Below, piece by piece: positions 1 through 64,000 of a stretch of 64,000 nucleotides of DNA. The stretch comes from Deltaproteobacteria bacterium (GTDB lineage: Bacteria > Myxococcota_A > Polyangia > HGW-17 > JAJRWW01). The stretch is taken from NCBI GenBank assembly GCA_029938605.1, contig JAOZUO010000004.1, forward strand, positions 23,048-87,047, given 5' to 3'. Numbering within the stretch: position 1 is the stretch's first letter; every line of letters begins with the position of its first letter. Made by a program: the position numbers and the translations under genes. A model generated the notes under the pieces. It was not told the origin of the DNA. It made no database searches and saw only the letters and a program-made list of their open reading frames with translations.

Positions 1-740
1 GCCGTGAGCCAGGGGAACAGCGACGCGTTCTCGATGGGATCCCAGCCCCACCAGCCGCCCCAGTCGATGAGTCCGTAGGCCCAGAGCATGCCGAGCACTA
101 GACCTATGCCCAGGAAGATCCAGGTGGAGATGATCCACGGACGCATGATCCGTAGCCAGTCCTCCTCGTCCTGTCCGGGGCGGCTCGGGCGGATCAGCGC
201 GGCCACGCAGTAGGCGAAGGGCACGGTGGTGCCGATGTAGCCCAGGTACTGCGCCGGCGGGTGGAAGAGCATCCACGGATTTCGCAGCATGGGGCGCATG
301 CCGTTGCCGATCAGGGGTGTCTCCACCAGGTACTCGTTGAAGGGGGTCTTTTGGAAGAGCAGCAGGTACAAAAAGAACCCCAGCACCATCATCAGCACCG
401 CGGTGGCGTGGGGTGTGAGGTCCGGCAGGGTCTTGTAGTGCAGCCGCACGGCCAGGGCCGACGCGAGGCTCAGGATCCAGGCCCAGAAGAGGATGGAGCC
501 CTCCAGGTCCACCCACAGCAGGGTGATCTTGAAGTGTGCGGGCAGGGACCGGCTGGAGCTGGTCTGCACCATGCGCACGAGAAAGTCGTTGCTGTAGATG
601 AGCGCCATGAGCACCACCACCGCCAGGGTCACCAGGGCGGCGGTGGCGTAGACGGAGCGGCGCGACAGACGGATCAGATCCTGCGACCCGATACGCTGGC
701 CCCAGATGCCGGCGGCGGCAGCCAGGCCGGCCATCAGCAT
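1..740 (-). CDS. ccmF: Cytochrome c-type biogenesis protein CcmF (System I heme lyase subunit), N-terminal ~245 aa; gene continues beyond window start
   Basis: The minus-strand translation (not in the ORF track because there is no stop in the window) reads MLMAGLAAAAGIWGQ...NPWMLFHPPAQYLGYIGTTVPFAYCVAAL...WIFLGIGLVLGMLWAYGLIDWGGWWGWDPIENASLFPWL. This matches the CcmF N-terminal region and its tryptophan-rich WWD motif (WGGWWFWDPVENAS in E. coli CcmF). The start is placed at the ATG at 740..738 and is approximate. Confidence 0.7.
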   Translation of the reverse strand, partial: MLMAGLAAAAGIWGQRIGSQDLIRLSRRSVYATAALVTLAVVVLMALIYSNDFLVRMVQTSSSRSLPAHFKITLLWVDLEGSILFWAWILSLASALAVRLHYKTLPDLTPHATAVLMMVLGFFLYLLLFQKTPFNEYLVETPLIGNGMRPMLRNPWMLFHPPAQYLGYIGTTVPFAYCVAALIRPSRPGQDEEDWLRIMRPWIISTWIFLGIGLVLGMLWAYGLIDWGGWWGWDPIENASLFPWLT

Positions 741-1037
741 TGCGAGCTGGAGGGCGACGTTTCCTAGGGTAGACAACGGGTTTTCCTTAGCTGATGTGTC
801 TGGTGGTTACAGTCCACAATGGTCCAGCGTGGTCCTACGCCGTGTATCCTAACCTCTGATTTTCGATAGGAAAGGGGTTTATCGTCTACAACTTCGTTTT
901 TCTGGGTACTGTGTCTGTCTCACCGGTGTAAATAACTGGTATCTCACTGGGCCTACGTGGTTTACCCGGAGAAGGGGGAAATCCTGCGGAGAGACTGCGT
1001 ATTGCCCCGTGGCCCAGGCGATGCTACAGCAGTACCT

Positions 1038-1451
1038 ATGAGGCGTTCCCTACTGGTCAAAGTCGGTGTCACGGTTGCGTTGGTGCTCACCGCCGGCGTG
1101 ATCATCGTCTACACGGCGAGTAAGTCTTCTGGGCTGTTTCGCTTCGTGGACGAGGTGCGCGCCCAGGAGAAGTCGCTCGAGGGGCGGGACGTGTGGATGG
1201 CCGGGACCCTGGAGCCGACCACCCACAAGGTGCGGTCCGTGCGGGGACAGCGCCAGGAGCATAAGTTCTTCCTCAAGCACCGCGGCGCCCGCATCGAGGT
1301 CCGCTACACCGGCTCCATGCCCGCCAACGCCAAGGCGGGCCAGCAGCTCGTGGTCCTGGGCAAGGTCACAGGCAAGGGCCTGTTTCGCGCTCGGGAGATC
1401 CGCACCAAGTGCCCCTCCAAGTACAAGTCCCAATACGAAGCCCGCAAATAA
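1038..1451 (+). CDS. ccmE: Cytochrome c maturation heme chaperone CcmE, CxxxY variant
   Basis: ORF 957..1451; the likely start is the internal ATG at 1038, just before an N-terminal TM helix (LLVKVGVTVALVLTAGVIIVY). The periplasmic OB-fold region matches the CcmE pattern (RDVWMAGTLEPTTHKV...EVRYTGSMPANAKAGQQLVVLGKV...REIRTKCPSKYK). The heme-binding motif is C-P-S-K-Y, not the canonical HxxxY. Confidence 0.7.
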   Translation: MRRSLLVKVGVTVALVLTAGVIIVYTASKSSGLFRFVDEVRAQEKSLEGRDVWMAGTLEPTTHKVRSVRGQRQEHKFFLKHRGARIEVRYTGSMPANAKAGQQLVVLGKVTGKGLFRAREIRTKCPSKYKSQYEARK

Positions 1452-1473
1452 GTAGGACCGGACCCGTTTGGAG

Positions 1474-1731
1474 TTAGTCTTTGCGGTCGTCGCGGTCCAG
1501 GCGCGCCTGGAGCTGGCGTCCGAGCGCCTGGGCTTCGGCGTCGACGCGGTGTTGGCCGGTGGCCATCCAGGCGATCCAGCCCACCAGCCCGAGCCACAGC
1601 GTGGCGTATAGGACTACCAGTAGCGTTGGCGAGGGGAGGGCCTCGGACGCCTGGTCAAGACCCTTGGCGAGGGCCCAGAGGATGTTCGCCAGAACGGTGT
1701 TCGCCTGGACGGTGTTCGCCAGGACCATCAT
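1474..1731 (-). CDS. Small single-TM membrane protein, hypothetical; overlaps the ccmH stop by 4 nt
   Basis: 85-aa ORF with one hydrophobic helix (LLVVLYATLWLGLVGWIAWMA) and a 15-bp in-frame repeat at its N-terminus (ANTVQANTVLAN). Placement is by operon context only. Confidence 0.3.
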   Translation of the reverse strand: MMVLANTVQANTVLANILWALAKGLDQASEALPSPTLLVVLYATLWLGLVGWIAWMATGQHRVDAEAQALGRQLQARLDRDDRKD

Positions 1732-2270
1732 CCCGGGGCCGTCGATGGGTGACCGGTCTTGGGTTTTGAGGACGGGGCTTTTCCCGCTACGAGGGCGTCG
1801 ATGCGCTCTTCGAGCTCGGCCGGGATTTTGAAATCCTTGGGCAGGTTCTGGTCGGGTCCGGCCGAGGGCGCCCGCTTGCGGGTCATGAGCACAGTCATCA
1901 CCAGCAGGCCGATGAAGGCCAGCCCGAAGGGGACGCCGTACAACACAAAGCCGGAGAGTCCGCCTCCGGGGGGCTCGACGAGCACGGCCTGTCCGTACTT
2001 CTTTTTATAGTGGGCCAGGATCTGCTTCTGGGACTTGCCCTTGGAGAGCATGGTGCGGATGTCGGCGCGCATCTTCACGGCCAGGCCGGAGTTGTGGTCC
2101 GCCAGGGTGCCTTTGTAGCAACACGGGACCGTGAGCAGCTTCTCGATGCGTTTGGCTCGGTTCTCTACGTCGCGTTTCTTCGCGTCCGCGGCCGAGCCGC
2201 CGGCCAGGGCGTCGGGCGCCATGAAGGTCAAAGTAAACAGTGCCAATGGGAGAGTAAGGGCGCGGTTCAA
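1728..2270 (-). CDS. ccmH: Cytochrome c-type biogenesis protein CcmH/NrfF family, with signal peptide and C-terminal TM anchor
   Basis: The ORF runs to 2300 from a TTG; a better signal peptide (MNRALTLPLALFTLTFMAPDALA) starts from the TTG at 2270. VPCCYKGTLADHNSGLAVKMRADIRTMLSKGKSQKQILAHYKKKYGQAVLVEPP matches the CcmH thioredoxin-motif region (LRCxxCQNQSxADSNAP...) but with vicinal CC in place of CxxC. A C-terminal TM helix (FVLYGVPFGLAFIGLLVMTVLMT) is present. Confidence 0.6.
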   Translation of the reverse strand: MNRALTLPLALFTLTFMAPDALAGGSAADAKKRDVENRAKRIEKLLTVPCCYKGTLADHNSGLAVKMRADIRTMLSKGKSQKQILAHYKKKYGQAVLVEPPGGGLSGFVLYGVPFGLAFIGLLVMTVLMTRKRAPSAGPDQNLPKDFKIPAELEERIDALVAGKAPSSKPKTGHPSTAPG

Positions 2271-2351
2271 GGGATCGCTCCAAGGTAGTCCAGCCCACAA
2301 CCTAACACGTCATCGGCCGGAGTAAAGGCCACAGGGGTCTGGGTACTTGTC

Positions 2352-3245
2352 TTACCGCCGACGGCGATAGCCGGGCCTTGGGTGCTTTGTATAGATTTTT
2401 CGAAAGGAGTGGTTCCGGAGCTCGTACAGTATCTTGCGGGGCGCTGGGGCCAGGCACCGAGCACGTCGGGCGGGGAGGTCGTCCTGCCTGGTTCCTCTCA
2501 AGATCGTCTTTCCTCCTTTTTGCTCGATTCGGAGGTTGGATATGCTGTGGCCGCCGAAACCATCGGCGCTTCGTCGGCGTATGGTGAGCAGCAGGGTGTT
2601 GCGCCAGATGGCGCCCACCGGTACGAGCAGTAGATCCTGCCAGGACTCGGTGCCGGTGTGTCGGGAGGTTCCGAGGCCCAACCGGCCATTGCGGGGAGTG
2701 GGGCTCTTTTTGTGCAGGCGTTTGAAGCTAATTTTCAGTACGAGGATAGGGGTTTTCATGCCGCGGGCCCTGGCGTATCGCCAGGAGATGCGCCTGGAGC
2801 CGGGCCTCGATGGTTTGGCGAGATCGATGAGCTCGTGCAGGTGTACATCGTAGGCTTCCGTGAAACGGCGCGAAGCTGTCGGTGAGCCGTCCGGGGGTAC
2901 CAGGACGATGAGGTCCTGGCCCTTGTGGCGGAGCCAGCCCACGTATGCGACTACGCGGCCATCGACGTGGATGGATTTGACCTTTTTGATGGAGGCGATG
3001 GGTAGCCGGGATCCCTTCGCGACGATGTCGGCGAACTTCACGGTGACCGGCCCAGGTGTCTTTGTGACGGGGCGCATGACGACGCCCATGACGGGGCGTT
3101 TGACGGCGCCCACGAGGGGGCGCTTGTCGCTTGTGAGCTTCACAGGCTCTGACTGGGGTCGTGGCCCCTGTTTTTGCGTCGAGCACGAGGGGCTCGTCAT
3201 GGAGACGAGCACGGCGACGAGGCTAGAAGCATGGGGTCCAGTCAT
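2352..3245 (-). CDS. Hypothetical protein; the N-terminal ~200 aa look protein-like, the Arg-rich C-terminal third is dubious
   Basis: 297-aa ORF. The central segment (KFADIVAKGSRLPIASIKKVKSIHVDGRVVAYVGWLRHKGQDLIVLVPPDGSPTASRRFTEAYDVHLHELIDL) is compositionally typical of a real domain. The tail is R/P-rich and may be a frame artefact. No family recognised. Confidence 0.3.
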   Translation of the reverse strand: MTGPHASSLVAVLVSMTSPSCSTQKQGPRPQSEPVKLTSDKRPLVGAVKRPVMGVVMRPVTKTPGPVTVKFADIVAKGSRLPIASIKKVKSIHVDGRVVAYVGWLRHKGQDLIVLVPPDGSPTASRRFTEAYDVHLHELIDLAKPSRPGSRRISWRYARARGMKTPILVLKISFKRLHKKSPTPRNGRLGLGTSRHTGTESWQDLLLVPVGAIWRNTLLLTIRRRSADGFGGHSISNLRIEQKGGKTILRGTRQDDLPARRARCLAPAPRKILYELRNHSFRKIYTKHPRPGYRRRR

Positions 3246-3257
3246 AAGCGGACCTCC

Positions 3258-4703
3258 TTACAACGACAGCTTCTGAATGGTCCCATCTCCCCAATTCGTC
3301 CAGTATAGGCTCGTGGAGTCGATGGCGAGGTACTTGGGGGAGCCCTGTCCCGAGGCCAGGATGGTGCGCGAACCGCCCCCAACAGGGATGCGAGAGATCT
3401 CACCGGCGGTTGAATCGGACCAGTAGAGGAATCCGCCGTCGAGCAGAAGATGGTACGCGGATACTCCACCGGAAAACAGCGTGGTTACCGCGCCGCCGGC
3501 CAACGGGACCATCCTCACGGAACCGTCGCCGTTGCAGATGAAGTAGGCGTGGGTGGCGTCCAGGACGATCCAGTAGGGGCTGGGAACTCCAGAGGCGATG
3601 GTGGTGGCGGCCCCGCCCCCTATGGGAGCTCGCCTGACGGCGTCGTCGTCGATGCTCGTCCAGTAGATGTGGGTGGCGTTTACGGCGGGGCCGAAGGGAG
3701 AGGACTGATCGGTGGCGATGATGGTCGGGGTACCGACGCCGTTCAGCGGAACGCGCTGGACGGTGTCTCCGAAGTAGGTCGTGAAGTAGGCGTACTGGGT
3801 ATCGACCAGGAGCCCGATCGGACAGTCAAGGGTGTCCGCGATGGTTTGGGGCGAGGCGGAGCCGTTCACTGGGAGGCGCACGATCGAGCCGGTGTCTGTT
3901 TTGGCGTTCGACCAGTAGACGTAACCCTCGATCACATTGACGCCGGTGGGATCGTCCTGGCTACTTGCGAGCAGATCGACGGTTCCACCGCTCTTGGCGA
4001 CTCGCTTAATCTCTCCCGCCTCGGAGTTGGCCCAGAAGACGTGGGTTGAGTCCACGGCAATGCCCCATGGAGAGTACTGAGAGTCGGCCAGGGTGACGAT
4101 CGTCCATCCGCAGTCGTCGTGGCAGTTGTCCGGGAGCTCTCCCTTGGTGGTCTCGCAGATCCCATCGCCGCAAGTGAAGCACCCGGAGAGGTCCAGCTCA
4201 CACAGCGAGGTGCAGCTTAGAGAGCCCCCGGTGGCGCCGAGCTGGGCGCAGGTATTGCCCCCCAGGTTTGGCCCATCGCACATCTCGGGACCCTCGACGT
4301 TGGCGTTTCCGCAGGTGTAGCAGTCAGTATAATTCACCAGGCAATCTGTAGTGCACGATAGGGTGCCCTGGGTCAAACCGAGCCCGGATAAGCAGGTCTG
4401 TCCTCCGAAGTCGCTTCCGTCGCAAAGCTCGTTGGAATCGAGCACATCGTTGCCACATAGGAGGCCACCGTCGGTTGTCTGGGCGTCGGTCGTCTGGGCG
4501 TCGCTCGCATTTGCGTCCGTCGCCAGGGCGTCCCCCTGTCCACCGTCGGTTTGGAGAGGGTTGCTGAACGACACGACGCACCCCGATGATAGGAGTACGC
4601 CGTAGACAAGAAGCACCCACGGGGAAGGCAACGGCTTGTTTGGTGCATCGGAGTGGGTTTTGCAGCGAGTTTTTCTTATTGATATGTTGAATAGCCGAAT
4701 CAT
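3258..4703 (-). CDS. Secreted lipoprotein: Myxococcus cysteine-rich repeats followed by a six-bladed YWTD-type beta-propeller
   Basis: Lipobox LLSSGC. There are three or four CGNDxLDxxELCDGxxxGGxTC units of the myxobacterial C-GDG...E-CDDGN repeat class. Six propeller blades follow, each with an aromatic-W motif (HVFWANSEAGEIKRV, YVYWSN, AYFTT, HIYWTS, AYFICN, FLYWSDSTAGEISRI, SLYWTNWGDGTIQKL). Confidence 0.75.
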   Translation of the reverse strand: MIRLFNISIRKTRCKTHSDAPNKPLPSPWVLLVYGVLLSSGCVVSFSNPLQTDGGQGDALATDANASDAQTTDAQTTDGGLLCGNDVLDSNELCDGSDFGGQTCLSGLGLTQGTLSCTTDCLVNYTDCYTCGNANVEGPEMCDGPNLGGNTCAQLGATGGSLSCTSLCELDLSGCFTCGDGICETTKGELPDNCHDDCGWTIVTLADSQYSPWGIAVDSTHVFWANSEAGEIKRVAKSGGTVDLLASSQDDPTGVNVIEGYVYWSNAKTDTGSIVRLPVNGSASPQTIADTLDCPIGLLVDTQYAYFTTYFGDTVQRVPLNGVGTPTIIATDQSSPFGPAVNATHIYWTSIDDDAVRRAPIGGGAATTIASGVPSPYWIVLDATHAYFICNGDGSVRMVPLAGGAVTTLFSGGVSAYHLLLDGGFLYWSDSTAGEISRIPVGGGSRTILASGQGSPKYLAIDSTSLYWTNWGDGTIQKLSL

Positions 4704-4834
4704 TGAAACACTCCCAGACGGTCTTTAAGAAGAGTCCTATCCGTAAGAAAGTCCATGCTGACTTTAGGGCATTTGACTAAGTATGGGGGGTAAGCCGGTA
4801 GGGGGTCAAGCGGTGGATGGAGGGACCCTGTCTT

Positions 4835-6256
4835 CTACACCACTCCGAGCTTTTTGAGCTTGCGTAGAAGGGTGGTGCGGTGGATGCCCAGGTCCTGGGC
4901 GGCGCGGGTGCGGTTGCCGCCGGACCGCTCGAGGGCGGTGAGGATCGCGTCCCGTTCGATCATGCCCAGTCCGCCCCAGACCTGTGGGGAGGCGGCGCCT
5001 GGTATGGACCCGGAGGCGTCTTTACGTAGGGGGGTGGCGAACAGGTGCGGAGGCAGGTGCTCGGGTCCTATGCGCGCGGAGCGGCACAGGACCACGGCGT
5101 GCTCCATGGCGTTCTCCAGCTCGCGGATGTTGCCGGGCCAGGGGTAGCGTACGAGCGCCGCGAGGGCTTCGGGCGATACGCCGTCGATGGCTCTGTGCGA
5201 AGCTCCCGCCAGGCGACGGACGAAGTGGCGCACCAGCAGGGGGATGTCTTCGGTGCGGCCCCGCAAGGGCGGCAGGGGGATCTCGATGATGTGGATGCGG
5301 TAGAATAGATCCTCTCGGAACCGCTTCTCCGCTACGGCTTGACGCAGATCCACGTGGGTGGCGGCGATGATCCGCACGTCGGCGCTGACCGTCTCGGTGG
5401 CGCCGAGGGGCTCGTACCGGTGGTCCTGCAGGAAGCGGAGCAGCTTCGCTTGGATGGACAGGGGGAGATCGCCCACCTCGTCCAGAAACAGCGTGCCCTG
5501 GTCGGCCTGGGCGATGCGGCCGGGCTTGTCGCGCCGGGCGTCGGTGAAGGCGCCCTTGCGGTAGCCGAACAGCTCTGACTCGATGAGGGTCTCGGGCACG
5601 GCCGCGCAGTTGAAGGCCACGAAGGGGCCCTTGGAGCGTCCGCTCTGGTTGTGCAGGGCGCGGGCCACCAGCTCTTTGCCCGTGCCGCTCTCGCCCGTGA
5701 CCAGCACCGTGGTGCAGGAGTCGGCGATGAGGGGCAGGGTGGCGAAGATGCGCTCCATCTCCGGGTTGCGGCTGATGATGTCCTCGAACTGGTACTGCCC
5801 GTCGAGCTTGCGCTGCAGGGCCTCCATGCCGGAGATGTCCCGGAACATCTCCACGCCGCCGATGAGCGCGCCGTCGGGGGCCACCAGGGGCGACGTGGAT
5901 ACGAGGATGGGGACGGAGCGACCGTCCCGGGTCTGGATGCGTACCTGCTGGCGGCCGATGGACTCCCGCTCCCCCATGGACTGCTTCAACGGGCAGATGC
6001 CGTCGCACAGATCCGTGCGGAAGATCTCGGAGCACTGACGGCCTATGGCCTCCTCGGGGCAGTAGCCGGTGATGAGCTCGGCGCCGCGGTTGAAGGAGGT
6101 GATCCGCGTGGACTCGTCCACGGTGAAGATGCCCTGGTCAATGGCGTCCAGGATGAGGGGCACGTAGCGATGGTCGAACGGATCGGGCACAGCATCACCT
6201 TGTGTGAAAAAGTAGCATAGGTGAAATCGTAGCAATTTGCATCGATAGTGATGCAT
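4835..6256 (-). CDS. Sigma-54-dependent transcriptional activator (PAS sensor - AAA+ sigma-54 interaction - Fis-type HTH)
   Basis: PAS-like N-terminus (IFTVDESTRITSFNRGAELITGY), Walker A GESGTGKELVARALH, ESELFGY (GAFTGA-type) motif and C-terminal HTH (RTRAAQDLGIHRTTLLRKLKKLG). The exact start is uncertain; an in-frame GTG lies downstream of the listed ATG. Confidence 0.85.
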   Translation of the reverse strand: MHHYRCKLLRFHLCYFFTQGDAVPDPFDHRYVPLILDAIDQGIFTVDESTRITSFNRGAELITGYCPEEAIGRQCSEIFRTDLCDGICPLKQSMGERESIGRQQVRIQTRDGRSVPILVSTSPLVAPDGALIGGVEMFRDISGMEALQRKLDGQYQFEDIISRNPEMERIFATLPLIADSCTTVLVTGESGTGKELVARALHNQSGRSKGPFVAFNCAAVPETLIESELFGYRKGAFTDARRDKPGRIAQADQGTLFLDEVGDLPLSIQAKLLRFLQDHRYEPLGATETVSADVRIIAATHVDLRQAVAEKRFREDLFYRIHIIEIPLPPLRGRTEDIPLLVRHFVRRLAGASHRAIDGVSPEALAALVRYPWPGNIRELENAMEHAVVLCRSARIGPEHLPPHLFATPLRKDASGSIPGAASPQVWGGLGMIERDAILTALERSGGNRTRAAQDLGIHRTTLLRKLKKLGVV

Positions 6257-6375
6257 CAGTGTAGCAGAGTACGTCTATTTATGCAATAGCCAAGGGGGAG
6301 ATTGAAAGGGAGGCGGATTGTGTAACCAACTGAAACTATGTCGAAACTACTGAGAGGCGGCGGTGCAGCACCGGG

Positions 6376-6391
6376 CGGTCCGGAATTTGCA
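6376..6391 (+). promoter_or_regulatory. Possible weak sigma-54 (-24/-12) promoter for the downstream Hmc-type operon
   Basis: cGGtccggaatTTGCA satisfies GG-N10-GC with a perfect TTGCA -12 element but a poor -24 context. It lies ~95 nt upstream of the proposed GTG start at 6483 and next to a divergently encoded sigma-54 activator. Confidence 0.25.
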
Positions 6392-6482
6392 CAATGCGCG
6401 GAATGAGCAGAATGAACAGAAACAGCGGAAACAACCGAAAACGCAGAATCTGTGGTGTTCCCGGAAAGGAAGGACGGCGGCG

Positions 6483-6932
6483 GTGAGTGAAGACCGGTCC
6501 AGTACTAACACAGGCTGCCAGGAAGACAAGCCGTTGCAGCATGGCGACGTGGCCTTCAGTACGGGCCAGGCCGCGCGGTATTGCTTCGTCACCGGGGACA
6601 CCATCGTCAACTGGATCAAGAGCGGCTCCCTAAGCGCTCAGAAGACCCCCGGGGGCCAGTACCGCATTCTGGTGACTGTGCTGTACGCCTTCATGCGCGA
6701 GCACGACATGAACACCGCGCTGCTCGAGGCCGAGCATAACGTGCGTCCGCTCTGCATGGAGTTCCATTGTCGTCGGCAGAAGACGCTTGGCTGCTCCGAA
6801 TGCCTGGTCAACCGATCCGGCGCCCAGCGTTGCTGGGAGCTGCGGACCGTGCTGCACGCTTCGGACGCGCGGCCCGGGCGATGCGAGGACTGTGACTACT
6901 TCCGGCGGTACTGCCGCGAGGATGGCCAATGA
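6483..6932 (+). CDS. Excisionase/MerR-type HTH DNA-binding protein with a C-terminal cysteine-rich (8 Cys) domain
   Basis: The ORF is annotated from 6363 but the N-terminal 40 codons are low-complexity and AT-rich; GTG at 6483 is proposed. The HTH segment FSTGQAARYCFVTGDTIVNWIKSGSLSAQKTPGGQYRI resembles excisionase-family DNA-binding domains. The C-terminal domain is CMEFHCRRQKTLGCSECLVN...RCEDCDYFRRYC. The stop overlaps the next gene's start (ATGA). Confidence 0.5.
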   Translation: MSEDRSSTNTGCQEDKPLQHGDVAFSTGQAARYCFVTGDTIVNWIKSGSLSAQKTPGGQYRILVTVLYAFMREHDMNTALLEAEHNVRPLCMEFHCRRQKTLGCSECLVNRSGAQRCWELRTVLHASDARPGRCEDCDYFRRYCREDGQ

Positions 6933-8215
6933 CCGAACGTGAGACCGAACGCGAGACCGGACGCGAGAAATGGAACTGGGACGTAGGCTCCCGCAACGTT
7001 GCCGATCTGGGCAAGCTCCGCGCCGCGTACACCGATGTGCACGAGCTCACGGTCAGCGCCGACGGAGAGCGGGTGGCCGCGCCTGTGGTGGCCGAGGACG
7101 GCTCCTTCAGGGTGGCGGTCAACGGTGAGGTGTGGGAGACCGAGCTGGAGAAGGCTTGGCACCTGAAGTTCACGCCTGATGACCGGCTCACCGCCCTGGT
7201 GCGCGTGGATGACATGTGGACCGTGGCCGTGGAGGGCGAGCTTTGGGAGCAGCGGTATCCCTTCGCCTGGAACACGAAGTTCTCCGCCGATGGGCGCACC
7301 ATCGCCGTGCAGATCAAAGCCGGCATGGAGTACTCCCTGTGCATCAATGACAAGCCCTGGGACCGGAACTTTCTGTCCATCCGGAACTACGCCTTGTCCG
7401 ATGACGGCCGACGGGCGGCCGCCCTGGTGCAGGTGGTGGAGCTCGTCACCGCCGACACCGAGACCTTCGCCGAGGGCACCTGGAGCGTGGCCGTGGACTC
7501 GGAGACCTGGGACGAGAAGTTCATCGGCGTGTGGGCGCCGGTGATCAGCCCCGATGGGGAGCACGTGGCCGTACAGACCCGCACCGAGCGGTTCGCCTAC
7601 ACCATCGCCCTCGATGGCGCCCCGTGGGAGTCCCGGTATGGTTGCGTGTGGGAGCCCGGGTTCAGGCCCCGGGGCGAGGGGCTTTTAGCGCCCGTGCGGA
7701 CCGGGGCCTCCTGGAGCCTGGCCGAGGACGGCGAGCCCCTTTGGAAGACCCCCTACGTGCAGTTGTGGTACGTGCGCTTCTCCCCGGCGGGGGAGCGGGT
7801 GGCCGCGGTGGTGGCCACTGACTTCGGCCGGTGGACCGTGGCGGTGGACGACCGCCCCTGGGGATGCACCTTCGGGGACGTGGTAATGGCGCCGGTGTTC
7901 TCCACCGACGGTAAGCGCGTGGCGGCCGCCGTCAGGCACGAGGGGCGTTGGACCGTGGCGGTGGACGGTGAGCCCTGGTCCCATTGGTTCGACACGGTGT
8001 GGGATCCGGTGGTGGGGGCCGGGCGCGGTCCGGTCCTGGCCAAGGTGAAGAACCAGGGCGCCTATGGTTTGGCCGTGGACGGTCGTGTGGGCGCCCAGCG
8101 GTATGAGCACCTCTGGGATCCGACCTTCAGTCCGGACGGCGACAAGGTCCTGATCCGCGGCGTGCAGAGCGGAAAGTACATCCGGCGGGTCGTCCTGACC
8201 GAGGAGCTGGGATGA
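6929..8215 (+). CDS. Cytoplasmic beta-propeller repeat protein (about nine ~45-aa PD40/TolB-like repeats), translationally coupled to the following NarI-like gene
   Basis: No signal peptide. The repeat unit is FSPDG.RVAA.V...GRWTVAVDGEPW...F..VWDPV, seen nine times (for example FSPAGERVAAVVATDFGRWTVAVDDRPWGCTF and FSTDGKRVAAAVRHEGRWTVAVDGEPWSHWF). The N-terminus carries a 12-bp x3 codon repeat (TERETERETGRE). There are 4-nt ATGA overlaps at both ends. Confidence 0.7.
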   Translation: MTERETERETGREKWNWDVGSRNVADLGKLRAAYTDVHELTVSADGERVAAPVVAEDGSFRVAVNGEVWETELEKAWHLKFTPDDRLTALVRVDDMWTVAVEGELWEQRYPFAWNTKFSADGRTIAVQIKAGMEYSLCINDKPWDRNFLSIRNYALSDDGRRAAALVQVVELVTADTETFAEGTWSVAVDSETWDEKFIGVWAPVISPDGEHVAVQTRTERFAYTIALDGAPWESRYGCVWEPGFRPRGEGLLAPVRTGASWSLAEDGEPLWKTPYVQLWYVRFSPAGERVAAVVATDFGRWTVAVDDRPWGCTFGDVVMAPVFSTDGKRVAAAVRHEGRWTVAVDGEPWSHWFDTVWDPVVGAGRGPVLAKVKNQGAYGLAVDGRVGAQRYEHLWDPTFSPDGDKVLIRGVQSGKYIRRVVLTEELG

Positions 8216-8868
8216 GCACTATGGTCAACTTTGTCTCAGGTCCCCTGGTCTGGATCGCCCTGGTCACGTTCGTGGTGGGGACCGTGGTGCGCATTGTCTT
8301 GATGATCCGCACCATCAAACTGGACAAGACCGTCCTGCCCGCCATGACGGTCAAACACAGCCTCCGGTCTATCTTCTTTTGGACGCTGCCCTACGGGAGC
8401 CGGTCCATGCGGACGCGCCCGTTCTTCTCGGGCCTGTCCTACCTCTTCCACCTGTGTCTGCTGGCGCTGCCGCTTACGGTCATGGGGCACGCGGTGCTCT
8501 GGCAACAGGCCTGGGGGATCCGCTGGTGGAGCCTGCCTTCCGGGGTGGCGGACGTGATGACGGCGGTGGTGATCTTCGCCGGGGGGATCTTTTTGTTGCG
8601 GCGGATCATGTCTCCGGAGGTGCGCAACGTAAACACCTGGCGGGACTACGTGATCCTGGTCATCGTTCTTTTGCCCTTCGTCACCGGGTTCATCGCCTAC
8701 CACCAGTGGCTGGACTACCGGACGATCATCATCCTGCACATGGTCAGCGGCGCGGTGTGGCTCATGGCCATTCCGTTTACGTGGCTGCAGCACATGTTCA
8801 TGTTCTTCTTCTCCCGAGCGTACATGGGCAGCGAGTTCGGCGCCGTACGCAACGCGCGGGATTGGTAA
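8212..8868 (+). CDS. hmcE: NarI-type dihaem cytochrome b membrane subunit (HmcE / DsrM / HmeC family)
   Basis: 218 aa with 5-6 TM helices and conserved His in helices (LFHLCLL, MGHAVL, ILHMVSG, LQHMF), as in nitrate-reductase-gamma-like quinol-oxidising subunits. The size matches HmcE. Confidence 0.8.
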   Translation: MSTMVNFVSGPLVWIALVTFVVGTVVRIVLMIRTIKLDKTVLPAMTVKHSLRSIFFWTLPYGSRSMRTRPFFSGLSYLFHLCLLALPLTVMGHAVLWQQAWGIRWWSLPSGVADVMTAVVIFAGGIFLLRRIMSPEVRNVNTWRDYVILVIVLLPFVTGFIAYHQWLDYRTIIILHMVSGAVWLMAIPFTWLQHMFMFFFSRAYMGSEFGAVRNARDW

Positions 8869-8880
8869 AGGGTAGGTCGT

Positions 8881-10209
8881 ATGGCGGATCTCGAAGATAT
8901 GGCGGTGGCTGACCCGGGATTCGATCTCGCGCTGGCGAAGCTCACCCCCGAGCGCATCGAGCAGGTGATCAACTCGGTCCTCTCCCAGGCGGTGGCCGAG
9001 AGGATGAAGCTGTTTCTCAAAACCTGCGTGCACTGCGGCCTCTGCGCCGACGCGTGTCACACCTACCTGTCGCGGAACCGGGACCCGGATTTCGCGCCGG
9101 TGGCCAAGGTTCGGGATACGCTGGGGGTGATGCTGAAAAAGAAGGGCCGCGTCAGTCCCGAGTTCATGAAGAACGCGGCGCGCGTGGCCTTCATCGAGTG
9201 CGGCGGCTGCCGGCGCTGCTCCATGTACTGCCCCTTCGGCATCGACATCGCCACGATGATCATGACCATCCGGCGCATCTGCAGCCTCCTGGGCATGGTG
9301 CCCCAGTTCATTCAGGACACCACCAACAGCCACTCCGCCACGTCGAATCAGATGTGGGTCCAGCCCGACGACTGGATCGACACGGTCATGTGGCAGGAGG
9401 AGGACGCCCAGCTCGAGGTAGCCGGCCTCCGCATCCCCCTGGACAAGGAGGGCGCCGAGGTCATGTACTCGGTGATCGCGCCCGAGCCCAAGGTCATGGC
9501 GCAGCTCATCGCCAACATCGCCGTGCTCATGACCGTAGCCAAGGTGGACTGGACCATGCCGTCGGCCGACGGGTGGGACAACAGCAACATGGCCATGTTC
9601 TCGGGGGACCTCGAGATCATGGGGCGCATCGAGCGGGAGCACTGGGAGCGCGCCCTGGAGCTTCGGGTGGGCAAGATGGTCATGGGCGAGTGCGGCCACG
9701 CCTACCGCGGCGCGGTGTACGACGGCCCCAAGTGGCTGGGGTGGCAGGGGCCGCCCTTGCCCATGGTGCACGCGGTGGAGCTCTACTACGACCTTCTGCG
9801 CGAGGGGCGCATCGAGATCACCGACAAGCTCACCGAGCCGGTGACCATCCAGGATCCTTGCAACATCGTGCGCGGGCGCGGCCTGCACGAGAAGCTGCGG
9901 TACGTGGTCCATGCTCTGTGCGACAACGTCGTCGAGATGGACCCCAAGTTCGAGCACAACTACTGCTGTGCCGCCGGCGGCGGGATCATCAACTGCGGCG
10001 CGCCCTGGAAGATGGCGCGGCTCAAGTCCATCAAGATCAAGGCCACGCAGCTCAAAAAAACGGGTGCGAGCCTGTGCATCACGCCTTGTCACAACTGCCA
10101 CCACGGCGTTGTGGACATCATCGGTCACTACCACATCGACATGCGCACCTCGTTCCTCATCGAGTTGATCGTCAAGCAGATGAAGATACCCGAGGGGCTA
10201 GGAGTATGA
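8881..10209 (+). CDS. hmcF: HdrD-like iron-sulfur oxidoreductase with two [4Fe-4S] motifs and two CCG domains (HmcF / DsrK / HmeD family)
   Basis: CVHCGLCADAC and CGGCRRCSMYCPFG ferredoxin motifs. CCG-domain signatures are DPCNIVRGRG, NYCCAAGGG and CITPCHNCHHG. The stop overlaps the next start (ATGA). Confidence 0.85.
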   Translation: MADLEDMAVADPGFDLALAKLTPERIEQVINSVLSQAVAERMKLFLKTCVHCGLCADACHTYLSRNRDPDFAPVAKVRDTLGVMLKKKGRVSPEFMKNAARVAFIECGGCRRCSMYCPFGIDIATMIMTIRRICSLLGMVPQFIQDTTNSHSATSNQMWVQPDDWIDTVMWQEEDAQLEVAGLRIPLDKEGAEVMYSVIAPEPKVMAQLIANIAVLMTVAKVDWTMPSADGWDNSNMAMFSGDLEIMGRIEREHWERALELRVGKMVMGECGHAYRGAVYDGPKWLGWQGPPLPMVHAVELYYDLLREGRIEITDKLTEPVTIQDPCNIVRGRGLHEKLRYVVHALCDNVVEMDPKFEHNYCCAAGGGIINCGAPWKMARLKSIKIKATQLKKTGASLCITPCHNCHHGVVDIIGHYHIDMRTSFLIELIVKQMKIPEGLGV

Positions 10210-11834
10210 CGACCATGTCTGGACGAATCGCAGCGTGGGTCCCGGCCGCACTGGTCTTGGCCCTCGTCCTGGATGCGGGAGCGTCAGCGGGGTGTCAGCG
10301 TCCGGCGGCCCAACCCACCCGGGAGGTGGGTCCCGGCGTCCTGGTGATCCGCATGGCGCCGGCGCTGGGCAAGATGCGTCGGCCCCCCGTGACGTTTGAT
10401 CATGACCAACACTCGGCCGCGGTCAAAGGCGACTGTAAGACCTGCCACCTCGTGGATCGCGCCCAGACGCTGTCTGCGAAGTTCCTGCGGGGTAACGACG
10501 GTAAGAGCGCCGGCAAGCTTCAGGACTTTTATCACGATCGCTGCCTGGGCTGTCACAAGCGGCGCGGCCGGGGCGCCATGGTCTGTGGTGAGTGCCACGC
10601 CAAGGGACCCCGGATCCGATCGACCTGGAAGGAGCTCCGCATGGACTACTCCCTCCACGCGCGTCACGTCCTGGCCCAGCAGAAGCGGTGCGCCGACTGT
10701 CACCACGTCTTCGACAAAGCGAAGCAGAAGCTGGTGTACAAAAAAGGAGCCGAGGAGAGCTGCAAGTCCTGCCACACCGCCCGCACCGTGGGGCGGCGGC
10801 CGTCCCTGCGGTTGGCGGCGCACCAGGCTTGCATCTCGTGCCACCTGCGGACCCGGGGTGCCGGTCTGGCCACAGGTCCCCTGGACTGCGCGGGTTGCCA
10901 TGGCCCCCGGGCCCAGTCGAAGATCAAGCGGTTGGAGCACCCCGAGCGGCTCATGCGCGGCCAAAAGGACCGGCTGTGGGTGAAGGCCAAAGGGGGCAGT
11001 TCCCAGCGGGTCCCCTTCAACCACCTGGCCCACGAGAAGGCCGGGTCGAGCTGCAGCACCTGTCACCACCAGACCCTGGGATCCTGCAACGGGTGTCACA
11101 CCATGGGGGGCGCGAAAAAGGGCGGCGGAGTGACCCTGGCCCAGGCCCACCACGACCCCGGATCTGTGCATAGCTGCGTGGGCTGTCACGCCCAGGCGAC
11201 CAAGCAGGCGAGCTGCGCTGGATGTCACCATACGATCAAGGCCGAGGCCAGTCGGCGAAGCTGCGGTGTTTGTCACAGTGGGCCCAAGGCGGGGACTCCG
11301 CTGGCGGCGGGGATTCCGCTGGCGGCGGGGACTTCGGTGGCGGCGGGGACTCCGCTGGCGGCGGGGACTCCGCTGGCGGTGGGGACTACGCTGGCCCCTC
11401 CCGTCGTGTCGCGTCGCGTGACCACGGCCCTACCGGCCTACTCCAAGGATTTCCCCGAGCGGGTCACCATCAAGATCCTCGCCCGGGACTATGCGCCGGT
11501 GGTGATGGAGCACGGGCGCATGGTGCGCAAGCTGCACAGCCTGGCGACGAAGAGCTCGCTGGCGGTACGGTTCCACGGTGGGGTCGAGTCCCTGTGCGCG
11601 GGGTGTCACCACCGGGCCAAGCCCGGGACCCGGCCCGCGCCCTGTAGCGCATGCCACACCCGCCAGGGCCACGCCACCCGGGACCGACCGGCGCTTGGGG
11701 CGGCCTACCATCGGCAGTGCGTGGGTTGTCATCAGAAGATGGGGCTCACCAGGTGGCAGGGCTGCGAAAGCTGTCACAAGAAGGGGTCGTCGAAAAAAAC
11801 CGCTGGCTCCCGGCCGCGAGGAGGAGTGCGATGA
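10206..11834 (+). CDS. hmcA: Sixteen-heme periplasmic cytochrome c (HmcA-like high-molecular-weight cytochrome)
   Basis: Begins at the ATG at 10206 inside the long 9054..11834 frame. Signal peptide MTTMSGRIAAWVPAALVLALVLDAGASAG. There are sixteen CxxCH motifs (CKTCH, CLGCH, CGECH, CADCH, CKSCH, CISCH, CAGCH, CSTCH, CNGCH, CVGCH, CAGCH, CGVCH, CAGCH, CSACH, CVGCH, CESCH) in ~540 aa, which is the HmcA architecture. Confidence 0.85.
   Translation: MTTMSGRIAAWVPAALVLALVLDAGASAGCQRPAAQPTREVGPGVLVIRMAPALGKMRRPPVTFDHDQHSAAVKGDCKTCHLVDRAQTLSAKFLRGNDGKSAGKLQDFYHDRCLGCHKRRGRGAMVCGECHAKGPRIRSTWKELRMDYSLHARHVLAQQKRCADCHHVFDKAKQKLVYKKGAEESCKSCHTARTVGRRPSLRLAAHQACISCHLRTRGAGLATGPLDCAGCHGPRAQSKIKRLEHPERLMRGQKDRLWVKAKGGSSQRVPFNHLAHEKAGSSCSTCHHQTLGSCNGCHTMGGAKKGGGVTLAQAHHDPGSVHSCVGCHAQATKQASCAGCHHTIKAEASRRSCGVCHSGPKAGTPLAAGIPLAAGTSVAAGTPLAAGTPLAVGTTLAPPVVSRRVTTALPAYSKDFPERVTIKILARDYAPVVMEHGRMVRKLHSLATKSSLAVRFHGGVESLCAGCHHRAKPGTRPAPCSACHTRQGHATRDRPALGAAYHRQCVGCHQKMGLTRWQGCESCHKKGSSKKTAGSRPRGGVR
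11287..11396 (+). repeat. Six 18-bp in-frame tandem repeats inside hmcA encoding a (G-T-P-L-A-A)-type linker
   Basis: gcggggactccgctggcg repeated about six times with point variants. It encodes AGTPLAAGIPLAAGTSVAAGTPLAAGTPLAVGTTLAPP between heme clusters 12 and 13. Confidence 0.8.
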
Positions 11835-12919
11835 GCATTTCACGGAGAGGATTCATCGGCGGCGCTGGCGCGGGCGCGGTGGCGTCGGTGGCGGTGGGTA
11901 GCAAGGCGGCCCGGGCGGGGGGCGGCGCGGATCGGTTCATGGGCCACCCGGGGTCCATGGGACTTTTGCATGACACCACCCTGTGCGTGGGGTGCCGGTC
12001 CTGCGAGCTCGCCTGCACCAAGGTCAACTCAAAGCCCAAGCCCGCGGGGCCTCTGCACGACAAGTCCATCTTTTCCAAGCTGCGGCGGGTCACAGACAAG
12101 CTGTACACGGTGGTGAACCGGTACGTGAAGGCGGCAGGCAAAAAGCCGGCGGTGTACCGCAAGCATCAGTGCATGCACTGTCAGGAGCCCTGCTGCGCCT
12201 CGGTGTGTTTCGTCAAGGCCTTCACCAAGACCCCCGAGGGGCCGGTGCTGTACGACCCGAGCGTGTGCGTGGGCTGTCGCTACTGCGTGAACGTGTGTCC
12301 CTACTACGCCCTGGGATATGAGTACGACAACGCCTTCAATCCCACGGTACAGCGGTGCACCATGTGCTACACGCGCATCAAAAAGGGGGAGGAGCCCGGG
12401 TGCGCCCAGGCGTGTCCCATGGGGGCCATCGTCTACGGCAAGCGCGAAGATCTACTCAAGCTGGCCCGGCAGCGCATCGCCAAGTTCCCGGACCGGTATG
12501 TGGACCAGGTGTTTGGCGAGCACGAGTACGGCGGCACGAGCTGGTTGACCATCGCCGGGGTGACCTTCGACAAGCTCGGCCTGCCGGTGAATGCCAGCCA
12601 CAAGCCCCTGCCCGAGCTGACGGCGGGGTTTTTGTCCATCGTACCTTTGGTGATCACCATCTACCCGGGGCTGCTGTTAGGCTTTCATGCCTGGACCAAG
12701 CGCAAGGAGCGGTTGGCCGAACAGGAGCGACTGGCGGCGGCCGCCGAGGCCAAGGCCGCCGCCGAGGCGGCGGGCGCCACCAAGGCCGCCCAGCAGAAGA
12801 AGCTCGCAGATTCCCGCCACGCCAAGGCGGTGGACCTGGCCGTGAAGAAGGCGCTGGCCCAGGCGGCTAAGGAGCGTGAGGCGGAGTCTGACGCGGCGAA
12901 GAAGGAGGACACCCCATGA
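11831..12919 (+). CDS. hmcB: Tat-exported 4x[4Fe-4S] ferredoxin-type subunit with C-terminal TM anchor (HmcB / DsrO / PsrB family)
   Basis: Twin-arginine leader MSISRRGFIGGAGAGAVASVAVG. Four Cys clusters (CVGCRSCELAC; CMHCQEPCCASVC; CVGCRYCVNVCP; CTMC...CAQACP). A C-terminal helix (FLSIVPLVITIYPGLLLGF) is followed by an Ala/Lys-rich tail. ATGA overlaps at both ends. Confidence 0.8.
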   Translation: MSISRRGFIGGAGAGAVASVAVGSKAARAGGGADRFMGHPGSMGLLHDTTLCVGCRSCELACTKVNSKPKPAGPLHDKSIFSKLRRVTDKLYTVVNRYVKAAGKKPAVYRKHQCMHCQEPCCASVCFVKAFTKTPEGPVLYDPSVCVGCRYCVNVCPYYALGYEYDNAFNPTVQRCTMCYTRIKKGEEPGCAQACPMGAIVYGKREDLLKLARQRIAKFPDRYVDQVFGEHEYGGTSWLTIAGVTFDKLGLPVNASHKPLPELTAGFLSIVPLVITIYPGLLLGFHAWTKRKERLAEQERLAAAAEAKAAAEAAGATKAAQQKKLADSRHAKAVDLAVKKALAQAAKEREAESDAAKKEDTP

Positions 12920-14151
12920 GTGACTCCACTGCCAACGACGTCGGTGTTGCCACGGACGTCGGTGTCGCCACGGACGTCGGACCTGCCACGGAGGCGGCGC
13001 CCACAAAGCGGCCGCTGCTGACTCCCTTCAACATCATCGCCACGTTGATCCTGCTGGCGGGCGTGGCGGCGGGGCTCTACCGCCTCGCCGTGGGGCTCGG
13101 GCCCTCCACCAACCTGGACCACGTGAACCCCTGGGGCCTGTGGATCGGCTTCGACGTCATGACCGGTGTGGCCCTGGCCGCCGGCGGATTCACCATCTCG
13201 TCGGCGGTGTACCTCTTCGGCCTCAAGGAGTACCAGCCCCTGGTGCGGCCGGCCATCCTCACGGGCTTTCTGGGGTACTTCCTGGTGGTGGTGGGACTGC
13301 TGGTCGATCTGGGGCAGCCCTGGCGGCTGCCGTACACCTTCGCGGTACAGGCCGGACCCACCTCGGCGCTGTTCGAGATCGCCCTGTGCGTGGCGCTGTA
13401 TCTCACCACCCTGTTCGTGGAGTTCACGCCGGCGGCCTTCGAGTGGCTCGGCTGGAAGCGGTGGCGGGCCCTGGTCCACTCCATGACCATCGCCCTGACC
13501 ATCTTCGGGCTGATCCTGTCGACCATGCACCAGTCCACCCTGGGGGCCATGTACCTGATCGCCCCGTCTCGGTTGCACCCGCTGTGGTATTCGACGCACA
13601 TCCCGGTGCACTTCTTCGTGTCGGCGGTCATCGCGGGTCTGTCCATGGTGATCTTCGAGTCGGCCCTGTCCCACCGGGTCTTCGCCGACAAGGTGGAGAT
13701 CACGCACGAGAAGCTCGACGAGATGACCATTGGACTGGCCAAGGCGGCCTGCGTCGCCCTGGGGGTGTACCTGGCCATCAAGGTGGTCTCTGTCTCCCTG
13801 GACAACGAGTGGGCGCTGCTGTTTACGCCCTACGGCCACTGGTACCTCTTTGAGATCCTAGGCTTCGTGGTGCTGCCCTTGATTGGGTACACCATCGGCT
13901 TCCGAGAGAGGCGGCCCACGATCATTCGGGTCTCGGCGGTGATCACGGTTTTGGGCATCGTGCTCAATCGGTTGAACGTGTCGATCTTCGCCTACAACTG
14001 GCAGTTGCCGGCCCACGAGCGGTACTGGCCCCACCCGTACGAGATCATCGTCACGGTGGCGCTGGTGACCTTCGGCGTTGTGATGTTCAAGTGGATCGCC
14101 AACCGGATGCCCATTTTGCACGAACACCCCGACTGGCGGGGCGATCACTAG
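12916..14151 (+). CDS. hmcC: NrfD/PsrC-type integral membrane quinone-interacting subunit (HmcC / DsrP family)
   Basis: 411 aa with ~10 TM helices typical of the NrfD family. The N-terminus has an 18-bp x3 repeat (NDVGVATDVGVATDVGPAT). Confidence 0.8.
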   Translation: MSDSTANDVGVATDVGVATDVGPATEAAPTKRPLLTPFNIIATLILLAGVAAGLYRLAVGLGPSTNLDHVNPWGLWIGFDVMTGVALAAGGFTISSAVYLFGLKEYQPLVRPAILTGFLGYFLVVVGLLVDLGQPWRLPYTFAVQAGPTSALFEIALCVALYLTTLFVEFTPAAFEWLGWKRWRALVHSMTIALTIFGLILSTMHQSTLGAMYLIAPSRLHPLWYSTHIPVHFFVSAVIAGLSMVIFESALSHRVFADKVEITHEKLDEMTIGLAKAACVALGVYLAIKVVSVSLDNEWALLFTPYGHWYLFEILGFVVLPLIGYTIGFRERRPTIIRVSAVITVLGIVLNRLNVSIFAYNWQLPAHERYWPHPYEIIVTVALVTFGVVMFKWIANRMPILHEHPDWRGDH

Positions 14152-14173
14152 ACCAGGAGAACCCGAGTCAATC

Positions 14174-14296
14174 ATGCATACGTTGCAGGACTTCTTCCAT
14201 TTCACAAAGGGCCTGACCTACATTGTAGCTGGGCTCTTCCTGTTGGCCTCCATTGGCTTCTGGCTGTTTTTGACCAGCCGAGAGGATGAAGAGTAA
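14174..14296 (+). CDS. 40-aa single-TM membrane peptide, possible HmcD analogue
   Basis: Not in the ORF track (below the 60-aa cut-off). AGGAGA lies 13 nt upstream of ATG. Translation is MHTLQDFFHFTKGLTYIVAGLFLLASIGFWLFLTSREDEE. It sits directly after the NrfD-like gene, as HmcD does in Hmc operons. Confidence 0.35.
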   Translation: MHTLQDFFHFTKGLTYIVAGLFLLASIGFWLFLTSREDEE

Positions 14297-14345
14297 GGGC
14301 TTCGGTGACGACCGGGCTTCGGTGACGACCGGGCTTCGGTGAAGG
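14297..14345 (+). repeat. Intergenic 17-bp tandem repeat (about 2.9 copies) directly upstream of the receiver gene RBS
   Basis: gggcttcggtgacgacc gggcttcggtgacgacc gggcttcggtgaagg, followed by GAAGGAGA and the ATG at 14357. Confidence 0.8.
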
Positions 14346-14356
14346 AGACAGACCCC

Positions 14357-14887
14357 ATGGAGAATGAGAAACCCAAGCTGGTGCTGGTCGTCGACGACGA
14401 GCCCGACGTGCGCATGTTCATCGAGGCGGCCCTCGAGGACGCGGGCTTTGAGGTGGTCACGGCGGGCAACGGTCACGAGGCCTACAACCGCGTCAAGGAG
14501 CGGGCGCCGGATTTCATTACGCTGGATCTGGTCATGCCCAAGCAGTCGGGCGCGCTGTTTTATCTGAAGCTGTGCAACAACAAGACCTGGTGTGACATCC
14601 CGGTGATGATCATCTCGGCCCACGCTCACGACGAGTTGGGCGAAGACGACTTTCGGCAGCTCATGAAGGGGCAGGGCGCGCCCCGCCCGACGCACTTCAT
14701 GGAGAAGCCGGTGCGTCCAGACGAGCTCGTGCGAGTCGTGTGCGAAACCCTCGGGTTGGATCCGAGTGGTGCTGTCGCCGACGACGCCACCACCGACGCC
14801 CGGGATGAGGTGTTTTCCAAGCTTAAGGGCGCCGACTTGAAGACCCTAAAGAGGATCCGGTCGGTGCTCGACAAGGAGGAGGGCTGA
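14357..14887 (+). CDS. Stand-alone CheY-like receiver (REC) protein
   Basis: KLVLVVDDEPDVRMFIEAALEDAGFEVVTAGNGHEAYNRVKERAPDFITLDLVMPKQSG...IPVMIISAH. The acidic pocket and phospho-acceptor Asp are present, and there is no output domain. A strong RBS (GAAGGAGA) lies 8 nt upstream. It is a paralogue of the REC genes at 45311 and 48457. Confidence 0.8.
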   Translation: MENEKPKLVLVVDDEPDVRMFIEAALEDAGFEVVTAGNGHEAYNRVKERAPDFITLDLVMPKQSGALFYLKLCNNKTWCDIPVMIISAHAHDELGEDDFRQLMKGQGAPRPTHFMEKPVRPDELVRVVCETLGLDPSGAVADDATTDARDEVFSKLKGADLKTLKRIRSVLDKEEG

Positions 14888-14915
14888 GCCTGGCGGCCAG
14901 AGCCCAGACGACCCT

Positions 14916-16448
14916 ATGGCACCTGACGAGCTTAGAACCTGGATCAGCGAGCAGCTGTTCGATGTCGCCCCCATCGCCATCGCCACCATCGATCGTGACT
15001 TCAACGTCGTGCAGGCCAACGCGGCCTTTGAGGCGAAGTTCGGCGAGTGGCAGGGGCGCAAGTGCTACCAGGTCTACAAGGACCGGGACGCGCTGTGCCC
15101 GCGGTGCATGGCGTCACGGTCCTTCGAGGATGGGCAGAGCCGCGTCACCCCCGAGGTGGGCGTGGACGAGCACGGATCGATCACCCACTACATCAAGCAC
15201 ACCGTGCCCATCGTGCGGGAGTCCGGGGAGATCCCGTATCTGGTGGAGATGTCCATCGACATCACCGAGTCGCTGCGACTCGAAGATGAGCTGCACATCG
15301 CCCACGACTTTCTGAAGACGCTCATCGCCACCTCTGCCGACGCCATCGTGGGCGTCAACGCGGACCAGGAGGTGCGGGTGGTGAACCCTGCGGCGCGAAA
15401 GCTGTTCAAGATCGCCGACACCGAGACCCTCACCGGGGATCAGCTGGTGGAGATCCTGCCCCGGGGCCTGTTCGACGACGTCTTCTCCTGCGACCGCAGC
15501 CTGCTTCTGCCCGAGACCACCGTGCGCGCCACCGACGGGGAGGAGATCCCCGTGCGGCTGGCCGGGGCGTGCATGGAGTCGGGCGGCAAGCTGCTCGGGG
15601 GCGCCATCTCCATCACCGACCACCGGGAGCTGCGAGATCTGCAGGCCGAGAAGCTGGAGGCCGAGCGGTTGGCGGCGGTGGGGCAGACCGTGGCGGGCCT
15701 GGCCCACGGGGTCAAGAACCTGCTGACGGGCCTGGAGGGGGGCATGTACCTCATGTCCACCGGCCTCAAAAAGGGCAACCAGAAGCGGGTAGATAACGGC
15801 TGGGACATGCTCAACCGGAACATCGTCCGCATCTCCCGGTTCGTGCGCGACTTCTTGAGCTTCTCCAAGGGCCGGACCATCACCGTGGAGCCGGCAGACC
15901 CCGTGGCCGTGGCCCGGGAGGTGGTGGGCCTCTACGTGGCCCGGGCCGAAGAGGCCGGCGTGAAGCTCACCTGGAGCGCCAAAGGAGACATCGCCCCGGC
16001 CAACCTCGACTTCGAAGGCTTGCATGACTGCCTCACCAACCTGGTGGGCAACGCCATGGATGCCTGCCAGATGAGCGAGCACGAATCCGATCCCGAGTCC
16101 GAGCTCGAGCCCGATCCCGAGTCCGAGGGTGGTCAGGCAGAGGCGGGCTCCACCGTGCACGTCTGCGTGTCCGACGAAGACGGCGTGCTGCGCTACTCGG
16201 TGACCGACAACGGCGTGGGCATGGACTACGAGCTTAAGCAGAAGGTCTTCACCACGTTCTTCACCACCAAGGGTCTCGGCGGCACCGGCCTGGGCCTGCT
16301 CACCACCCGCAAGATCATCCAGGAGCACGGCGGCCGCATCGAGCTGGAGTCCACCCCCGGCAAAGGCTCCACCTTCACCATCCTCCTCCCCCGCGACCGC
16401 CTCCCCGCCCGCACCACCAAGAGCGACGACCCCGACCAGGGCGCGTAA
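14916..16448 (+). CDS. Sensor histidine kinase with two PAS domains (first PAS carries a C-x11-CPRC cysteine motif)
   Basis: PAS (IAIATIDRDFNVVQANAAFEAKFGEWQGRKCYQVYKDRDALCPRCMASRSF), a second PAS, a HisKA H-box (LAAVGQTVAGLAHGVKNLL) and HATPase_c (TDNGVGMD...KGLGGTGLGLLTTRKIIQEHGGRIELESTPGKGSTFTI). An acidic insert has a DPESELEPDPESE DNA repeat. Confidence 0.85.
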   Translation: MAPDELRTWISEQLFDVAPIAIATIDRDFNVVQANAAFEAKFGEWQGRKCYQVYKDRDALCPRCMASRSFEDGQSRVTPEVGVDEHGSITHYIKHTVPIVRESGEIPYLVEMSIDITESLRLEDELHIAHDFLKTLIATSADAIVGVNADQEVRVVNPAARKLFKIADTETLTGDQLVEILPRGLFDDVFSCDRSLLLPETTVRATDGEEIPVRLAGACMESGGKLLGGAISITDHRELRDLQAEKLEAERLAAVGQTVAGLAHGVKNLLTGLEGGMYLMSTGLKKGNQKRVDNGWDMLNRNIVRISRFVRDFLSFSKGRTITVEPADPVAVAREVVGLYVARAEEAGVKLTWSAKGDIAPANLDFEGLHDCLTNLVGNAMDACQMSEHESDPESELEPDPESEGGQAEAGSTVHVCVSDEDGVLRYSVTDNGVGMDYELKQKVFTTFFTTKGLGGTGLGLLTTRKIIQEHGGRIELESTPGKGSTFTILLPRDRLPARTTKSDDPDQGA

Positions 16449-16567
16449 TCACCCGCTGCCCTTCGTCCTCGTCCTTGTCCGGTATCCGTCCCACCGGTCC
16501 GGTATCCGGACGCGCACGCCCCGAGGTCCGATCCGGGTACATAGGTAACAGATTTCTCCGGAGACAT

Positions 16568-16717
16568 GGACGCCCACCGCTCTTCCCAGTGGTCGAGGTA
16601 GGCTTGCGCCCCTTCGCGGCTCTTGAAGCGCATGTCCTTGAGCGGCGACCCTTTGGCGTGGCCGACACCTCGCTCCACTTTGCCCTTGCGATCCGGATGG
16701 CGCACCCTGGCTGGCAA
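16568..16717 (-). pseudogene. DDE transposase (IS21 IstA-like / rve-core) C-terminal fragment
   Basis: The first 50 aa of ORF 16226..16717 read MPARVRHPDRKGKVERGVGHAKGSPLKDMRFKSREGAQAYLDHWEERWA. This matches the HP-x-TKGKVER...F.S..ELN..L..W motif after the catalytic Glu of IS21/IS481-type transposases. Homology is lost after that and there is no upstream catalytic core, so this is a remnant. Confidence 0.5.
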
Positions 16718-16822
16718 AGCGACCGCGCCATGTAAGATTATGTTAACCTTCCCACTACCTAGACACCCACTGTGGTACAGTGTAAGCGCTTTGCGTCACT
16801 GGTCCGCCTAGCCCTGAGATTG

Positions 16823-17356
16823 ATGATGTTCGAGATTTCCACCACCCTCGTCGTTGTAATATCGGCCCTGACGCTCGCGTTGGGCCTTGCCGGCGCGCTC
16901 TACTTCCTTCGGGATCAATTCGGCCTGTTGTGGTGGGTGGTGCGGTCCAAGGTGGTTGCCGAAGTCGATGTCGAACCGGTCGCCCCCCACCGATTTGCGC
17001 TGCGCCACCTGCTGCAAGGCAGCCGCCTGCATCGAGTCTGTCTCAAGCTACACGTATCGGGTCCGCACGGTTCGGTGGGCTTGGCCTGCAAGTACAAGGT
17101 GTCCATCGCGGGACAGGTGGTGACGGAGGAGGTCGTCGGCCACGGCCACTTCCCTCCCAAGCCCTTCGACCGGCGCATCACCCTGAGCCTCTCCAGCGTC
17201 GAGACCAAGGGTCTCGACCGTCACACCCAGAAATGCACCATAGTGTTGACCGATGTCGCGTCCTGCGCACCGGACACGGAGATCGTCGTCGCCGGAGAGA
17301 TCCGGTTGTCTGCCGGGGCCGAAGCGCAGGAGCTGACCGTATTGCTGCGCGCCTGA
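16823..17356 (+). CDS. Hypothetical membrane-anchored protein (N-terminal TM helix + beta-rich domain) in a low-GC accessory patch
   Basis: ORF 16772..17356; internal start MMFEISTTLVVVISALTLALGLAGALYFL. No recognisable family. GC is lower than in flanking genes. Confidence 0.3.
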   Translation: MMFEISTTLVVVISALTLALGLAGALYFLRDQFGLLWWVVRSKVVAEVDVEPVAPHRFALRHLLQGSRLHRVCLKLHVSGPHGSVGLACKYKVSIAGQVVTEEVVGHGHFPPKPFDRRITLSLSSVETKGLDRHTQKCTIVLTDVASCAPDTEIVVAGEIRLSAGAEAQELTVLLRA

Positions 17357-17924
17357 AAACGAACGCGAACGATGTGTGGGGCAGATACATCTCCTCTGAC
17401 CCACGCCGATCCGGGTGAGTGTGAGCACGTTGTTTGATGGAAATGGTCTTGGCGCGGCAGGTCGCGACGATGCCGAGCAGGGTCGCGGCCCGATGGGCAC
17501 CTTCGGTGCTTCCTGTAAAGAGGCTATTGAGCCTGACCTTCGCTTGTTCTGGCTACTTTGGTCATCGGCACAACGGAGGTGCGTGTTTGAGGATTCGAAT
17601 CATCGCTTGGGGGCAGCCTGGAGGAGAAACCGACGCCCTCGACCAGAGCGACCCGCTCGACGAGACTTTGCGTGTTTTGTCCGCTTGCACTCGTGAGGTG
17701 GTAATTTCCACGGACCTCCCATATTGCTAGAAAGGCCCCAGCAGACGTCTACACCGCATATATTGACCCCTCAGCACTCATACCCGATACGTAAGCATGT
17801 GGCCAAAAGTCAGCATGATGTTCTTTAGGCACCGGTCATTTTTACTATAGATCACCTGCCCAGCAGTCATCTGTAGCAAAAATGACATCGCACCTTGCAA
17901 CCGGGCGGAGGTGCGCGGTGGTTG

Positions 17925-18746
17925 CTATTCGGCGATGAAATCATCCAGAGTCAGCACCACGATGTCGGGCTGAGACTCGACCTGCCTGGTCACCCCACCT
18001 GCCGCTACGAGAACGAGTTCCAACGTGCTGCGCTCCCGGTTGGGGTACAGCTGGGCCTTCTCGCGGAGCTGGTGCACCGCGTCCATTCCAGTCCGTTTGC
18101 GAGACCATTTGCACTCGACCAGCGTCGTGACTCCGTCGGTCCTACCGAGCACGAGATCAATCTGGACTCCGCGCTTTCGCTGGGTTTTCCGGTGCCAGTA
18201 GGAGCCGACCTCCTCCAGCGCATCTTCGGCGTCCAGTTGTCTGGCGATCAGGTCGGCATGCTGGTCCACGAAACGCTCGAAGGCAGCCCCCAGGAACCGG
18301 TCCCAGTCTTCCCGACCGATCAGGTCGAAGGGAGACGTGCGCCGTCGCCGATGGATCTTACGTAGGTTGGGTGCAACGAGCTTGAAATAGAAACGCAGGT
18401 AGCTGTCGTCGAGGCGATATCGAATGGTTTTCGAGCGCGGTCCTGCGCCGATGGGGGTGTGACGAGAGACAAGGTCGAGCAGCAGCATCCGCTCGAGATA
18501 GTAAGCGATCAATCCGGTCGCTATCTCCGTCCGCCTGCTCAGCTCGGCCATCGAGAGCGCTTCGCGGGCAAGTTCCCCCAGGATCTGGAAGTACCTCTCC
18601 GTCTCTTTGAGCTGCTCGCTCAACACGAATCTGACTTCGTCCACCAGAAATCCCCCGGCCGAGAATGCCTGTTCGGCAAGGACCCGTCGTACGGGCTTGG
18701 GGCCGGCAAATAGCTCCACGTAGGCGGGCACTCCGCCCACAGCCAA
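17925..18746 (-). pseudogene. 5'-truncated gene of the DUF234/archaeal-ATPase family (winged-helix + PD-(D/E)XK-like C-terminal nuclease domain), lacking the N-terminal P-loop ATPase half
   Basis: The 273-aa ORF starts in the middle of the family architecture. It has the DUF234-like segment LIAYYLERMLLLDLVSR...TIRYRLDDSYLRFYFKLV and the C-terminal restriction-endonuclease-like segment VGSYWHRKTQRKRGVQIDLVLGRTDGVTTLVECKWSRK. No Walker A/B region is found upstream in any frame. Confidence 0.5.
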
Positions 18747-18868
18747 CAGTGACGGTTATGGAAAGCTCTCCATAAGAGGTAGCACGGCGTGTTCGCAAAC
18801 CGCTCCCGACATCGCCCACTGCTTCCAAGGCCGTCGCGGAAGCGAACCCGAAGCTGGTAGCCAGGTTC

Positions 18869-19141
18869 ATGAACTGGGTCCAGGCCCGGTTCCACGACGA
18901 CAACCGACGAAAAGGTGAGGTCCGGGCCGAGGACAATCAGGCACCAGGAGGAATCGACACGATGCTCGAATCAGCGATCAAGGAGCGAGCAGAGAAAGAG
19001 CGCCGGGAAGGCCGCCAGGAAGGCCGGATGGAGGAGAAGCGCGAGGTAGCTCGTAAGGCGCTGGCCAAGGGCATGAGCCCTGCTGACGTGGCCGAGTTGA
19101 CCGCGCTGCCGTTGGAGGAGGTCCAAAGGCTTACGCACTGA
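18869..19141 (+). pseudogene. C-terminal fragment of an Rpn/YhgA-like (PD-(D/E)XK, transposase_31 family) recombination-promoting nuclease
   Basis: ...ESAIKERAEKERREGRQEGRMEEKREVARKALAKGMSPADVAELTALPLEEVQRLTH matches the characteristic tail of this family (EGRQEG repeats + ...GLS.EEI..LTGLS.EEV..L). The N-terminal ~250-aa nuclease domain is absent. Confidence 0.4.
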
Positions 19142-19489
19142 GTTGTGTAAACCAGAGATGGACAGGTTGAGAATCTGACGAATCTCCAGAAAGATAGTTG
19201 GTGTAACTGCTCCTTTGGGGAGCAAATCAAGAACTCTGCCTAACGGCGGGGTTTTTGGTTTACACCACGACTTCCTGAGCAACACCGGCCTGCAGGACGT
19301 CGAGTACCTGGTCGGCGACCCGCCTCCGGGGCCCAACGGCGTCGCCACGGTGTTTTACAACAAGTCCTGCTACCATCCGATCTATGCACCCAGGTAAAGG
19401 ACGTCCAGTTGCGCTGTCACACCACCCTGGACGGCCTGCATCGCATCAAGCTCTGCCGTTGAGCCGATTGCGGGGTGGAGTGAAGAAGC

Positions 19490-20671
19490 TCAGGTGGCCG
19501 TCAGGCGTCCCTCGAGGAAATCGAGGACGCGTCGGGCGCGGGCGGGGTAGGTGTAGTTTTGACTGTCGGCCAGGGCTCGAGCTCCCAGCTGGGCGCGGTG
19601 ATCGGGGTCTGACTGCAGCAGGCGCAGTGCCCGGGCTGCCGCGGCCAGGTCGCCCGGTGGTACGAGGATACCGTTGTGCTCGTGGCGGATCACCTCCCGG
19701 AGGTCCGGCGTGTTGCCGGCGAGCACGGGTCGGCCGGTGGCGAGGTAGAGAAAGGCCTTGATGGGCAGCACCGTGTGGCCCGCGTCCTGTAGGCCGGTGG
19801 CTGAGGGCGGAATGGTCAGCACGTCGGCCGCATAGAGGTAAGGGGCGAGGGCGGCCTGACGCATCCAGCCGAAGACCTGGACGTTGGGCAGGCTCCGGGC
19901 ACGCCGCTCCACTGGCCCCTGGCCTTTGGAGCCAACGAGCAGGAAGCGCACGTCCGGGAGCCGCGCGGCGAGGTCGCAGAGCAGATCGACGCCCTTGGTG
20001 GCGGTGACGTCACCCACGTAGGCGACGGTGAAGGGATCGGCATCTGATGCCAGGGGAGGTAGGTCGAGGATCTGGCGGGCCTGGGCGCGGCTGAGCCGGG
20101 GCTCCAGGCTGGAGGGGTTGAAACCGTTTCTGGCCGTGAGCAGCCGATCGGGCTCGAGGCCGCAGCAGGCGTAGCTATCGGCGGCCAGCTGGGAGTGCAG
20201 GATCAGGCCGCAGAATCGCGGAAGCCGCGCCAGTTGGCGGAACAGCATCGCCATGTGAGCGTACTGATCCGGCCAGGGGCGATAGGTCTCGTAGAAGGTC
20301 GGCAGAGGGGTTTGGTGTAGGCCCGCCAGCAGGGCGGGCAGGTTGCGCGAATAGACGAGATCGGCGGTGGTGTCTGCGATGCGGGCGGCGGCCCGGTGGG
20401 CCAAGGTGAGCTTCTCGAGACCGCGGAATAAGCCCGGGCCCGGGCCGCGGCCGCAGAGGCTCACCGCGAGGGGCACGGTGGCGAAGGTCGGTGCGACGTC
20501 GTAGTGCGCGGCGATGGCCTCGTCGGTGGCGGCCTGCGCGGGGTCGTTGGAGGTGTAGTAGAGCGTGACCCGCGCCCCGGCGGCGCCGAATGCCGAGCAC
20601 ATGGTCACCACCTGCAGGCGATCCGTGCCGGTGCCGGGGTAACGTTGGTCGCTGACGTAGGCGATATGCAT
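19490..20671 (-). CDS. Glycosyltransferase family 4 (GT-B, retaining)
   Basis: C-terminal GT4 catalytic region (YVGDVTATKGVDLL...VRFLLVGSKGQGPVERRARSLPNVQVFGWMRQAALAPYLYAADVLTIPPS...FLYLATGRPVLAGNTPDLREVIRHEHNGILVPPGD). Confidence 0.8.
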   Translation of the reverse strand: MHIAYVSDQRYPGTGTDRLQVVTMCSAFGAAGARVTLYYTSNDPAQAATDEAIAAHYDVAPTFATVPLAVSLCGRGPGPGLFRGLEKLTLAHRAAARIADTTADLVYSRNLPALLAGLHQTPLPTFYETYRPWPDQYAHMAMLFRQLARLPRFCGLILHSQLAADSYACCGLEPDRLLTARNGFNPSSLEPRLSRAQARQILDLPPLASDADPFTVAYVGDVTATKGVDLLCDLAARLPDVRFLLVGSKGQGPVERRARSLPNVQVFGWMRQAALAPYLYAADVLTIPPSATGLQDAGHTVLPIKAFLYLATGRPVLAGNTPDLREVIRHEHNGILVPPGDLAAAARALRLLQSDPDHRAQLGARALADSQNYTYPARARRVLDFLEGRLTAT

Positions 20672-20695
20672 GGCGTGCGCGTAGGGGGTTGATGA

Positions 20696-21946
20696 TCACC
20701 GACCGGGGGGGTTGCCCTGGCCCGGACGGAGGCTCTCACGCCAGAGGCGATCGATGGTTTCGTAACAGGTCTTGGCGTACCGTGGCTCGAGGGTCGGGAA
20801 GACGAGGTCGCGCAAGCCCGAACGCTTCGCGGCGTAAGGCTGCAGGTCCTGCCACTGCCCGGAGACGATGAGCTCCACCAGCTCCTCCACGTCCCACACC
20901 ACGGGGCCATAGGCGATGTCTTCATAGTCATCGTAGAAGTTACGCCGCTCGAGGTAGTGATCCAGATCGTAGGGAAAGAAAATCATCGGCTTGTCCAGGG
21001 CCAGGTAGTCGAAGATGGCACCGGAGTAATCCGAGATGAAGCCGGCGCAGCGCAGCATGGCCGCCTGGAGCTCGGCTGGGGGCAACCACTGCACTCGCGC
21101 CTGGAGCCGCTCGGCCTGCGACAAGCCCACGGTGTTGATGTGCGCCCCCACCAGCAACCGATAGTCCTGATCGGCCAGCCAGGCCTGGAGCCGCGGGTGG
21201 TCCATCAGAGCCTCGACGGTGGCGCCCAGCGCCTGCTGGGACTGGCGCTCCTCGCGCCAGGTGGGGAAGTAGAGCAGGGTTCGCTCGGTGGCCGGGAGGT
21301 CGCGGCGGGCCTCGAGCAGGCCGTCCAGGTGGGCCCCGCCGCCCAGATGGACCTTGTGCGCCTGGTCCGGGTAGGAGAGGGCGAAGTTGGCGCGCTCCTT
21401 GTCCGAGGAGGCCAACAACGCGTCGAAGTGGGGAACTGTCTGCTCGAAGGCCCAGCGCCGGACGCCGCGCAGCTCGTGCACCCCGGGGTCGTGATACTGA
21501 CCCGCCTTGAGCAGGTTCATGGAGTGGTTCAGGTGCACGCGGAAGCCGGTCAGACCCCGCATGAACAAAAGACAGAGTTCGAGATCATCCTCCCCGTGGG
21601 AGTAGATCAGCACGGGGGCCTTGAAGATCGTCCAGCGGGCCCGCGCCGTGTTGCCGCAGAGGCAGGGCAGACCGCGGGCGCTGAGCTCGGCCAGCACCGA
21701 GTCGTTGGTGCTGATCCAGATCACCGGCTGCCGAGTATGGTTGACCATGTACTCGTGGAGCACTGCGCAGTTGTCGACGCGAAGCCGACCGCCATGCCCG
21801 CCGATTACCCAGGGCTCATTCTCTCCGCGTTTGAGGCGAGCGAGGGGATACAGCAAGGGCGTGCTGGCCAGAAAACTGACGATGTTGCGAGCGGGCCCCG
21901 CCACCTTGCGGGCCTGGTCACGCAGTGCGGTCAAGCTCGACTTCAT
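20696..21946 (-). CDS. CDP-glycerol glycerophosphotransferase (TagB/TagF family)
   Basis: N-terminal TagF domain (EPWVIGGHGGRLRVDNCAVLHEYMVNH). Catalytic-domain hallmarks are TLLYFPTWREE and ISDYSGAIFDYLALDKPMIFFPYDLDHYLERRNFYDDYE. Confidence 0.75.
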   Translation of the reverse strand: MKSSLTALRDQARKVAGPARNIVSFLASTPLLYPLARLKRGENEPWVIGGHGGRLRVDNCAVLHEYMVNHTRQPVIWISTNDSVLAELSARGLPCLCGNTARARWTIFKAPVLIYSHGEDDLELCLLFMRGLTGFRVHLNHSMNLLKAGQYHDPGVHELRGVRRWAFEQTVPHFDALLASSDKERANFALSYPDQAHKVHLGGGAHLDGLLEARRDLPATERTLLYFPTWREERQSQQALGATVEALMDHPRLQAWLADQDYRLLVGAHINTVGLSQAERLQARVQWLPPAELQAAMLRCAGFISDYSGAIFDYLALDKPMIFFPYDLDHYLERRNFYDDYEDIAYGPVVWDVEELVELIVSGQWQDLQPYAAKRSGLRDLVFPTLEPRYAKTCYETIDRLWRESLRPGQGNPPGR

Positions 21947-22193
21947 GGCGGTATTGTAGCGAAGGAGCCCGGCCTTGTGAAGTGATTGGGCTCAAACCTG
22001 GGTCACGATAAACATCCGATGTTAAACATTCCATTGACTACGCTAAGCTGCTTCGCGGATACTCGGGTCGAGTTCATCCGAATCACTACACAAACCCGCA
22101 TCGTTTCGAGAAAGCGATCCGAGCCATGGCAGGCCCCCTCAACGGCAAGACTGAAGACGATGGGGAGAGCTGCCTCGAGCGTGCCCAGCCGAG

Positions 22194-23738
22194 ATGAGCG
22201 AGAACCAAGAGCGAGCCCGTCAGACCACCTTCCTGGTGGTCGGCAAGGTCCTCTCCTCGCTGTCCGAGGCAGCGGTGCCCATGGTGCTCGTGCGAATGCT
22301 GCCCGCCACAGAGGTGGGTATCCTGAGCGCCATACTGCTGCTCTACGCGATCCTGGCGCCGATTCTGACCGCGGCCTTCCCAGCGACCCTGATGTTCTAC
22401 CTGCCGACCCGCGAGGCCCCGGCCCGGCGCGCCATCGCCGCGCGGGTGGGTCTGGTGCTGTTTGGCCTGGGCGCATCGGCTGCAGCGCTGCTGTTCGGCC
22501 TTGGGCTGATCGCCCTGCTGGCGCCCAACACCCTACACGCGCTCACCAACAGCGTTGTAGGTGGCACCTCGGCTGTGGGCCCCGAGGGACTGAAGTACCT
22601 GCTCATCCTGGCGATCATGCCCCTGGGCGATCTCCCGTCCCGGATGCTGCCCAACCTGCTGGTGGTGGAGGGCCGCGCCAGCACCGCCGCCGGCATCGGC
22701 GTGGTGAAGTCCATCGGCACTGCGGTCTTCAGCATGGTGCCGCTCTTCCTCGGGATGGATATCTGGTACGTCGTCGGTTCCATCGCCCTGTTCGGCTTCG
22801 GCTACGGGGGGCTGGTGCCCTACTATCTCCGGAAGCTCTATCCAGGGGCTAGCCGAGCGGCCGTTCCCTTCACCACCGGCGCTCTCTTCCGCTTTGCCAT
22901 TCCCCTCGGCCTCACTGACATCACCTCGACCCTGAACGCCAAGCTGGATCAGTTCCTGATTACTCTCTACTTCGTCGCCGCCATGGTGGCCCAGTATCAA
23001 ATGGGCGCCTTCCGGATACCCGTGGTCACCGCCATCGCCATGTCCACCGGTGCGGTCTACGCGCCACACTTCACCCGCCTCTTTAGCAAGGGAAAGTTCC
23101 GAGAGGCCATCGACACCTGGCGTCTATCGATTCGCAAGGTTGCCATGCTCGTCGTGCCCATCTCCCTGGTGTTCGTCGTGGCCGCAGAGGAGACCATCGA
23201 GCTGCTGTTCACCAGGGACTATCTGGCCGCGTCCAACGTGTTTCGGGCGTACTGCGTCTTGAGCATGATGCGCGTCGCCGCCTTTGGCCCGGTGATCGTC
23301 GCCGCGGGGCGCCCCAAGCTGGTCTTCAAGGCCGCAGCCATCTCTTTCGGCTCCAACGTGGTAATCAGCGTGCCCCTCCTTTTCATCATTGGCTTCGAGG
23401 GCCCGGCCGTTGGTACGGCGCTGGCCTTCATCCCCGGTGCCGCCGCCTACTGCTGGTACATTGCCAAGGCCTCTGGCATGCACTTCCGAGAGATCTTCCC
23501 GGTGACGGACTACCTGAAGGTGGTGGCCGTGGGCGCGGTGGCAGCAGGCGCGGCAGCGGCGTTCAAGCTCAGCTTTCCTTTTGGCGCGGCACTGCGGCTC
23601 ACCGGAATTGCGGTGGTGTTGCTGGCCGTATTCGTTATCGTGGGCTCGGCGACCCGATTGATCCGCCGTGAGGACTGGTTGTTCGTGGGCCAGTGGTTCT
23701 CCAAGAAGCTGCGACGCGAGAACGACGAAAACCGCTGA
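22194..23738 (+). CDS. Wzx/RfbX-type polysaccharide flippase (MOP superfamily)
   Basis: 514 aa with ~14 predicted TM helices and the polysaccharide-biosynthesis-protein N-terminal signature. Adjacent to glycosyltransferases. Confidence 0.75.
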   Translation: MSENQERARQTTFLVVGKVLSSLSEAAVPMVLVRMLPATEVGILSAILLLYAILAPILTAAFPATLMFYLPTREAPARRAIAARVGLVLFGLGASAAALLFGLGLIALLAPNTLHALTNSVVGGTSAVGPEGLKYLLILAIMPLGDLPSRMLPNLLVVEGRASTAAGIGVVKSIGTAVFSMVPLFLGMDIWYVVGSIALFGFGYGGLVPYYLRKLYPGASRAAVPFTTGALFRFAIPLGLTDITSTLNAKLDQFLITLYFVAAMVAQYQMGAFRIPVVTAIAMSTGAVYAPHFTRLFSKGKFREAIDTWRLSIRKVAMLVVPISLVFVVAAEETIELLFTRDYLAASNVFRAYCVLSMMRVAAFGPVIVAAGRPKLVFKAAAISFGSNVVISVPLLFIIGFEGPAVGTALAFIPGAAAYCWYIAKASGMHFREIFPVTDYLKVVAVGAVAAGAAAAFKLSFPFGAALRLTGIAVVLLAVFVIVGSATRLIRREDWLFVGQWFSKKLRRENDENR

Positions 23739-23755
23739 ACGGCGGCAAGGATCCA

Positions 23756-26593
23756 ATGTCTGGATTTGCATCACGCATCTTGAAGTACTTCGCGCGGTAC
23801 GCCGCCTACGCGAGCCGACGTCCTTGGATACCACTGCTCCTGTCGCTCGGGGTGGCCGCCGCGGCGCTCGTGGCCGCCTCCCAGCTGCTCCAGTTGGATC
23901 CGCGCTTTGACGCCCTGCTTCCCTCGGGCACCCCCTCGGTGGAAGCGCGGGCCGAGGCTCGCAAACGCATGGGCTCGAGCGCCCTGTACCTTATCGCCGT
24001 GCGTAGCCCCGACCCGGTGGCCAACTACCGCATGACCCGGGATCTGGCGAAGGAGATCTCCGGGTGGAAGGAGACCGTGTGGGTGCTGCATCGCCGGGAC
24101 ACGGAGGTGTTCCGTAAGCACGCCCTGTTTTACACCGACGAAAAGGATCTGAAGGAGCTGGCGGTCACCCTCAAGCGAGTGGTGGACCGAGCCCTGCAGC
24201 GGGCCCGGGCCAAGGCCAGCGGGTGGGAGCCCTTAGACGACGAAGAAGAGGAAGAGATCAAAAAGAAGGACCAGGCGGACAAAGACCGCCTACGGGCCCT
24301 GGGGGACAAGTACCGCTTCCGGCTCATGCAGGCCAAGCAGGAGGGCCTCCTCGCGGAGTTGGACGCGCTGCTGACCAAAGAGAAGACGCTCAAAAAGGCG
24401 GACAAAAAACGGATCCGCCAGGTCTACCGGGACGCCCTGGAGACCTTCCGCCAACCCCGGCTATCCAAGCGGTTGGACCGGTGGCTGCCTCGGCACAAGG
24501 AGCTCACCGCCGCCCAGCGCCAGCAGCTCCGCAAGTCGATCCGGGACGCCCTGATCAACGACTCCGGGGACGTGACGGTGGTCATCGCCCAACTGACCAA
24601 GGGTACGAACAACGTGGAGTTCGCCCGGCGCGTGTACCTCAAGGGCGAGACCCTGATCAAAAAGCTGGACCCCCACAAGTACCACCCGGAGATGATCGCG
24701 CGGGTGGGCGGCGCCTACCGCAGCTTCCGGGAGTACGACCAGGCCATCAGCGACATCCGCGCGGCATCCATCGCCTCGCTGCTCATGGTGCTGGGCCTGC
24801 TGGTGGTCTTCTTCCGGCGCCTGCGCGCCATCGTCGTCGTGCTCGTTCCGCTGTTGGCAGGCATCGCCTGGGCCGCCGGCTTCGCCGCCCTCGCCTTCGG
24901 GAAGATGAACATCATCACGTCCTTCATCGCGGCGATCCTCATCGGCCTGGGCATCGACTTCGCGATCCACCTCTACTCCGCCTATCGCAGCCACCGGCTG
25001 GGCGGGGCGAACTTGGAGGAGGGGCTGTCCGGTGCCGTGCACGAGGCGGGGCCGGGCATGTTCACCGCCGCCATCACCACCATGGCTGCGCTGCTCACCC
25101 TGGCAGCCGCGCACTTTCGGGCCTTCAACGAGTTCGGCTACATCGCCGCCGCGGGAGTGCTCTTGTGCCTGGTCGCGGCGCTGGTGGTCATGCCGCCGGT
25201 GATCGCGATTCTCGACCGCATCCGCACCGAGCGCTTCCCCGCGCCGAAGGAGGGGGCCACCCGCAAGCTCACGGCGCAGCGCATCCGCTGGCTGGCGGCG
25301 ACCGCGGGGGGGCTTGCGCTGATCATCACGGCGGTCCTGGCCTGGCGGGCCCCATCGGTGGCCTTCGAATACGACTTCAAGAAGCTTCGCGGCAAGGGCT
25401 CGGCCAAGACAGGCATCGCCTATGGCGAGGCCATGCGCGGCTCCAGTGGCTCGGCGCCCATGGTGCTCATGGCCGACAGCGCGGCGCACATCCGTCTCGC
25501 TCACAAGGAGCTGAACCGCCGCAAGAAAGCAGAGCAGAGGTGCTGCGACGTCTACCTGGCCGGCTCCATGCCCCAAGGCAAATGGTGCAAGCGTATGGGG
25601 CTCACCAACCCGCGGTCCCGGCGCATCGTCTACACGGCCTGGGATGGCACGCGCAAGTGCCGCCCCCGGGTACGGGATATCGTGACCGTGGCCACGTTCA
25701 TCCCCGAAGGGCAGAAGGCCAAGCTGCCGCACATCCGGATGATCCGCGAGACGCTCAGGCCCACCAAGAAAAAGGGCGACCCCATCGAGGAGGCGTCGGG
25801 GGACATCCGCAAGGAGCTGAGGCAGCTACGGGACTACGCCCAGATCGACGCCCCCCTGACCATTACCACGCTCCCGCGTTGGGCACGCCGGAGCCTCACC
25901 GAGAAGGTGAACGGGCCCGACGGCAAGCCCCGCATGGGCGCCATCGGCCTGGTGTACTGCAGCCTGCACTTCCGGGACGTGCGGGACATGATCGACATGT
26001 CCCGCGACTACGCCCAGCTCAAGGTGGGCGAGCGACCCGTGCGGCTGGCCGCCGGGCAGTTTGTGGTCTCAGAGGTGGTGGAAACGGTGCAGAAGGACGG
26101 CGAGCACGTGTTTATCTACGCCTTCGTGGCGGTGCTGCTGCTCCTGCTATTGGACCTGCTCTCCATCTCGGGTGCCCTCATCTGCTTCACCACCCTGACC
26201 CTGGGCTTTTTGTGGTCCCTGGGCGCCATGCAGTGGTTCGACCTGAAGCTGGGGGTGTACAACATGCTCGTGGTGCCCACCGCCTTAGGCGTGGGCATCG
26301 ATGGCTCTGTCCATCTGTACCACCGGTTCAAGCGCCTTGGCCCGGCGTATGCCGATGCCCCCCTGGGCCATACCGGCACTGCGGTCATCGCCTCCTCCAT
26401 CACCACCACCGCCGGCTTCGCCGGTCTGTTCTTCATCGCCCACGGTGGCCTCCGCACCATCGCCTGGTTCGCCACGGTCTCCATCGTCCTCACCCTGGCG
26501 GGCATCCTGACGATCCTCCCCGGCCTCCTCATCTGGCGCTCCCGAGCCCTCCAGAAGAAGCAGGTCCAGGACGAGCCCCACCCGAAGCCGTGA
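23756..26593 (+). CDS. MMPL/RND-superfamily exporter (two 6-TM bundles with large periplasmic loops)
   Basis: Starts at the ATG at 23756 inside the longer 23693 ORF. There are two repeated SSD-like TM regions (for example SIASLLMVLGLLVVFFRRLRAIVVVLVPLLAGIAWAAGFAALAFGKMNIITSFIAAILIGLGIDFAIHLYSAY, plus a second set near the C-terminus). Coiled-coil-rich periplasmic domains. Confidence 0.75.
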   Translation: MSGFASRILKYFARYAAYASRRPWIPLLLSLGVAAAALVAASQLLQLDPRFDALLPSGTPSVEARAEARKRMGSSALYLIAVRSPDPVANYRMTRDLAKEISGWKETVWVLHRRDTEVFRKHALFYTDEKDLKELAVTLKRVVDRALQRARAKASGWEPLDDEEEEEIKKKDQADKDRLRALGDKYRFRLMQAKQEGLLAELDALLTKEKTLKKADKKRIRQVYRDALETFRQPRLSKRLDRWLPRHKELTAAQRQQLRKSIRDALINDSGDVTVVIAQLTKGTNNVEFARRVYLKGETLIKKLDPHKYHPEMIARVGGAYRSFREYDQAISDIRAASIASLLMVLGLLVVFFRRLRAIVVVLVPLLAGIAWAAGFAALAFGKMNIITSFIAAILIGLGIDFAIHLYSAYRSHRLGGANLEEGLSGAVHEAGPGMFTAAITTMAALLTLAAAHFRAFNEFGYIAAAGVLLCLVAALVVMPPVIAILDRIRTERFPAPKEGATRKLTAQRIRWLAATAGGLALIITAVLAWRAPSVAFEYDFKKLRGKGSAKTGIAYGEAMRGSSGSAPMVLMADSAAHIRLAHKELNRRKKAEQRCCDVYLAGSMPQGKWCKRMGLTNPRSRRIVYTAWDGTRKCRPRVRDIVTVATFIPEGQKAKLPHIRMIRETLRPTKKKGDPIEEASGDIRKELRQLRDYAQIDAPLTITTLPRWARRSLTEKVNGPDGKPRMGAIGLVYCSLHFRDVRDMIDMSRDYAQLKVGERPVRLAAGQFVVSEVVETVQKDGEHVFIYAFVAVLLLLLLDLLSISGALICFTTLTLGFLWSLGAMQWFDLKLGVYNMLVVPTALGVGIDGSVHLYHRFKRLGPAYADAPLGHTGTAVIASSITTTAGFAGLFFIAHGGLRTIAWFATVSIVLTLAGILTILPGLLIWRSRALQKKQVQDEPHPKP

Positions 26594-26603
26594 TCCGGCA
26601 GCG

Positions 26604-27299
26604 TTACTTGCGCTGGCGTTTGAGATTCTGCTGGCGCTTGAGTTTGTCGGGAGACTTCGTGAAGTAGCGCTGGATCTCGTGGGCCATGTGTCGCACCGAC
26701 CGGCGCACCCGAGGGCGCTCGAAGTTTCTGGGCAGCATGGGCGAGATCTTGAGAAAGTACCCGTAGTCCACCTGGCACCAGCCCGGGTGGCCGGGCAGCT
26801 TATGGAGCTGAACAAACCCGGCCGCCGCCTGGAAGCTGCCGTCCACCATCTTCCAGCGGCTCCGCATGCGCTTTCTGTCGTACCAGGTCTTGTTCTTCAT
26901 GTAGGCGCCCTCGGGGTGGGTGAGCACCATCTTGTTTACCTCCCAACCGTCCCCTTTTTTGACGAGGGTGCACGACGCGACGCCCTTGAGCGCCTTGGCC
27001 AGCTCGCTGCACTTGGAGAGCGAACTCCAGGCGTGGTCCATGGACACGTCCAGGTGGAACCTGGCGATCCAACCCGGCACCCCATCGGGCGACGTGCCGG
27101 GTACCAGCTTCACTACACCCAGCTCCGGGCGGGTGGCCTTGACGGTCTTAGTCTTCGGCGTGTACAGCAACCCCGCCACCCAGTGGTAGACAAAAAAGCC
27201 CCCCACCACGACCACCACCAGTCCCACCACAGACAGCCCACCCCACTTCAACCCCTTCTTCCAAGTCGGGCCGTGGGTCTTATTTTCGCACTTTGACAT
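26604..27299 (-). CDS. Membrane-anchored SRPBCC (START/Bet v 1-like) domain protein
   Basis: Internal start MSKCENK; N-terminal TM (LSVVGLVVVVVGGFFVYHW). The lipid-binding-fold pattern is FHLDVSMDHAWSSLSKCSELAKALKGV..CTLVKKGDG...W.MVDGSF...G.V.L..LPG...CQVDYGYFL. Confidence 0.5.
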   Translation of the reverse strand: MSKCENKTHGPTWKKGLKWGGLSVVGLVVVVVGGFFVYHWVAGLLYTPKTKTVKATRPELGVVKLVPGTSPDGVPGWIARFHLDVSMDHAWSSLSKCSELAKALKGVASCTLVKKGDGWEVNKMVLTHPEGAYMKNKTWYDRKRMRSRWKMVDGSFQAAAGFVQLHKLPGHPGWCQVDYGYFLKISPMLPRNFERPRVRRSVRHMAHEIQRYFTKSPDKLKRQQNLKRQRK

Positions 27300-27415
27300 G
27301 GTCGGCTCCAAAGTACGGACTATGACACGCCTCACGCCGCTTGTGTAGTTTCCGCGCCCGGCTCGCCCCGCGTGAGCCCTTGACCATCGCCCGCGACCTC
27401 GTAATACTCCCCGCC

Positions 27416-28345
27416 ATGTCTTCGACCCCAGTACCCAGCCCGCCCAGGGGAGGACTCTACGCGCCGCGTCTGTGGCGTAACCCCGACACGCTTCCCTTCA
27501 TCGCCCTCGTGACGGCGGTGGTCTTGCTGGCCGGAGGCGGCATCCTGCTGGGACAGCCCACCTGGGGACTGGCCCTTGCGCTCTGCGTCGGCATCGCAGG
27601 AGTCGCGGCGCGCCAGGTCTTGCACCACCGTTGGGTGCTATTTCACCTGGAGCACCAGCAGCGGAATCAGCAGGCCCTCGACGCCCTGCACCGGCTGCTC
27701 CCCCTCAAGGCCCCCCTTCCGCCCATGACGAGCTGGGCGTGCACCCCGGAGCTGGCGGCGGTGGTGGCCGAAGCGGTCCTCACAGGTCGACCCCGGCGGG
27801 TACTGGAGGTGGGCAGCGGCGTGTCGAGCGTGGTCATGGGCTACTGCCTCGAAAGCAACGGCTCCGGGAAGTTGCTGTCTCTGGACCACGGCGACGCCTT
27901 TGCGGACCAGACCCGCGAGCAGCTCGCTCGCCACGGGCTGTCCCAGGTGGCCGAGGTCGTGTACGCGCCCCTCGGTCCGGTCCAGGTGAACGGTGAGCAG
28001 TGGGCCTGGTACGACACCGCCGCAGTGGGGGAAGAGCCCATCGATCTACTCGTGGTGGACGGCCCGCCCGAAAAGAGCCGTCCCGAGGCGCGCTACCCGG
28101 CCGTGCCGCTGATGTGGGACCGGCTCAGTGACCGGGCGGTGGTGATCCTGGACGACGCCCGGCGGAGCGACGAGCAGGCCATCGTGGCCCGCTGGCGCCG
28201 GGAGCACCCCGAGCTGCACCTGGAGTGGGTGGACGCAATCAAGGGCATCGCCATCCTGCACCGCGGCCCGCGAGTTCGCGTAGAAGCGGAAGTCAGCCCG
28301 TCGCAGCCACCCGAGGGCGGCAGTCCAGTGAGTAGCTCAGGGTAG
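27416..28345 (+). CDS. Class I SAM-dependent methyltransferase with two N-terminal TM helices
   Basis: Internal start MSSTPVP. SAM-binding motif VLEVGSGVSSVVMG and motif-II-like IDLLVVDGPPEKSRPEARYPAV...AVVILDDARRSDE. Confidence 0.6.
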   Translation: MSSTPVPSPPRGGLYAPRLWRNPDTLPFIALVTAVVLLAGGGILLGQPTWGLALALCVGIAGVAARQVLHHRWVLFHLEHQQRNQQALDALHRLLPLKAPLPPMTSWACTPELAAVVAEAVLTGRPRRVLEVGSGVSSVVMGYCLESNGSGKLLSLDHGDAFADQTREQLARHGLSQVAEVVYAPLGPVQVNGEQWAWYDTAAVGEEPIDLLVVDGPPEKSRPEARYPAVPLMWDRLSDRAVVILDDARRSDEQAIVARWRREHPELHLEWVDAIKGIAILHRGPRVRVEAEVSPSQPPEGGSPVSSSG

Positions 28346-28771
28346 AGACTTACGCGCCTCGTCAAGCAGGGTTTGCAGGCGCGTGAGCTCGATGGGGGCG
28401 GGCTCGATGTTGAGCTCCATTCCGTCGGCGAGGTCCGGGATGGTCTCGGGGTTGTTGACCGCCAGGTCGTCGAACATCCCCAGGGGACAAAGCAGCACGG
28501 CCGTTTCGTAGCGCCCAAAGGCTTCGGTCTTGTGGGATTCGTCGAAGTAACGAAACACCGCCTTACGGTACTTCAACCAGCCCGGGGTGAGCCAGTACAC
28601 CTCCCGCCCGGCGGCGATGTCTCGACGCGCGTCGGCGTCGGCGAGAAACTCCACGCAGTTGCCAGCCTGTAACCTCACCACGCGATCTCCATACTCAGCC
28701 AGGATGGCGTCTATGGTGCGCTCGGGCGCGTTGAGGTTCATCATGCAGCGATCCCCGAAGCCCCCCACCAC
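28337..28771 (-). CDS. Hypothetical protein (uncharacterised conserved-domain-like)
   Basis: 144-aa ORF (GTG start in track; the ATG at 28744 is also possible). No recognisable catalytic motif. Overlaps the methyltransferase stop. Confidence 0.4.
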   Translation of the reverse strand: MVGGFGDRCMMNLNAPERTIDAILAEYGDRVVRLQAGNCVEFLADADARRDIAAGREVYWLTPGWLKYRKAVFRYFDESHKTEAFGRYETAVLLCPLGMFDDLAVNNPETIPDLADGMELNIEPAPIELTRLQTLLDEARKSLP

Positions 28772-29036
28772 CTGGTCAGCGTGCTTAAGCGCCTCGTCGA
28801 TTCGTTCCCTGAGCTGACGCTCCAGCTCATCGGGGTTGTCGTGAAGGCCGGGAGCCGTGTAGTGGACGGCCGAAAAACCGGGGGGTTACAGCGCCGGTTT
28901 GGCGATCCTTGGGAGTAAAATCCGGGACGCTATACAGAGGTCAATGCGGCATGGCGGGTCCTTAGGGTCCGCGAATGGACAACTCAGTCGTCCTGGCCGC
29001 CGATCCATCCCGCTGGTCGGCGTCGCTCGTCGATTG

Positions 29037-30697
29037 GTAACCGTTCACGGGGTGTGACACCGCTTTGGTCTTCTGGGGGACCCCGTGGACCAGTTGGCGA
29101 CCATGCTTGAGGTGATGCCTCCGTTCGGGCGCGAGGCGAAGAAAAAGTTGACTTCCCGATCGAGGAGATCCTAATAGGTGGATCTCACGCCGACTCAAAA
29201 AGCTTGAAAGCACGCTGCAGCAGGTTCAAGAGGCACTCCTGGCTCTAAGCAGGGAGAACGCTGCGCTTCGTGAGGAGAACGCTGCGCTTCGTGAGGAGAA
29301 CGCTGCGCTTCGTGAGGAGAACGCCGCGCTCCGTACTCGCGTGGCGGAGTTGGAGGAGAAGCTGCGAACCGACTCGTCGAACTCCTCGAAGCCGCCATCG
29401 AGTGACCCACCATGGGCAGACACAAAGAAGCGCAAGCGGGGGAAGCGCAAACGTCGGCCCGGCGGCCAGCCTGGACACAAAGGAAAAACCCGTGCCCTGC
29501 TACCTCCCGCCCAGGTAGACGACTTCGTGACGTGCCATCCGCCAACGCTGTGTGGCTGCGGAGGGCATGTGGTCCGTACTGACGAGGACCCGCAGCGGTT
29601 GCAGAATTTGGAACTGGCGCAGATCAAGGCATACGTCACGGAGTACCTGCTGTTGAGCGGGCTCTGTGATCAGTGCGGAAGACTGCATCTTGGGAAGCTG
29701 CCCCCTGAATCTCCAACCGGCGTGCTGGGCCCGCGGGCGATGGCGGCAGTGGCGGTCCTCTCGGGCAAGTATCACTTGAGCAAACGACAGGTCGAGGAGG
29801 TCCTACAGGACCTACTGGGAATACAGGTGTCGTTGGGCACGGTGTCCAATACTGAGGCCCGGGTCAGCGCCGCCCTGGAAGCCCCTTTTGAGGAAGCCAG
29901 AGCTTACGTCCGCGAGCAACCCGTGGTCCACGCCGACGAGACGGGTCACAAGATGGCCGGGAAGAAGGCGTGGATGTGGACCGCGGTGACGGTTGCTGTA
30001 AGCGTATTCCTGATCCGTTTCACCCGTGCGACGAAAGCAGCCAAGGAGCTGCTGGGAGCCACCTTCGCTGGGATCTTGGTTTCCGACCGGTGGGGGGCGT
30101 ACAACTGGGTGGACACCACTCGGCGCCAGATTTGTTGGGCCCATCTCATTCGGGATTTGGTGAAAATCGAAGCGCGAGGCTGGCGCTCGGAAGAAATTGC
30201 TAGCGAGATTTTGGAGTATGTCAAAGAGATGTTTGTCCTGTGGAACACGTTCCAACAAGGCAAGCGTCAGCGCCCGTGGTTGCAGCGAAAGATGAAGGTG
30301 ATCCGCGAGAAAATTGAGGGTCTCCTTGAGCAGGGTGAAGTTTGCTACCACATCAAGACGCAGGCCACGTGCAAGCGGCTCCTTAAGTTGAAGAACGCGC
30401 TGTGGACCTACGTGGATGTCCCGGGTGTCGAGCCGACAAACAACCTTGCGGAACGCACGATCAGACCCTACGTACTCTGGCGCCGGGTGAGCTTCGGAAC
30501 GCAATCTGAGCGCGGCAATCGGTTCGTGGAGAGAATGATGACGGTGTCGGCAACCTGCAGGCAGCAGGATCGCAACGTGCTTGAGTATGTGACAGCGGCT
30601 GTGCAAGCTCACACGCAAGGGAAAGCCATCCCTTCTCTTCTCCCTCAGGCCAAAGCTGAAATTTCTGAAGCAGCAGCCTGACCCCGTGAACGGTTAC
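29037..30697. mobile_element. IS66-family insertion sequence, single-ORF type, ~1.66 kb, with 17-bp perfect terminal inverted repeats beginning GTAA
   Basis: Left IR GTAACCGTTCACGGGGT (29037..29053) and right IR ACCCCGTGAACGGTTAC (30681..30697) are perfect reverse complements. The right IR abuts the transposase stop codon. No 8-bp target-site duplication is evident (flanks gtcgattg / cgttaacg). Confidence 0.8.
29341..30681 (+). CDS. IS66-family transposase (TnpC-like)
   Basis: Hallmarks are SSNSSKPPSSD, QPGHKGKTR, the zinc-ribbon-like CGCGGHV...CDQCG, the DDE region HADETGHKMAGKKAWMWTAVT, CWAHLIRD and the C-terminal LWTYVD...PTNNLAERTIRP. In-frame coiled-coil sequence (LKKLESTLQQVQEALLALSRENAALREENAALREENAALREENAALRTRVAELEEKL) extends upstream to 29152 with no canonical start codon, so the true start is unresolved (GTG at 29341 as listed). 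Confidence 0.8.
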   Translation: MAELEEKLRTDSSNSSKPPSSDPPWADTKKRKRGKRKRRPGGQPGHKGKTRALLPPAQVDDFVTCHPPTLCGCGGHVVRTDEDPQRLQNLELAQIKAYVTEYLLLSGLCDQCGRLHLGKLPPESPTGVLGPRAMAAVAVLSGKYHLSKRQVEEVLQDLLGIQVSLGTVSNTEARVSAALEAPFEEARAYVREQPVVHADETGHKMAGKKAWMWTAVTVAVSVFLIRFTRATKAAKELLGATFAGILVSDRWGAYNWVDTTRRQICWAHLIRDLVKIEARGWRSEEIASEILEYVKEMFVLWNTFQQGKRQRPWLQRKMKVIREKIEGLLEQGEVCYHIKTQATCKRLLKLKNALWTYVDVPGVEPTNNLAERTIRPYVLWRRVSFGTQSERGNRFVERMMTVSATCRQQDRNVLEYVTAAVQAHTQGKAIPSLLPQAKAEISEAAA

Positions 30698-30978
30698 CGT
30701 TAACGTACGGTGTGCTAACGCACAACCTGTCGCACACGAGGTCACTGGGCCAGGTGTCCGGGTGAAACCTAGGCACGGTTGGGCAAACGAGCTAAATACG
30801 GATGACATCTCATTTTTTGAAGGCTATGACATCCGTGTCCGAAGCGTTCTCGTTAGGGCGAGGTTGTCCTACACGGGAATACGCCTACCTTCAACGAGGG
30901 CTGAGACCGAGCACTGGTTCTACCTTAAGACAGATATCGCAATCTGGCGGCCAGGGTCGAGCAACCTGGAGTGAATCG

Positions 30979-32595
30979 ATGAGTAGTCCGTCTCCGATTT
31001 TGAGGTCCCCCGCCTGCAAGTATCACACGAAGTTCCAAGCGTCGCTGTTGGATAAACGCACGTTCAGTGTGACCTGGGAGTTGGTCCTGGGTCGTGGTTC
31101 CTTCGAGCGGTCCCAGGAGATCGTGCTGGAGTCTGCAAACGCCGTCGCCAAGGGCGGCAAGGTCCATGCCCTCACCATCACCGACAACCCGGGAGGAAAC
31201 CCCGCCATCTCCTCGGAGATGCTCAGCGCCGAGCTCGCTTTACTCGGCGTCGAGTCGCTGGTGCATTTCACCTGCAAAGACAAGAATCGGAACCAGCTCG
31301 AGGGGCTCCTCTACGGCTTGGAGCGGGAAGGAGTTCGCAACCTGCTCGCGCTCACCGGAGACTATACCTCTGGCGGTTACCTGGGACGGTCCAGCCCGGT
31401 CTTTGATCTGGATTCCTGCCACCTCCTCGACCTGATTGGCGCCTTGAACCGTGGCCTGGAGGTGCGGACCCGAAATCGAAGCACCATGATGAAGCCCACC
31501 CACTTTTGCGCCGGCGCCGCGGTGAGCCCGTTCAAGGCGCTCTTGGTGATGAAGACCCTCGGTTTCGGGCACGTGCCCCTGGTGGGCAACATCTATTTGC
31601 TGTCCAAGGGGGCTGGGCGGTTGATGAACCGAAACGGGGTGGCCGGCTGTGTGGTTACGGACGAACTCATGCGGGTGCTGGAGGATGAAGCGGGATCAGG
31701 CGCCGCGGCCCAGGACAAGAGACTGGAGCGGGCGGCGAAGATGTACGCCCTTATGAAGGGCATGGGCTTCGCGGGCGTGCACATTGGCGGCCATGGGATG
31801 ACGTACGAGGACCTGTCGCTCGTCCTGGAGAAGGGGGAGGCCCTGACGCCGAGTTGGCGGGAGTACATCCGGGAGTTCGACATGCCGCAACCGAACGGCT
31901 GGTACTTCTTTGATAAGGATGAGGAGACCGGGCTCAACACCGAGGACCCCGTGGATCGCACCAAGACTCCCACGTCTGGTGGGCTGGGCTACGCGCTCTT
32001 CCGGCTGACCCACCGCATGATGTTTCGGGACAAGGGGCTCGTCTTCAGGCCGACGCGGGCCATCGCCAGGAAGGTCGACGGCAGTCGCTGCGAGCACAGC
32101 TTCACGCGCCTTGAGCAGGTCATGAAGGGGATAACCAACGAGTGCATGCATTGCGGCGACTGCGCGATGGCCGAACTCGCGTATCTCTGTCCGATGAGCC
32201 AGTGTTCAAAGGGCCAGCGCAATGGCCCCTGTGGGGGCAGCTTCGAGGGCTACTGCGAGGTGTATCCCGAGAAGAAGCAGTGCATCTACGTTCGCGCGTA
32301 CAACCGGCTCAAGTCCAAGGGGGAGGAGGAGACCCTGGCGGCGCTCCACATGCCCCCCGTGAACCACGATCTGCGGTGGACCTCGTCGTGGATCAACTTC
32401 TACATGGAGCGGGACCAGTGCGCCACACGGTTCGCCAAACAAGCCGTGCTGCACGCCGGGTCCCACGACGATGGACCTGCCTGCCACCACTGCAATCCCA
32501 GACCCTGTGACCTCGGTCCCGAGGAGGCGTCCGCTGCCGAGGAGGCGTCCGCTGCCGAGGAGCGGCCTCCCAGTCGCGACAAGAGCAAACCGTGA
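30979..32595 (+). CDS. metF: Methylenetetrahydrofolate reductase (MetF/MTHFR TIM-barrel) fused to a C-terminal MetV-like cysteine-rich domain
   Basis: Starts at the ATG at 30979 within ORF 30802. MTHFR motifs are FSVTWELVLGRG, VHALTITDNPGGNPA and HFTCKDKNRNQLEGLLYGLEREGVRNLLALTGDY. The C-terminal ~150 aa carry CMHCGDCAMAELAYLCPMSQCSKGQRNGPCGGS...GYCEVYPEKKQCIY, as in the Cys-rich MTHFR-associated (MetV/MTHFR_C) domain of anaerobes. A 21-bp x2 repeat (EEASAAEEASAAEE) lies at the extreme C-terminus. Confidence 0.75.
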   Translation: MSSPSPILRSPACKYHTKFQASLLDKRTFSVTWELVLGRGSFERSQEIVLESANAVAKGGKVHALTITDNPGGNPAISSEMLSAELALLGVESLVHFTCKDKNRNQLEGLLYGLEREGVRNLLALTGDYTSGGYLGRSSPVFDLDSCHLLDLIGALNRGLEVRTRNRSTMMKPTHFCAGAAVSPFKALLVMKTLGFGHVPLVGNIYLLSKGAGRLMNRNGVAGCVVTDELMRVLEDEAGSGAAAQDKRLERAAKMYALMKGMGFAGVHIGGHGMTYEDLSLVLEKGEALTPSWREYIREFDMPQPNGWYFFDKDEETGLNTEDPVDRTKTPTSGGLGYALFRLTHRMMFRDKGLVFRPTRAIARKVDGSRCEHSFTRLEQVMKGITNECMHCGDCAMAELAYLCPMSQCSKGQRNGPCGGSFEGYCEVYPEKKQCIYVRAYNRLKSKGEEETLAALHMPPVNHDLRWTSSWINFYMERDQCATRFAKQAVLHAGSHDDGPACHHCNPRPCDLGPEEASAAEEASAAEERPPSRDKSKP

Positions 32596-32821
32596 CACGG
32601 GCGTTGTGATCTGGGCGTCGCCTGCCAATCCGACATCCGACCGAACTCCGCCAATGGTCTGTGTTTTTAGCTGGTTGTAAATTGGTCTCCGCATTGCATT
32701 GGCCTGGTATGGCCGGGCGTGGATCGAGCAGTGGCCCGATGCCCTAGCCGATGCCAATGCCAGAGCACTTGCGTTCCACAAATCTTTGACGTTCTCCTCC
32801 GTGGAGAGGGAGGAACTCGAC

Positions 32822-35551
32822 ATGAGGCATGGCGGACATTTGATGCTGGTGGCGATGTTGATCGCGACCGGCTGCGGAGACGATGACGGCGGAAACAACG
32901 CCAATCAACCCGACACCAGCGTCGAGGGCGTCTGCGGGGATGGCACCCTGGACCTCGGCGAGGCGTGCGACGAAGGGGCGGCCAACAGCGACTCCACGCC
33001 GGACGCTTGTCGCACGTCCTGCCGGCTGCCCTACTGCGGGGACGGCGTAGAAGACGCAAGCGAGCTCTGCGACGAGGGGGCGGCCAACAGCGACCGGCTG
33101 TCCAACGCCTGTCGGACCGACTGCACCTTGCCGGTTTGCGGGGACGGGGTCGTGGACGGGGACGAGGCCTGTGACGACGGAGAGGACAACAGCCTCACAG
33201 AGCCGGGGGCTTGCCGCCCCACCTGCGAGCTGTCCGGCTGCCAGGACGGCGTCTACGATCCGGGAGACATCTGCTACCGCTTCTGGGACCTGGCTAGGCT
33301 GGGGGGAATGTTCCAAGCCCACCGCGTGGACGACGACCCTTACCCCGACCTAGTGGGTTACCACAACCAGGCGACGGGCACGTTCATGGTGCTGAAGAAC
33401 ACCGGCGCCGGCCTCGCCAGGGGCCGCGGGTACCTGACCCCTGGACGCCCAGGGCCGCCTCAAGGGCTCGGGAAGGTCACCAGCGGGCCCAGCCAGACCG
33501 ATTTCCTCGTCGGCGGCTCGACTCCACGCCTGGCGAGCGCGGACACCGCCGGCCGGGTGGGTCTCCCCGAGGTTTTCGTCGCCCAGGACTATAGCCTCGG
33601 CATGATTGACGCGGTGACCGGAGTAACGACGGCGGGCGGACAACGCTATCTGACCTTGCTGACGGGTACCTCCGGGAGCCACCAGCACTGCGCGGTCCCG
33701 GTGGACGCGTCCAATGCGCCCCAGCCAACGCAGATGCATTGCGATCCCCTCACTGCGTTGGGTTGGAACGACCTGCAATGGCCCGAGACGCTGTATACGG
33801 CGAGCAACCAACCGGTGCTCGTCTACTTGAGCACTTATTCGGGATATCACTCAGCGAATCTGGTGACCCTCGACGGACAGGCCCGCGTGACGGACGCCAC
33901 CGAAGTGGTCTATCCCTCGAGTAGTGAAATAAAACAACGCTGGATCGCCTACCCGGTTCGCGGCTCCGATCAACCCTACTGGGCAAGCCACTCGCGGGTG
34001 GAGGTCTGCAGTATGTGTGGCGTATTTGGTCCGCTGCTGGAAGTCCGGCCGTGGGATGCCGGCGGCGCCACCTTCGGCGCGACGGTCTCTCTGAACGCAA
34101 CGGACCTGTACGCCGATGAAGAATCTCCCATCAGGGTTCTTTTTGGTAATTTCGGCGGAACCGGGCATTGGAAGGACCTCGCGTTGATTTCCTCACCGCA
34201 AGGTGTAGAAGAGCCGCAAATCAGCGTGTTCTTGCACAATGGAGGGGTTGGGGATGGCTACCCGGTCCCACCGGCGCAGCAGCTGCAGTGCGCAGGTCAT
34301 ATTCCCTCGGGCCGTAACGCGATCGCGGTGGACCTCGACAACGACGGGGATGACGAGCTCGTATACCAGGATGATGAGTACCCGACCTCGCTGGTGGTGT
34401 TGTGGAACGATGGCGGGCTGAGCTGCACCGGGTTGGATGCCTTTGCGTACCAAAATCATGCCGATGACGAGGGCGCTCTGGCCCAGGTTGGCCACATTGA
34501 CGGCGATGCGTTTCCGGATCTCTTGCTACTCAAAAGAGGTCAGGATGGCGACGGAGAAGGGGCCACGTACATCCTGTACGGCGGCGCCACACCCAGGATG
34601 GAGGCGGTGGGCATGGGGTCGAGCGGCTCTGCCGGCCTGTTTCCACGCAGCGGTGACCCGCTCACCTCGGATCTCTACCTGTTGCATGGCATGGATCCCT
34701 ACGTCGTCGGAGTCGTGCGCCGGGACGCCGGCCGCTGGGTCACCGGTAGACCGCTGCAGGTCGTCGGGGGTGAGCCCTTGGCCGAGCACACCAGCTGGTC
34801 CTTCGTGACCGACCTGGACGGTGACTCCCAGAACGACGTCCTGATCATGGGGAGCAGCAGCACGAGCTCCGTTCTTCATAGTTTTACAGGCCCCTACTCG
34901 GAGTCTTCGGAGGGGTTCGTCGCTCATCGCCAGGATCCGCTGCCCTACCGACCGGGCATGGTTATCCTCGCCGACATGGACGGCGACGACCTGCCGGAGG
35001 TTCTCACGATCCGAAGCAACCCCATAGAGACCGGGAGCCAGACCGATGATCTGATCACGATCCTGCCCAACAACGGCGGCGCCTTCGACCAGACACCGGT
35101 GACCGTACAGACGGCCTACGATCCGCGCATCATCGCGCCCGGAGACTTCAACGGCGACGGCCTGAACGACCTGGCCACCGCGCACACCACCGCCGGCATG
35201 ATGGCGGTGCTGATCAACGACGGCGCCGGGAACCTCACCCTGGACGAGGTGACAGGGGTCTACATCACCCCCGGGGAGCCAGCTACGCTCTCTCCCATTG
35301 ATCTGGACGGCGACGGGATCCTCGACCTGGTGGTCTCCACGCCGCTGCACGGTATGGGGCCGATCTTCTTCCGCGGGCTCGGGGACGGGACCTTCGAGGA
35401 GGCCGTGGATCTGAACCTCACCGCGAGCGAGTTCGGAGTAACCACCGGCGATATGGACGCCGATGGATTTCCGGATCTGATCATCTTGAAGAGAATCACC
35501 GAGGGAACCCAGGACTCCTGGGCCACCCTGGTCCTACGCGCGACCCCCTAG
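32822..35551 (+). CDS. Secreted lipoprotein: three Myxococcus cysteine-rich repeats + FG-GAP/integrin-alpha-type beta-propeller
   Basis: Start MRHGGHLMLVAMLIATGC (lipobox). Cys-rich repeats are CGDGTLDLGEACDEG, CGDGVEDASELCDEG and CGDGVVDGDEACDDGED. FG-GAP Ca-binding loops include DLDNDGDDELVY, ADMDGDDLPEVLT, GDFNGDGLNDLAT, IDLDGDGILDLVVS and GDMDADGFPDLIIL. Confidence 0.75.
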   Translation: MRHGGHLMLVAMLIATGCGDDDGGNNANQPDTSVEGVCGDGTLDLGEACDEGAANSDSTPDACRTSCRLPYCGDGVEDASELCDEGAANSDRLSNACRTDCTLPVCGDGVVDGDEACDDGEDNSLTEPGACRPTCELSGCQDGVYDPGDICYRFWDLARLGGMFQAHRVDDDPYPDLVGYHNQATGTFMVLKNTGAGLARGRGYLTPGRPGPPQGLGKVTSGPSQTDFLVGGSTPRLASADTAGRVGLPEVFVAQDYSLGMIDAVTGVTTAGGQRYLTLLTGTSGSHQHCAVPVDASNAPQPTQMHCDPLTALGWNDLQWPETLYTASNQPVLVYLSTYSGYHSANLVTLDGQARVTDATEVVYPSSSEIKQRWIAYPVRGSDQPYWASHSRVEVCSMCGVFGPLLEVRPWDAGGATFGATVSLNATDLYADEESPIRVLFGNFGGTGHWKDLALISSPQGVEEPQISVFLHNGGVGDGYPVPPAQQLQCAGHIPSGRNAIAVDLDNDGDDELVYQDDEYPTSLVVLWNDGGLSCTGLDAFAYQNHADDEGALAQVGHIDGDAFPDLLLLKRGQDGDGEGATYILYGGATPRMEAVGMGSSGSAGLFPRSGDPLTSDLYLLHGMDPYVVGVVRRDAGRWVTGRPLQVVGGEPLAEHTSWSFVTDLDGDSQNDVLIMGSSSTSSVLHSFTGPYSESSEGFVAHRQDPLPYRPGMVILADMDGDDLPEVLTIRSNPIETGSQTDDLITILPNNGGAFDQTPVTVQTAYDPRIIAPGDFNGDGLNDLATAHTTAGMMAVLINDGAGNLTLDEVTGVYITPGEPATLSPIDLDGDGILDLVVSTPLHGMGPIFFRGLGDGTFEEAVDLNLTASEFGVTTGDMDADGFPDLIILKRITEGTQDSWATLVLRATP

Positions 35552-35569
35552 AGATCAAACCTTCAACTT

Positions 35570-38500
35570 CTATTTTTCACCGAACTTGAAGGTGGCCTTG
35601 TCGATGATGGTCGATAGAGTTCCCGGCTGGGCGTGCCGTTCGTTCGCCAGCGGATACCGGTCGGGCGCCAGACGATTGATCTCCCGCTCACAGAGGCGGG
35701 ACCACTCGTTGAAGCACCGCAGCCTCTTGGACTGGGCCAGGCAGGTCTTGTACCCATCCTGTGCCTTGGCGAGCACTGGATTGTGCGCCGTCCCCCTCAA
35801 CATATTGTAGGCGTCCCGGACCGCGCAGTCCTTGAGGAACGTTGGCTCCGATGCGTTGAGAAGCAGCTCGGCGTAGTTGTGGTAGATCATGGCGGAGCGG
35901 GCCACTGAGGCGATGGACCAGTGCGTGTCACCACGCCTGCCGTCGCCGGTGTCCACCCGGGTGGTGGTGATGACCGACATGAACTTCTTCACCAATTTCA
36001 CGCCCGAAACCAACTTCGACTTTTGCCACCTGGTGAAGCGCCTGATGGACCGCTTTGCTTTCAGAGGATTTTTCGGGTCGAAATCCAGCTTTCGGGGCAG
36101 GCTCCATTTGAGGTAGTTTTCGAACCCGAGCTCCGCGCTCATGAACGCCGCCTGGGCGGCGTAGTGTCGGGCGTTGTAGATCTTTGCCATCCGATCCGTA
36201 TCGTTCTTCGGGATCTTGAGCAGGCCGCGGCCCTTTGCCCAGATCCGCAGGGCCCGGGCGAAGTATCGCTTCGCCATGCGCACGTTGGTGCTTTCGCGCT
36301 TAAGAAAAATGATCTTCTTCTGCTTCTTATTTTTACCTTTGCGCCGGTAGTACCGGATCCGGATGCACTGGCCGTGGGTCTGAGTCACCTTGCAGCTCCG
36401 TCGCCACCAGATGGCTCCCAACTTGGACAGGGCTTCTATGTGCTTGTCCACCTCGCCCGCCGATCCATAGGTCCGGGCGTAGCGGTCCAGGTTGACCAGG
36501 ACACTGTCCTCGTCACCCTGGTTTTCGTACATCTTGACCACCAGCCAGAAAGCCTTGGCTGACAGTTTCTTGTACTTGCCACCCTTGCGACTGTAGCGCT
36601 TGATGAACGCCGCGGCGTTCTTCATCATTTTGAGCTCTTGGCCGAGACCACCGCGGAGCACGATGCCCCACAGGAGGCTTTCGGGCGCTTCCTTGCGTTT
36701 GGAGTACTTGTCGAAGAACCGCTCGTACCACTTGGCGGCCTTCTTGAAGAACGCCAGGCTGCGGAAGTTCCCCGCCAGGTAGTACATGGACAGGGCGCGG
36801 TGTTTGGACTTTTTGAACCGCTGCACGATGGTTCGACGCATCTTCAGCGCTGGCCCCAGCATGCCGGCCGCCTCGTAGCAGGATCCAGCGTTCCAGAGGA
36901 AGGTGTCGAGGTTGCTCGCGGAGGTATAGCGCGTGGCCATCTCCTCGTACGCAGCGCCGCACTCGGCGAACTTCCCGGCTTTGCTGAGCTGCGTGGCGTT
37001 CGCCCACATGGCCTTGAGCTTGTAGTCCTGCATCTTGGCGGCGAAATCCTCGTCCTCCATCAATTTTGGGGTTGCGATGAACTTGTCCACGTACCGACGG
37101 ACGTCCTTGTAGCGCTTCTTCACGCTGAGCATTCCGATGATCCGGAAGGCCGCCGTACGCGCCGCCTTGGGCATGTCATTTACGTGGTTTACGGCCACCT
37201 TGAGGAACAGCGGGAGCGCCTTGTCGAAGTGGTTGTGTTTCCAGTATATGTGGCCGGTGTTAAATACGATGGTCGGCAGGTACTTGGACCTCGGTATGTA
37301 CTTGCTGTAGGTCTTGAAGGCCTTGAGCATGGCCACGTGGGCCGCCGGGATCTCCTGTTTCGGGTACTGGTAGGTCCACTCGACGCAGCGCCGACGCTTC
37401 TTCTTGGCGCAGACCATTTTACTCTTGGCCCCGCTGCCCATGGAGCGGATCTCTTTGCTGGTGATCTTGTTGGCCTTCATCCAACAACGCACCGCGGCCA
37501 GGGCCGCATCATTGCGCTTTTTGATGTAGATTTTCTGGGCCATGGTGCCCGGCTTTGGCATCTTGACGATGGCCCCGAAGACGTGGGCCAGCTTCACCCA
37601 CTCGTGCAACGGTACGTTCGGATTCCCCTTGTTGAAGAACCAGAGCAGGTCCGCGTACTGGTAGCGCATCAGGTAGATGACCTTGGATTTGGGATAGGTC
37701 TTGATGTACTCCTCGTACAGGGCGCGGGTCTTGCTGAGGGTGTCCATGTTCTTCGGACCTTCAGCATGCCACTGGGTGGCCAGCATTTTCATGGTGTTCT
37801 CGGCGGAGCTCCGGCACTGAGTGACCTGCGGGGCCTTTCGGCCGAACTGCTTGATCAGACTGAGGGTGATCTTACCCAGCTGTTTCACAGCGCTCACCTG
37901 AGCGGCTTTGTTTCCCGTGTTGATGGTAGCGTCCACCATGGTGGTGGCCCACTGACAGCGGTTCTTGTCACGGGGCCAGCGCCGCCGGGCTTCGCCGAAG
38001 ATCTTGATGCAGTCGATGTTTTTACCTTGGGCGTAGTACATGGTGCCCAGCAGCACGAACATCGTCTTCGAAACGTGCGGACGCCCCCCGGACACTTTGT
38101 GGAAGAAGTTGTACGCCTGGTCGGGCCGGCCAATGTGGGTGAAGGCGCGGACCACGTCCTTGCGCGCCGCCTGGATCAGGTTCTTGCCACCGTGTTTGCC
38201 GCCCGAGACCTGGACGAACTTGGACAGGGCCAACCGATACTTATTGAGGTTGAGGTAACACCAACCGATCTTGTAGTTGGCGTAGGGTGCCAGCGGCGAG
38301 CTCTTGTACCGGGCTACTTTCTGGAAGACGGCGATGGCCTTCACGATGCGGCGGCTGTTGAATAAGAACTCCCCTTTGGCCAACAGGGCGTCGGGGATGA
38401 ATCGGGAGCGCGGATGCTCCTTCACCAGACGACTGAACATGGCCATCATGACCTGCGAGTACTGCTTGGCCTTGGCGTGTTTGCCGCGCTTCTTCTCCTG

Positions 38501-39115
38501 CTCGGCGAGGCTCTTGGTCATGTCGCCGACGGTGAAGATCACTTCGTCCATACGGCGGTAACTACCGTACTTCTTGTTGGTGGTGATGCGCACGTATTTG
38601 GTCACGGACTTGCGCAGCCAATCGTTGGCCCGGGCGAAGTACAGCTTCTGCCGCTTGCGCAACTTGTCGGCCAGACCTTTGTTGCCCGCCTCCCGGGCCC
38701 CGAAGATCCTGGGGTGTAGCGATATCCCGGCCTTCCACAGGTTCAGGCACATGGCGTTGTAGTGCTCAGCCACGCGGAACAGGTAGTCCGGGTACTTGCG
38801 GTCGCCGGGATCCGCCAGCTTCAGGGTCGACTCGAGCAGCCGGATCCCCCGGCGGATGAACCCTGCCCTTCTCGAAGCCAACCTCTGAAGCCTGGCCTGG
38901 GAATTGCGGATGACCGCCGCCTTGATCTGCTTGGGGGCGGTCATCTTCAGGGCAGCGGCCACAGACAGCCTCTTGTGCTTGCCCATCTTTTTGATTTTTG
39001 ACCCTTTGCGCGTGCCCAACTGGGCTTGTGCGGTCTGGGCGCTCAGCAGTCCCAACGTGGCGGCCACCAGGATGGAAAACGCAGTACGCGATTTCATCAT
39101 AGAGGTTTCCCTCAC
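35570..39115 (-). CDS. Large secreted, very basic (Lys/Arg-rich) TPR-repeat protein, 1181 aa
   Basis: Signal peptide MMKSRTAFSILVAATLGLLSAQTAQAQ. Multiple TPR-like helical hairpins (for example ALLAKGEFLFNSRRIVKAIAVFQKVARYKSSPLAPYANYKIGWCYLNLNKYRLALSKF). Long antisense ORFs on the opposite strand are rejected. Confidence 0.7.
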   Translation of the reverse strand: MRETSMMKSRTAFSILVAATLGLLSAQTAQAQLGTRKGSKIKKMGKHKRLSVAAALKMTAPKQIKAAVIRNSQARLQRLASRRAGFIRRGIRLLESTLKLADPGDRKYPDYLFRVAEHYNAMCLNLWKAGISLHPRIFGAREAGNKGLADKLRKRQKLYFARANDWLRKSVTKYVRITTNKKYGSYRRMDEVIFTVGDMTKSLAEQEKKRGKHAKAKQYSQVMMAMFSRLVKEHPRSRFIPDALLAKGEFLFNSRRIVKAIAVFQKVARYKSSPLAPYANYKIGWCYLNLNKYRLALSKFVQVSGGKHGGKNLIQAARKDVVRAFTHIGRPDQAYNFFHKVSGGRPHVSKTMFVLLGTMYYAQGKNIDCIKIFGEARRRWPRDKNRCQWATTMVDATINTGNKAAQVSAVKQLGKITLSLIKQFGRKAPQVTQCRSSAENTMKMLATQWHAEGPKNMDTLSKTRALYEEYIKTYPKSKVIYLMRYQYADLLWFFNKGNPNVPLHEWVKLAHVFGAIVKMPKPGTMAQKIYIKKRNDAALAAVRCWMKANKITSKEIRSMGSGAKSKMVCAKKKRRRCVEWTYQYPKQEIPAAHVAMLKAFKTYSKYIPRSKYLPTIVFNTGHIYWKHNHFDKALPLFLKVAVNHVNDMPKAARTAAFRIIGMLSVKKRYKDVRRYVDKFIATPKLMEDEDFAAKMQDYKLKAMWANATQLSKAGKFAECGAAYEEMATRYTSASNLDTFLWNAGSCYEAAGMLGPALKMRRTIVQRFKKSKHRALSMYYLAGNFRSLAFFKKAAKWYERFFDKYSKRKEAPESLLWGIVLRGGLGQELKMMKNAAAFIKRYSRKGGKYKKLSAKAFWLVVKMYENQGDEDSVLVNLDRYARTYGSAGEVDKHIEALSKLGAIWWRRSCKVTQTHGQCIRIRYYRRKGKNKKQKKIIFLKRESTNVRMAKRYFARALRIWAKGRGLLKIPKNDTDRMAKIYNARHYAAQAAFMSAELGFENYLKWSLPRKLDFDPKNPLKAKRSIRRFTRWQKSKLVSGVKLVKKFMSVITTTRVDTGDGRRGDTHWSIASVARSAMIYHNYAELLLNASEPTFLKDCAVRDAYNMLRGTAHNPVLAKAQDGYKTCLAQSKRLRCFNEWSRLCEREINRLAPDRYPLANERHAQPGTLSTIIDKATFKFGEK

Positions 39116-39282
39116 CTCTCCCCGGCGGCTATTAATGATTTCTGCAGGCAGTCTGTCCGGAGGTCGACCTCCTCCGAACGGCTCAACTTCCAGTATACAC
39201 CGTTTGAGCGCCCACCTACGCGGTTTCTACGCGATTTCTGCGCGGTCCCCGAGTTCTCGGCAGCCTGACGGTGTGGAGTTGT

Positions 39283-39789
39283 TTACTTCTTGAGGCTTTT
39301 GCAGGCCTTGACTGCGTTGGTCTGCTGAGCCGGGCGGTGGGCGGTGGTGGTGCACGTGTAGGCTTTGCCACCAATCGTGCGGTGGACCCGGACAAAATAG
39401 TTTGTGCCCATGCCGCCCTTGTTCTCGAAGGTGAACACCCATCCATCACTCAGCTTTTCAGTTTTGATGTTCTTGGGGGTGAACATCTCGGCTTTCTTTT
39501 TTGCCTCCTGGACGGTTTTGGGATCAGAAGCACCGGCCGGGGCGATGGAGACCACCAAGCCAGGGGCCTGGATCAACACGCCCGTGCCCATTATGCCCTT
39601 GCTGATGTTGGCCCCCGCGGGCAGATCGATCTTGAGGCCATCGACCTGCTTCAGGACCGTGGCTTTGGGCTCGGCTGATTTTTTTGCCTTGGGCTCGGCC
39701 GATTTGCTTTTTGAAGAGTCCCCGGATGAGGGTTTGCCACAGGCCACCAGGCCCACAATGGCGACTAGAAACAGTGCAGTGATTTTCAT
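39283..39789 (-). CDS. Small lipoprotein, hypothetical
   Basis: MKITALFLVAIVGLVACGK lipobox, then a Lys/Ser-rich linker and a ~100-aa beta-rich domain. Local GC is slightly reduced. Confidence 0.55.
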   Translation of the reverse strand: MKITALFLVAIVGLVACGKPSSGDSSKSKSAEPKAKKSAEPKATVLKQVDGLKIDLPAGANISKGIMGTGVLIQAPGLVVSIAPAGASDPKTVQEAKKKAEMFTPKNIKTEKLSDGWVFTFENKGGMGTNYFVRVHRTIGGKAYTCTTTAHRPAQQTNAVKACKSLKK

Positions 39790-39802
39790 GATTGGTTCTC
39801 CT

Positions 39803-40495
39803 TTATAGGTTGGCGATCTTTTTGGTTCGGATCACGGTCAGGTCGTTGCAGGGTTTGCCCTTGGCGCGCTTGCGGGCGGTGCGGGTGTCGCAGTGGCCCT
39901 TGGCGTTGGCGGGGTAGCTCACTTTGATCTTGCGTACAGTGATGGTCACCCCGGTCCCTTCTGATACCACCGTGCTGGTGGCTGTGTGACCGTTTTTACA
40001 CACCGACTTTCTGAAAAACCCCGTGAAGTACTCGGCGCCTGTGAGCTTCCCTTTGGTGATCTCGCGGAAGTTGAAGTGGAAGGTCCCCCCCTCCCACTTC
40101 TGGACGTGCTTTCGACACTCGGCCACGGTCCCGCAGGAATAGGCCATCAGCGCCTTGCGAACCATCAGCTCCCCCATCACGAGCACCACGAAGCCGTCGC
40201 GCCCCTCGTCCGACAACACGGCCCCCTCGGCGGTGCAGACCTTCGGGTTGTGCGTCGTCTTCGTGATCTTGTAGATGCCGAGCAGCGGCGTCGCCTTGGC
40301 GATGACCGCCTTTTCCCGCTCAGCGGCGGTGTCCTTGTCCGACTTGTTGCCTTTGCAAGCGCTCAGGGCTAAGGTGCCCAGACCGCCTGAGATCCCGACG
40401 TAGAAAACAGGGACGGTGGGGATCAACACCGCGACCAGGGCGGCGCGAAAACGGTTGCGTAAACAGGGACCATACTGACGATTGGTTTTGCTCAT
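39803..40495 (-). CDS. Lipoprotein, hypothetical (Cys-containing beta-rich domain)
   Basis: Internal start MSKTNRQYGPCLRNRFRAALVAVLIPTVPVFYVGISGGLGTLALSACKGN. No family recognised. Confidence 0.5.
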   Translation of the reverse strand: MSKTNRQYGPCLRNRFRAALVAVLIPTVPVFYVGISGGLGTLALSACKGNKSDKDTAAEREKAVIAKATPLLGIYKITKTTHNPKVCTAEGAVLSDEGRDGFVVLVMGELMVRKALMAYSCGTVAECRKHVQKWEGGTFHFNFREITKGKLTGAEYFTGFFRKSVCKNGHTATSTVVSEGTGVTITVRKIKVSYPANAKGHCDTRTARKRAKGKPCNDLTVIRTKKIANL

Positions 40496-40530
40496 TGAAG
40501 GAGTATCGGGGATGAGGGCAGAGGGGTCAA

Positions 40531-40569
40531 CCGGCGCCTGACACCGGCGCCTGACACCGGCGCCTGACA
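40531..40569. repeat. Perfect 13-bp x3 tandem repeat in the promoter region between two divergent genes
   Basis: ccggcgcctgaca ccggcgcctgaca ccggcgcctgaca, sitting 36 nt upstream (minus strand) of the lipoprotein start at 40495 and 40 nt upstream of the 40610 ORF. Confidence 0.85.
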
Positions 40570-40609
40570 CACCCGAATTTTCGACTCGGGATCGCCAAGC
40601 TACAAGCTA

Positions 40610-42034
40610 TTGGATCCCCGACGATCCTTGTTTCCCGTATACTACTGCCCGGGAGAAAAAACATTGGGACATCACATCTGGAGCAAAGGGCCCACCGTAC
40701 GATCCCGCGTCAGTCGCGGCATAACCGGCCAACGCAGCGGGCAGGACGTTGCTGAGATCCCCTACAAGAAAGGATTCTGGGCCAACTACGGCTGGCAGAC
40801 TCTGGTCAGCCTGGCGGTGTGCCAGGGGGCATTGATTGTACTGGTGACCAGCTGGGAGGAGCTGTTCGCCGCGGGGGGGATACTCCACCTTAGCTTCGTG
40901 GTTGCCGTGTTCCTGGGGAGCGGTGTCACGCCGCTGTGGCTCTGGGGCAGCTACCGCGCCCTCGCCAAGGTGTTCGGCGACGTGGAGGATCACAAGCCGG
41001 TTCTGGCGCCGAAGCTGATCAAGGAGCACCCGAACCCCACGGTGTACGTGGACCACACCCATGTGGTGATCGCCGGGGTGATTCTTCTGGTCCTGGGGGC
41101 GGCGGATCTGCTGTTCGGCTATGCGGTGGTCTTTGGGGGGGTGAGATCCGGCAACGCCATCACGCTCGTCTGGCGCCTCTTCGGGATGTACCAGATACTG
41201 GAGGGCGTGGTGGTGCTGGGGCTGGGGGTCGCCACCCTGTTGGGCAAAGTCCGCGCCGCGGGGCTCGCCTTTATCTTCATGGTCGCGGGCTGGGGTGCGG
41301 CGCTGGCGACCCTGAGCATCCTGCCCATCGTGGTCCGCGCGACGGCGGCGGTGCTGGTCTGGCGCGGATACCAGTCCCTGCGGGAAATAACCAACCGCAT
41401 CATCGAGCCGGAAAAGGAGGACGCCCTCACTGTGTACTATCACAATATCCTGGCGGTCCTGGTTTGGGTGATGCGAGCCGACGGACAGTGCGACCGCCGA
41501 GAGAAGGCCAAGATGACGACCCTGCTCGGCAGCGTTCACCTGTCGCGCTTCGAACGTGATCTCGTGATCTCCGAGGCCAACCAGAGCGAGCGCCCGTCGA
41601 ACATCGAATCCACGGTTCGACGGTATCTCGAAGCGGCCGAGGCCCTCGATATAGTGGCCCCGGATCTGCACCTGATCACCGCCGCGCAGATCGTGGCCGC
41701 GGCAGACGGCGTGCTGCACGCTGAGGAAGCCACCGCCATCGGCGACATAGGCCGCTGGCTCGGGATGGATTCGGACGAGGTGGACGCCCTACTAGACCAG
41801 CACACGGCCTCCATGGACCTTGACGCCATAGACGGGGTTCGGGCCCGGGCGCTGCTGAACCTGGATTCCGACGCTTCCCCCGCCGACGCAAAGGTGGCCC
41901 TCGAGGCCTACAGGCAGGAGTATCACCCCGATCGCTTCGGACACCTGGGGAGCGCCATGGCTGACCACGCCGCCCGCCGTCTCCTGGCCGTGACCCGCGC
42001 CTACGAGATCCTGCAGGCGCAGACTACCGCTTGA
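40610..42034 (+). CDS. DjlA-like membrane co-chaperone: polytopic N-terminal TM domain + two TerB-like domains + C-terminal DnaJ J-domain
   Basis: ~6 TM helices in the first 260 aa. TerB-like segment ALTVYYHNILAVLVWVMRADGQCDRREKAKMTTLL and a second one (IVAPDLHLITAAQIVAAADGVLHAEEATAIGDIGRWLG). The C-terminal J-domain carries the HPD motif (VALEAYRQEYHPDRFGHLGS...RRLLAVTRAYEILQ). The N-terminal start is uncertain: the first ~35 codons look non-coding. Confidence 0.55.
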   Translation: MDPRRSLFPVYYCPGEKTLGHHIWSKGPTVRSRVSRGITGQRSGQDVAEIPYKKGFWANYGWQTLVSLAVCQGALIVLVTSWEELFAAGGILHLSFVVAVFLGSGVTPLWLWGSYRALAKVFGDVEDHKPVLAPKLIKEHPNPTVYVDHTHVVIAGVILLVLGAADLLFGYAVVFGGVRSGNAITLVWRLFGMYQILEGVVVLGLGVATLLGKVRAAGLAFIFMVAGWGAALATLSILPIVVRATAAVLVWRGYQSLREITNRIIEPEKEDALTVYYHNILAVLVWVMRADGQCDRREKAKMTTLLGSVHLSRFERDLVISEANQSERPSNIESTVRRYLEAAEALDIVAPDLHLITAAQIVAAADGVLHAEEATAIGDIGRWLGMDSDEVDALLDQHTASMDLDAIDGVRARALLNLDSDASPADAKVALEAYRQEYHPDRFGHLGSAMADHAARRLLAVTRAYEILQAQTTA

Positions 42035-42046
42035 GCCACAACTCCT

Positions 42047-42466
42047 TTACTCACTGTCCCCGTCCCCGTCTTTCCAGTACGTCGCTCGCTCGGCAATCAC
42101 CCACCGCACGCCACCGCGCGGGTCGGGAACATCCCCCCGCCACCGCGGGATCACGTGCAGATGACAATGCATCACCGTTTGCCCCGCCGCCTCGCCATCG
42201 TTCACGCCGATATTGAAACCATCCGGAGGTGGATCGAGCTCGATGGCCAGCGAACCACGCACCTGTTCGGCCAGCGTCCATAGGTCGGCCAACTCTTGGG
42301 CGGTACAGTCAGCGAGCCGACCCACATGCCTTCGAGGGACAACCAACGTGTGACCTTCAGCGACCGGGTAGGCGTCGCGGACGGCGACGGCCAGTGCAGT
42401 CGACTGCAGCTCACGCTTCGGTGAGAGAGCACAAAAGGGGCAAGAGTTGGCTTCTGGGGACTGCAT
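42047..42466 (-). CDS. HIT-family (histidine triad) nucleotide hydrolase
   Basis: Begins at the internal ATG (42466) of the longer 42047..43012 ORF, whose upstream part overlaps the opposite-strand lipoprotein gene. MQSPEANSCPFCAL...VAEGHTLVVPRRHV...AAGQTVMHCHLHVIPR carries the H-x-H-x-H-xx histidine triad. Confidence 0.75.
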   Translation of the reverse strand: MQSPEANSCPFCALSPKRELQSTALAVAVRDAYPVAEGHTLVVPRRHVGRLADCTAQELADLWTLAEQVRGSLAIELDPPPDGFNIGVNDGEAAGQTVMHCHLHVIPRWRGDVPDPRGGVRWVIAERATYWKDGDGDSE

Positions 42467-42556
42467 GGGTTGGGAGTATATCTTATTGGACCTCGGTCGT
42501 TGGTCATTGTCCCGCTGGTTATTAGGATTTATACTCGGGCTGGTGATTACAGGAAA

Positions 42557-44188
42557 ATGACACACATTAACGTCCAACGATGGGAACCCATCACGTCGCT
42601 TGCCCGGCAGCGTCCGCTTGGTGCTTTGGGTTGGCTGCTTCTGGCCTTTGGGGCGATCACCCTGGGAGCGTCTTCGGGCTGCCTCACCGACTTCTCCTCG
42701 CCGGGCTCCGGAGATGGAGGGGGCGCGGGCATTTGCGGCAACGGCATCGTGGAGGGTGCGGAGGCCTGCGATGACGGAGCGCTGAACCCCGGGGACGGGT
42801 GCGACGCCACCTGCCATTTGGAGCCGGGGTGGAACTGCTTCGGAGAGCCCAGCGTCTGCGCCATGTCTTGCGGCAACCTGGCGCTTGATCCGGGGGAGGA
42901 TTGTGACGGCAACCTGCTGGGCGGGGCTACCTGCGAGACCGTCTATGCCGGCTTTGATGGCGGAGACCTGGGGTGTACCGAGGCCTGCTTCTTTGACACC
43001 GCCAACTGTCACCTGCCCGGGTGTGGCGACGGGATGGTGGGCGTCAACGAGGAGTGCGACGACGGGAACACCTCCAACTCAGATGATTGCCTGAACAACT
43101 GTAGCGCCGCAGTGTGCGGCGACGGCTACATCCGCGCCGGCGTGGAGGAGTGCGACGACGCCAACGTCTATGACACTGACTACTGCACCAACGCGTGCAA
43201 GAACGCGGTGTGCGGCGACGGCTTCGTCTGGGTGGGGGTGGAGGTCTGCGACGACGGCAACGCCAGCTTGACCGACGGCTGCCCGGATGGGGCCATGGGC
43301 ACATGCCAACCGGCGGTGTGCGGGGACGGCCACGTCTGGGTGGGGCACGAGACCTGTGACGACCAGAACACCTCCAACACCGACGCCTGCCCCAGCAGCT
43401 GTGTTGCCGCCACCTGCGGGGACGGCTACGTCTGGTCGGGGAATGAACAGTGCGATGACGGGGACACCTCCAATTCGAATGACTGCCTTACGAACTGTAT
43501 CCACGCCACCTGTGGGGACGGCTACGTCTGGGTGGGCCACGAGACCTGTGACGACCAGAACACCTCCAACACCGACGCCTGCCTCAGCAACTGCGTCGCC
43601 GCCTTCTGTGGGGATGGCTACATTCGCGCCGGCTCGGAGGCGTGCGACGACGGAAACACCTCGAGCGGGGACGGCTGCAGCGCCTCGTGCACGGTGGAGT
43701 GTACGGGCTCTCTCACCACCACGTACACCGGCGGCGACTGGTTGTACCCGGGCGCCCTCATGTTCGAGGTCAGGGCGCTGACGGCCATGGAGCTCACCGG
43801 CATGGACGTGAGCCTGGAAGGCGACCCCACGGTGGACGTGGTAATTTACTATCGGCGTGGTATCTACGCTGGCCATGAGTCCACTCAGGCCGACTGGATC
43901 CTCCACACCACGGTGTCGGGCATCACCGCGGCGGGCATTCATCAACCCACATCGATTTCCATGCCCACGCTCTCGATGAGCAGCGGGGAGCTGATCTCCC
44001 TGTACGTGGCCACCACCTCGTCGAATCAGAAGATATTCAGCAATGTCGGGACCAGTGAGGGCGCAGTGTACAGGTCCAACTCATTTTTGACGGTGTATGA
44101 GGGGATCTCCCTGTACCACGCTTTCAGCACCACCCAATACTCGCCCCGGGTCTTTAACGGAACCCTCTACTACGACATCTGTCCCTAG
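42557..44188 (+). CDS. Secreted lipoprotein with about nine Myxococcus cysteine-rich repeats and a C-terminal beta-sandwich-like domain
   Basis: Start MTHINVQRWEPITSLARQRPLGALGWLLLAFGAITLGASSGC. Repeats of the form CGDG(Y/H/F)(V/I)xxGxExCDDGNTSNxDxCxxxCxxAxCGDG are seen about nine times. Two near-identical units at 43320-43440 and 43500-43620 (VCGDGHVWVGHETCDDQNTSNTDAC...) point to a recent internal duplication. Confidence 0.75.
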   Translation: MTHINVQRWEPITSLARQRPLGALGWLLLAFGAITLGASSGCLTDFSSPGSGDGGGAGICGNGIVEGAEACDDGALNPGDGCDATCHLEPGWNCFGEPSVCAMSCGNLALDPGEDCDGNLLGGATCETVYAGFDGGDLGCTEACFFDTANCHLPGCGDGMVGVNEECDDGNTSNSDDCLNNCSAAVCGDGYIRAGVEECDDANVYDTDYCTNACKNAVCGDGFVWVGVEVCDDGNASLTDGCPDGAMGTCQPAVCGDGHVWVGHETCDDQNTSNTDACPSSCVAATCGDGYVWSGNEQCDDGDTSNSNDCLTNCIHATCGDGYVWVGHETCDDQNTSNTDACLSNCVAAFCGDGYIRAGSEACDDGNTSSGDGCSASCTVECTGSLTTTYTGGDWLYPGALMFEVRALTAMELTGMDVSLEGDPTVDVVIYYRRGIYAGHESTQADWILHTTVSGITAAGIHQPTSISMPTLSMSSGELISLYVATTSSNQKIFSNVGTSEGAVYRSNSFLTVYEGISLYHAFSTTQYSPRVFNGTLYYDICP

Positions 44189-44192
44189 ACAA

Positions 44193-45209
44193 TCAAGACA
44201 GTTGCCCGACGAGCCGCAGCACGGCGGTGGCCACGTCCGGAGTCGGGAGCGGTGGCGGGGTTCGCTGGCCGGCGTTGAGCTCCCCCAGGAAGCGACGTAG
44301 CCGCTGGGGAGTGAAGGAGCCGAAGGTGCACCCGTCGCCCAGGCCGGCGCCACGAAGCATCTCCACGTTGAAGCGTTGCTCGTCGTCGTCTGCGTCGTAC
44401 AGGGCGAACTGGCTCACGCCCAAAAAGACGCACTCGGACATGAGCTGGCTCCCCGCAGAGGAGACCACCGCCGGGGCTGTGCGCAGTCCTTCGACAAAGT
44501 CGGCGCGATTCAGTGATCGGACGTTGATGGCGGCACGGGGCGGGTGGATGTGGCGGGTGAACAGGGTCACCGGGTGGCCGTGGTCTGCCAGCGCATCGAG
44601 CACTGCGTGGGCGTTGTTGTCCCGGAAGTAGGCCACCAGGGGGGCGTTTGGGTCGGGGTGAGGCGGTGAGGCCAGCAGGTCGGGCGGCAGGGCGGGTGAC
44701 GCTACGGTGGTGTGGACGGGATCCAGGGGTCGAAGCCTGACGAAGGACACCGCCACATGGTGGGTCGCGCCGAGGGACGACGCGCGGACCTTGAGCCCCT
44801 CTCGCCACCAGGCGCCGCGGTTCACCCCGGGCGGTCGGTGGCACGTGCCGGCCACGAGCCCGTGCCCCACCACCACGGTCGGGATATCGTGCAGGCGTGC
44901 AGCGATCAGGCCCGGGAGATCCGAGTCCGAGACCACGACGCTGGGGCGGTGGACCCGTTGGGCGGCGAGTGCCTCTCCCACTCGCCAGGCCACCAGAGGC
45001 GGCGTTCGTAGGCTGAATCGAGAGGGTATGCTTTGCACCCGACGACACTCGGTGACTTCGCGCACCAGGAGGGTGGCGTCCTCCCCGGCGAAGGCCAGCA
45101 CCCGGTAGCCCGCCTCGTTCAGAGCGCGGATTACGGCCACCGATCGCGTGGCGTGTTCCAGGCCGCGGCCGTGGACGTAATAGTGCACCAGTTTGTTGTT
45201 GGTGGGCAT
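44193..45209 (-). CDS. UDP-sugar-dependent glycosyltransferase, GT-B fold (MurG/PseG/MGT-like family 28/1)
   Basis: N-terminal HYYVHGRGLEHATRSVAVIRAL...G motif typical of MGT/GT28 N-domains, with a C-terminal nucleotide-sugar binding half. The exact family is not resolved. Confidence 0.6.
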   Translation of the reverse strand: MPTNNKLVHYYVHGRGLEHATRSVAVIRALNEAGYRVLAFAGEDATLLVREVTECRRVQSIPSRFSLRTPPLVAWRVGEALAAQRVHRPSVVVSDSDLPGLIAARLHDIPTVVVGHGLVAGTCHRPPGVNRGAWWREGLKVRASSLGATHHVAVSFVRLRPLDPVHTTVASPALPPDLLASPPHPDPNAPLVAYFRDNNAHAVLDALADHGHPVTLFTRHIHPPRAAINVRSLNRADFVEGLRTAPAVVSSAGSQLMSECVFLGVSQFALYDADDDEQRFNVEMLRGAGLGDGCTFGSFTPQRLRRFLGELNAGQRTPPPLPTPDVATAVLRLVGQLS

Positions 45210-45310
45210 AGGGTTTGATCAATGAAGCGCCCGCGATGGGGCGCACCTCCGGTCCGGGAGTATCTCCCGATCCTCTAGCGCCGGTCAAGGGCACCCCAGA
45301 CCGGTAGGGA

Positions 45311-45829
45311 TTACTCGGTCTTGAGCCTGAGGTTGATGGCGTGCAGGATCTCTGTATCCCGGTTGCGGGCGCGGCTTGTGATGGATCTTTGGTGGGTGGC
45401 CAGACCGATGTCCTCGTCGTTGATGTCTACTTGGAGGAGCTCGGCGATGAGGCGCACTAGCTCGGGGGGGGTGATGGGTTTTTCCAACACCCGTGCGGGG
45501 CGATGGTCCCGGGGGAAGGCGAGCAGTTGCCGCAGGGCCTCCTCGCCGAGCTCGTCCCGCAGGTGGGCGGTGATCAGGATGACCGGAATCCTCTCCCAGG
45601 GGCGGTTTTCGCGGAGCTTACGCAAAAAGGCCAGGCCGTTCATGCGCGGCATAACCATGTCGAGGGTGATCAAGTCCGGCGTGAGCGTGGCGAGCTGATC
45701 CAGGGCGTACTGACCGTCCTCGGCGGTGTGGACCACGAATCCGGCGTCTTCGGCGCAGGCCTCGAGGAACATGCGCACGTCCGGCTCGTCCTCCACTACC
45801 AGGATCGTTTTGTCATTCGCGTGTACCAT
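45311..45829 (-). CDS. Stand-alone CheY-like receiver (REC) protein, paralogue of the REC at 14357
   Basis: TILVVEDEPDVRMFLEACAEDAGFVVHTAEDGQYALDQLATLTPDLITLDMVMPRMNGLAFLRKL...IPVILITAH...DELGEEALRQL...EKPITPPELVRLI. It shares the distinctive DEPDVRMF(I/L)EA...GF.V.TA..G...PD(F/L)ITLD.VMP...IPV..I(S/T)AH..DELGE..(F/L)RQL...EKP..P.ELVR signature with the 14357 gene. 8-nt gap to the upstream HdrD-like gene. Confidence 0.8.
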   Translation of the reverse strand: MVHANDKTILVVEDEPDVRMFLEACAEDAGFVVHTAEDGQYALDQLATLTPDLITLDMVMPRMNGLAFLRKLRENRPWERIPVILITAHLRDELGEEALRQLLAFPRDHRPARVLEKPITPPELVRLIAELLQVDINDEDIGLATHQRSITSRARNRDTEILHAINLRLKTE

Positions 45830-45837
45830 GGGAGATT

Positions 45838-47448
45838 CTAGAACTCATCCTCCCACTTGATGAATCCCTCTTTGACCTCCGTCATGGCGTTGACGATGAG
45901 CTCCACGAGGCCCGAGTAGATCAAGCTCTCCTTCTCCTTCATCTCGTAGCGGTCGAAGATGTCGCGGATCTGGCCCTTACAGTTGGAGCAGGGAGCGCAG
46001 ACGTACTTGGGGGTCTCGGGCCCGCGGCAGTCACCGAAGGCGTCGAGGATCTGGGTTAGCTTTTTGCGGCCCGCTACCTTGTGACGCCAGTCGGGGATGT
46101 TGTTGCGGGTCATGATGGCGAAGCCGCTGCCCCCGCCGCAGCAGTAGTTGTGGACCCCATGGGGCACCATCTCCCGGAACTGCGGGCAGAGCTTCTTCAC
46201 GATGTCCCGTTGGGGCTTGATGATGCCCATGAGCCGGGTGACATTGCAGGGGTCGTGGATGGTCACGGGGAAGTCGTTGCGGCTCGGATCAAAGTCGATC
46301 TTGCCCGACATGACGATCTCCCTGAGCAGCGGGAAACAGCTCTCCCGGGGGGTCAAGAGCTCTTGGGGCAGCACGCGGTCGGCGATGACCGTCAGGGCCT
46401 TGTGGGCGTGGCCACACTCGCCCAGGACGATCTTGTCCACGTTGAGCTTCTTGGCTGCGTTGGCGTGGAGCAGAGCCGTGCGGGCGTACTGCACGTCGTC
46501 GTAGAACACGCCGTAGTTGATGGAGTCGTAGGCCGCCAGGTCGCTCGACAGGGTCCAGGAGCGGATGATGCCGGCCTTTTTCGCCGCCTCGAGGATGATG
46601 CCGAAGGCCCCCACGTTGTCGGGCCAGGCGAGGATCTCCCCGGCGTTGTGGATGAGCAGGATCTCGGCGCCCTCCACGTCCCAGGGGGTCTCGTACTCGT
46701 AGCCGGTTATTTCGGAGATGTCCTCGTCGATGAATTCCATGTTGTCCTTGACCACCAGGGAGTTCATGTTTGTGGAGGAGCCGGATTTGAGCTGCAGCAT
46801 GGATCCGTTTTTGTGCAGCTCGGGGGTGGTGATGCCCATCTCCTGGCTGAAGATCTTGCGGATCTCCCGGGCCACGAGGCCGTTGTCCGCCCCAATGGGA
46901 CAGGTCTGGGCGCAGCGTCGGCAGAGGTTGCAGCGATAGGCGAGCTCCCCCAGCCGTGCCACGGCCTGCCAGGTCAGGTCGATCTTGCCGTTGCGCCAGT
47001 CCGACCACATCTCGCCCTTGATGTGCTTTTTATAGATGCGGCGGAACACCTCCGTCCGGTAGGTGGGCCGGTACATCTCGTTTTCGCCGCTGGCTTCGTA
47101 GATGTGGCAGGCCTGCGAGCAGGTGTTGCACTTGGCGCAGTGGTCCATGGTGGTGACCAACTGCGCCAGGAAGGTCCAGTTGTTCTCGGCGGTGAAGAGC
47201 TTCTCCATGCCTGAGAGGAACTTCTCCACGAAAGCCTTCTGTTCGGCGGGAGTCTTGGGCTTGGGGATGGGTAGAATCGCCGTGTCATCCAGGATGCAGG
47301 CGAAATCTTCCCTGGTGGCCTCGGAGATCTCGCCCCACGCGGGCTCCTCGACGTCGATGGGCAGGGGCATGAGGTCGGCGTTGTCCACGTGGGCGAGCTG
47401 CGGCGTATCCTTGGAGATGTCAGTGATGCGGACGAATTTGTTACTCAT
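45838..47448 (-). CDS. HdrD-like iron-sulfur CCG-domain oxidoreductase (second copy; DsrK/HmeD/HmcF family)
   Basis: CAKCNTCSQACH and CNLCRRCAQTCPIG ferredoxin motifs. CCG-domain motifs are HDPCNVTRL, NYCCGGGSG and CAPCSNCKGQ. It has ~90 extra N-terminal residues relative to the first copy. Confidence 0.85.
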   Translation of the reverse strand: MSNKFVRITDISKDTPQLAHVDNADLMPLPIDVEEPAWGEISEATREDFACILDDTAILPIPKPKTPAEQKAFVEKFLSGMEKLFTAENNWTFLAQLVTTMDHCAKCNTCSQACHIYEASGENEMYRPTYRTEVFRRIYKKHIKGEMWSDWRNGKIDLTWQAVARLGELAYRCNLCRRCAQTCPIGADNGLVAREIRKIFSQEMGITTPELHKNGSMLQLKSGSSTNMNSLVVKDNMEFIDEDISEITGYEYETPWDVEGAEILLIHNAGEILAWPDNVGAFGIILEAAKKAGIIRSWTLSSDLAAYDSINYGVFYDDVQYARTALLHANAAKKLNVDKIVLGECGHAHKALTVIADRVLPQELLTPRESCFPLLREIVMSGKIDFDPSRNDFPVTIHDPCNVTRLMGIIKPQRDIVKKLCPQFREMVPHGVHNYCCGGGSGFAIMTRNNIPDWRHKVAGRKKLTQILDAFGDCRGPETPKYVCAPCSNCKGQIRDIFDRYEMKEKESLIYSGLVELIVNAMTEVKEGFIKWEDEF

Positions 47449-47453
47449 GGTCT

Positions 47454-48401
47454 CTACTCCGGTTCACTGCCGTCGGGCCGCATGGGGTTGTAGCTCGCCA
47501 CCTCCACCCAGTTCTTTTTGCCGTCGGCGTGGATATGCTCGGCGGCCCAGGAGACGGGCTGGCCCAGTGCCTCGCCGATGCGCCTGTTGGTCTCGGGGTT
47601 GTCGATGTTCGGCTCGTCTCCCCAGCGGATGTCGTGCCACAGGAAGTACTTCATGAAAAAGTGCGACATGTGCGTGAGCGGGATGTAGGCGAGCAACACG
47701 AAGATGAGGATCATCTGCGTGGCGAAGAGGGAGGACTCGAACTTGATGAACTTGAAGGTTAAGAGGCTGTAGACGAAACCTCGCATGGTGTGGAACTCGG
47801 GGTCCACCGTACGCCAGGTGTACAGGGCCACGCTGACGGTCACCAGAAAGAGCGCCAGGTTGAAGTAGTGGCCCACCGACGAGTAGTTGCGTAGCTCGAT
47901 GTTGGTGAGGCGTCGCAGCCCGAGGCCCAGGGCGCCCACCGCGCACAGCACAAAGCCCACGGGACCGACGATGCTCGTCACAGCGATCATCAGCCCAGCT
48001 GTGCCACCGGCCCCCGGGAACATGGAGATCCCGGCGGCGTGCAGGATCGCACCGAAGATCAGGAGACCGGCGAAACCCGCCAGGACGTAGAGCCCGAAGT
48101 GGAAGGGGAAGCTCACCCACCACAGGGATTTGTTGTGCTCCCAGACGCCTTTGAGCAGGAGGATCTCGGGGATCATCACCTTCATCTCCCCGAACAGGGA
48201 GACCTCCCGCTTCTTCTTCCACCAGTCCACCTCCTCGAGATAGCCGCCACCCCACTCGGCGCGCTTGGCCTCGTGGGCCACGGGGTACAGCTCCCAGCGT
48301 ACGTGCTGGGGCAGCCTTTTGTAGGCCATGATCCGGGCAAACACGGCGCCTAGAAATACGACTATGGCCGTGTAGGCGACCAGGTAGGCAACGATTGACA
48401 T
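47454..48401 (-). CDS. NarI-type cytochrome b membrane subunit (second copy; DsrM/HmeC family)
   Basis: 315 aa with six TM helices and His residues in helices (FPFHFGLYVL, AILHAAG, VGHYFNLALF, THMSHFFMKYFLWHDI). A 5-nt gap separates it from the HdrD-like gene. Confidence 0.8.
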   Translation of the reverse strand: MSIVAYLVAYTAIVVFLGAVFARIMAYKRLPQHVRWELYPVAHEAKRAEWGGGYLEEVDWWKKKREVSLFGEMKVMIPEILLLKGVWEHNKSLWWVSFPFHFGLYVLAGFAGLLIFGAILHAAGISMFPGAGGTAGLMIAVTSIVGPVGFVLCAVGALGLGLRRLTNIELRNYSSVGHYFNLALFLVTVSVALYTWRTVDPEFHTMRGFVYSLLTFKFIKFESSLFATQMILIFVLLAYIPLTHMSHFFMKYFLWHDIRWGDEPNIDNPETNRRIGEALGQPVSWAAEHIHADGKKNWVEVASYNPMRPDGSEPE

Positions 48402-48456
48402 GGTGAATCTCCTCTCTTCGTCAGCGCTGGGGGCAATTGCGGTTCCTATAGGGCCC

Positions 48457-48837
48457 TTAGGAGAGGAGGTCCGCGATCATCTTCAGCAGCTTGTCCTGAT
48501 CGATGGGCTTGGCCATGAACCCCTCGGGATTGGGCACCTGTTTTCTCGATTTGAGAAAGTGCTCCATGGGCTCTCCCACGGCGGTGATGATCACCACCGG
48601 GATCTTCGCCAGGTCGGGGTCGTCCTTGAGCTTCCGATAGGACTTCACCCCGGACTGCTCCGGCATGGTGATGTCGAGGGTGATCAGGTCCGGCGACGCT
48701 TCCTGGGCCAGGTTCAGACCTTCGATGCCATTTGCGGCCTCGAGGGTGGTGTAGCCGTGATCGGACAGAAGCGACTTGAGAAATGTTCGCACGTCCGGCT
48801 CATCGTCGACGATCAGAATGGTCTTGTTCTCGCTCAT
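48457..48837 (-). CDS. Stand-alone CheY-like receiver (REC) protein, third paralogue
   Basis: TILIVDDEPDVRTFLKSLLSDHGYTTLEAANGIEGLNLAQEASPDLITLDITMPEQSG...IPVVIITAVGEP...MAKPIDQDKLLKMIADL. Same subfamily signature as the other two REC genes. Confidence 0.8.
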   Translation of the reverse strand: MSENKTILIVDDEPDVRTFLKSLLSDHGYTTLEAANGIEGLNLAQEASPDLITLDITMPEQSGVKSYRKLKDDPDLAKIPVVIITAVGEPMEHFLKSRKQVPNPEGFMAKPIDQDKLLKMIADLLS

Positions 48838-48852
48838 GATTCCTAGACGTCC

Positions 48853-49107
48853 TTAGGTCGTGGAGGGTTGTGGTGGTGGTTCGTCCGCGTTCGGTTCGTC
48901 CGCGTTGGATGCACCCGATTCCTGGTGCAGCTTCAGCTCGTTCTGGGCGAGGCTTCGGACCTTGTAGGCCTTGTCCCGCATGGAGCCGAACACGATTCCG
49001 CACCCGGCGTCGGTACGGCAGGCGTCCCCGGCCGAAGCCAGCGCGATCATCTCCTCGGAGAGGTGAATGGCCTGCCTGAGGTAATCGTCTGGGGTCTGGC
49101 TGTCCAT
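48853..49107 (-). CDS. Small cytoplasmic cysteine-containing protein (C-x5-C), first gene of the sigma-54-driven REC-NarI-HdrD-REC operon
   Basis: 84 aa: MDSQTPDDYLRQAIHLSEEMIALASAGDACRTDAGCGIVFGSMRDKAYKVRSL..., with a C-terminal NADEPNADEP repeat. AAGGAG lies 11 nt upstream of ATG and a sigma-54 promoter ~35 nt upstream. Confidence 0.4.
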   Translation of the reverse strand: MDSQTPDDYLRQAIHLSEEMIALASAGDACRTDAGCGIVFGSMRDKAYKVRSLAQNELKLHQESGASNADEPNADEPPPQPSTT

Positions 49108-49150
49108 CGGGTTGCACGCTCCTTATGGTTGGGCTGCGACCGATACCCAA

Positions 49151-49166
49151 TGCAACCTGCGGGCCA
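49151..49166 (-). promoter_or_regulatory. Sigma-54 (-24/-12) promoter, minus strand
   Basis: The minus-strand sequence TGGCCCG-CAGG-TTGCA matches the consensus TGGCACG-N4-TTGCW at 15 of 16 defined positions with correct spacing. The predicted start of transcription lies ~33 nt upstream of the ATG at 49107. Confidence 0.55.
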
Positions 49167-49353
49167 GCTTCGTGACGACCTGGAGATCCCCTGTGATTGC
49201 GAGCGTATGTCCGGAAAGTGCTGGAAAGTGTCTGAGACCGGTGGGGGGGCGTGTGTCGGGATATTTCGGGTTTTTTTCCAATCGTCCGGGGTTGATAACG
49301 AGGCTAACACACTGGAAACACTGATACCTGTGGCCGACAGGTGGATGGGTTCC

Positions 49354-49397
49354 GTGTCTCGGGATCGAATCCGGGACACGCCCGAGACACGAGACAC
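49354..49397. promoter_or_regulatory. Cluster of GTGTC(T)CGGG half-sites in palindromic arrangement, candidate enhancer (UAS) for the adjacent sigma-54 activator
   Basis: gtgtctcggg atcgaat ccgggacac g cccgagacac gagacacggg contains a 26-nt near-palindrome plus a 10-bp inverted repeat. It lies ~190-240 bp upstream of the sigma-54 promoter and just downstream of the activator gene stop. No U-tract follows, so a simple terminator is unlikely. Confidence 0.4.
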
Positions 49398-49423
49398 GGG
49401 GGGGGGCGCGGTCCGGGGGCGCT

Positions 49424-51172
<1,749 letters not shown>

Positions 51173-51289
51173 GCTGCTTCTTCCCGCGTGGTCGTTGCCT
51201 GCCGTCGTTGCCTGCCTCGCTGCCTAAGCCTGGTTCTCCTACATGCGTCGCCAAAGGTCAACCGAGGTCCGCTGCCGGCGGGGCGATCT

Positions 51290-51358
51290 GGGCTCAGGCT
51301 TGGGCTCAGGCTTGGGCACTGCTTGGGCACTGCTTGGGCACTGCTTGGGCTTAGGCCT
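51290..51358. repeat. Intergenic compound tandem repeat (12-bp x2 then 11-bp x3)
   Basis: gggctcaggctt gggctcaggctt gggcactgctt gggcactgctt gggcactgctt gggcttaggcctgg. It lies between the hybrid kinase gene end and the sigma-54 activator gene start (minus strand). Confidence 0.85.
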
Positions 51359-53276
51359 GGACTCGGACCTGCCCGCGACGCTCCTCGAGCTCGGCCATGG
51401 CCTCGCGCATCTTCGCCAGACCGTAAGGCTTTGGCAGCACGCCCGAGAAGCCGTGGGACTGGTAGTCGGCCATCACCGGGTCCTGGGAGTAGCCGCTGGA
51501 GACGATGGCCAACACCTCCGGATCGAGCTGACGCAACTGCTTCATGGTCTCGGCGCCTCCGAGTCCACCGGGCACCGTCAGGTCGAGAATCACTAGGTCG
51601 ATGGGGCGGTCCGCGGCTCGCGCCTCTTTCCAGAGTGAGATTGCCTCGGCGCCGTCGGCGGCGGTGGTGATCTCGTACCCCAGCTTGGGCACAATCCGTT
51701 TGGCCATTCGCAAGATACGAGAGTCGTCGTCCATGATCAGCACCCGGCCTCCGTGTACCGCCCGAGAGTGCGTCTCGGTGCGCTTGGGCTCGGGCGTCTT
51801 GTCGTTGGCCGGAAGGTAGATGTTGAAAGTCGTGCCTTGGTCGACCACCGGGTCCACCTGAATGTGGCCGCCGTGGTTGCGTACAATGGAGTAGCACACC
51901 GTTAAGCCCAGGCCGGAACCGGTTTCTTTTGTGGTGAAGTAGGGGTCGAAGATCCGGTCCAGATTCTCCGGCAGAATTCCCTGTCCCTCGTCCTGCAGCC
52001 GGATCCGGGCGTAGGATCCGGGGTCCAGGGGCAGCCCGGAATCGCTGTCGACCTCCGCAACTGAGCTGGTGACCTCGAGCGTTCCGCCGTGGTCCATGGC
52101 CTGCACGGCGTTGATACAGATGTTGCTCACCACCTGCGATATCTGTCCCGGATCTGCGTCCACCCGCGGGAGGTCGCCGAGGTTCAATCGGGTGACGATG
52201 TTGGAGCCGCTGGTCGCGAGGGAGACCGCCTCGGTGATGAGGTCGTCGAGGGCTAGATTTTGCTTCACCGGTTTGCCGCCGCGAGAGAAAGTGAGTAGCT
52301 GCTGGGTGAGGCGCTGCGCTTGATTGGCGGCCAGCCTCGCATCCTCCAGCTCATCTGGCGTGTTATCGGGCCATCCATCGGGCGGGGCGGTCAGGGACAA
52401 GTTGCCGATGATCACCGTCAGCAGATTGTTGAAGTCATGGGCGATGCCCCCGGCTAGGACCCCCAAGGCCTCGAGCTTCTGGGCCTTGAGTAGCTCCTGT
52501 TCCATGGCGCGCCTGGTGGTGATGTCGCGCGCAATTCCCTCCACCGCGATCACTTGCCCCGCGGAGTCGAGCACCGGCGTCTCGAGCACTTCGAACCGCC
52601 GCGGCTCGCCTGACTTGTGAAGAATGTCCACCTCGTAGGGCTGCTGCTGCTCACCGGCGATGCTGCGTTCCGTGTACCTCCGCGCCTCTTCGTTGACGGG
52701 ATCATCAGTGAAGTGTTTGTCGTAGCCGGTGCGATACTCTTGGGTGGTGTAACCCAGGACGTCTTGAATCGAAGGGCTGAGGTAGGTGAAGGCGCCGTGC
52801 CTGTCGTGGGAGTAGAAAAAATACTCCTGGCGCAGGTTCTCCACCAGCCGTCGGTATCGCTCCTCGCTTTGCCGAAGGTGCTCCACGGCCAGCTTGGCTT
52901 CGGTTGCGTCGGTGAAGACGCTTGCGATTTCTCCCGTGGCGAGCTTGTAGATGTGGTTCTCGCGCCACCCGGCCGCCCGGTCATCTTTGTAGAAGGTGAT
53001 GGGGAGGTGCTCCGCCTCGCCGGTTCGCCACACCCGATGCATGACCTCTACCAGACCGAACTGTTCGACGCCGGGAAATACCTCGAAGATGTCCTTGCCC
53101 ACCACCTCGCGTCGGTCGATGTTTTCCAGACGTTGGGCGGCCAGGTTGAGGTTGGCGATGATGAAGCTGCGTCCGTCGTCCACGGCGCGGTAGACGATGA
53201 CAGCACTTTCCAGTTGCTCGCATAGGCTACCGAGGTCGAACGCGGAGACACCGTCTGGTTTTTTCTGATCGTTCAT
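51351..53276 (-). CDS. Hybrid sensor histidine kinase (multiple PAS - HisKA - HATPase_c - C-terminal receiver)
   Basis: H-box AHDFNNLLTVIIGNLSL, ATP-lid GSGLGLTVCYSIVRNHGGHIQV and a C-terminal REC (RVLIMDDDSRILRMAKRIVPKLGYEITTAADGAEAI...IDLVILDLTVPGGLGGAETMKQL...AIVSSGYS). Confidence 0.85.
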   Translation of the reverse strand: MNDQKKPDGVSAFDLGSLCEQLESAVIVYRAVDDGRSFIIANLNLAAQRLENIDRREVVGKDIFEVFPGVEQFGLVEVMHRVWRTGEAEHLPITFYKDDRAAGWRENHIYKLATGEIASVFTDATEAKLAVEHLRQSEERYRRLVENLRQEYFFYSHDRHGAFTYLSPSIQDVLGYTTQEYRTGYDKHFTDDPVNEEARRYTERSIAGEQQQPYEVDILHKSGEPRRFEVLETPVLDSAGQVIAVEGIARDITTRRAMEQELLKAQKLEALGVLAGGIAHDFNNLLTVIIGNLSLTAPPDGWPDNTPDELEDARLAANQAQRLTQQLLTFSRGGKPVKQNLALDDLITEAVSLATSGSNIVTRLNLGDLPRVDADPGQISQVVSNICINAVQAMDHGGTLEVTSSVAEVDSDSGLPLDPGSYARIRLQDEGQGILPENLDRIFDPYFTTKETGSGLGLTVCYSIVRNHGGHIQVDPVVDQGTTFNIYLPANDKTPEPKRTETHSRAVHGGRVLIMDDDSRILRMAKRIVPKLGYEITTAADGAEAISLWKEARAADRPIDLVILDLTVPGGLGGAETMKQLRQLDPEVLAIVSSGYSQDPVMADYQSHGFSGVLPKPYGLAKMREAMAELEERRGQVRVQA

Positions 53277-53395
53277 CCGAGTCGAATTGGAGCCAGTCGC
53301 GGTAACGGCATGGTCGGATTGCAGATGTGAAACATAGTCTTCCTTACGAAGTTATTCATGTGTGATAAATAGTATGTCTTTACTATCTCGAGGCG

Positions 53396-54556
53396 TCAAG
53401 GGTCATAGGTTCCCGGGCTGGATCCCCGGTCTGAGGCGTTCAGCAGCTCCAGGATGCGCTGGTTGGCTCGGGGGAAGGCCAGATCGGATAGCTGCGCCAC
53501 GGGGAGCCACTGCCAGGCGTCAGCAGCCCGGGGCTTCGGCGTTCCGCCCAGGTGGGTGCAGTGATAGGCGTGTAGGGTGATGCGGAAGTGAGTGTAGGCG
53601 TGTTCGAGGGTGGTGATCTTCGTTCCCACGGACACTTCGATGCCCAGCTCCTCGGCGATCTCCCGGCGTACGGTCTCAGTGAGCTTCTCCCGTCCTTCGC
53701 GCTTGCCCCCGGGGAACTCCCACAGGCCGCCCAGCAGGCCGTCTGCCGGGCGTTTTTGTACCAACACATCGCCAATGTCGTTGTGGATGACCCCTACGCC
53801 GATGGTGTAGTGGGGCGTGGCTCGCTTGGGCCTGGGTAGGGGGATCTGGTGCTGGCGCCCCTGTCGGTGGGCTTGGCACCAGCGGCGCACGGGGCAGTCG
53901 CCACACGTCGGCGCGCCCGAGCCGCACACTGTGGCGCCCAACTCCATGAGTGCCTGGTTGTGGTCCGCCGGGTCCGGTGCATCCTCCACCAGGATCTCGG
54001 CCGCCCGCCAGAGCCACCGGTCCACGGGCGGCCGCCCCTTGTCGGCAGCTACCGCATAGAGCCGCAGCAGCACCCGCTTGACGTTGGCGTCGAGCACCGG
54101 ATGGCGCTGCCCATGGGCGAAGCACAGGATGGACCCGGCCGTGGATCGCCCCACCCCTGGCAGCCCGTTGACCGCCGCCAGGTCCCGGGGCATCAGCCCG
54201 CCGTGGTCTGTCACCAGGATCCCCGCCGCCCGGTGCAGGTTGCGCGCCCTGGCGTAGTAGCCGAGCCCCTCCCACAGCTTGAGCACCTCGTCGAGCTCGG
54301 CGGTGGCCAGCGTCGCGACATCGCGAAAACGCTCCAGGAACCGTTGGTAGTACGGGATCACCGTCTCCACCCGAGTTTGCTGGAGCATGATCTCAGAGAC
54401 CCAGATGCGATAGGGATCGGGCGTCCGCCGCCAGGGTAGGTCCCGATGACCGCGCCCATACCAGGCCCCAAGCGCTCTGGCGAAGGCCGGTCGCCGCCGA
54501 AGGATCGGTAGCTCCGGCAGCGCCGGCAGCTCCGGTTTGCTTTCTTTCTTCGCCAT
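53396..54556 (-). CDS. mutY: A/G-specific adenine DNA glycosylase MutY
   Basis: HhH-GPD core (LPGVGRSTAGSIL), a [4Fe-4S] loop (CGSGAPTCGDCPVRRWC) and a C-terminal NUDIX-like domain (LWEFPGGKREGRE...). Start placed at MAKKESK (54556); the ORF extends to 54637. Confidence 0.8.
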   Translation of the reverse strand: MAKKESKPELPALPELPILRRRPAFARALGAWYGRGHRDLPWRRTPDPYRIWVSEIMLQQTRVETVIPYYQRFLERFRDVATLATAELDEVLKLWEGLGYYARARNLHRAAGILVTDHGGLMPRDLAAVNGLPGVGRSTAGSILCFAHGQRHPVLDANVKRVLLRLYAVAADKGRPPVDRWLWRAAEILVEDAPDPADHNQALMELGATVCGSGAPTCGDCPVRRWCQAHRQGRQHQIPLPRPKRATPHYTIGVGVIHNDIGDVLVQKRPADGLLGGLWEFPGGKREGREKLTETVRREIAEELGIEVSVGTKITTLEHAYTHFRITLHAYHCTHLGGTPKPRAADAWQWLPVAQLSDLAFPRANQRILELLNASDRGSSPGTYDP

Positions 54557-54710
54557 GCTCACGGGGCAGTCATTCAATCGCTCGTCGTCTGCCTGATGGT
54601 GTAGCAAAGATTGGGCCGTCGGGGAAAGAGGGCCCAAAGACCCGGTGGTCGACTCGTGCGTTTGTAGAAGGGTCGGAACCGATCACAAACGCCGTCTTCA
54701 GGAGGTCATC

Positions 54711-55001
54711 ATGCGTTCGATGTTGTTTGTCTGCTCGTTTCTCGCTGCCGCTGTTCTGATGACCGGGGCAGCCTTCTCCGCCCCGGCGCCGTCACCCGAG
54801 GCCGCCAAAACGGTCGACAAGTGCCTAAAGGACAAACACGGCATCATCCGGTGTGACCTCAGCGGTAGCGAGATCCCTGGGATCCTGGTCACGCCCAAGG
54901 GTACGATCATCTTGGGGAGTCGATCCATTGTCTGCGGCGGATTGATCGAATACCGGCAGAGCTTTCTCCCCGAGATCTACAAGACCGTCGAGGCGCTGTA
55001 G
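54711..55001 (+). CDS. Small secreted protein, hypothetical
   Basis: Internal start MRSMLFVCSFLAAAVLMTGAAFSAPAPS (signal peptide). A ~70-aa mature part has 3 Cys. Confidence 0.45.
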   Translation: MRSMLFVCSFLAAAVLMTGAAFSAPAPSPEAAKTVDKCLKDKHGIIRCDLSGSEIPGILVTPKGTIILGSRSIVCGGLIEYRQSFLPEIYKTVEAL

Positions 55002-55092
55002 TCCGGAGGCGGCGATGAGGAGAGGATGACGCTTGATTCGGCGCCATTTCTGGGAGACACTTGAATCTTCGAACTACAGTAAGGAGTGTCTC

Positions 55093-56484
55093 ATGTTTCG
55101 TTATTCTACCTACATGTGTCTTTTGGCGGGGCTGGGATTGGCGGCGGGCGGTGTGCTCGTTGGCTGCGGCGACGACAACGCCGGCACCTGTACGCCCTAC
55201 ACAGAGACGTGCAACAACCTGGACGACGACTGCGACGGCTTTGTGGACGAGGATAACAACGGACAGGCGCTGATCCAGGCCTGTACCGACTCGGAGGGCG
55301 GCGCCGGGACCCAGACCTGCGCGGCGGGCGTGTGGGGGACCTGTGTGTCGGGCTGCGTGCCGGTCGCCGAGGAGTGCAACGGCCTGGATGACGACTGCGA
55401 CGGCGAGATCGACGAGGGCGGAAGTCAGGGCCAACTGCGCCGGGACTGCGAGTCCGACTGCGGCTCGGGGTACGAGTACTGCTATGACGGACAGTGGGAG
55501 GCGTGCGACGCGCCCGAGCCCGACACCGAGATCTGCGACGGCCTGGACAACGACTGCGACGGGGACACGGACGAAGACTGCGATTGCGTTCACGGCACCA
55601 CCCGGCCCTGCGGCAGCAACGTCGGAGAGTGTCAGGAGGGGCTGGAGGACTGCGTGAACGGTGTGTGGTCGGGCAACTGCGTGGGCTCCGTGGACGCGGA
55701 GGCGGACGACTCGAACTGCAACGGCTTGGACGACGACTGCGACAACGAGGTGGACGAGGACTGCACCTGCACCCCGGGTGCCCAACAGCCTTGCGGCTCC
55801 GATGAGGGCGAGTGCGTGGCCGGGACCCAGACCTGCATTACCGGTGGGACCTGGGGACCGTGCACCGGAGAGACCGTCCCGGCCTCTGAGAGTCTCACCG
55901 GGTGCGACGGGCTGGACAACGATTGTGACGGCGTAGTGGACGAGGATCTGGCAGGGGACATTTTCGAGTCCAATGAGACCTGCGCCCAGACCCGCGAGGC
56001 TCCGAGTAGCCCCTTCGGCAGCGGCCCGGGCGAGGTTTGGGAGGACGACGGTCTGGGCTCTCTTACGGCTACGATGTATCCGGCCGGTGACGAGGACTGG
56101 TACCACTTCACCGCCATCGAATCCACGCACCTCGGTTGTAGTTACAACACTCCCCAGTGCTTCATGGTGGAGGTAACCCTGACCCTGCCGCCGGGGTTCG
56201 GCCAACATAACGTGCTGGCCACGGTGATGCCCGACTTCGACAACGACTGCTCCAACGGCACGAGCAAAAGCTTCGACTCGGCCAGCAGTGGCTCTTGGAC
56301 TACCACCGGGGGCCTCCAGGAGTGGACCATGGGGGTCCAGTGGAACGGCGCATGTGACTTCATCTTCTCCGATGACCTGGACTTTTTCATCTCCATCGAG
56401 AGCCTCAACAACGCCGAGTCCTGCGAGGACTACACCCTCTCTTACGAGATGATCTACGTCAGCGAAGGTACGGCCTGCCCGTAG
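55093..56484 (+). CDS. Secreted lipoprotein with about six MopE-like 'putative metal-binding' Cys/Asp repeats and a C-terminal beta domain
   Basis: Start MFRYSTYMCLLAGLGLAAGGVLVGC. Repeats CNNLDDDCDGFVDED, CNGLDDDCDGEIDEG, CDGLDNDCDGDTDEDCDC, CNGLDDDCDNEVDEDCTC and CDGLDNDCDGVVDED. Confidence 0.7.
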   Translation: MFRYSTYMCLLAGLGLAAGGVLVGCGDDNAGTCTPYTETCNNLDDDCDGFVDEDNNGQALIQACTDSEGGAGTQTCAAGVWGTCVSGCVPVAEECNGLDDDCDGEIDEGGSQGQLRRDCESDCGSGYEYCYDGQWEACDAPEPDTEICDGLDNDCDGDTDEDCDCVHGTTRPCGSNVGECQEGLEDCVNGVWSGNCVGSVDAEADDSNCNGLDDDCDNEVDEDCTCTPGAQQPCGSDEGECVAGTQTCITGGTWGPCTGETVPASESLTGCDGLDNDCDGVVDEDLAGDIFESNETCAQTREAPSSPFGSGPGEVWEDDGLGSLTATMYPAGDEDWYHFTAIESTHLGCSYNTPQCFMVEVTLTLPPGFGQHNVLATVMPDFDNDCSNGTSKSFDSASSGSWTTTGGLQEWTMGVQWNGACDFIFSDDLDFFISIESLNNAESCEDYTLSYEMIYVSEGTACP

Positions 56485-56575
56485 ACCAGCCTGCACGCAA
56501 ACCAGCGCTTCCCGTAAACAGAACCTCTCCCTTGGCGTCCTTGCACAACTTGTGGCTCGCGGTCATAGTGAGACC

Positions 56576-57601
56576 ATGCTCGGCTCTGCATGGCTTACGG
56601 CGGCGGCGCTGGCCTTTTCGTCTACACCGCCCCCGGCCGCGGCCGCTATGGCGGTGGCGCCCCTGCCACCGGTGTGGATCGCGGCGAGTCGGACCTCGGG
56701 TCTGGTTCACCGTCGCCCTGGGGGTGGCGTCGGCGCTGGTGCCGGCGTCGGAGTCGGAGTCGGCGCTGGGGGGTTGGAGGTACGCACGGGTGCGCGTCAG
56801 TCCGGGCGCAAGTGTTTGCGGGAGTTGGTGCGACTGGGCATACCCTTTACGCGGGCGCCTAAGACCCGGGGCGTCGACACGCCGGTGATCATCACCGGTC
56901 CCATCCGGGGGCTCAAGCTTGCGCCCATGTGGGGCAAGCGGCCCGCGCTGATGGATTGCATCTTCGCCCTGGCTTTTTATCGGATGGCGCCCGTGGTGCT
57001 CCAGTCGGGGGTCAACGAATTCCTCTACTCGAGCGTCTACTCCTACCGGAAGGTGGCGGGCACCAACGTGCTCAGCCGACACTCCTACGGTCTGGCCATC
57101 GACGTGTTCGCGGTGCGAGGGCCGGGCAAGGCCCGAGCGAACGTGAAGAAGGACTGGGTCAAGGCCATGGGGCGGCCGGGCCACTGCATCGGGCCGGTGC
57201 GAAGCCGCAAGGCGCGGCTACTGAGGGGGTTGGTGTGCAACCTGGAAAAGAGCCGGATCCTGTCGCTCATCATGACCCCGGACACGGACTACGCCCATCG
57301 GGACCACTTCCACATGGCCTGCCTCAAGGCTACCGAGCGACGTCACCACCGGGGCCGCTACGCCGGCCGACCCAAGGGCCGCACCTGGATCCCGGGGCGG
57401 GCCGTTCGCCGGTCCCGCCGCCGTCGCGCCCGTCGTCGTCGTCGCCGTCGCGCCCGTCGCCGTTCCGCTCGTCGTCGTTCCGTCCGACGTCGTTCCGCCC
57501 GTCGCCGTTCCGCTCGTCGCCGTTCCGTCAGACGTCGCCCCGCCCGTCGTCGCTCCGCCCGGCGCAGCCCCGCCCAGCGCCCCCGCCCGAGGAGGCGCTG
57601 A
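56576..57601 (+). CDS. Secreted extensin-like / LAS-metallopeptidase-fold protein with a C-terminal arginine-rich (RRRSA)n repeat tail
   Basis: Signal peptide MLGSAWLTAAALAFSSTPPPAAAA. LAS-type motifs are SRHSYGLAIDVF (S-x-H-xx-G-x-A-x-D) and DHFHMA (D-H-x-H). The last ~70 residues are RRRARRRRRRRARRRSARRRSVRRRSARRRSARRRSVRRRPARRRSARR, encoded by 15-bp periodic DNA repeats. Confidence 0.6.
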   Translation: MLGSAWLTAAALAFSSTPPPAAAAMAVAPLPPVWIAASRTSGLVHRRPGGGVGAGAGVGVGVGAGGLEVRTGARQSGRKCLRELVRLGIPFTRAPKTRGVDTPVIITGPIRGLKLAPMWGKRPALMDCIFALAFYRMAPVVLQSGVNEFLYSSVYSYRKVAGTNVLSRHSYGLAIDVFAVRGPGKARANVKKDWVKAMGRPGHCIGPVRSRKARLLRGLVCNLEKSRILSLIMTPDTDYAHRDHFHMACLKATERRHHRGRYAGRPKGRTWIPGRAVRRSRRRRARRRRRRRARRRSARRRSVRRRSARRRSARRRSVRRRPARRRSARRSPAQRPRPRRR

Positions 57602-57615
57602 GCCATGGCCTCCGG

Positions 57616-57784
57616 CGCTAGTGCCCTGTATCAGTGATAGGTTTCATAAGTCGCGAGACAATTTCGTTCGCTGGCAAGACGCGACGAGGACGTATACCGG
57701 GAGTATACAACTGAGGAGCAACGCAGCCAGCGGACGAAAGGGGCCGCGAATTTCGGAAGGAATCACTGATACAGGGCACTAGCG
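57616..57784. repeat. 23-bp perfect inverted repeat flanking a 123-bp structured spacer, in a convergent intergenic region
   Basis: Left arm cgctagtgccctgtatcagtgat (57616..57638) and right arm atcactgatacagggcactagcg (57762..57784) are perfect reverse complements. The spacer contains nested hairpins (tcgcgag...cgcgac; GTATACcgggaGTATAC). It begins 15 nt after the upstream stop codon and ends 35 nt before the convergent TetR gene stop. Confidence 0.6.
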
Positions 57785-57819
57785 GCATCGACTGAACAGT
57801 CTGTTGGTCCGAGGACCAC

Positions 57820-58449
57820 TCACGTATTTTTCGGTGGCTTGTCGCGCGGGAAGAGCCCTTCGCCGAGGATTTGCGTGAGCTGCATCATGAGGTTTACCAC
57901 GTCATCCTCATCGTGGCCGAGTAGGGCCAGGCGTCCATCCACGAGCAGGCGCGACAGGCCGTAGGCCATGACCTGGCCGGCGAGCATGGCGAGCTCCGGG
58001 GGACCCTCGCGGAGTAGGCCGGTCCGGGCCGCTTCGCGGAGGGCCTCGAGGTTTTCGGCGAGCTGGACCCGGGCGGCCGCGAGTACCTCGGGGCCGAGAG
58101 ACTCGTAATAGGTTCGCGAGCTCATGAGACGGAACAGGCTCGGGTGCTCCTTGGCGAAGCGGACCGAGGCAAGGCCATGCGCTCGGAAGGCCTCCAGTGG
58201 CCCGGGTCCGACCCGCGCGAGCTCCTCCTGGGAGATCTGGGCGTGTCGGCCCATGACCTCCATGGCCACCGCCGTCATCAGCTCCGCGCGGTTTTTGAAG
58301 TGCCGGTAGGGCGCGCCGGGCGAGACGCCCACCTGACGGGCTACCTCGCGTAGCGAGACCTGGTTGGGGCCTTTGGTTTCGACGAGCTCCAGGGCGGCTT
58401 CGATGAGCGCCCTACGCAGATCGCCGTGGTGGTACCGAGGTTTGTCCAT
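57820..58449 (-). CDS. TetR/AcrR-family transcriptional repressor
   Basis: N-terminal TetR HTH (RRALIEAALELVETKGPNQVSLREVARQVGVSPGAPYRHFKNRAELMTAV), divergent from the next gene. Confidence 0.85.
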   Translation of the reverse strand: MDKPRYHHGDLRRALIEAALELVETKGPNQVSLREVARQVGVSPGAPYRHFKNRAELMTAVAMEVMGRHAQISQEELARVGPGPLEAFRAHGLASVRFAKEHPSLFRLMSSRTYYESLGPEVLAAARVQLAENLEALREAARTGLLREGPPELAMLAGQVMAYGLSRLLVDGRLALLGHDEDDVVNLMMQLTQILGEGLFPRDKPPKNT

Positions 58450-58574
58450 GGGAAAATGTATACAGTGATTACTTTTCTGTTGACAGAGTTCGATGAGTGT
58501 AACATAGTTGCATGTAAGCAGTGATTACATTTCTTCCAAGGACCAAAAACCAAGGACCAAGGATAGGTAACACC

Positions 58575-59870
58575 ATGGCAATAGTAACGATTTTCGATGG
58601 ATCTCTTGATGACCAGGGCGAGCTTGGTGGATTCACCGATGGGCTGGTTGCGCGTATGAATGACAACGGACACGAGGTCGCGGTGCTCCGGCTGCGCGAT
58701 CTGCACATTTCTCGGTGTACGGGGTGCTGGTCCTGCTGGGTCAAGACTCCCGGCGATTGTGCCCACAAGGACGATGGGGATGAGTTCCGCTCCGCCTGGC
58801 TGCGATCCGATCTGGTGATTCTCGCGTGCAGGCTCGAGGCGGGTTTCATCAGCTCCGTCCTCAAGACCGCGGTGGACAAGTTCATTCCCCTGGCTCATCC
58901 GTATATCAAGCTGGTCAATGGCGAGTGTGCGCACCTTCATCGCTACGGCGACCTAGCCCCCTTGGGTGTGATCCTGGAGCCCGGACCGCGAGATTCTGAG
59001 GAGGACGTTCGCGTCACGGCTGATTGGGCCGAGCGCTTCGCCGATCAGTGCCGGGTGGACTTCGTGGTTTCCGCTACTACGGCTGATCCCCTCGAGTCCA
59101 CAGCCGCCACCATCGAGCAGTATCTCGCCGCGCCGAAGGTTGAGGAGAGGCGGTCGCCGACCAGGCCGGCGCCCGTTCCGATTCCGGAGGTCGACCCCGT
59201 GGCCGGCTCCCACCGCCTGCTCGTGCTCAGCGGATCGGCCCGGGCCGAGAGCAACACGGCGATCCTCATGGAACACTTCTGTGATGGCTTTGGGGGGATC
59301 GAGGGAAATGAGACCTCCTTCATGTTGCTCAAGAGCCCTCGTCAGCGCGCCGAGGCGATCGCGGCGTGGAACGAGGCGGATCTCGTGGTCTTTGCGCTCC
59401 CCCTGTACGTCCACGCCATGGCGGGGCACCTGAAGCGGTTTTTCGAGCTCCTGGAGGACACCGAGCCGCGCCCGGGACGGCGGGTCGCCTTCATGGTCCA
59501 GTCGGGTTTCCCCGAGGCCCATCAGTCCCGTTGGCTTGAGCAGTACCTCGCGCGGCTACCGGCTCGTTGGGGCGCTATCTACCTAGGGACGGCGGTTCGT
59601 GGTGGTGTGGAGGGAATACAGATCCAGCCGCCGTGGATGACCAAGAAGCTCTACGCGCAGCTCGCCGGTCTCGGCTTGGAGCTCGGTCGAAGCGGGCGCC
59701 TCGACCGCGATCTGGTAACGGCTCTGGCCCGGGGAGAGAGCTTGTCGGTGGTCGCGCGGTTCATGTTTACGCTGGCGAGCCGTGTGGGGCTGACCGATTT
59801 CTACTGGAACAAGCGGCTCAAGGAAAACGGCGCCTTCGGAGACCGCTTTGCTCGCCCTCTCGAACCGTAG
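58575..59870 (+). CDS. Tandem flavodoxin-like (NADPH-dependent FMN reductase / iron-sulfur-flavoprotein-like) protein; first domain with CxxCxxC motif
   Basis: Internal start MAIVTIFDGS. Domain 1 is IVTIFDGSLDD...CTGCWSCW...DLVILACRLEAGF (Isf-like Cys motif). Domain 2 is HRLLVLSGSARAESNTAIL...ADLVVFALPLYVHAMAGHLKRF. Confidence 0.7.
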   Translation: MAIVTIFDGSLDDQGELGGFTDGLVARMNDNGHEVAVLRLRDLHISRCTGCWSCWVKTPGDCAHKDDGDEFRSAWLRSDLVILACRLEAGFISSVLKTAVDKFIPLAHPYIKLVNGECAHLHRYGDLAPLGVILEPGPRDSEEDVRVTADWAERFADQCRVDFVVSATTADPLESTAATIEQYLAAPKVEERRSPTRPAPVPIPEVDPVAGSHRLLVLSGSARAESNTAILMEHFCDGFGGIEGNETSFMLLKSPRQRAEAIAAWNEADLVVFALPLYVHAMAGHLKRFFELLEDTEPRPGRRVAFMVQSGFPEAHQSRWLEQYLARLPARWGAIYLGTAVRGGVEGIQIQPPWMTKKLYAQLAGLGLELGRSGRLDRDLVTALARGESLSVVARFMFTLASRVGLTDFYWNKRLKENGAFGDRFARPLEP

Positions 59871-60071
59871 TGTTGGAGTTGAAGCGAACTAATATTTGCC
59901 CTCACGGAGGCGGGCAGCGGGGACTTCGGCGTCGTAGGTGTATTATCCTGATTCGGGGTGAGACAACTTCTGGATCGGTCATCGGGTGGGTGGATGTAGT
60001 TTTGCTTGCTGGGAAGCGGGACACGGCCTAGAGTAACGTCAATAGGATAACGACTTAATCTGGAGAGAGAC

Positions 60072-61868
60072 ATGAAACGGACGCTGTGCATTTTGGGGGC
60101 GCTGTGTATTTTGGGGCTGGTCGGCTGCGATGACGATCCCAACTACGATTGCGAGACACGGGAGGACTGCGCCAATCGCGGCGACTGTGTCAGTGGCGTA
60201 TGTGAATGCGACACGGGGTACTTTGGGATCCATTGTTCCACCTGCGATTGGACGGCGGGCTATGTATCCGACGGAGCGGATGGCTGCGTGCCCGACTCCT
60301 GTGAGGACCTCGATGATGACGGATACGACGGCTACGACGAGACGCTCTGCCTCCTGGGCGACGACGAGTGTGATGACGATCCCAATAACTGGACGATGGG
60401 CGGGTGCTCCGATTGCGTGGACGTGGACGGGGACGGTCACGGTACCGCCTGCGACCTGGGGCCCGACTGCGACGACGCCGACGTCTCCATCTGGGTGGAC
60501 TGCAACGCGTGCATCGACCAGGACGACGACGGTCACGGGGTGAACTGCTCCGACGGCCCGGACTGCAACGACAACGATCCGAACGTACACCGGGGCTGCT
60601 TTCGGTTGTGGTACTGGGGCGACTTCGATACGAACGGCACCTTCGAAGTGGCCAATCAGTTCTACCCGGGGGGCGCCCAGACCAAGCTGCTTCTCACGGG
60701 GCTGGACACCTCGGGGATCCTGGGCGGCGTGGCCGTTTCTCCCGATGGTGGTCATGTGGCGGTGGCGGCCTTTGACGCCAGCGGAATGGCGATGCTGAAC
60801 CTGTACACCACCGACGCCACGGGTACGCCTTTGACGCTGGCGGCGGCCACCACGGTGGGCCATCACATGGGCGACCCGTCCTTCTCGCCTGACGGGAACT
60901 GGGTGGCCTTCACCTGGGACGCCTCCACCACCTCCTCGCAACTGTACGTGGTGCCCGTGGGCGGCGGTACCGCGCAGGTGGTGAGCCCCACCCCCGGTGG
61001 AGCCGACTGTGACGTGACCTACTATCGATGGGCTCCGTCCCAGGGCGCCAACCAGCACATCGCCTTTGTGGGTGATGTGGACACCGACGGCCACTTCGCA
61101 CTGTGGGGGGTGGAGGTCACCGGAGCCTCGCCCATGGCGGCGGAGATCGTCTCCACGGCGGAGGCCACCACCCTGGGCGTGCAGCCCCTGCTGGGCTTCG
61201 ACGATGCCGATCGGGTGTATTTCATCAGCGACTTCGAGGAGATGGGGACCAAGCGGCTCTTCAGGTCCAATCTCGACGGCACGGGCAGAGATCAGGTGGC
61301 GAGCACCGTTCTGACCAATGGCCAGGGAGAGGCCTCCGTGACCACCTTCGGCCTCAACGACGCCGGCACCATGTTGGCGTTCAGTGCTGACTCGCCGGCC
61401 GTGGGGCTCAATCAGGTATACATCATCGATCTCGCCGTGGGCGATTCGGATCGGGTCTCGAACGTTACCTCCACACCGGCCCCCGCCGGGGACCACTTTG
61501 GCCCTGGCGAGAACCTGCCCATCGTCTGGGCCCCCGACGACGACTACCTGGCCGTGATTTCCGACTGGCCCCTGGACGCCAGCGATATGGACGATGCCTA
61601 CGCGCTGTATGTGCTGCCCACCCTGAATAACGGCGGCGAACGGCTCGTGGGTCTGCCCGACAGCGCCAGCCAGGACGTGCAGGAGGTGGTCTTCGCGCCC
61701 AGCGGTCTGCAGGTATTCCTACGTGGCGATCTCGTGGCCGATGAAAACGCTGAGCTCTTCCTCACTGAGAACCTCTGGTCGGTGGGCGTGGACCCCTCGT
61801 CCATCCGTATCGAGGATGTACCCACGGGCGGGGACGTCCTTGGGTTTTTTGTGGTTCTCGCTCCATGA
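60072..61868 (+). CDS. Secreted lipoprotein: EGF-like/MopE-like Cys-Asp-rich N-terminal region + PD40/TolB-like beta-propeller
   Basis: MKRTLCILGALCILGLVGC lipobox. CxDxDxDGxG repeats (CVDVDGDGHGTACDLGPDCDDAD, CIDQDDDGHGVNCSDGPDCNDND). PD40-type blades (VAVSPDGGHVAVAAFD, PSFSPDGNWVAFTWD, ...). Confidence 0.7.
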   Translation: MKRTLCILGALCILGLVGCDDDPNYDCETREDCANRGDCVSGVCECDTGYFGIHCSTCDWTAGYVSDGADGCVPDSCEDLDDDGYDGYDETLCLLGDDECDDDPNNWTMGGCSDCVDVDGDGHGTACDLGPDCDDADVSIWVDCNACIDQDDDGHGVNCSDGPDCNDNDPNVHRGCFRLWYWGDFDTNGTFEVANQFYPGGAQTKLLLTGLDTSGILGGVAVSPDGGHVAVAAFDASGMAMLNLYTTDATGTPLTLAAATTVGHHMGDPSFSPDGNWVAFTWDASTTSSQLYVVPVGGGTAQVVSPTPGGADCDVTYYRWAPSQGANQHIAFVGDVDTDGHFALWGVEVTGASPMAAEIVSTAEATTLGVQPLLGFDDADRVYFISDFEEMGTKRLFRSNLDGTGRDQVASTVLTNGQGEASVTTFGLNDAGTMLAFSADSPAVGLNQVYIIDLAVGDSDRVSNVTSTPAPAGDHFGPGENLPIVWAPDDDYLAVISDWPLDASDMDDAYALYVLPTLNNGGERLVGLPDSASQDVQEVVFAPSGLQVFLRGDLVADENAELFLTENLWSVGVDPSSIRIEDVPTGGDVLGFFVVLAP

Positions 61869-62338
61869 TCGATACGCAGAACCTTCGGGAGCTGGGGCGG
61901 TCCCTGGTGAGCTCGCGTCGCTTCGCTGATGCCATCTCGGTGTTCGAGAAGATTCGGGGGAGAGAGTCCGATGACGTCCACGCCTTGGACGTTCTGGGGT
62001 TCTTGTACTACTCCATGGACCAGTTCGAAAAGGCCCGGCAGAGCTGTGAGGCGTCCCTCGAGCTGCGGCCCGAGAATCACTACGCCCTCAAGGGGCTCGG
62101 TCTTTGCCTGGTGAAGCTGGGCCGGATTGACGACGGCATCGCCGCCCTGGAGCGGTCCATCGAGTTCAAGCCCGACTACTTCGATTCCCGCCACGATCTC
62201 GGCGTGACGTACATGGACCTTCAGCGTTGGGACGAGGCCCGGGCCTGCTTCGCCTGCGCCTTGGAGATCGATCCGGCGCGGGCCCCCGCGGTTCAGCGGG
62301 CCCTGCAGCGCATCGACGAGCTCAGCGCTTCAACCTGA
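61865..62338 (+). CDS. TPR-repeat protein (three or four TPR units), translationally coupled to the upstream lipoprotein gene
   Basis: ATGA overlap with the previous stop. TPR consensus residues are seen in ALDVLGFLYYSMDQFEKARQSCEASLELRPENHYALKGLGLCLVKLGRIDDGIAALERSIEFKPDYFDSRHDLGVTYMDLQRWDEARACFACALEIDP. Confidence 0.7.
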   Translation: MIDTQNLRELGRSLVSSRRFADAISVFEKIRGRESDDVHALDVLGFLYYSMDQFEKARQSCEASLELRPENHYALKGLGLCLVKLGRIDDGIAALERSIEFKPDYFDSRHDLGVTYMDLQRWDEARACFACALEIDPARAPAVQRALQRIDELSAST

Positions 62339-62465
62339 TCCCCCCCCCGAATTCGGGCCCCGCCCGTCTCAGGCATGTACCACAACCGAATATGTCTGGC
62401 GAATTGCTGGTAGACCACGTTATATTGCCGGCTAACTAGGGCAAATAGCACAAGGGAGAAATACC

Positions 62466-64000
62466 ATGGTAGGCGCTGCGAGACATTTGGGTCTGACTTG
62501 CTGGGCGGTCACTGCTTTGTGTTGTGGTTCTTTGCTGGCGTGTGGTCCGGTGGTGGGACAGGGGCAAAACAGCAACACCACCGGAGACGCCTGGGTCGGA
62601 GATTGTGAATGGGGGACCATCGAGTGTGTGGGCCAGACCGCGCGGATCTGCGGCCCCAACGGCAACTGGACCGAAGAGGAGTGCGCCGAGGCCTGCCAGG
62701 TGGGGCTGGGTTGTGTGCCCTGCATCGAAGGCGCTCCCTACTGTCAGGACGACTGGGTGGCCATCTGCCAGGGAGACGGGAGCCTGGTCAACGACTATCA
62801 GTGCCCCGATACCGAGGTGTGCATCCTGGGGAGCTGCGTCACCAAGTGCGACCCCCGGGTGCTCGAGCCCAGCAATGTGGGCTGTGAGTTCTGGGCCGTG
62901 GATCTGGACAACGAGGCGTCTGACCTGATGGGCTCGGGCGACGCGGCGGCGACGCAGTTCGGCATCGGCGTGGCGAACGTCAACGACTTCCCGGTGGTGG
63001 TGGAGGTGTACAAGAACTCGGGGCGGGTGGGGGATCCCATGAGTGAGACGCTGGTGACCAGCGTGACCATCCAGCCCCAGGACCTAGTGCAGATCGATCT
63101 CCCGCAGTTGGAGGTGGACGGATGCATGGGCCAGCACGGGACCTATGTGCTGGGCTCCGGCTCGGGCACCTTTGTGAGCCCCCACGCCTACCGCATTTTG
63201 TCCAACGGGCCGGTGGTAGCCTACCAGTTCAATCCCATCATTCAGCAGTTTTCCAATGACGCGTCGATCCTGATTCCAACCCAGGCGTTGGGGAGTCGAC
63301 ACTACGTGATGGGCTACCCCACGGCGAATCCCTGTGAGCCCATCATGCCCATGACGTCGATCCCGGACCACGCCGCGGTGACGATCATCGGCGTGGAGGA
63401 CAACACTACGGTGACGGTGACGACCACCCACGCGATCATGGCGTCGGCAGGGGACTCGGGCTTAGCCATTCCCCAGACCGCACGGGGAGAGGTGCTGGAG
63501 TTCACGGTGAATCGCTACGACGTGGTCAACCTCGAGTCCATGGCTCCCCCCGGGGACACCATGGCCTGTATGCAGCTCGTTGATGAACAGGGCGGCGACT
63601 TCACCGGCACCTACGTGGAGTCTTCGAGGCCCGTGGTGGTCTTTTCGTCCAACGAGAGGGCCCTCGCCGGTGGGGAGGCGCCGCCGCCGCCCAACTGGGA
63701 TGGCGAGAGCTGCTGTACTGAGCACTTCGAGCAGCAGATGTTCCCGGTCCAGGCCCTGGGGTGGGACTTCGTCATCAGCCGCAGCCCCGTGCGGTCCACC
63801 GGCGGCTATCGGGAGTGGGACATATACCGGGTGATGGCCACGGCAAACAACACCACGATCACCACGAGTCTGGCGGACTTTGGGTCCTTCACCCTCAACG
63901 CGGGCGAGTTCGAGACATTCTGGGCGAATACGGGTTTCGTCGTGGAGTCACAGGGGGGCGCGGTCATGCTCGGCCAGTACCTGGTGAGCCAGGGCTATAC
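62466..64000 (+). CDS. Large secreted lipoprotein, hypothetical; 3'-partial (runs off window end)
   Basis: Not in the ORF track (no stop in the window). The ATG at 62466 gives MVGAARHLGLTCWAVTALCCGSLLACG (lipobox). A Cys-rich N-terminal module is followed by a long Thr/Val-rich beta region. Continuous open frame to the window end (>510 aa). Confidence 0.6.
   Translation, partial: MVGAARHLGLTCWAVTALCCGSLLACGPVVGQGQNSNTTGDAWVGDCEWGTIECVGQTARICGPNGNWTEEECAEACQVGLGCVPCIEGAPYCQDDWVAICQGDGSLVNDYQCPDTEVCILGSCVTKCDPRVLEPSNVGCEFWAVDLDNEASDLMGSGDAAATQFGIGVANVNDFPVVVEVYKNSGRVGDPMSETLVTSVTIQPQDLVQIDLPQLEVDGCMGQHGTYVLGSGSGTFVSPHAYRILSNGPVVAYQFNPIIQQFSNDASILIPTQALGSRHYVMGYPTANPCEPIMPMTSIPDHAAVTIIGVEDNTTVTVTTTHAIMASAGDSGLAIPQTARGEVLEFTVNRYDVVNLESMAPPGDTMACMQLVDEQGGDFTGTYVESSRPVVVFSSNERALAGGEAPPPPNWDGESCCTEHFEQQMFPVQALGWDFVISRSPVRSTGGYREWDIYRVMATANNTTITTSLADFGSFTLNAGEFETFWANTGFVVESQGGAVMLGQYLVSQGY

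Follow-up and report, generated by a model that had tools for sequence, protein, structure and literature searches.

Stand-alone copies of DsrMK beside DsrMKJOP have been described in Deltaproteobacteria, as have dsrM2K2 paralogues in sulfate reducers, and the tmc genes of D. vulgaris and D. multivorans are adjoined by response-regulator and kinase genes. Among regulators, OrpR binds a [4Fe-4S] cluster and requires three cysteines for redox sensing, and FisR provides the precedent of a sigma-54 activator controlling sqr. The window analysed here, a 64,000-nucleotide stretch of DNA from a Deltaproteobacteria bacterium, contains a first module of the Tmc/Hmc type (8212-14151), which includes a 16-heme cytochrome c, and a second module composed of five minus-strand ORFs. 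These encode, in order of transcription, a small protein, a stand-alone receiver (REC), a NarI-like subunit, an HdrD-like subunit and another REC, with intergenic gaps of 15, 55, 5 and 8 nt. The domains of these genes were confirmed by Pfam and NCBIfam searches, and the five-gene operon proposed in a preliminary description on the basis of gaps of 5-55 nt is real and widely conserved. Also in agreement with that description, no gene for a cytochrome c, an additional FeS protein or NrfD was found within the operon. A hairpin downstream of the last gene, GCGCCC-N6-GGGCGC followed by UUCAUU (45227..45244, minus strand), is a weak candidate terminator with an RNA-fold z-score of only -1.7, and was not reported by the terminator scan.

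The NarI-like membrane subunit (315 aa; 47454..48401, minus strand) matches Pfam Nitrate_red_gam at 31 bits (cut-off 22.9); residues 27-92 form a large, conserved loop on the cytoplasmic side, and the C-terminal tail is conserved too. The profile of its family matches E. coli NarI (1q16_C, E=1e-7), and in this alignment H101 and H247 correspond to H56 and H205 of NarI, the positions of NarI H66 and H187 being occupied by residues other than His; the H187 equivalent is kept in the window's own TmcC. The subunit thus appears to retain the proximal heme b ligand pair alone, the distal ligands being missing, and the profile alignment to NarI, rather than a structure, suggests a single heme b. The earlier designation of this protein as a NarI-like cytochrome b needs qualifying as regards the heme ligands. 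The HdrD/DsrK-like cytoplasmic iron-sulfur subunit (536 aa; 45838..47448, minus strand) harbours Fer4_8 and CCG domains with two 4Fe-4S motifs and one complete CCG motif, and C104/107/110/114, C173/176/179/183, C345, C401, C436, C437, C487 and C490 are invariant in 81 sequences. Its best NCBIfam match is DsrK, at 291.5 bits against a cut-off of 400, ahead of TmcB (175) and HmcF (163), and the DsrM equivalog score for the pair is 20 against a cut-off of 300. The AF2 model of the HdrD-like subunit has a pLDDT of 82.4, and the closest solved structure, which is also the only significant match of this kind, is M. smegmatis EtfD (9ojn; E=9.4e-11, 482 columns, 15% identity).

The small conserved protein at the head of the operon (84 aa; 48853..49107, minus strand) belongs to an uncharacterised family without a Pfam entry, its 329 relatives at E<=1e-3 all being annotated as 'hypothetical' and devoid of any Pfam domain. 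It is predicted to form a two-helix hairpin (AF2 pLDDT 81.7; helices 6-28 and 36-67), for which a fold search returned no significant match. The invariant residues of the family are D28, G41, R44, D45, A47, Y48 and R51. The C-x5-C motif after which it had been called a small Cys protein is present in the window (C30, C36) and is not conserved in the family: C30 is limited to close relatives of the window's protein, and C36 is replaced by Ser in seven of 30 orthologues. Receiver A (126 aa; 48457..48837, minus strand; Response_reg 6.2e-23) has D12, D55, T85 and K110 invariant in 30 orthologues, and receiver B (172 aa; 45311..45829, minus strand; Response_reg 1e-23), which carries a C-terminal extension of ~40 aa, has D14, D57, T87 and K117 invariant in 19. 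Both receivers keep their phospho-acceptor residues in all of these orthologues, and both find their best NCBIfam match in the DVU0259 family below its cut-off (101 bits against 160 for receiver A), and DVU0258-0260 are presumably the regulator genes that adjoin tmc in D. vulgaris. Receiver B also shares 50% identity with the REC encoded at 14339-14887, beside the Tmc/Hmc module.

A sigma-54 -24/-12 promoter element, TGGCCCGCAGGTTGCA (49151..49166, minus strand), precedes the first ATG of the operon by 44 nt. It is the sole TGGC-N7-TTGCW match in the window, for which 1.09 matches are expected by chance, so that the match by itself is no proof; its credibility derives from its placement in the 316-nt gap between the gene of the enhancer-binding protein (EBP) and the operon, and from its conservation, since 22 of 31 loci have TGG[CT]-N8-TGC at a distance of 37-85 nt ahead of the small gene and the remainder have near-matches. 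About 190-240 nt upstream of the promoter, a repeat search identified a perfect 11-nt inverted repeat, CGTGTCTCGGG-N17-CCCGAGACACG (49353..49391, minus strand), as a candidate EBP binding site, with extra half-site copies at 49371-49383 and 49247-49259. Of 48 orthologous upstream regions, 41-44 contain TGTCTC/GAGACA at similar distances, as compared to 6-8 in shuffles, and the sigma-54 control initially suggested is accordingly strengthened by a promoter element and an inverted repeat that are conserved across dozens of loci.

The EBP itself (582 aa; 49424..51172, minus strand; Pfam Sigma54_activat 3.7e-70, PAS, HTH_8) comprises a degenerate ArsC/LMW-PTP-like N-domain, a PAS domain with four invariant cysteines, an AAA+ domain (GAFTGA) and HTH_8. 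The first 150 residues align with B. subtilis ArsC (2ipa, E=7.6e-13), but a different sequence occupies the position of the CX5R loop, and the domain is, judging from the loss of its catalytic loop, catalytically dead; C89 is present in 19 of 20 orthologues. The PAS cysteines, C193-x8-C202-x3-C206-x2-C209, are invariant in 20/20 orthologues, and they are spaced like C52/C61/C65 of OrpR, with an acidic residue at +2 that corresponds to its E/D54. The hybrid histidine kinase (641 aa; 51351..53276, minus strand) is soluble, with the Pfam architecture PAS-PAS-HisKA-HATPase-REC, and a PAS histidine kinase gene immediately precedes that of the EBP in at least 13 related loci, these kinases being mostly non-hybrid (e.g. 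that of L015). The kinase and the activator had been thought to complete one circuit. No receiver domain was found in the EBP by Pfam, however, and ordinary phosphotransfer from the kinase to the EBP is therefore impossible; the activator has sensor domains of its own, and the output of the kinase more plausibly goes to the stand-alone RECs.

The five-gene layout recurs in Myxococcota and Desulfobacterota. The REC-narI-hdrD-REC association of the preliminary description was borne out by a neighbourhood search, in which the pairs often co-occurred with RECs, both of them flanking the pair in 21 of the 50 related loci with both flanks and in 20 of 28 in the >=68%-identity tier. HdrD-like subunits with 63-66% identity are found in Desulfovibrionaceae, Zixibacteria, Acidobacteriota and Planctomycetota, where a flanking REC is absent in 19 of 22 loci; an Rrf2 regulator takes the place of the RECs in several of these, and precedes the pair in Zixibacteria and L034. 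In three loci (L009, L016 and L093) tmcCBA is present in the same locus as the cassette. In SAR324-like loci the kinase-activator-small-REC...REC cassette holds a type III sulfide:quinone reductase (SQR; 610 bits, cut-off 525) and a DUF1641-like protein instead of NarI/HdrD, an exchange observed within a single lineage, in five loci from metagenomes (L085-L087, L089 and L098). Their EBPs are 50-51% identical to that of the window over the full length and their RECs 43-54%, the promoter architecture is the same, and the TGTCTC/GAGACA repeat is again located upstream. As the complete cassette (kinase, EBP, small protein, both RECs, promoter and repeat) surrounds an SQR, the RECs belong to the cassette and the NarI/HdrD enzyme looks like exchangeable cargo, which shows a shared regulatory frame and not shared chemistry.

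We propose, at roughly even odds, that the locus is a redox- or sulfur-responsive, portable sigma-54 cassette, which carries as its cargo a quinone-linked oxidoreductase acting on thiols or sulfane sulfur. The activator would sit on the TGTCTC...GAGACA repeat, read cellular redox or sulfur status through its OrpR-type Cys4 PAS domain and a presumed [4Fe-4S] cluster, perhaps with the single conserved Cys of the dead ArsC-like domain as a second input, and then open the -24/-12 promoter. The resulting mRNA would encode the small helical protein and two single-domain response regulators with the cargo enzyme between them; both receivers would probably obtain their phosphoryl groups from the neighbouring soluble PAS kinase and modulate the cassette through feedback or as a phosphate sink, DNA binding not being expected. 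The cargo would be a two-subunit DsrMK-type complex, with a NarI-like anchor containing the cytoplasm-proximal heme b alone and a cytoplasmic subunit containing two [4Fe-4S] clusters and one CCG catalytic site. Most likely the complex would exchange electrons between a thiol, persulfide or trisulfide in the cytoplasm and the menaquinone pool, on the cytoplasmic side of the membrane, so that no charge would be moved across it. Such a role fits the type III SQR by which the enzyme is replaced in the SAR324-like cassettes. Against it, no gene for a sulfur carrier, whether DsrC-like, TusA-like or of another kind, was found linked, and CCG proteins serve non-thiol substrates too (LutA, GlcF, EtfD).

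The preliminary description had favoured sensing over respiration, with NarI/HdrD reading the quinone-pool or thiol redox state and signalling to the RECs and kinase, flux being secondary. The fixed REC bracketing in 21 loci, the lack of linked genes for electron-donor or acceptor partners, and a soluble kinase with PAS inputs alone, for which some membrane link is needed, speak for it; yet the pair occurs without RECs in four other phyla, the same cassette surrounds an unrelated SQR, every catalytic-site cysteine is invariant, and the EBP has a putative Fe-S sensor domain of its own. Because the cassette carries SQR in other bacteria, the enzyme is probably regulated output and not sensor, and we regard a sensor complex as improbable.

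Somewhat easier to entertain, though still unlikely, is a second DsrMK acting beside the main complex as a conditional menaquinol:DsrC-trisulfide oxidoreductase, in either direction, for dissimilatory sulfite reduction or sulfur oxidation. The DsrK match, the described DsrMK-only copies and dsrM2K2 paralogues, and the many carriers among Desulfobacterota fit this explanation; the scores below both equivalog cut-offs, the apparent absence of distal heme ligands, and the lack of linked dsrAB, dsrC or dsrJOP in the window locus and the 80 genome loci do not, nor perhaps does the presence of the pair in Myxococcota, Planctomycetota and Zixibacteria. In LutA and GlcF, CCG domains serve simply to conduct electrons. 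Together with the EtfD structure match and the seemingly sole proximal heme, this would accommodate an EtfD/EMO-type enzyme passing electrons from ETF, ferredoxin or a dehydrogenase to the quinone pool without sulfur chemistry. That identity to EtfD is so low, that etf, dehydrogenase and ferredoxin genes are unlinked in all loci, and that the alternative cargo is a sulfide oxidoreductase leave it with a small probability.

The proposed cassette can thus be set against known systems. It shares with DsrMK of DsrMKJOP a NarI-like membrane subunit paired with an HdrD-like one, in which two 4Fe-4S motifs accompany a single CCG motif, and differs in its sub-cut-off scores, its apparent lack of distal heme ligands, the absence of dsrJOP/dsrAB/dsrC linkage, its sigma-54/REC setting and its occurrence in non-Desulfobacterota phyla. 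EtfD (Rv0338c family), a menaquinone reductase, is the sole solved structure that combines NarI-like and HdrD-like parts; it is, however, one fused polypeptide that works with ETF. In Tmc/Hmc, HdrD-like/NarI-like redox complexes likewise stand beside receiver, kinase and Rrf2 genes, rrf1/rrf2 being located downstream of hmc, and both RECs of the window are closest to the DVU0259 family. The window operon, in contrast, has no cytochrome c subunit, its TmcB and HmcF scores are far under the cut-offs, and its RECs bracket the enzyme genes in one sigma-54 operon. OrpR of Desulfovibrio vulgaris resembles the EBP in its PAS-AAA+-HTH organization, C-x8-C-x3-C motif and acidic residue, and the EBP has its own candidate inverted-repeat sites upstream of a sigma-54 promoter; the EBP has an extra ArsC-like domain and a fourth invariant Cys, its putative target is a redox-enzyme operon and not the orp genes, and cluster binding is presumed by analogy. 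With respect to FisR-sqr-pdo, the cassette has a different sensor domain, no persulfide dioxygenase, an added small protein, two RECs and a kinase, and in the window a DsrMK-like cargo in place of SQR, yet the SQR-type cassette is functionally parallel, a receiver-less sigma-54 activator driving an SQR operon in both.

The five open reading frames of the operon lie on the minus strand at 45311-49166 and are separated by gaps of 15, 55, 5 and 8 nt, and Pfam and NCBIfam searches confirmed their domains, so that the five-gene operon proposed in the preliminary description stands. The first gene (48853-49107) specifies a small protein of 84 aa and is followed by REC126 (receiver A; 48457-48837, 126 aa, Response_reg 6e-23 in Pfam), a NarI-like membrane protein (47454-48401, 315 aa, Nitrate_red_gam 31 bits with a Pfam gathering score of 22.9), an HdrD-like Fe-S protein (45838-47448, 536 aa, Pfam domains Fer4_8 and CCG) and REC172 (receiver B; 45311-45829, 172 aa, Response_reg 1e-23 in Pfam). 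The first four genes are each preceded by a Shine-Dalgarno-like sequence, as read directly, and the same strand encodes, further upstream, a sigma-54 activator (49424-51172) and, at 51351-53276, a soluble PAS histidine kinase of hybrid type. Neither the Pfam and NCBIfam searches nor the ORF content revealed a cytochrome c, further Fe-S or NrfD gene within the operon, no Rfam family was found between 44000 and 54000, and terminator and sigma-70 scans gave no signal exceeding shuffle expectation, with no terminator internal to the operon and a weak hairpin 3' of its last gene. The glycosyltransferase gene downstream of REC172 (44193-45209) was rejected as a cluster member, since its synteny is confined to L001, the Myxococcota MAG locus closest to the window, where its position differs. 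Two genes (~1.1 kb) beyond the operon end, on the opposite strand, a 572-aa protein (42470-44188, plus strand) carries many tandem Cys-rich 'CGDG…C…DDGN' repeats, and further away an IS66-family transposase (29341-30681, plus strand; DDE_Tnp_IS66, 4.8e-46) is found where the G+C content is lower (0.59), flanked by polysaccharide-synthesis genes and an MTHFR-like gene.

Judged by a GG-N10-GC core, the TGGCAC-N5-TTGCW consensus and a suitable distance to the start codon, TGGCCCGCAGGTTGCA at 49151-49166 (minus strand), 44 nt ahead of the first ATG and within the 316-nt gap downstream of the activator gene, qualifies as a sigma-54 promoter. It is the sole TGGC-N7-TTGCW match across the 64 kb window, and as approximately one such match (1.09) is expected by chance, the match is not by itself evidence. 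The promoter is made convincing by its position, by conservation of the element (in 22 of 31 loci TGG[CT]-N8-TGC precedes the orthologous small gene by 37-85 nt, and the other loci show near-matches), and by a conserved upstream site. The latter was identified by a repeat search as a perfect 11-nt inverted repeat, CGTGTCTCGGG-N17-CCCGAGACACG, at 49353-49391, accompanied by extra half-sites; its TGTCTC/GAGACA core is present at similar distances in 41-44 of 48 orthologous upstream regions as compared to 6-8 in shuffled sequences. The sigma-54 control that had been proposed for the operon is thus borne out at sequence level, both the -24/-12 element and the upstream repeat being conserved across orthologous loci. 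Between the two, an A/T-rich tract, TTGGAAAAAAACCCGAAATAT (49262-49285, minus strand), could be a DNA-bending (IHF-type) site. The adjacent enhancer-binding protein qualifies as the cognate activator by its Sigma54_activat domain (3.7e-70), a GAFTGA motif read directly and the enriched inverted repeat upstream of the operon.

The preliminary description had the activator and the hybrid kinase completing a regulatory circuit, a proposal that does not fit the domain content of the activator, in which Pfam detected no receiver domain and which instead carries an ArsC-like domain and a four-cysteine PAS domain. Residues 1-150 are homologous at fold level to the thioredoxin-coupled ArsC of B. subtilis (2ipa, E=7.6e-13), the Pfam LMWPc match remaining below threshold (18.2 bits vs 23.2). 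The catalytic CX5R P-loop of ArsC is replaced by GMGPSSL, with loss of both Cys and Arg, and of the C82/C89 relay the equivalent of C89 alone is kept (19 of 20 orthologues), C82 being replaced by Gly. The four cysteines of the PAS domain are spaced C193-x8-C202-x3-C206-x2-C209 and do not vary in any of 20 orthologues; D195 stands at +2 relative to the first of them. OrpR of D. vulgaris, whose PAS domain has C52, E/D54, C61 and C65, binds a redox-sensitive [4Fe-4S] cluster and requires these cysteines for switching off at raised redox potential (PMC8359166); the C-x8-C-x3-C spacing is identical in the two proteins and an acidic residue at +2 is shared, and they differ in that the activator has the additional degenerate ArsC-like domain. 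A second activator in the window (4835-6256, minus strand) has the same C-x8-C-x3-C arrangement with Glu at +2, and it is divergent from, and precedes, a Tmc/Hmc-type redox module. Owing to the absence of a receiver domain, the loss of the ArsC loop and the OrpR-spaced PAS cysteines, we read the activator as an OrpR-like redox sensor, with a predicted Fe-S cluster and a degenerate ArsC-like domain, and not as the target of the kinase. It is more plausible that the kinase, the gene for which usually lies directly upstream of the activator orthologue in related loci, would phosphorylate the stand-alone receivers. At one locus (L015, 3860-4807) a histone-deacetylase-family gene (Hist_deacetyl, 1e-55) is situated between the activator and the small gene.

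Both stand-alone receivers retain a complete phosphorylation pocket that is invariant in their orthologues, namely D12/E13, acceptor D55, T85 and K110 for REC126, and D14/E15, acceptor D57, T87 and K117 for REC172. Their best NCBIfam match is the DVU0259 family (NF045717) at 101.2 and 69.3 bits, respectively, both below its cut-off of 160 bits, and DVU0258, DVU0259 and DVU0260 were not mentioned in the literature searched. The small protein has no match in Pfam, even at E<=1, or in NCBIfam, and its 329 relatives are all annotated as 'hypothetical' and devoid of Pfam domains; an identical protein is encoded in NCBI assembly GCA_029935735.1. Its AlphaFold model is a two-helix hairpin (pLDDT 81.7) for which Foldseek returned no significant PDB structure, generic two-helix hairpins appearing at E>0.6; the top match, the encapsulated ferritin EncB, is not regarded as a homologue. 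Invariant residues are D28, G41, R44, D45, A47, Y48 and R51. C30 is confined to close relatives of the window's protein, and Ser takes the place of C36 in 7 of 30 orthologues; the C-x5-C motif for which it had been labelled a small Cys protein is therefore not a family feature, and a role as dithiol redox carrier or DsrC analogue was rejected. Four loci (L007, L028, L033 and L037) show the order small protein, NarI-like, HdrD-like in the absence of the upstream receiver. As the small protein is tied more tightly than the receivers to the activator and its promoter, it is counted in the regulatory cassette; that it feeds back on the activator is a guess.

The HdrD-like subunit possesses two CxxCxxCxxxC motifs (C104/107/110/114 and C173/176/179/183) and a Cx(n)CCGx(m)CxxC arrangement (C401, C436, C437, C487 and C490); all of these cysteines, and also C345, are invariant in 81 of 81 sequences. 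Its best NCBIfam match is DsrK, at 291.5 bits below the equivalog cut-off of 400, followed by TmcB (175 of 735) and HmcF (163 of 750), and the NarI-like subunit reaches just 19.9 bits for DsrM against a cut-off of 300, which places the pair outside the Dsr, Tmc and Hmc equivalogs. HdrD-like relatives from Mailhella and Zixibacteria score 322-326 bits for DsrK, also under the cut-off, and dsrJOP does not follow them; linkage to dsrJOP, dsrAB or dsrC was found neither in the window region nor in 80 genome loci. A sequence search of the PDB with the HdrD-like protein gave only a weak match to the CCG stretch of M. smegmatis EtfD (9ojn), which a fold search with the AlphaFold model (pLDDT 82.4) then confirmed as the one significant solved structure (E=9.4e-11, 482 columns); EtfD is a fused NarI-like/HdrD-like menaquinone reductase, whereas the enzyme of the window consists of two separate subunits.

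Although a single NarI-like sequence found no match in the PDB, the family profile reaches E. coli NarI (1q16_C, E=1e-7) and membership of PF02665 is supported at sequence level. The heme b ligands of NarI, H56/H205 (proximal) and H66/H187 (distal), are only partly kept in the profile alignment. The counterparts of H56 and H205 are H101 and H247, invariant in 71 of 71 sequences, while the residues aligned with H66 and H187 vary and are not His (in the window, Q229 aligns with H187), so that the four-His, two-heme pattern is absent. As an internal control, the equivalent of H187 is retained in the TmcC that the window also encodes. As only the proximal pair is kept, the family looks like a single-heme anchor with conserved features facing the cytoplasm. 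These features are a loop of 65 residues that joins helices 1 and 2 (residues 27-92) and a C-terminal tail (256-315), both without counterpart in E. coli NarI, putatively cytoplasmic by analogy with NarI topology, and rich in invariant residues (H33, R35, W36, H43, E44, W60, W61, H256, R259, W260 and H289). Such an anchor would fit quinone reactions on the cytoplasmic side, without charge separation across the membrane.

Scanning of a genome collection with the HdrD-like protein yielded 80 loci of 63-87% identity from several phyla, and the flanking of the pair by receivers was counted in the 50 with at least 700 nt on either side. At HdrD identities of at least 68% (Myxococcota and Desulfobacterota; 28 loci), 20 have both receivers, 5 the downstream receiver only and 3 none; below 68% (Desulfovibrionaceae/Mailhella, Zixibacteria, Acidobacteriota and Planctomycetota; 22 loci) the numbers are 1, 2 and 19. 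Overall, the pair is flanked by both receivers in 21 loci, by the downstream one in 7 and by neither in 22, and the association with receivers that had been noticed in the window is hence a recurrent one; the objection considered in the preliminary description, that homologous pairs might never be accompanied by receiver genes, does not hold. The full-length activator orthologue accompanies the cluster in approximately 20 loci, and clustering of the neighbouring ORFs of the 80 loci disclosed no recurrent enzyme partner, regulators alone being recurrent. In Zixibacteria and a Desulfobacterales MAG an alternative regulator, of the Rrf2 family that typically binds Fe-S clusters, is encoded directly ahead of the pair, echoing the rrf2 of the hmc operon, which carries rrf1/rrf2; such genes were observed at L048 (4467-5039) and L034 (5615-6025), and also at L047, L049, L054 and L060. 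At L015 (11188-12564), as well as at L016, L023 and L028, the downstream kinase and receiver genes are followed by rnfC, which presumably opens an Rnf operon.

The preliminary description had favoured a signalling or redox-sensing role for the enzyme, a reading in keeping with the receivers on either side of the pair, yet the pair also occurs without receivers in 22 of the 50 loci, and the cassette is also found around a different enzyme. In a SAR324-like lineage, reached via the small protein, the full frame of kinase, activator, small protein, and receivers of the A and B types is present, with identities of 50-51% for the activator (full-length, including the ArsC-like domain), 43-54% for receiver A and 47-50% for receiver B, and with the same TGGCATG…TGCT promoter and GTGTCTCA…TGAGACAC repeat. 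The slot between the receivers is occupied by a type III sulfide:quinone reductase (SQR; NF049943, 610 bits, cut-off 525), followed by a protein of 218 aa whose DUF1641 match stays below threshold. This arrangement is found on five metagenome contigs (L085, 1425-3354; L086, L087 and L089, ~6840-8760; L098, from 6864). As SQR fills the enzyme slot in the same frame, the receivers, small protein, activator and promoter constitute a unit independent of NarI/HdrD, which argues against the pair as the sensor of the system, and on balance the pair looks more like a regulated enzyme than like a sensing complex. We consider it probable that the enzyme is exchangeable cargo of a conserved sigma-54/receiver cassette. 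The swap also points to a theme common to the cargoes, quinone-linked sulfur chemistry under redox or sulfur control; the assignment of the pair itself to quinone-linked thiol or sulfane-sulfur oxidoreduction is tentative, and exchangeable cargo combined with this chemistry is a reading we hold to be about evenly balanced.

A bolder view is that the cassette is a horizontally portable sigma-54 'socket' for different quinone-linked sulfur oxidoreductases, accepting either the DsrMK-like pair or type III SQR with its DUF1641-like protein and that, if the cargoes are equivalent, the pair is a non-flavoprotein sulfide/persulfide:quinone oxidoreductase, which we regard as rather unlikely. Were it true, a widespread single-heme DsrMK-like clade would serve sulfide or reactive-sulfur homeostasis and not sulfate respiration, and this role would extend to Myxococcota, Planctomycetota, Acidobacteriota and Zixibacteria. 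In metagenomes, DsrMK-like pairs that stand alone are often counted as markers of dissimilatory sulfur metabolism. The present clade fails the DsrK and DsrM equivalog tests, is without the distal heme in our alignment and resides in a cassette that elsewhere controls SQR; if the parallel with SQR is valid, its genes are indicators of sulfide or redox homeostasis and not of sulfite respiration. The hmc and tmc operons already drew attention to receivers associated with membrane redox complexes, an association that, to our knowledge, has never been explained, and the locus is a compact setting in which to study the function of single-domain receivers beside such complexes. It would also extend the OrpR-type Fe-S PAS activator to a new architecture and new target genes.

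Links between the cassette and Tmc/Hmc systems are seen in the window and elsewhere. The Tmc/Hmc-type module of the window (8212-14151, plus strand), the 'first' module implied by the preliminary description, is a hybrid. In it TmcC passes its cut-off (268.6 bits against 240), a protein resembling TmcB reaches 669 of 735 and an HmcC-like NrfD protein 540.6 of 550; the module also comprises an HmcB-like Fe-S protein and a cytochrome c, a lipoprotein carrying CxxCH 16 times (~10.2-11.8 kb, sharing the frame of ORF 9054-11834). Downstream of the module are a receiver (14339-14887, plus strand) that is 50% identical to REC172 and a PAS kinase (14916-16448, plus strand). In some Desulfobacterales the Tmc genes and the DsrMK-like cassette form one locus, in which the activator and the small gene are separated by tmcC, tmcB and tmcA-like genes (L009, 2429-4744; L016, 2438-4906; L093, 589-1785) or a Tmc-like set adjoins the cassette on the other strand (L105, 11144-14270). 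Literature searches on DsrMK or HdrD-like/NarI-like proteins with response regulators, and on DsrMK with sigma-54, returned no description of the five-gene sigma-54 cassette, the ArsC-PAS activator, the small protein or the SQR variant, a weak negative as key subscription papers lie outside the coverage. Earlier papers report DsrMK copies that stand alone next to DsrMKJOP in Deltaproteobacteria, as well as dsrM2K2 paralogues (PMC10504309, PMC6018796), response-regulator, Usp and kinase genes beside tmc/hmc in D. multivorans have been described as 'resembling' D. vulgaris (PMC5109826), and FisR provides a precedent for a sigma-54 activator driving sqr (PMC7315123). The cassette is a variation on known kinds of element, namely a DsrMK paralogue, an OrpR-type activator and a Tmc/Hmc-style linkage to regulators.
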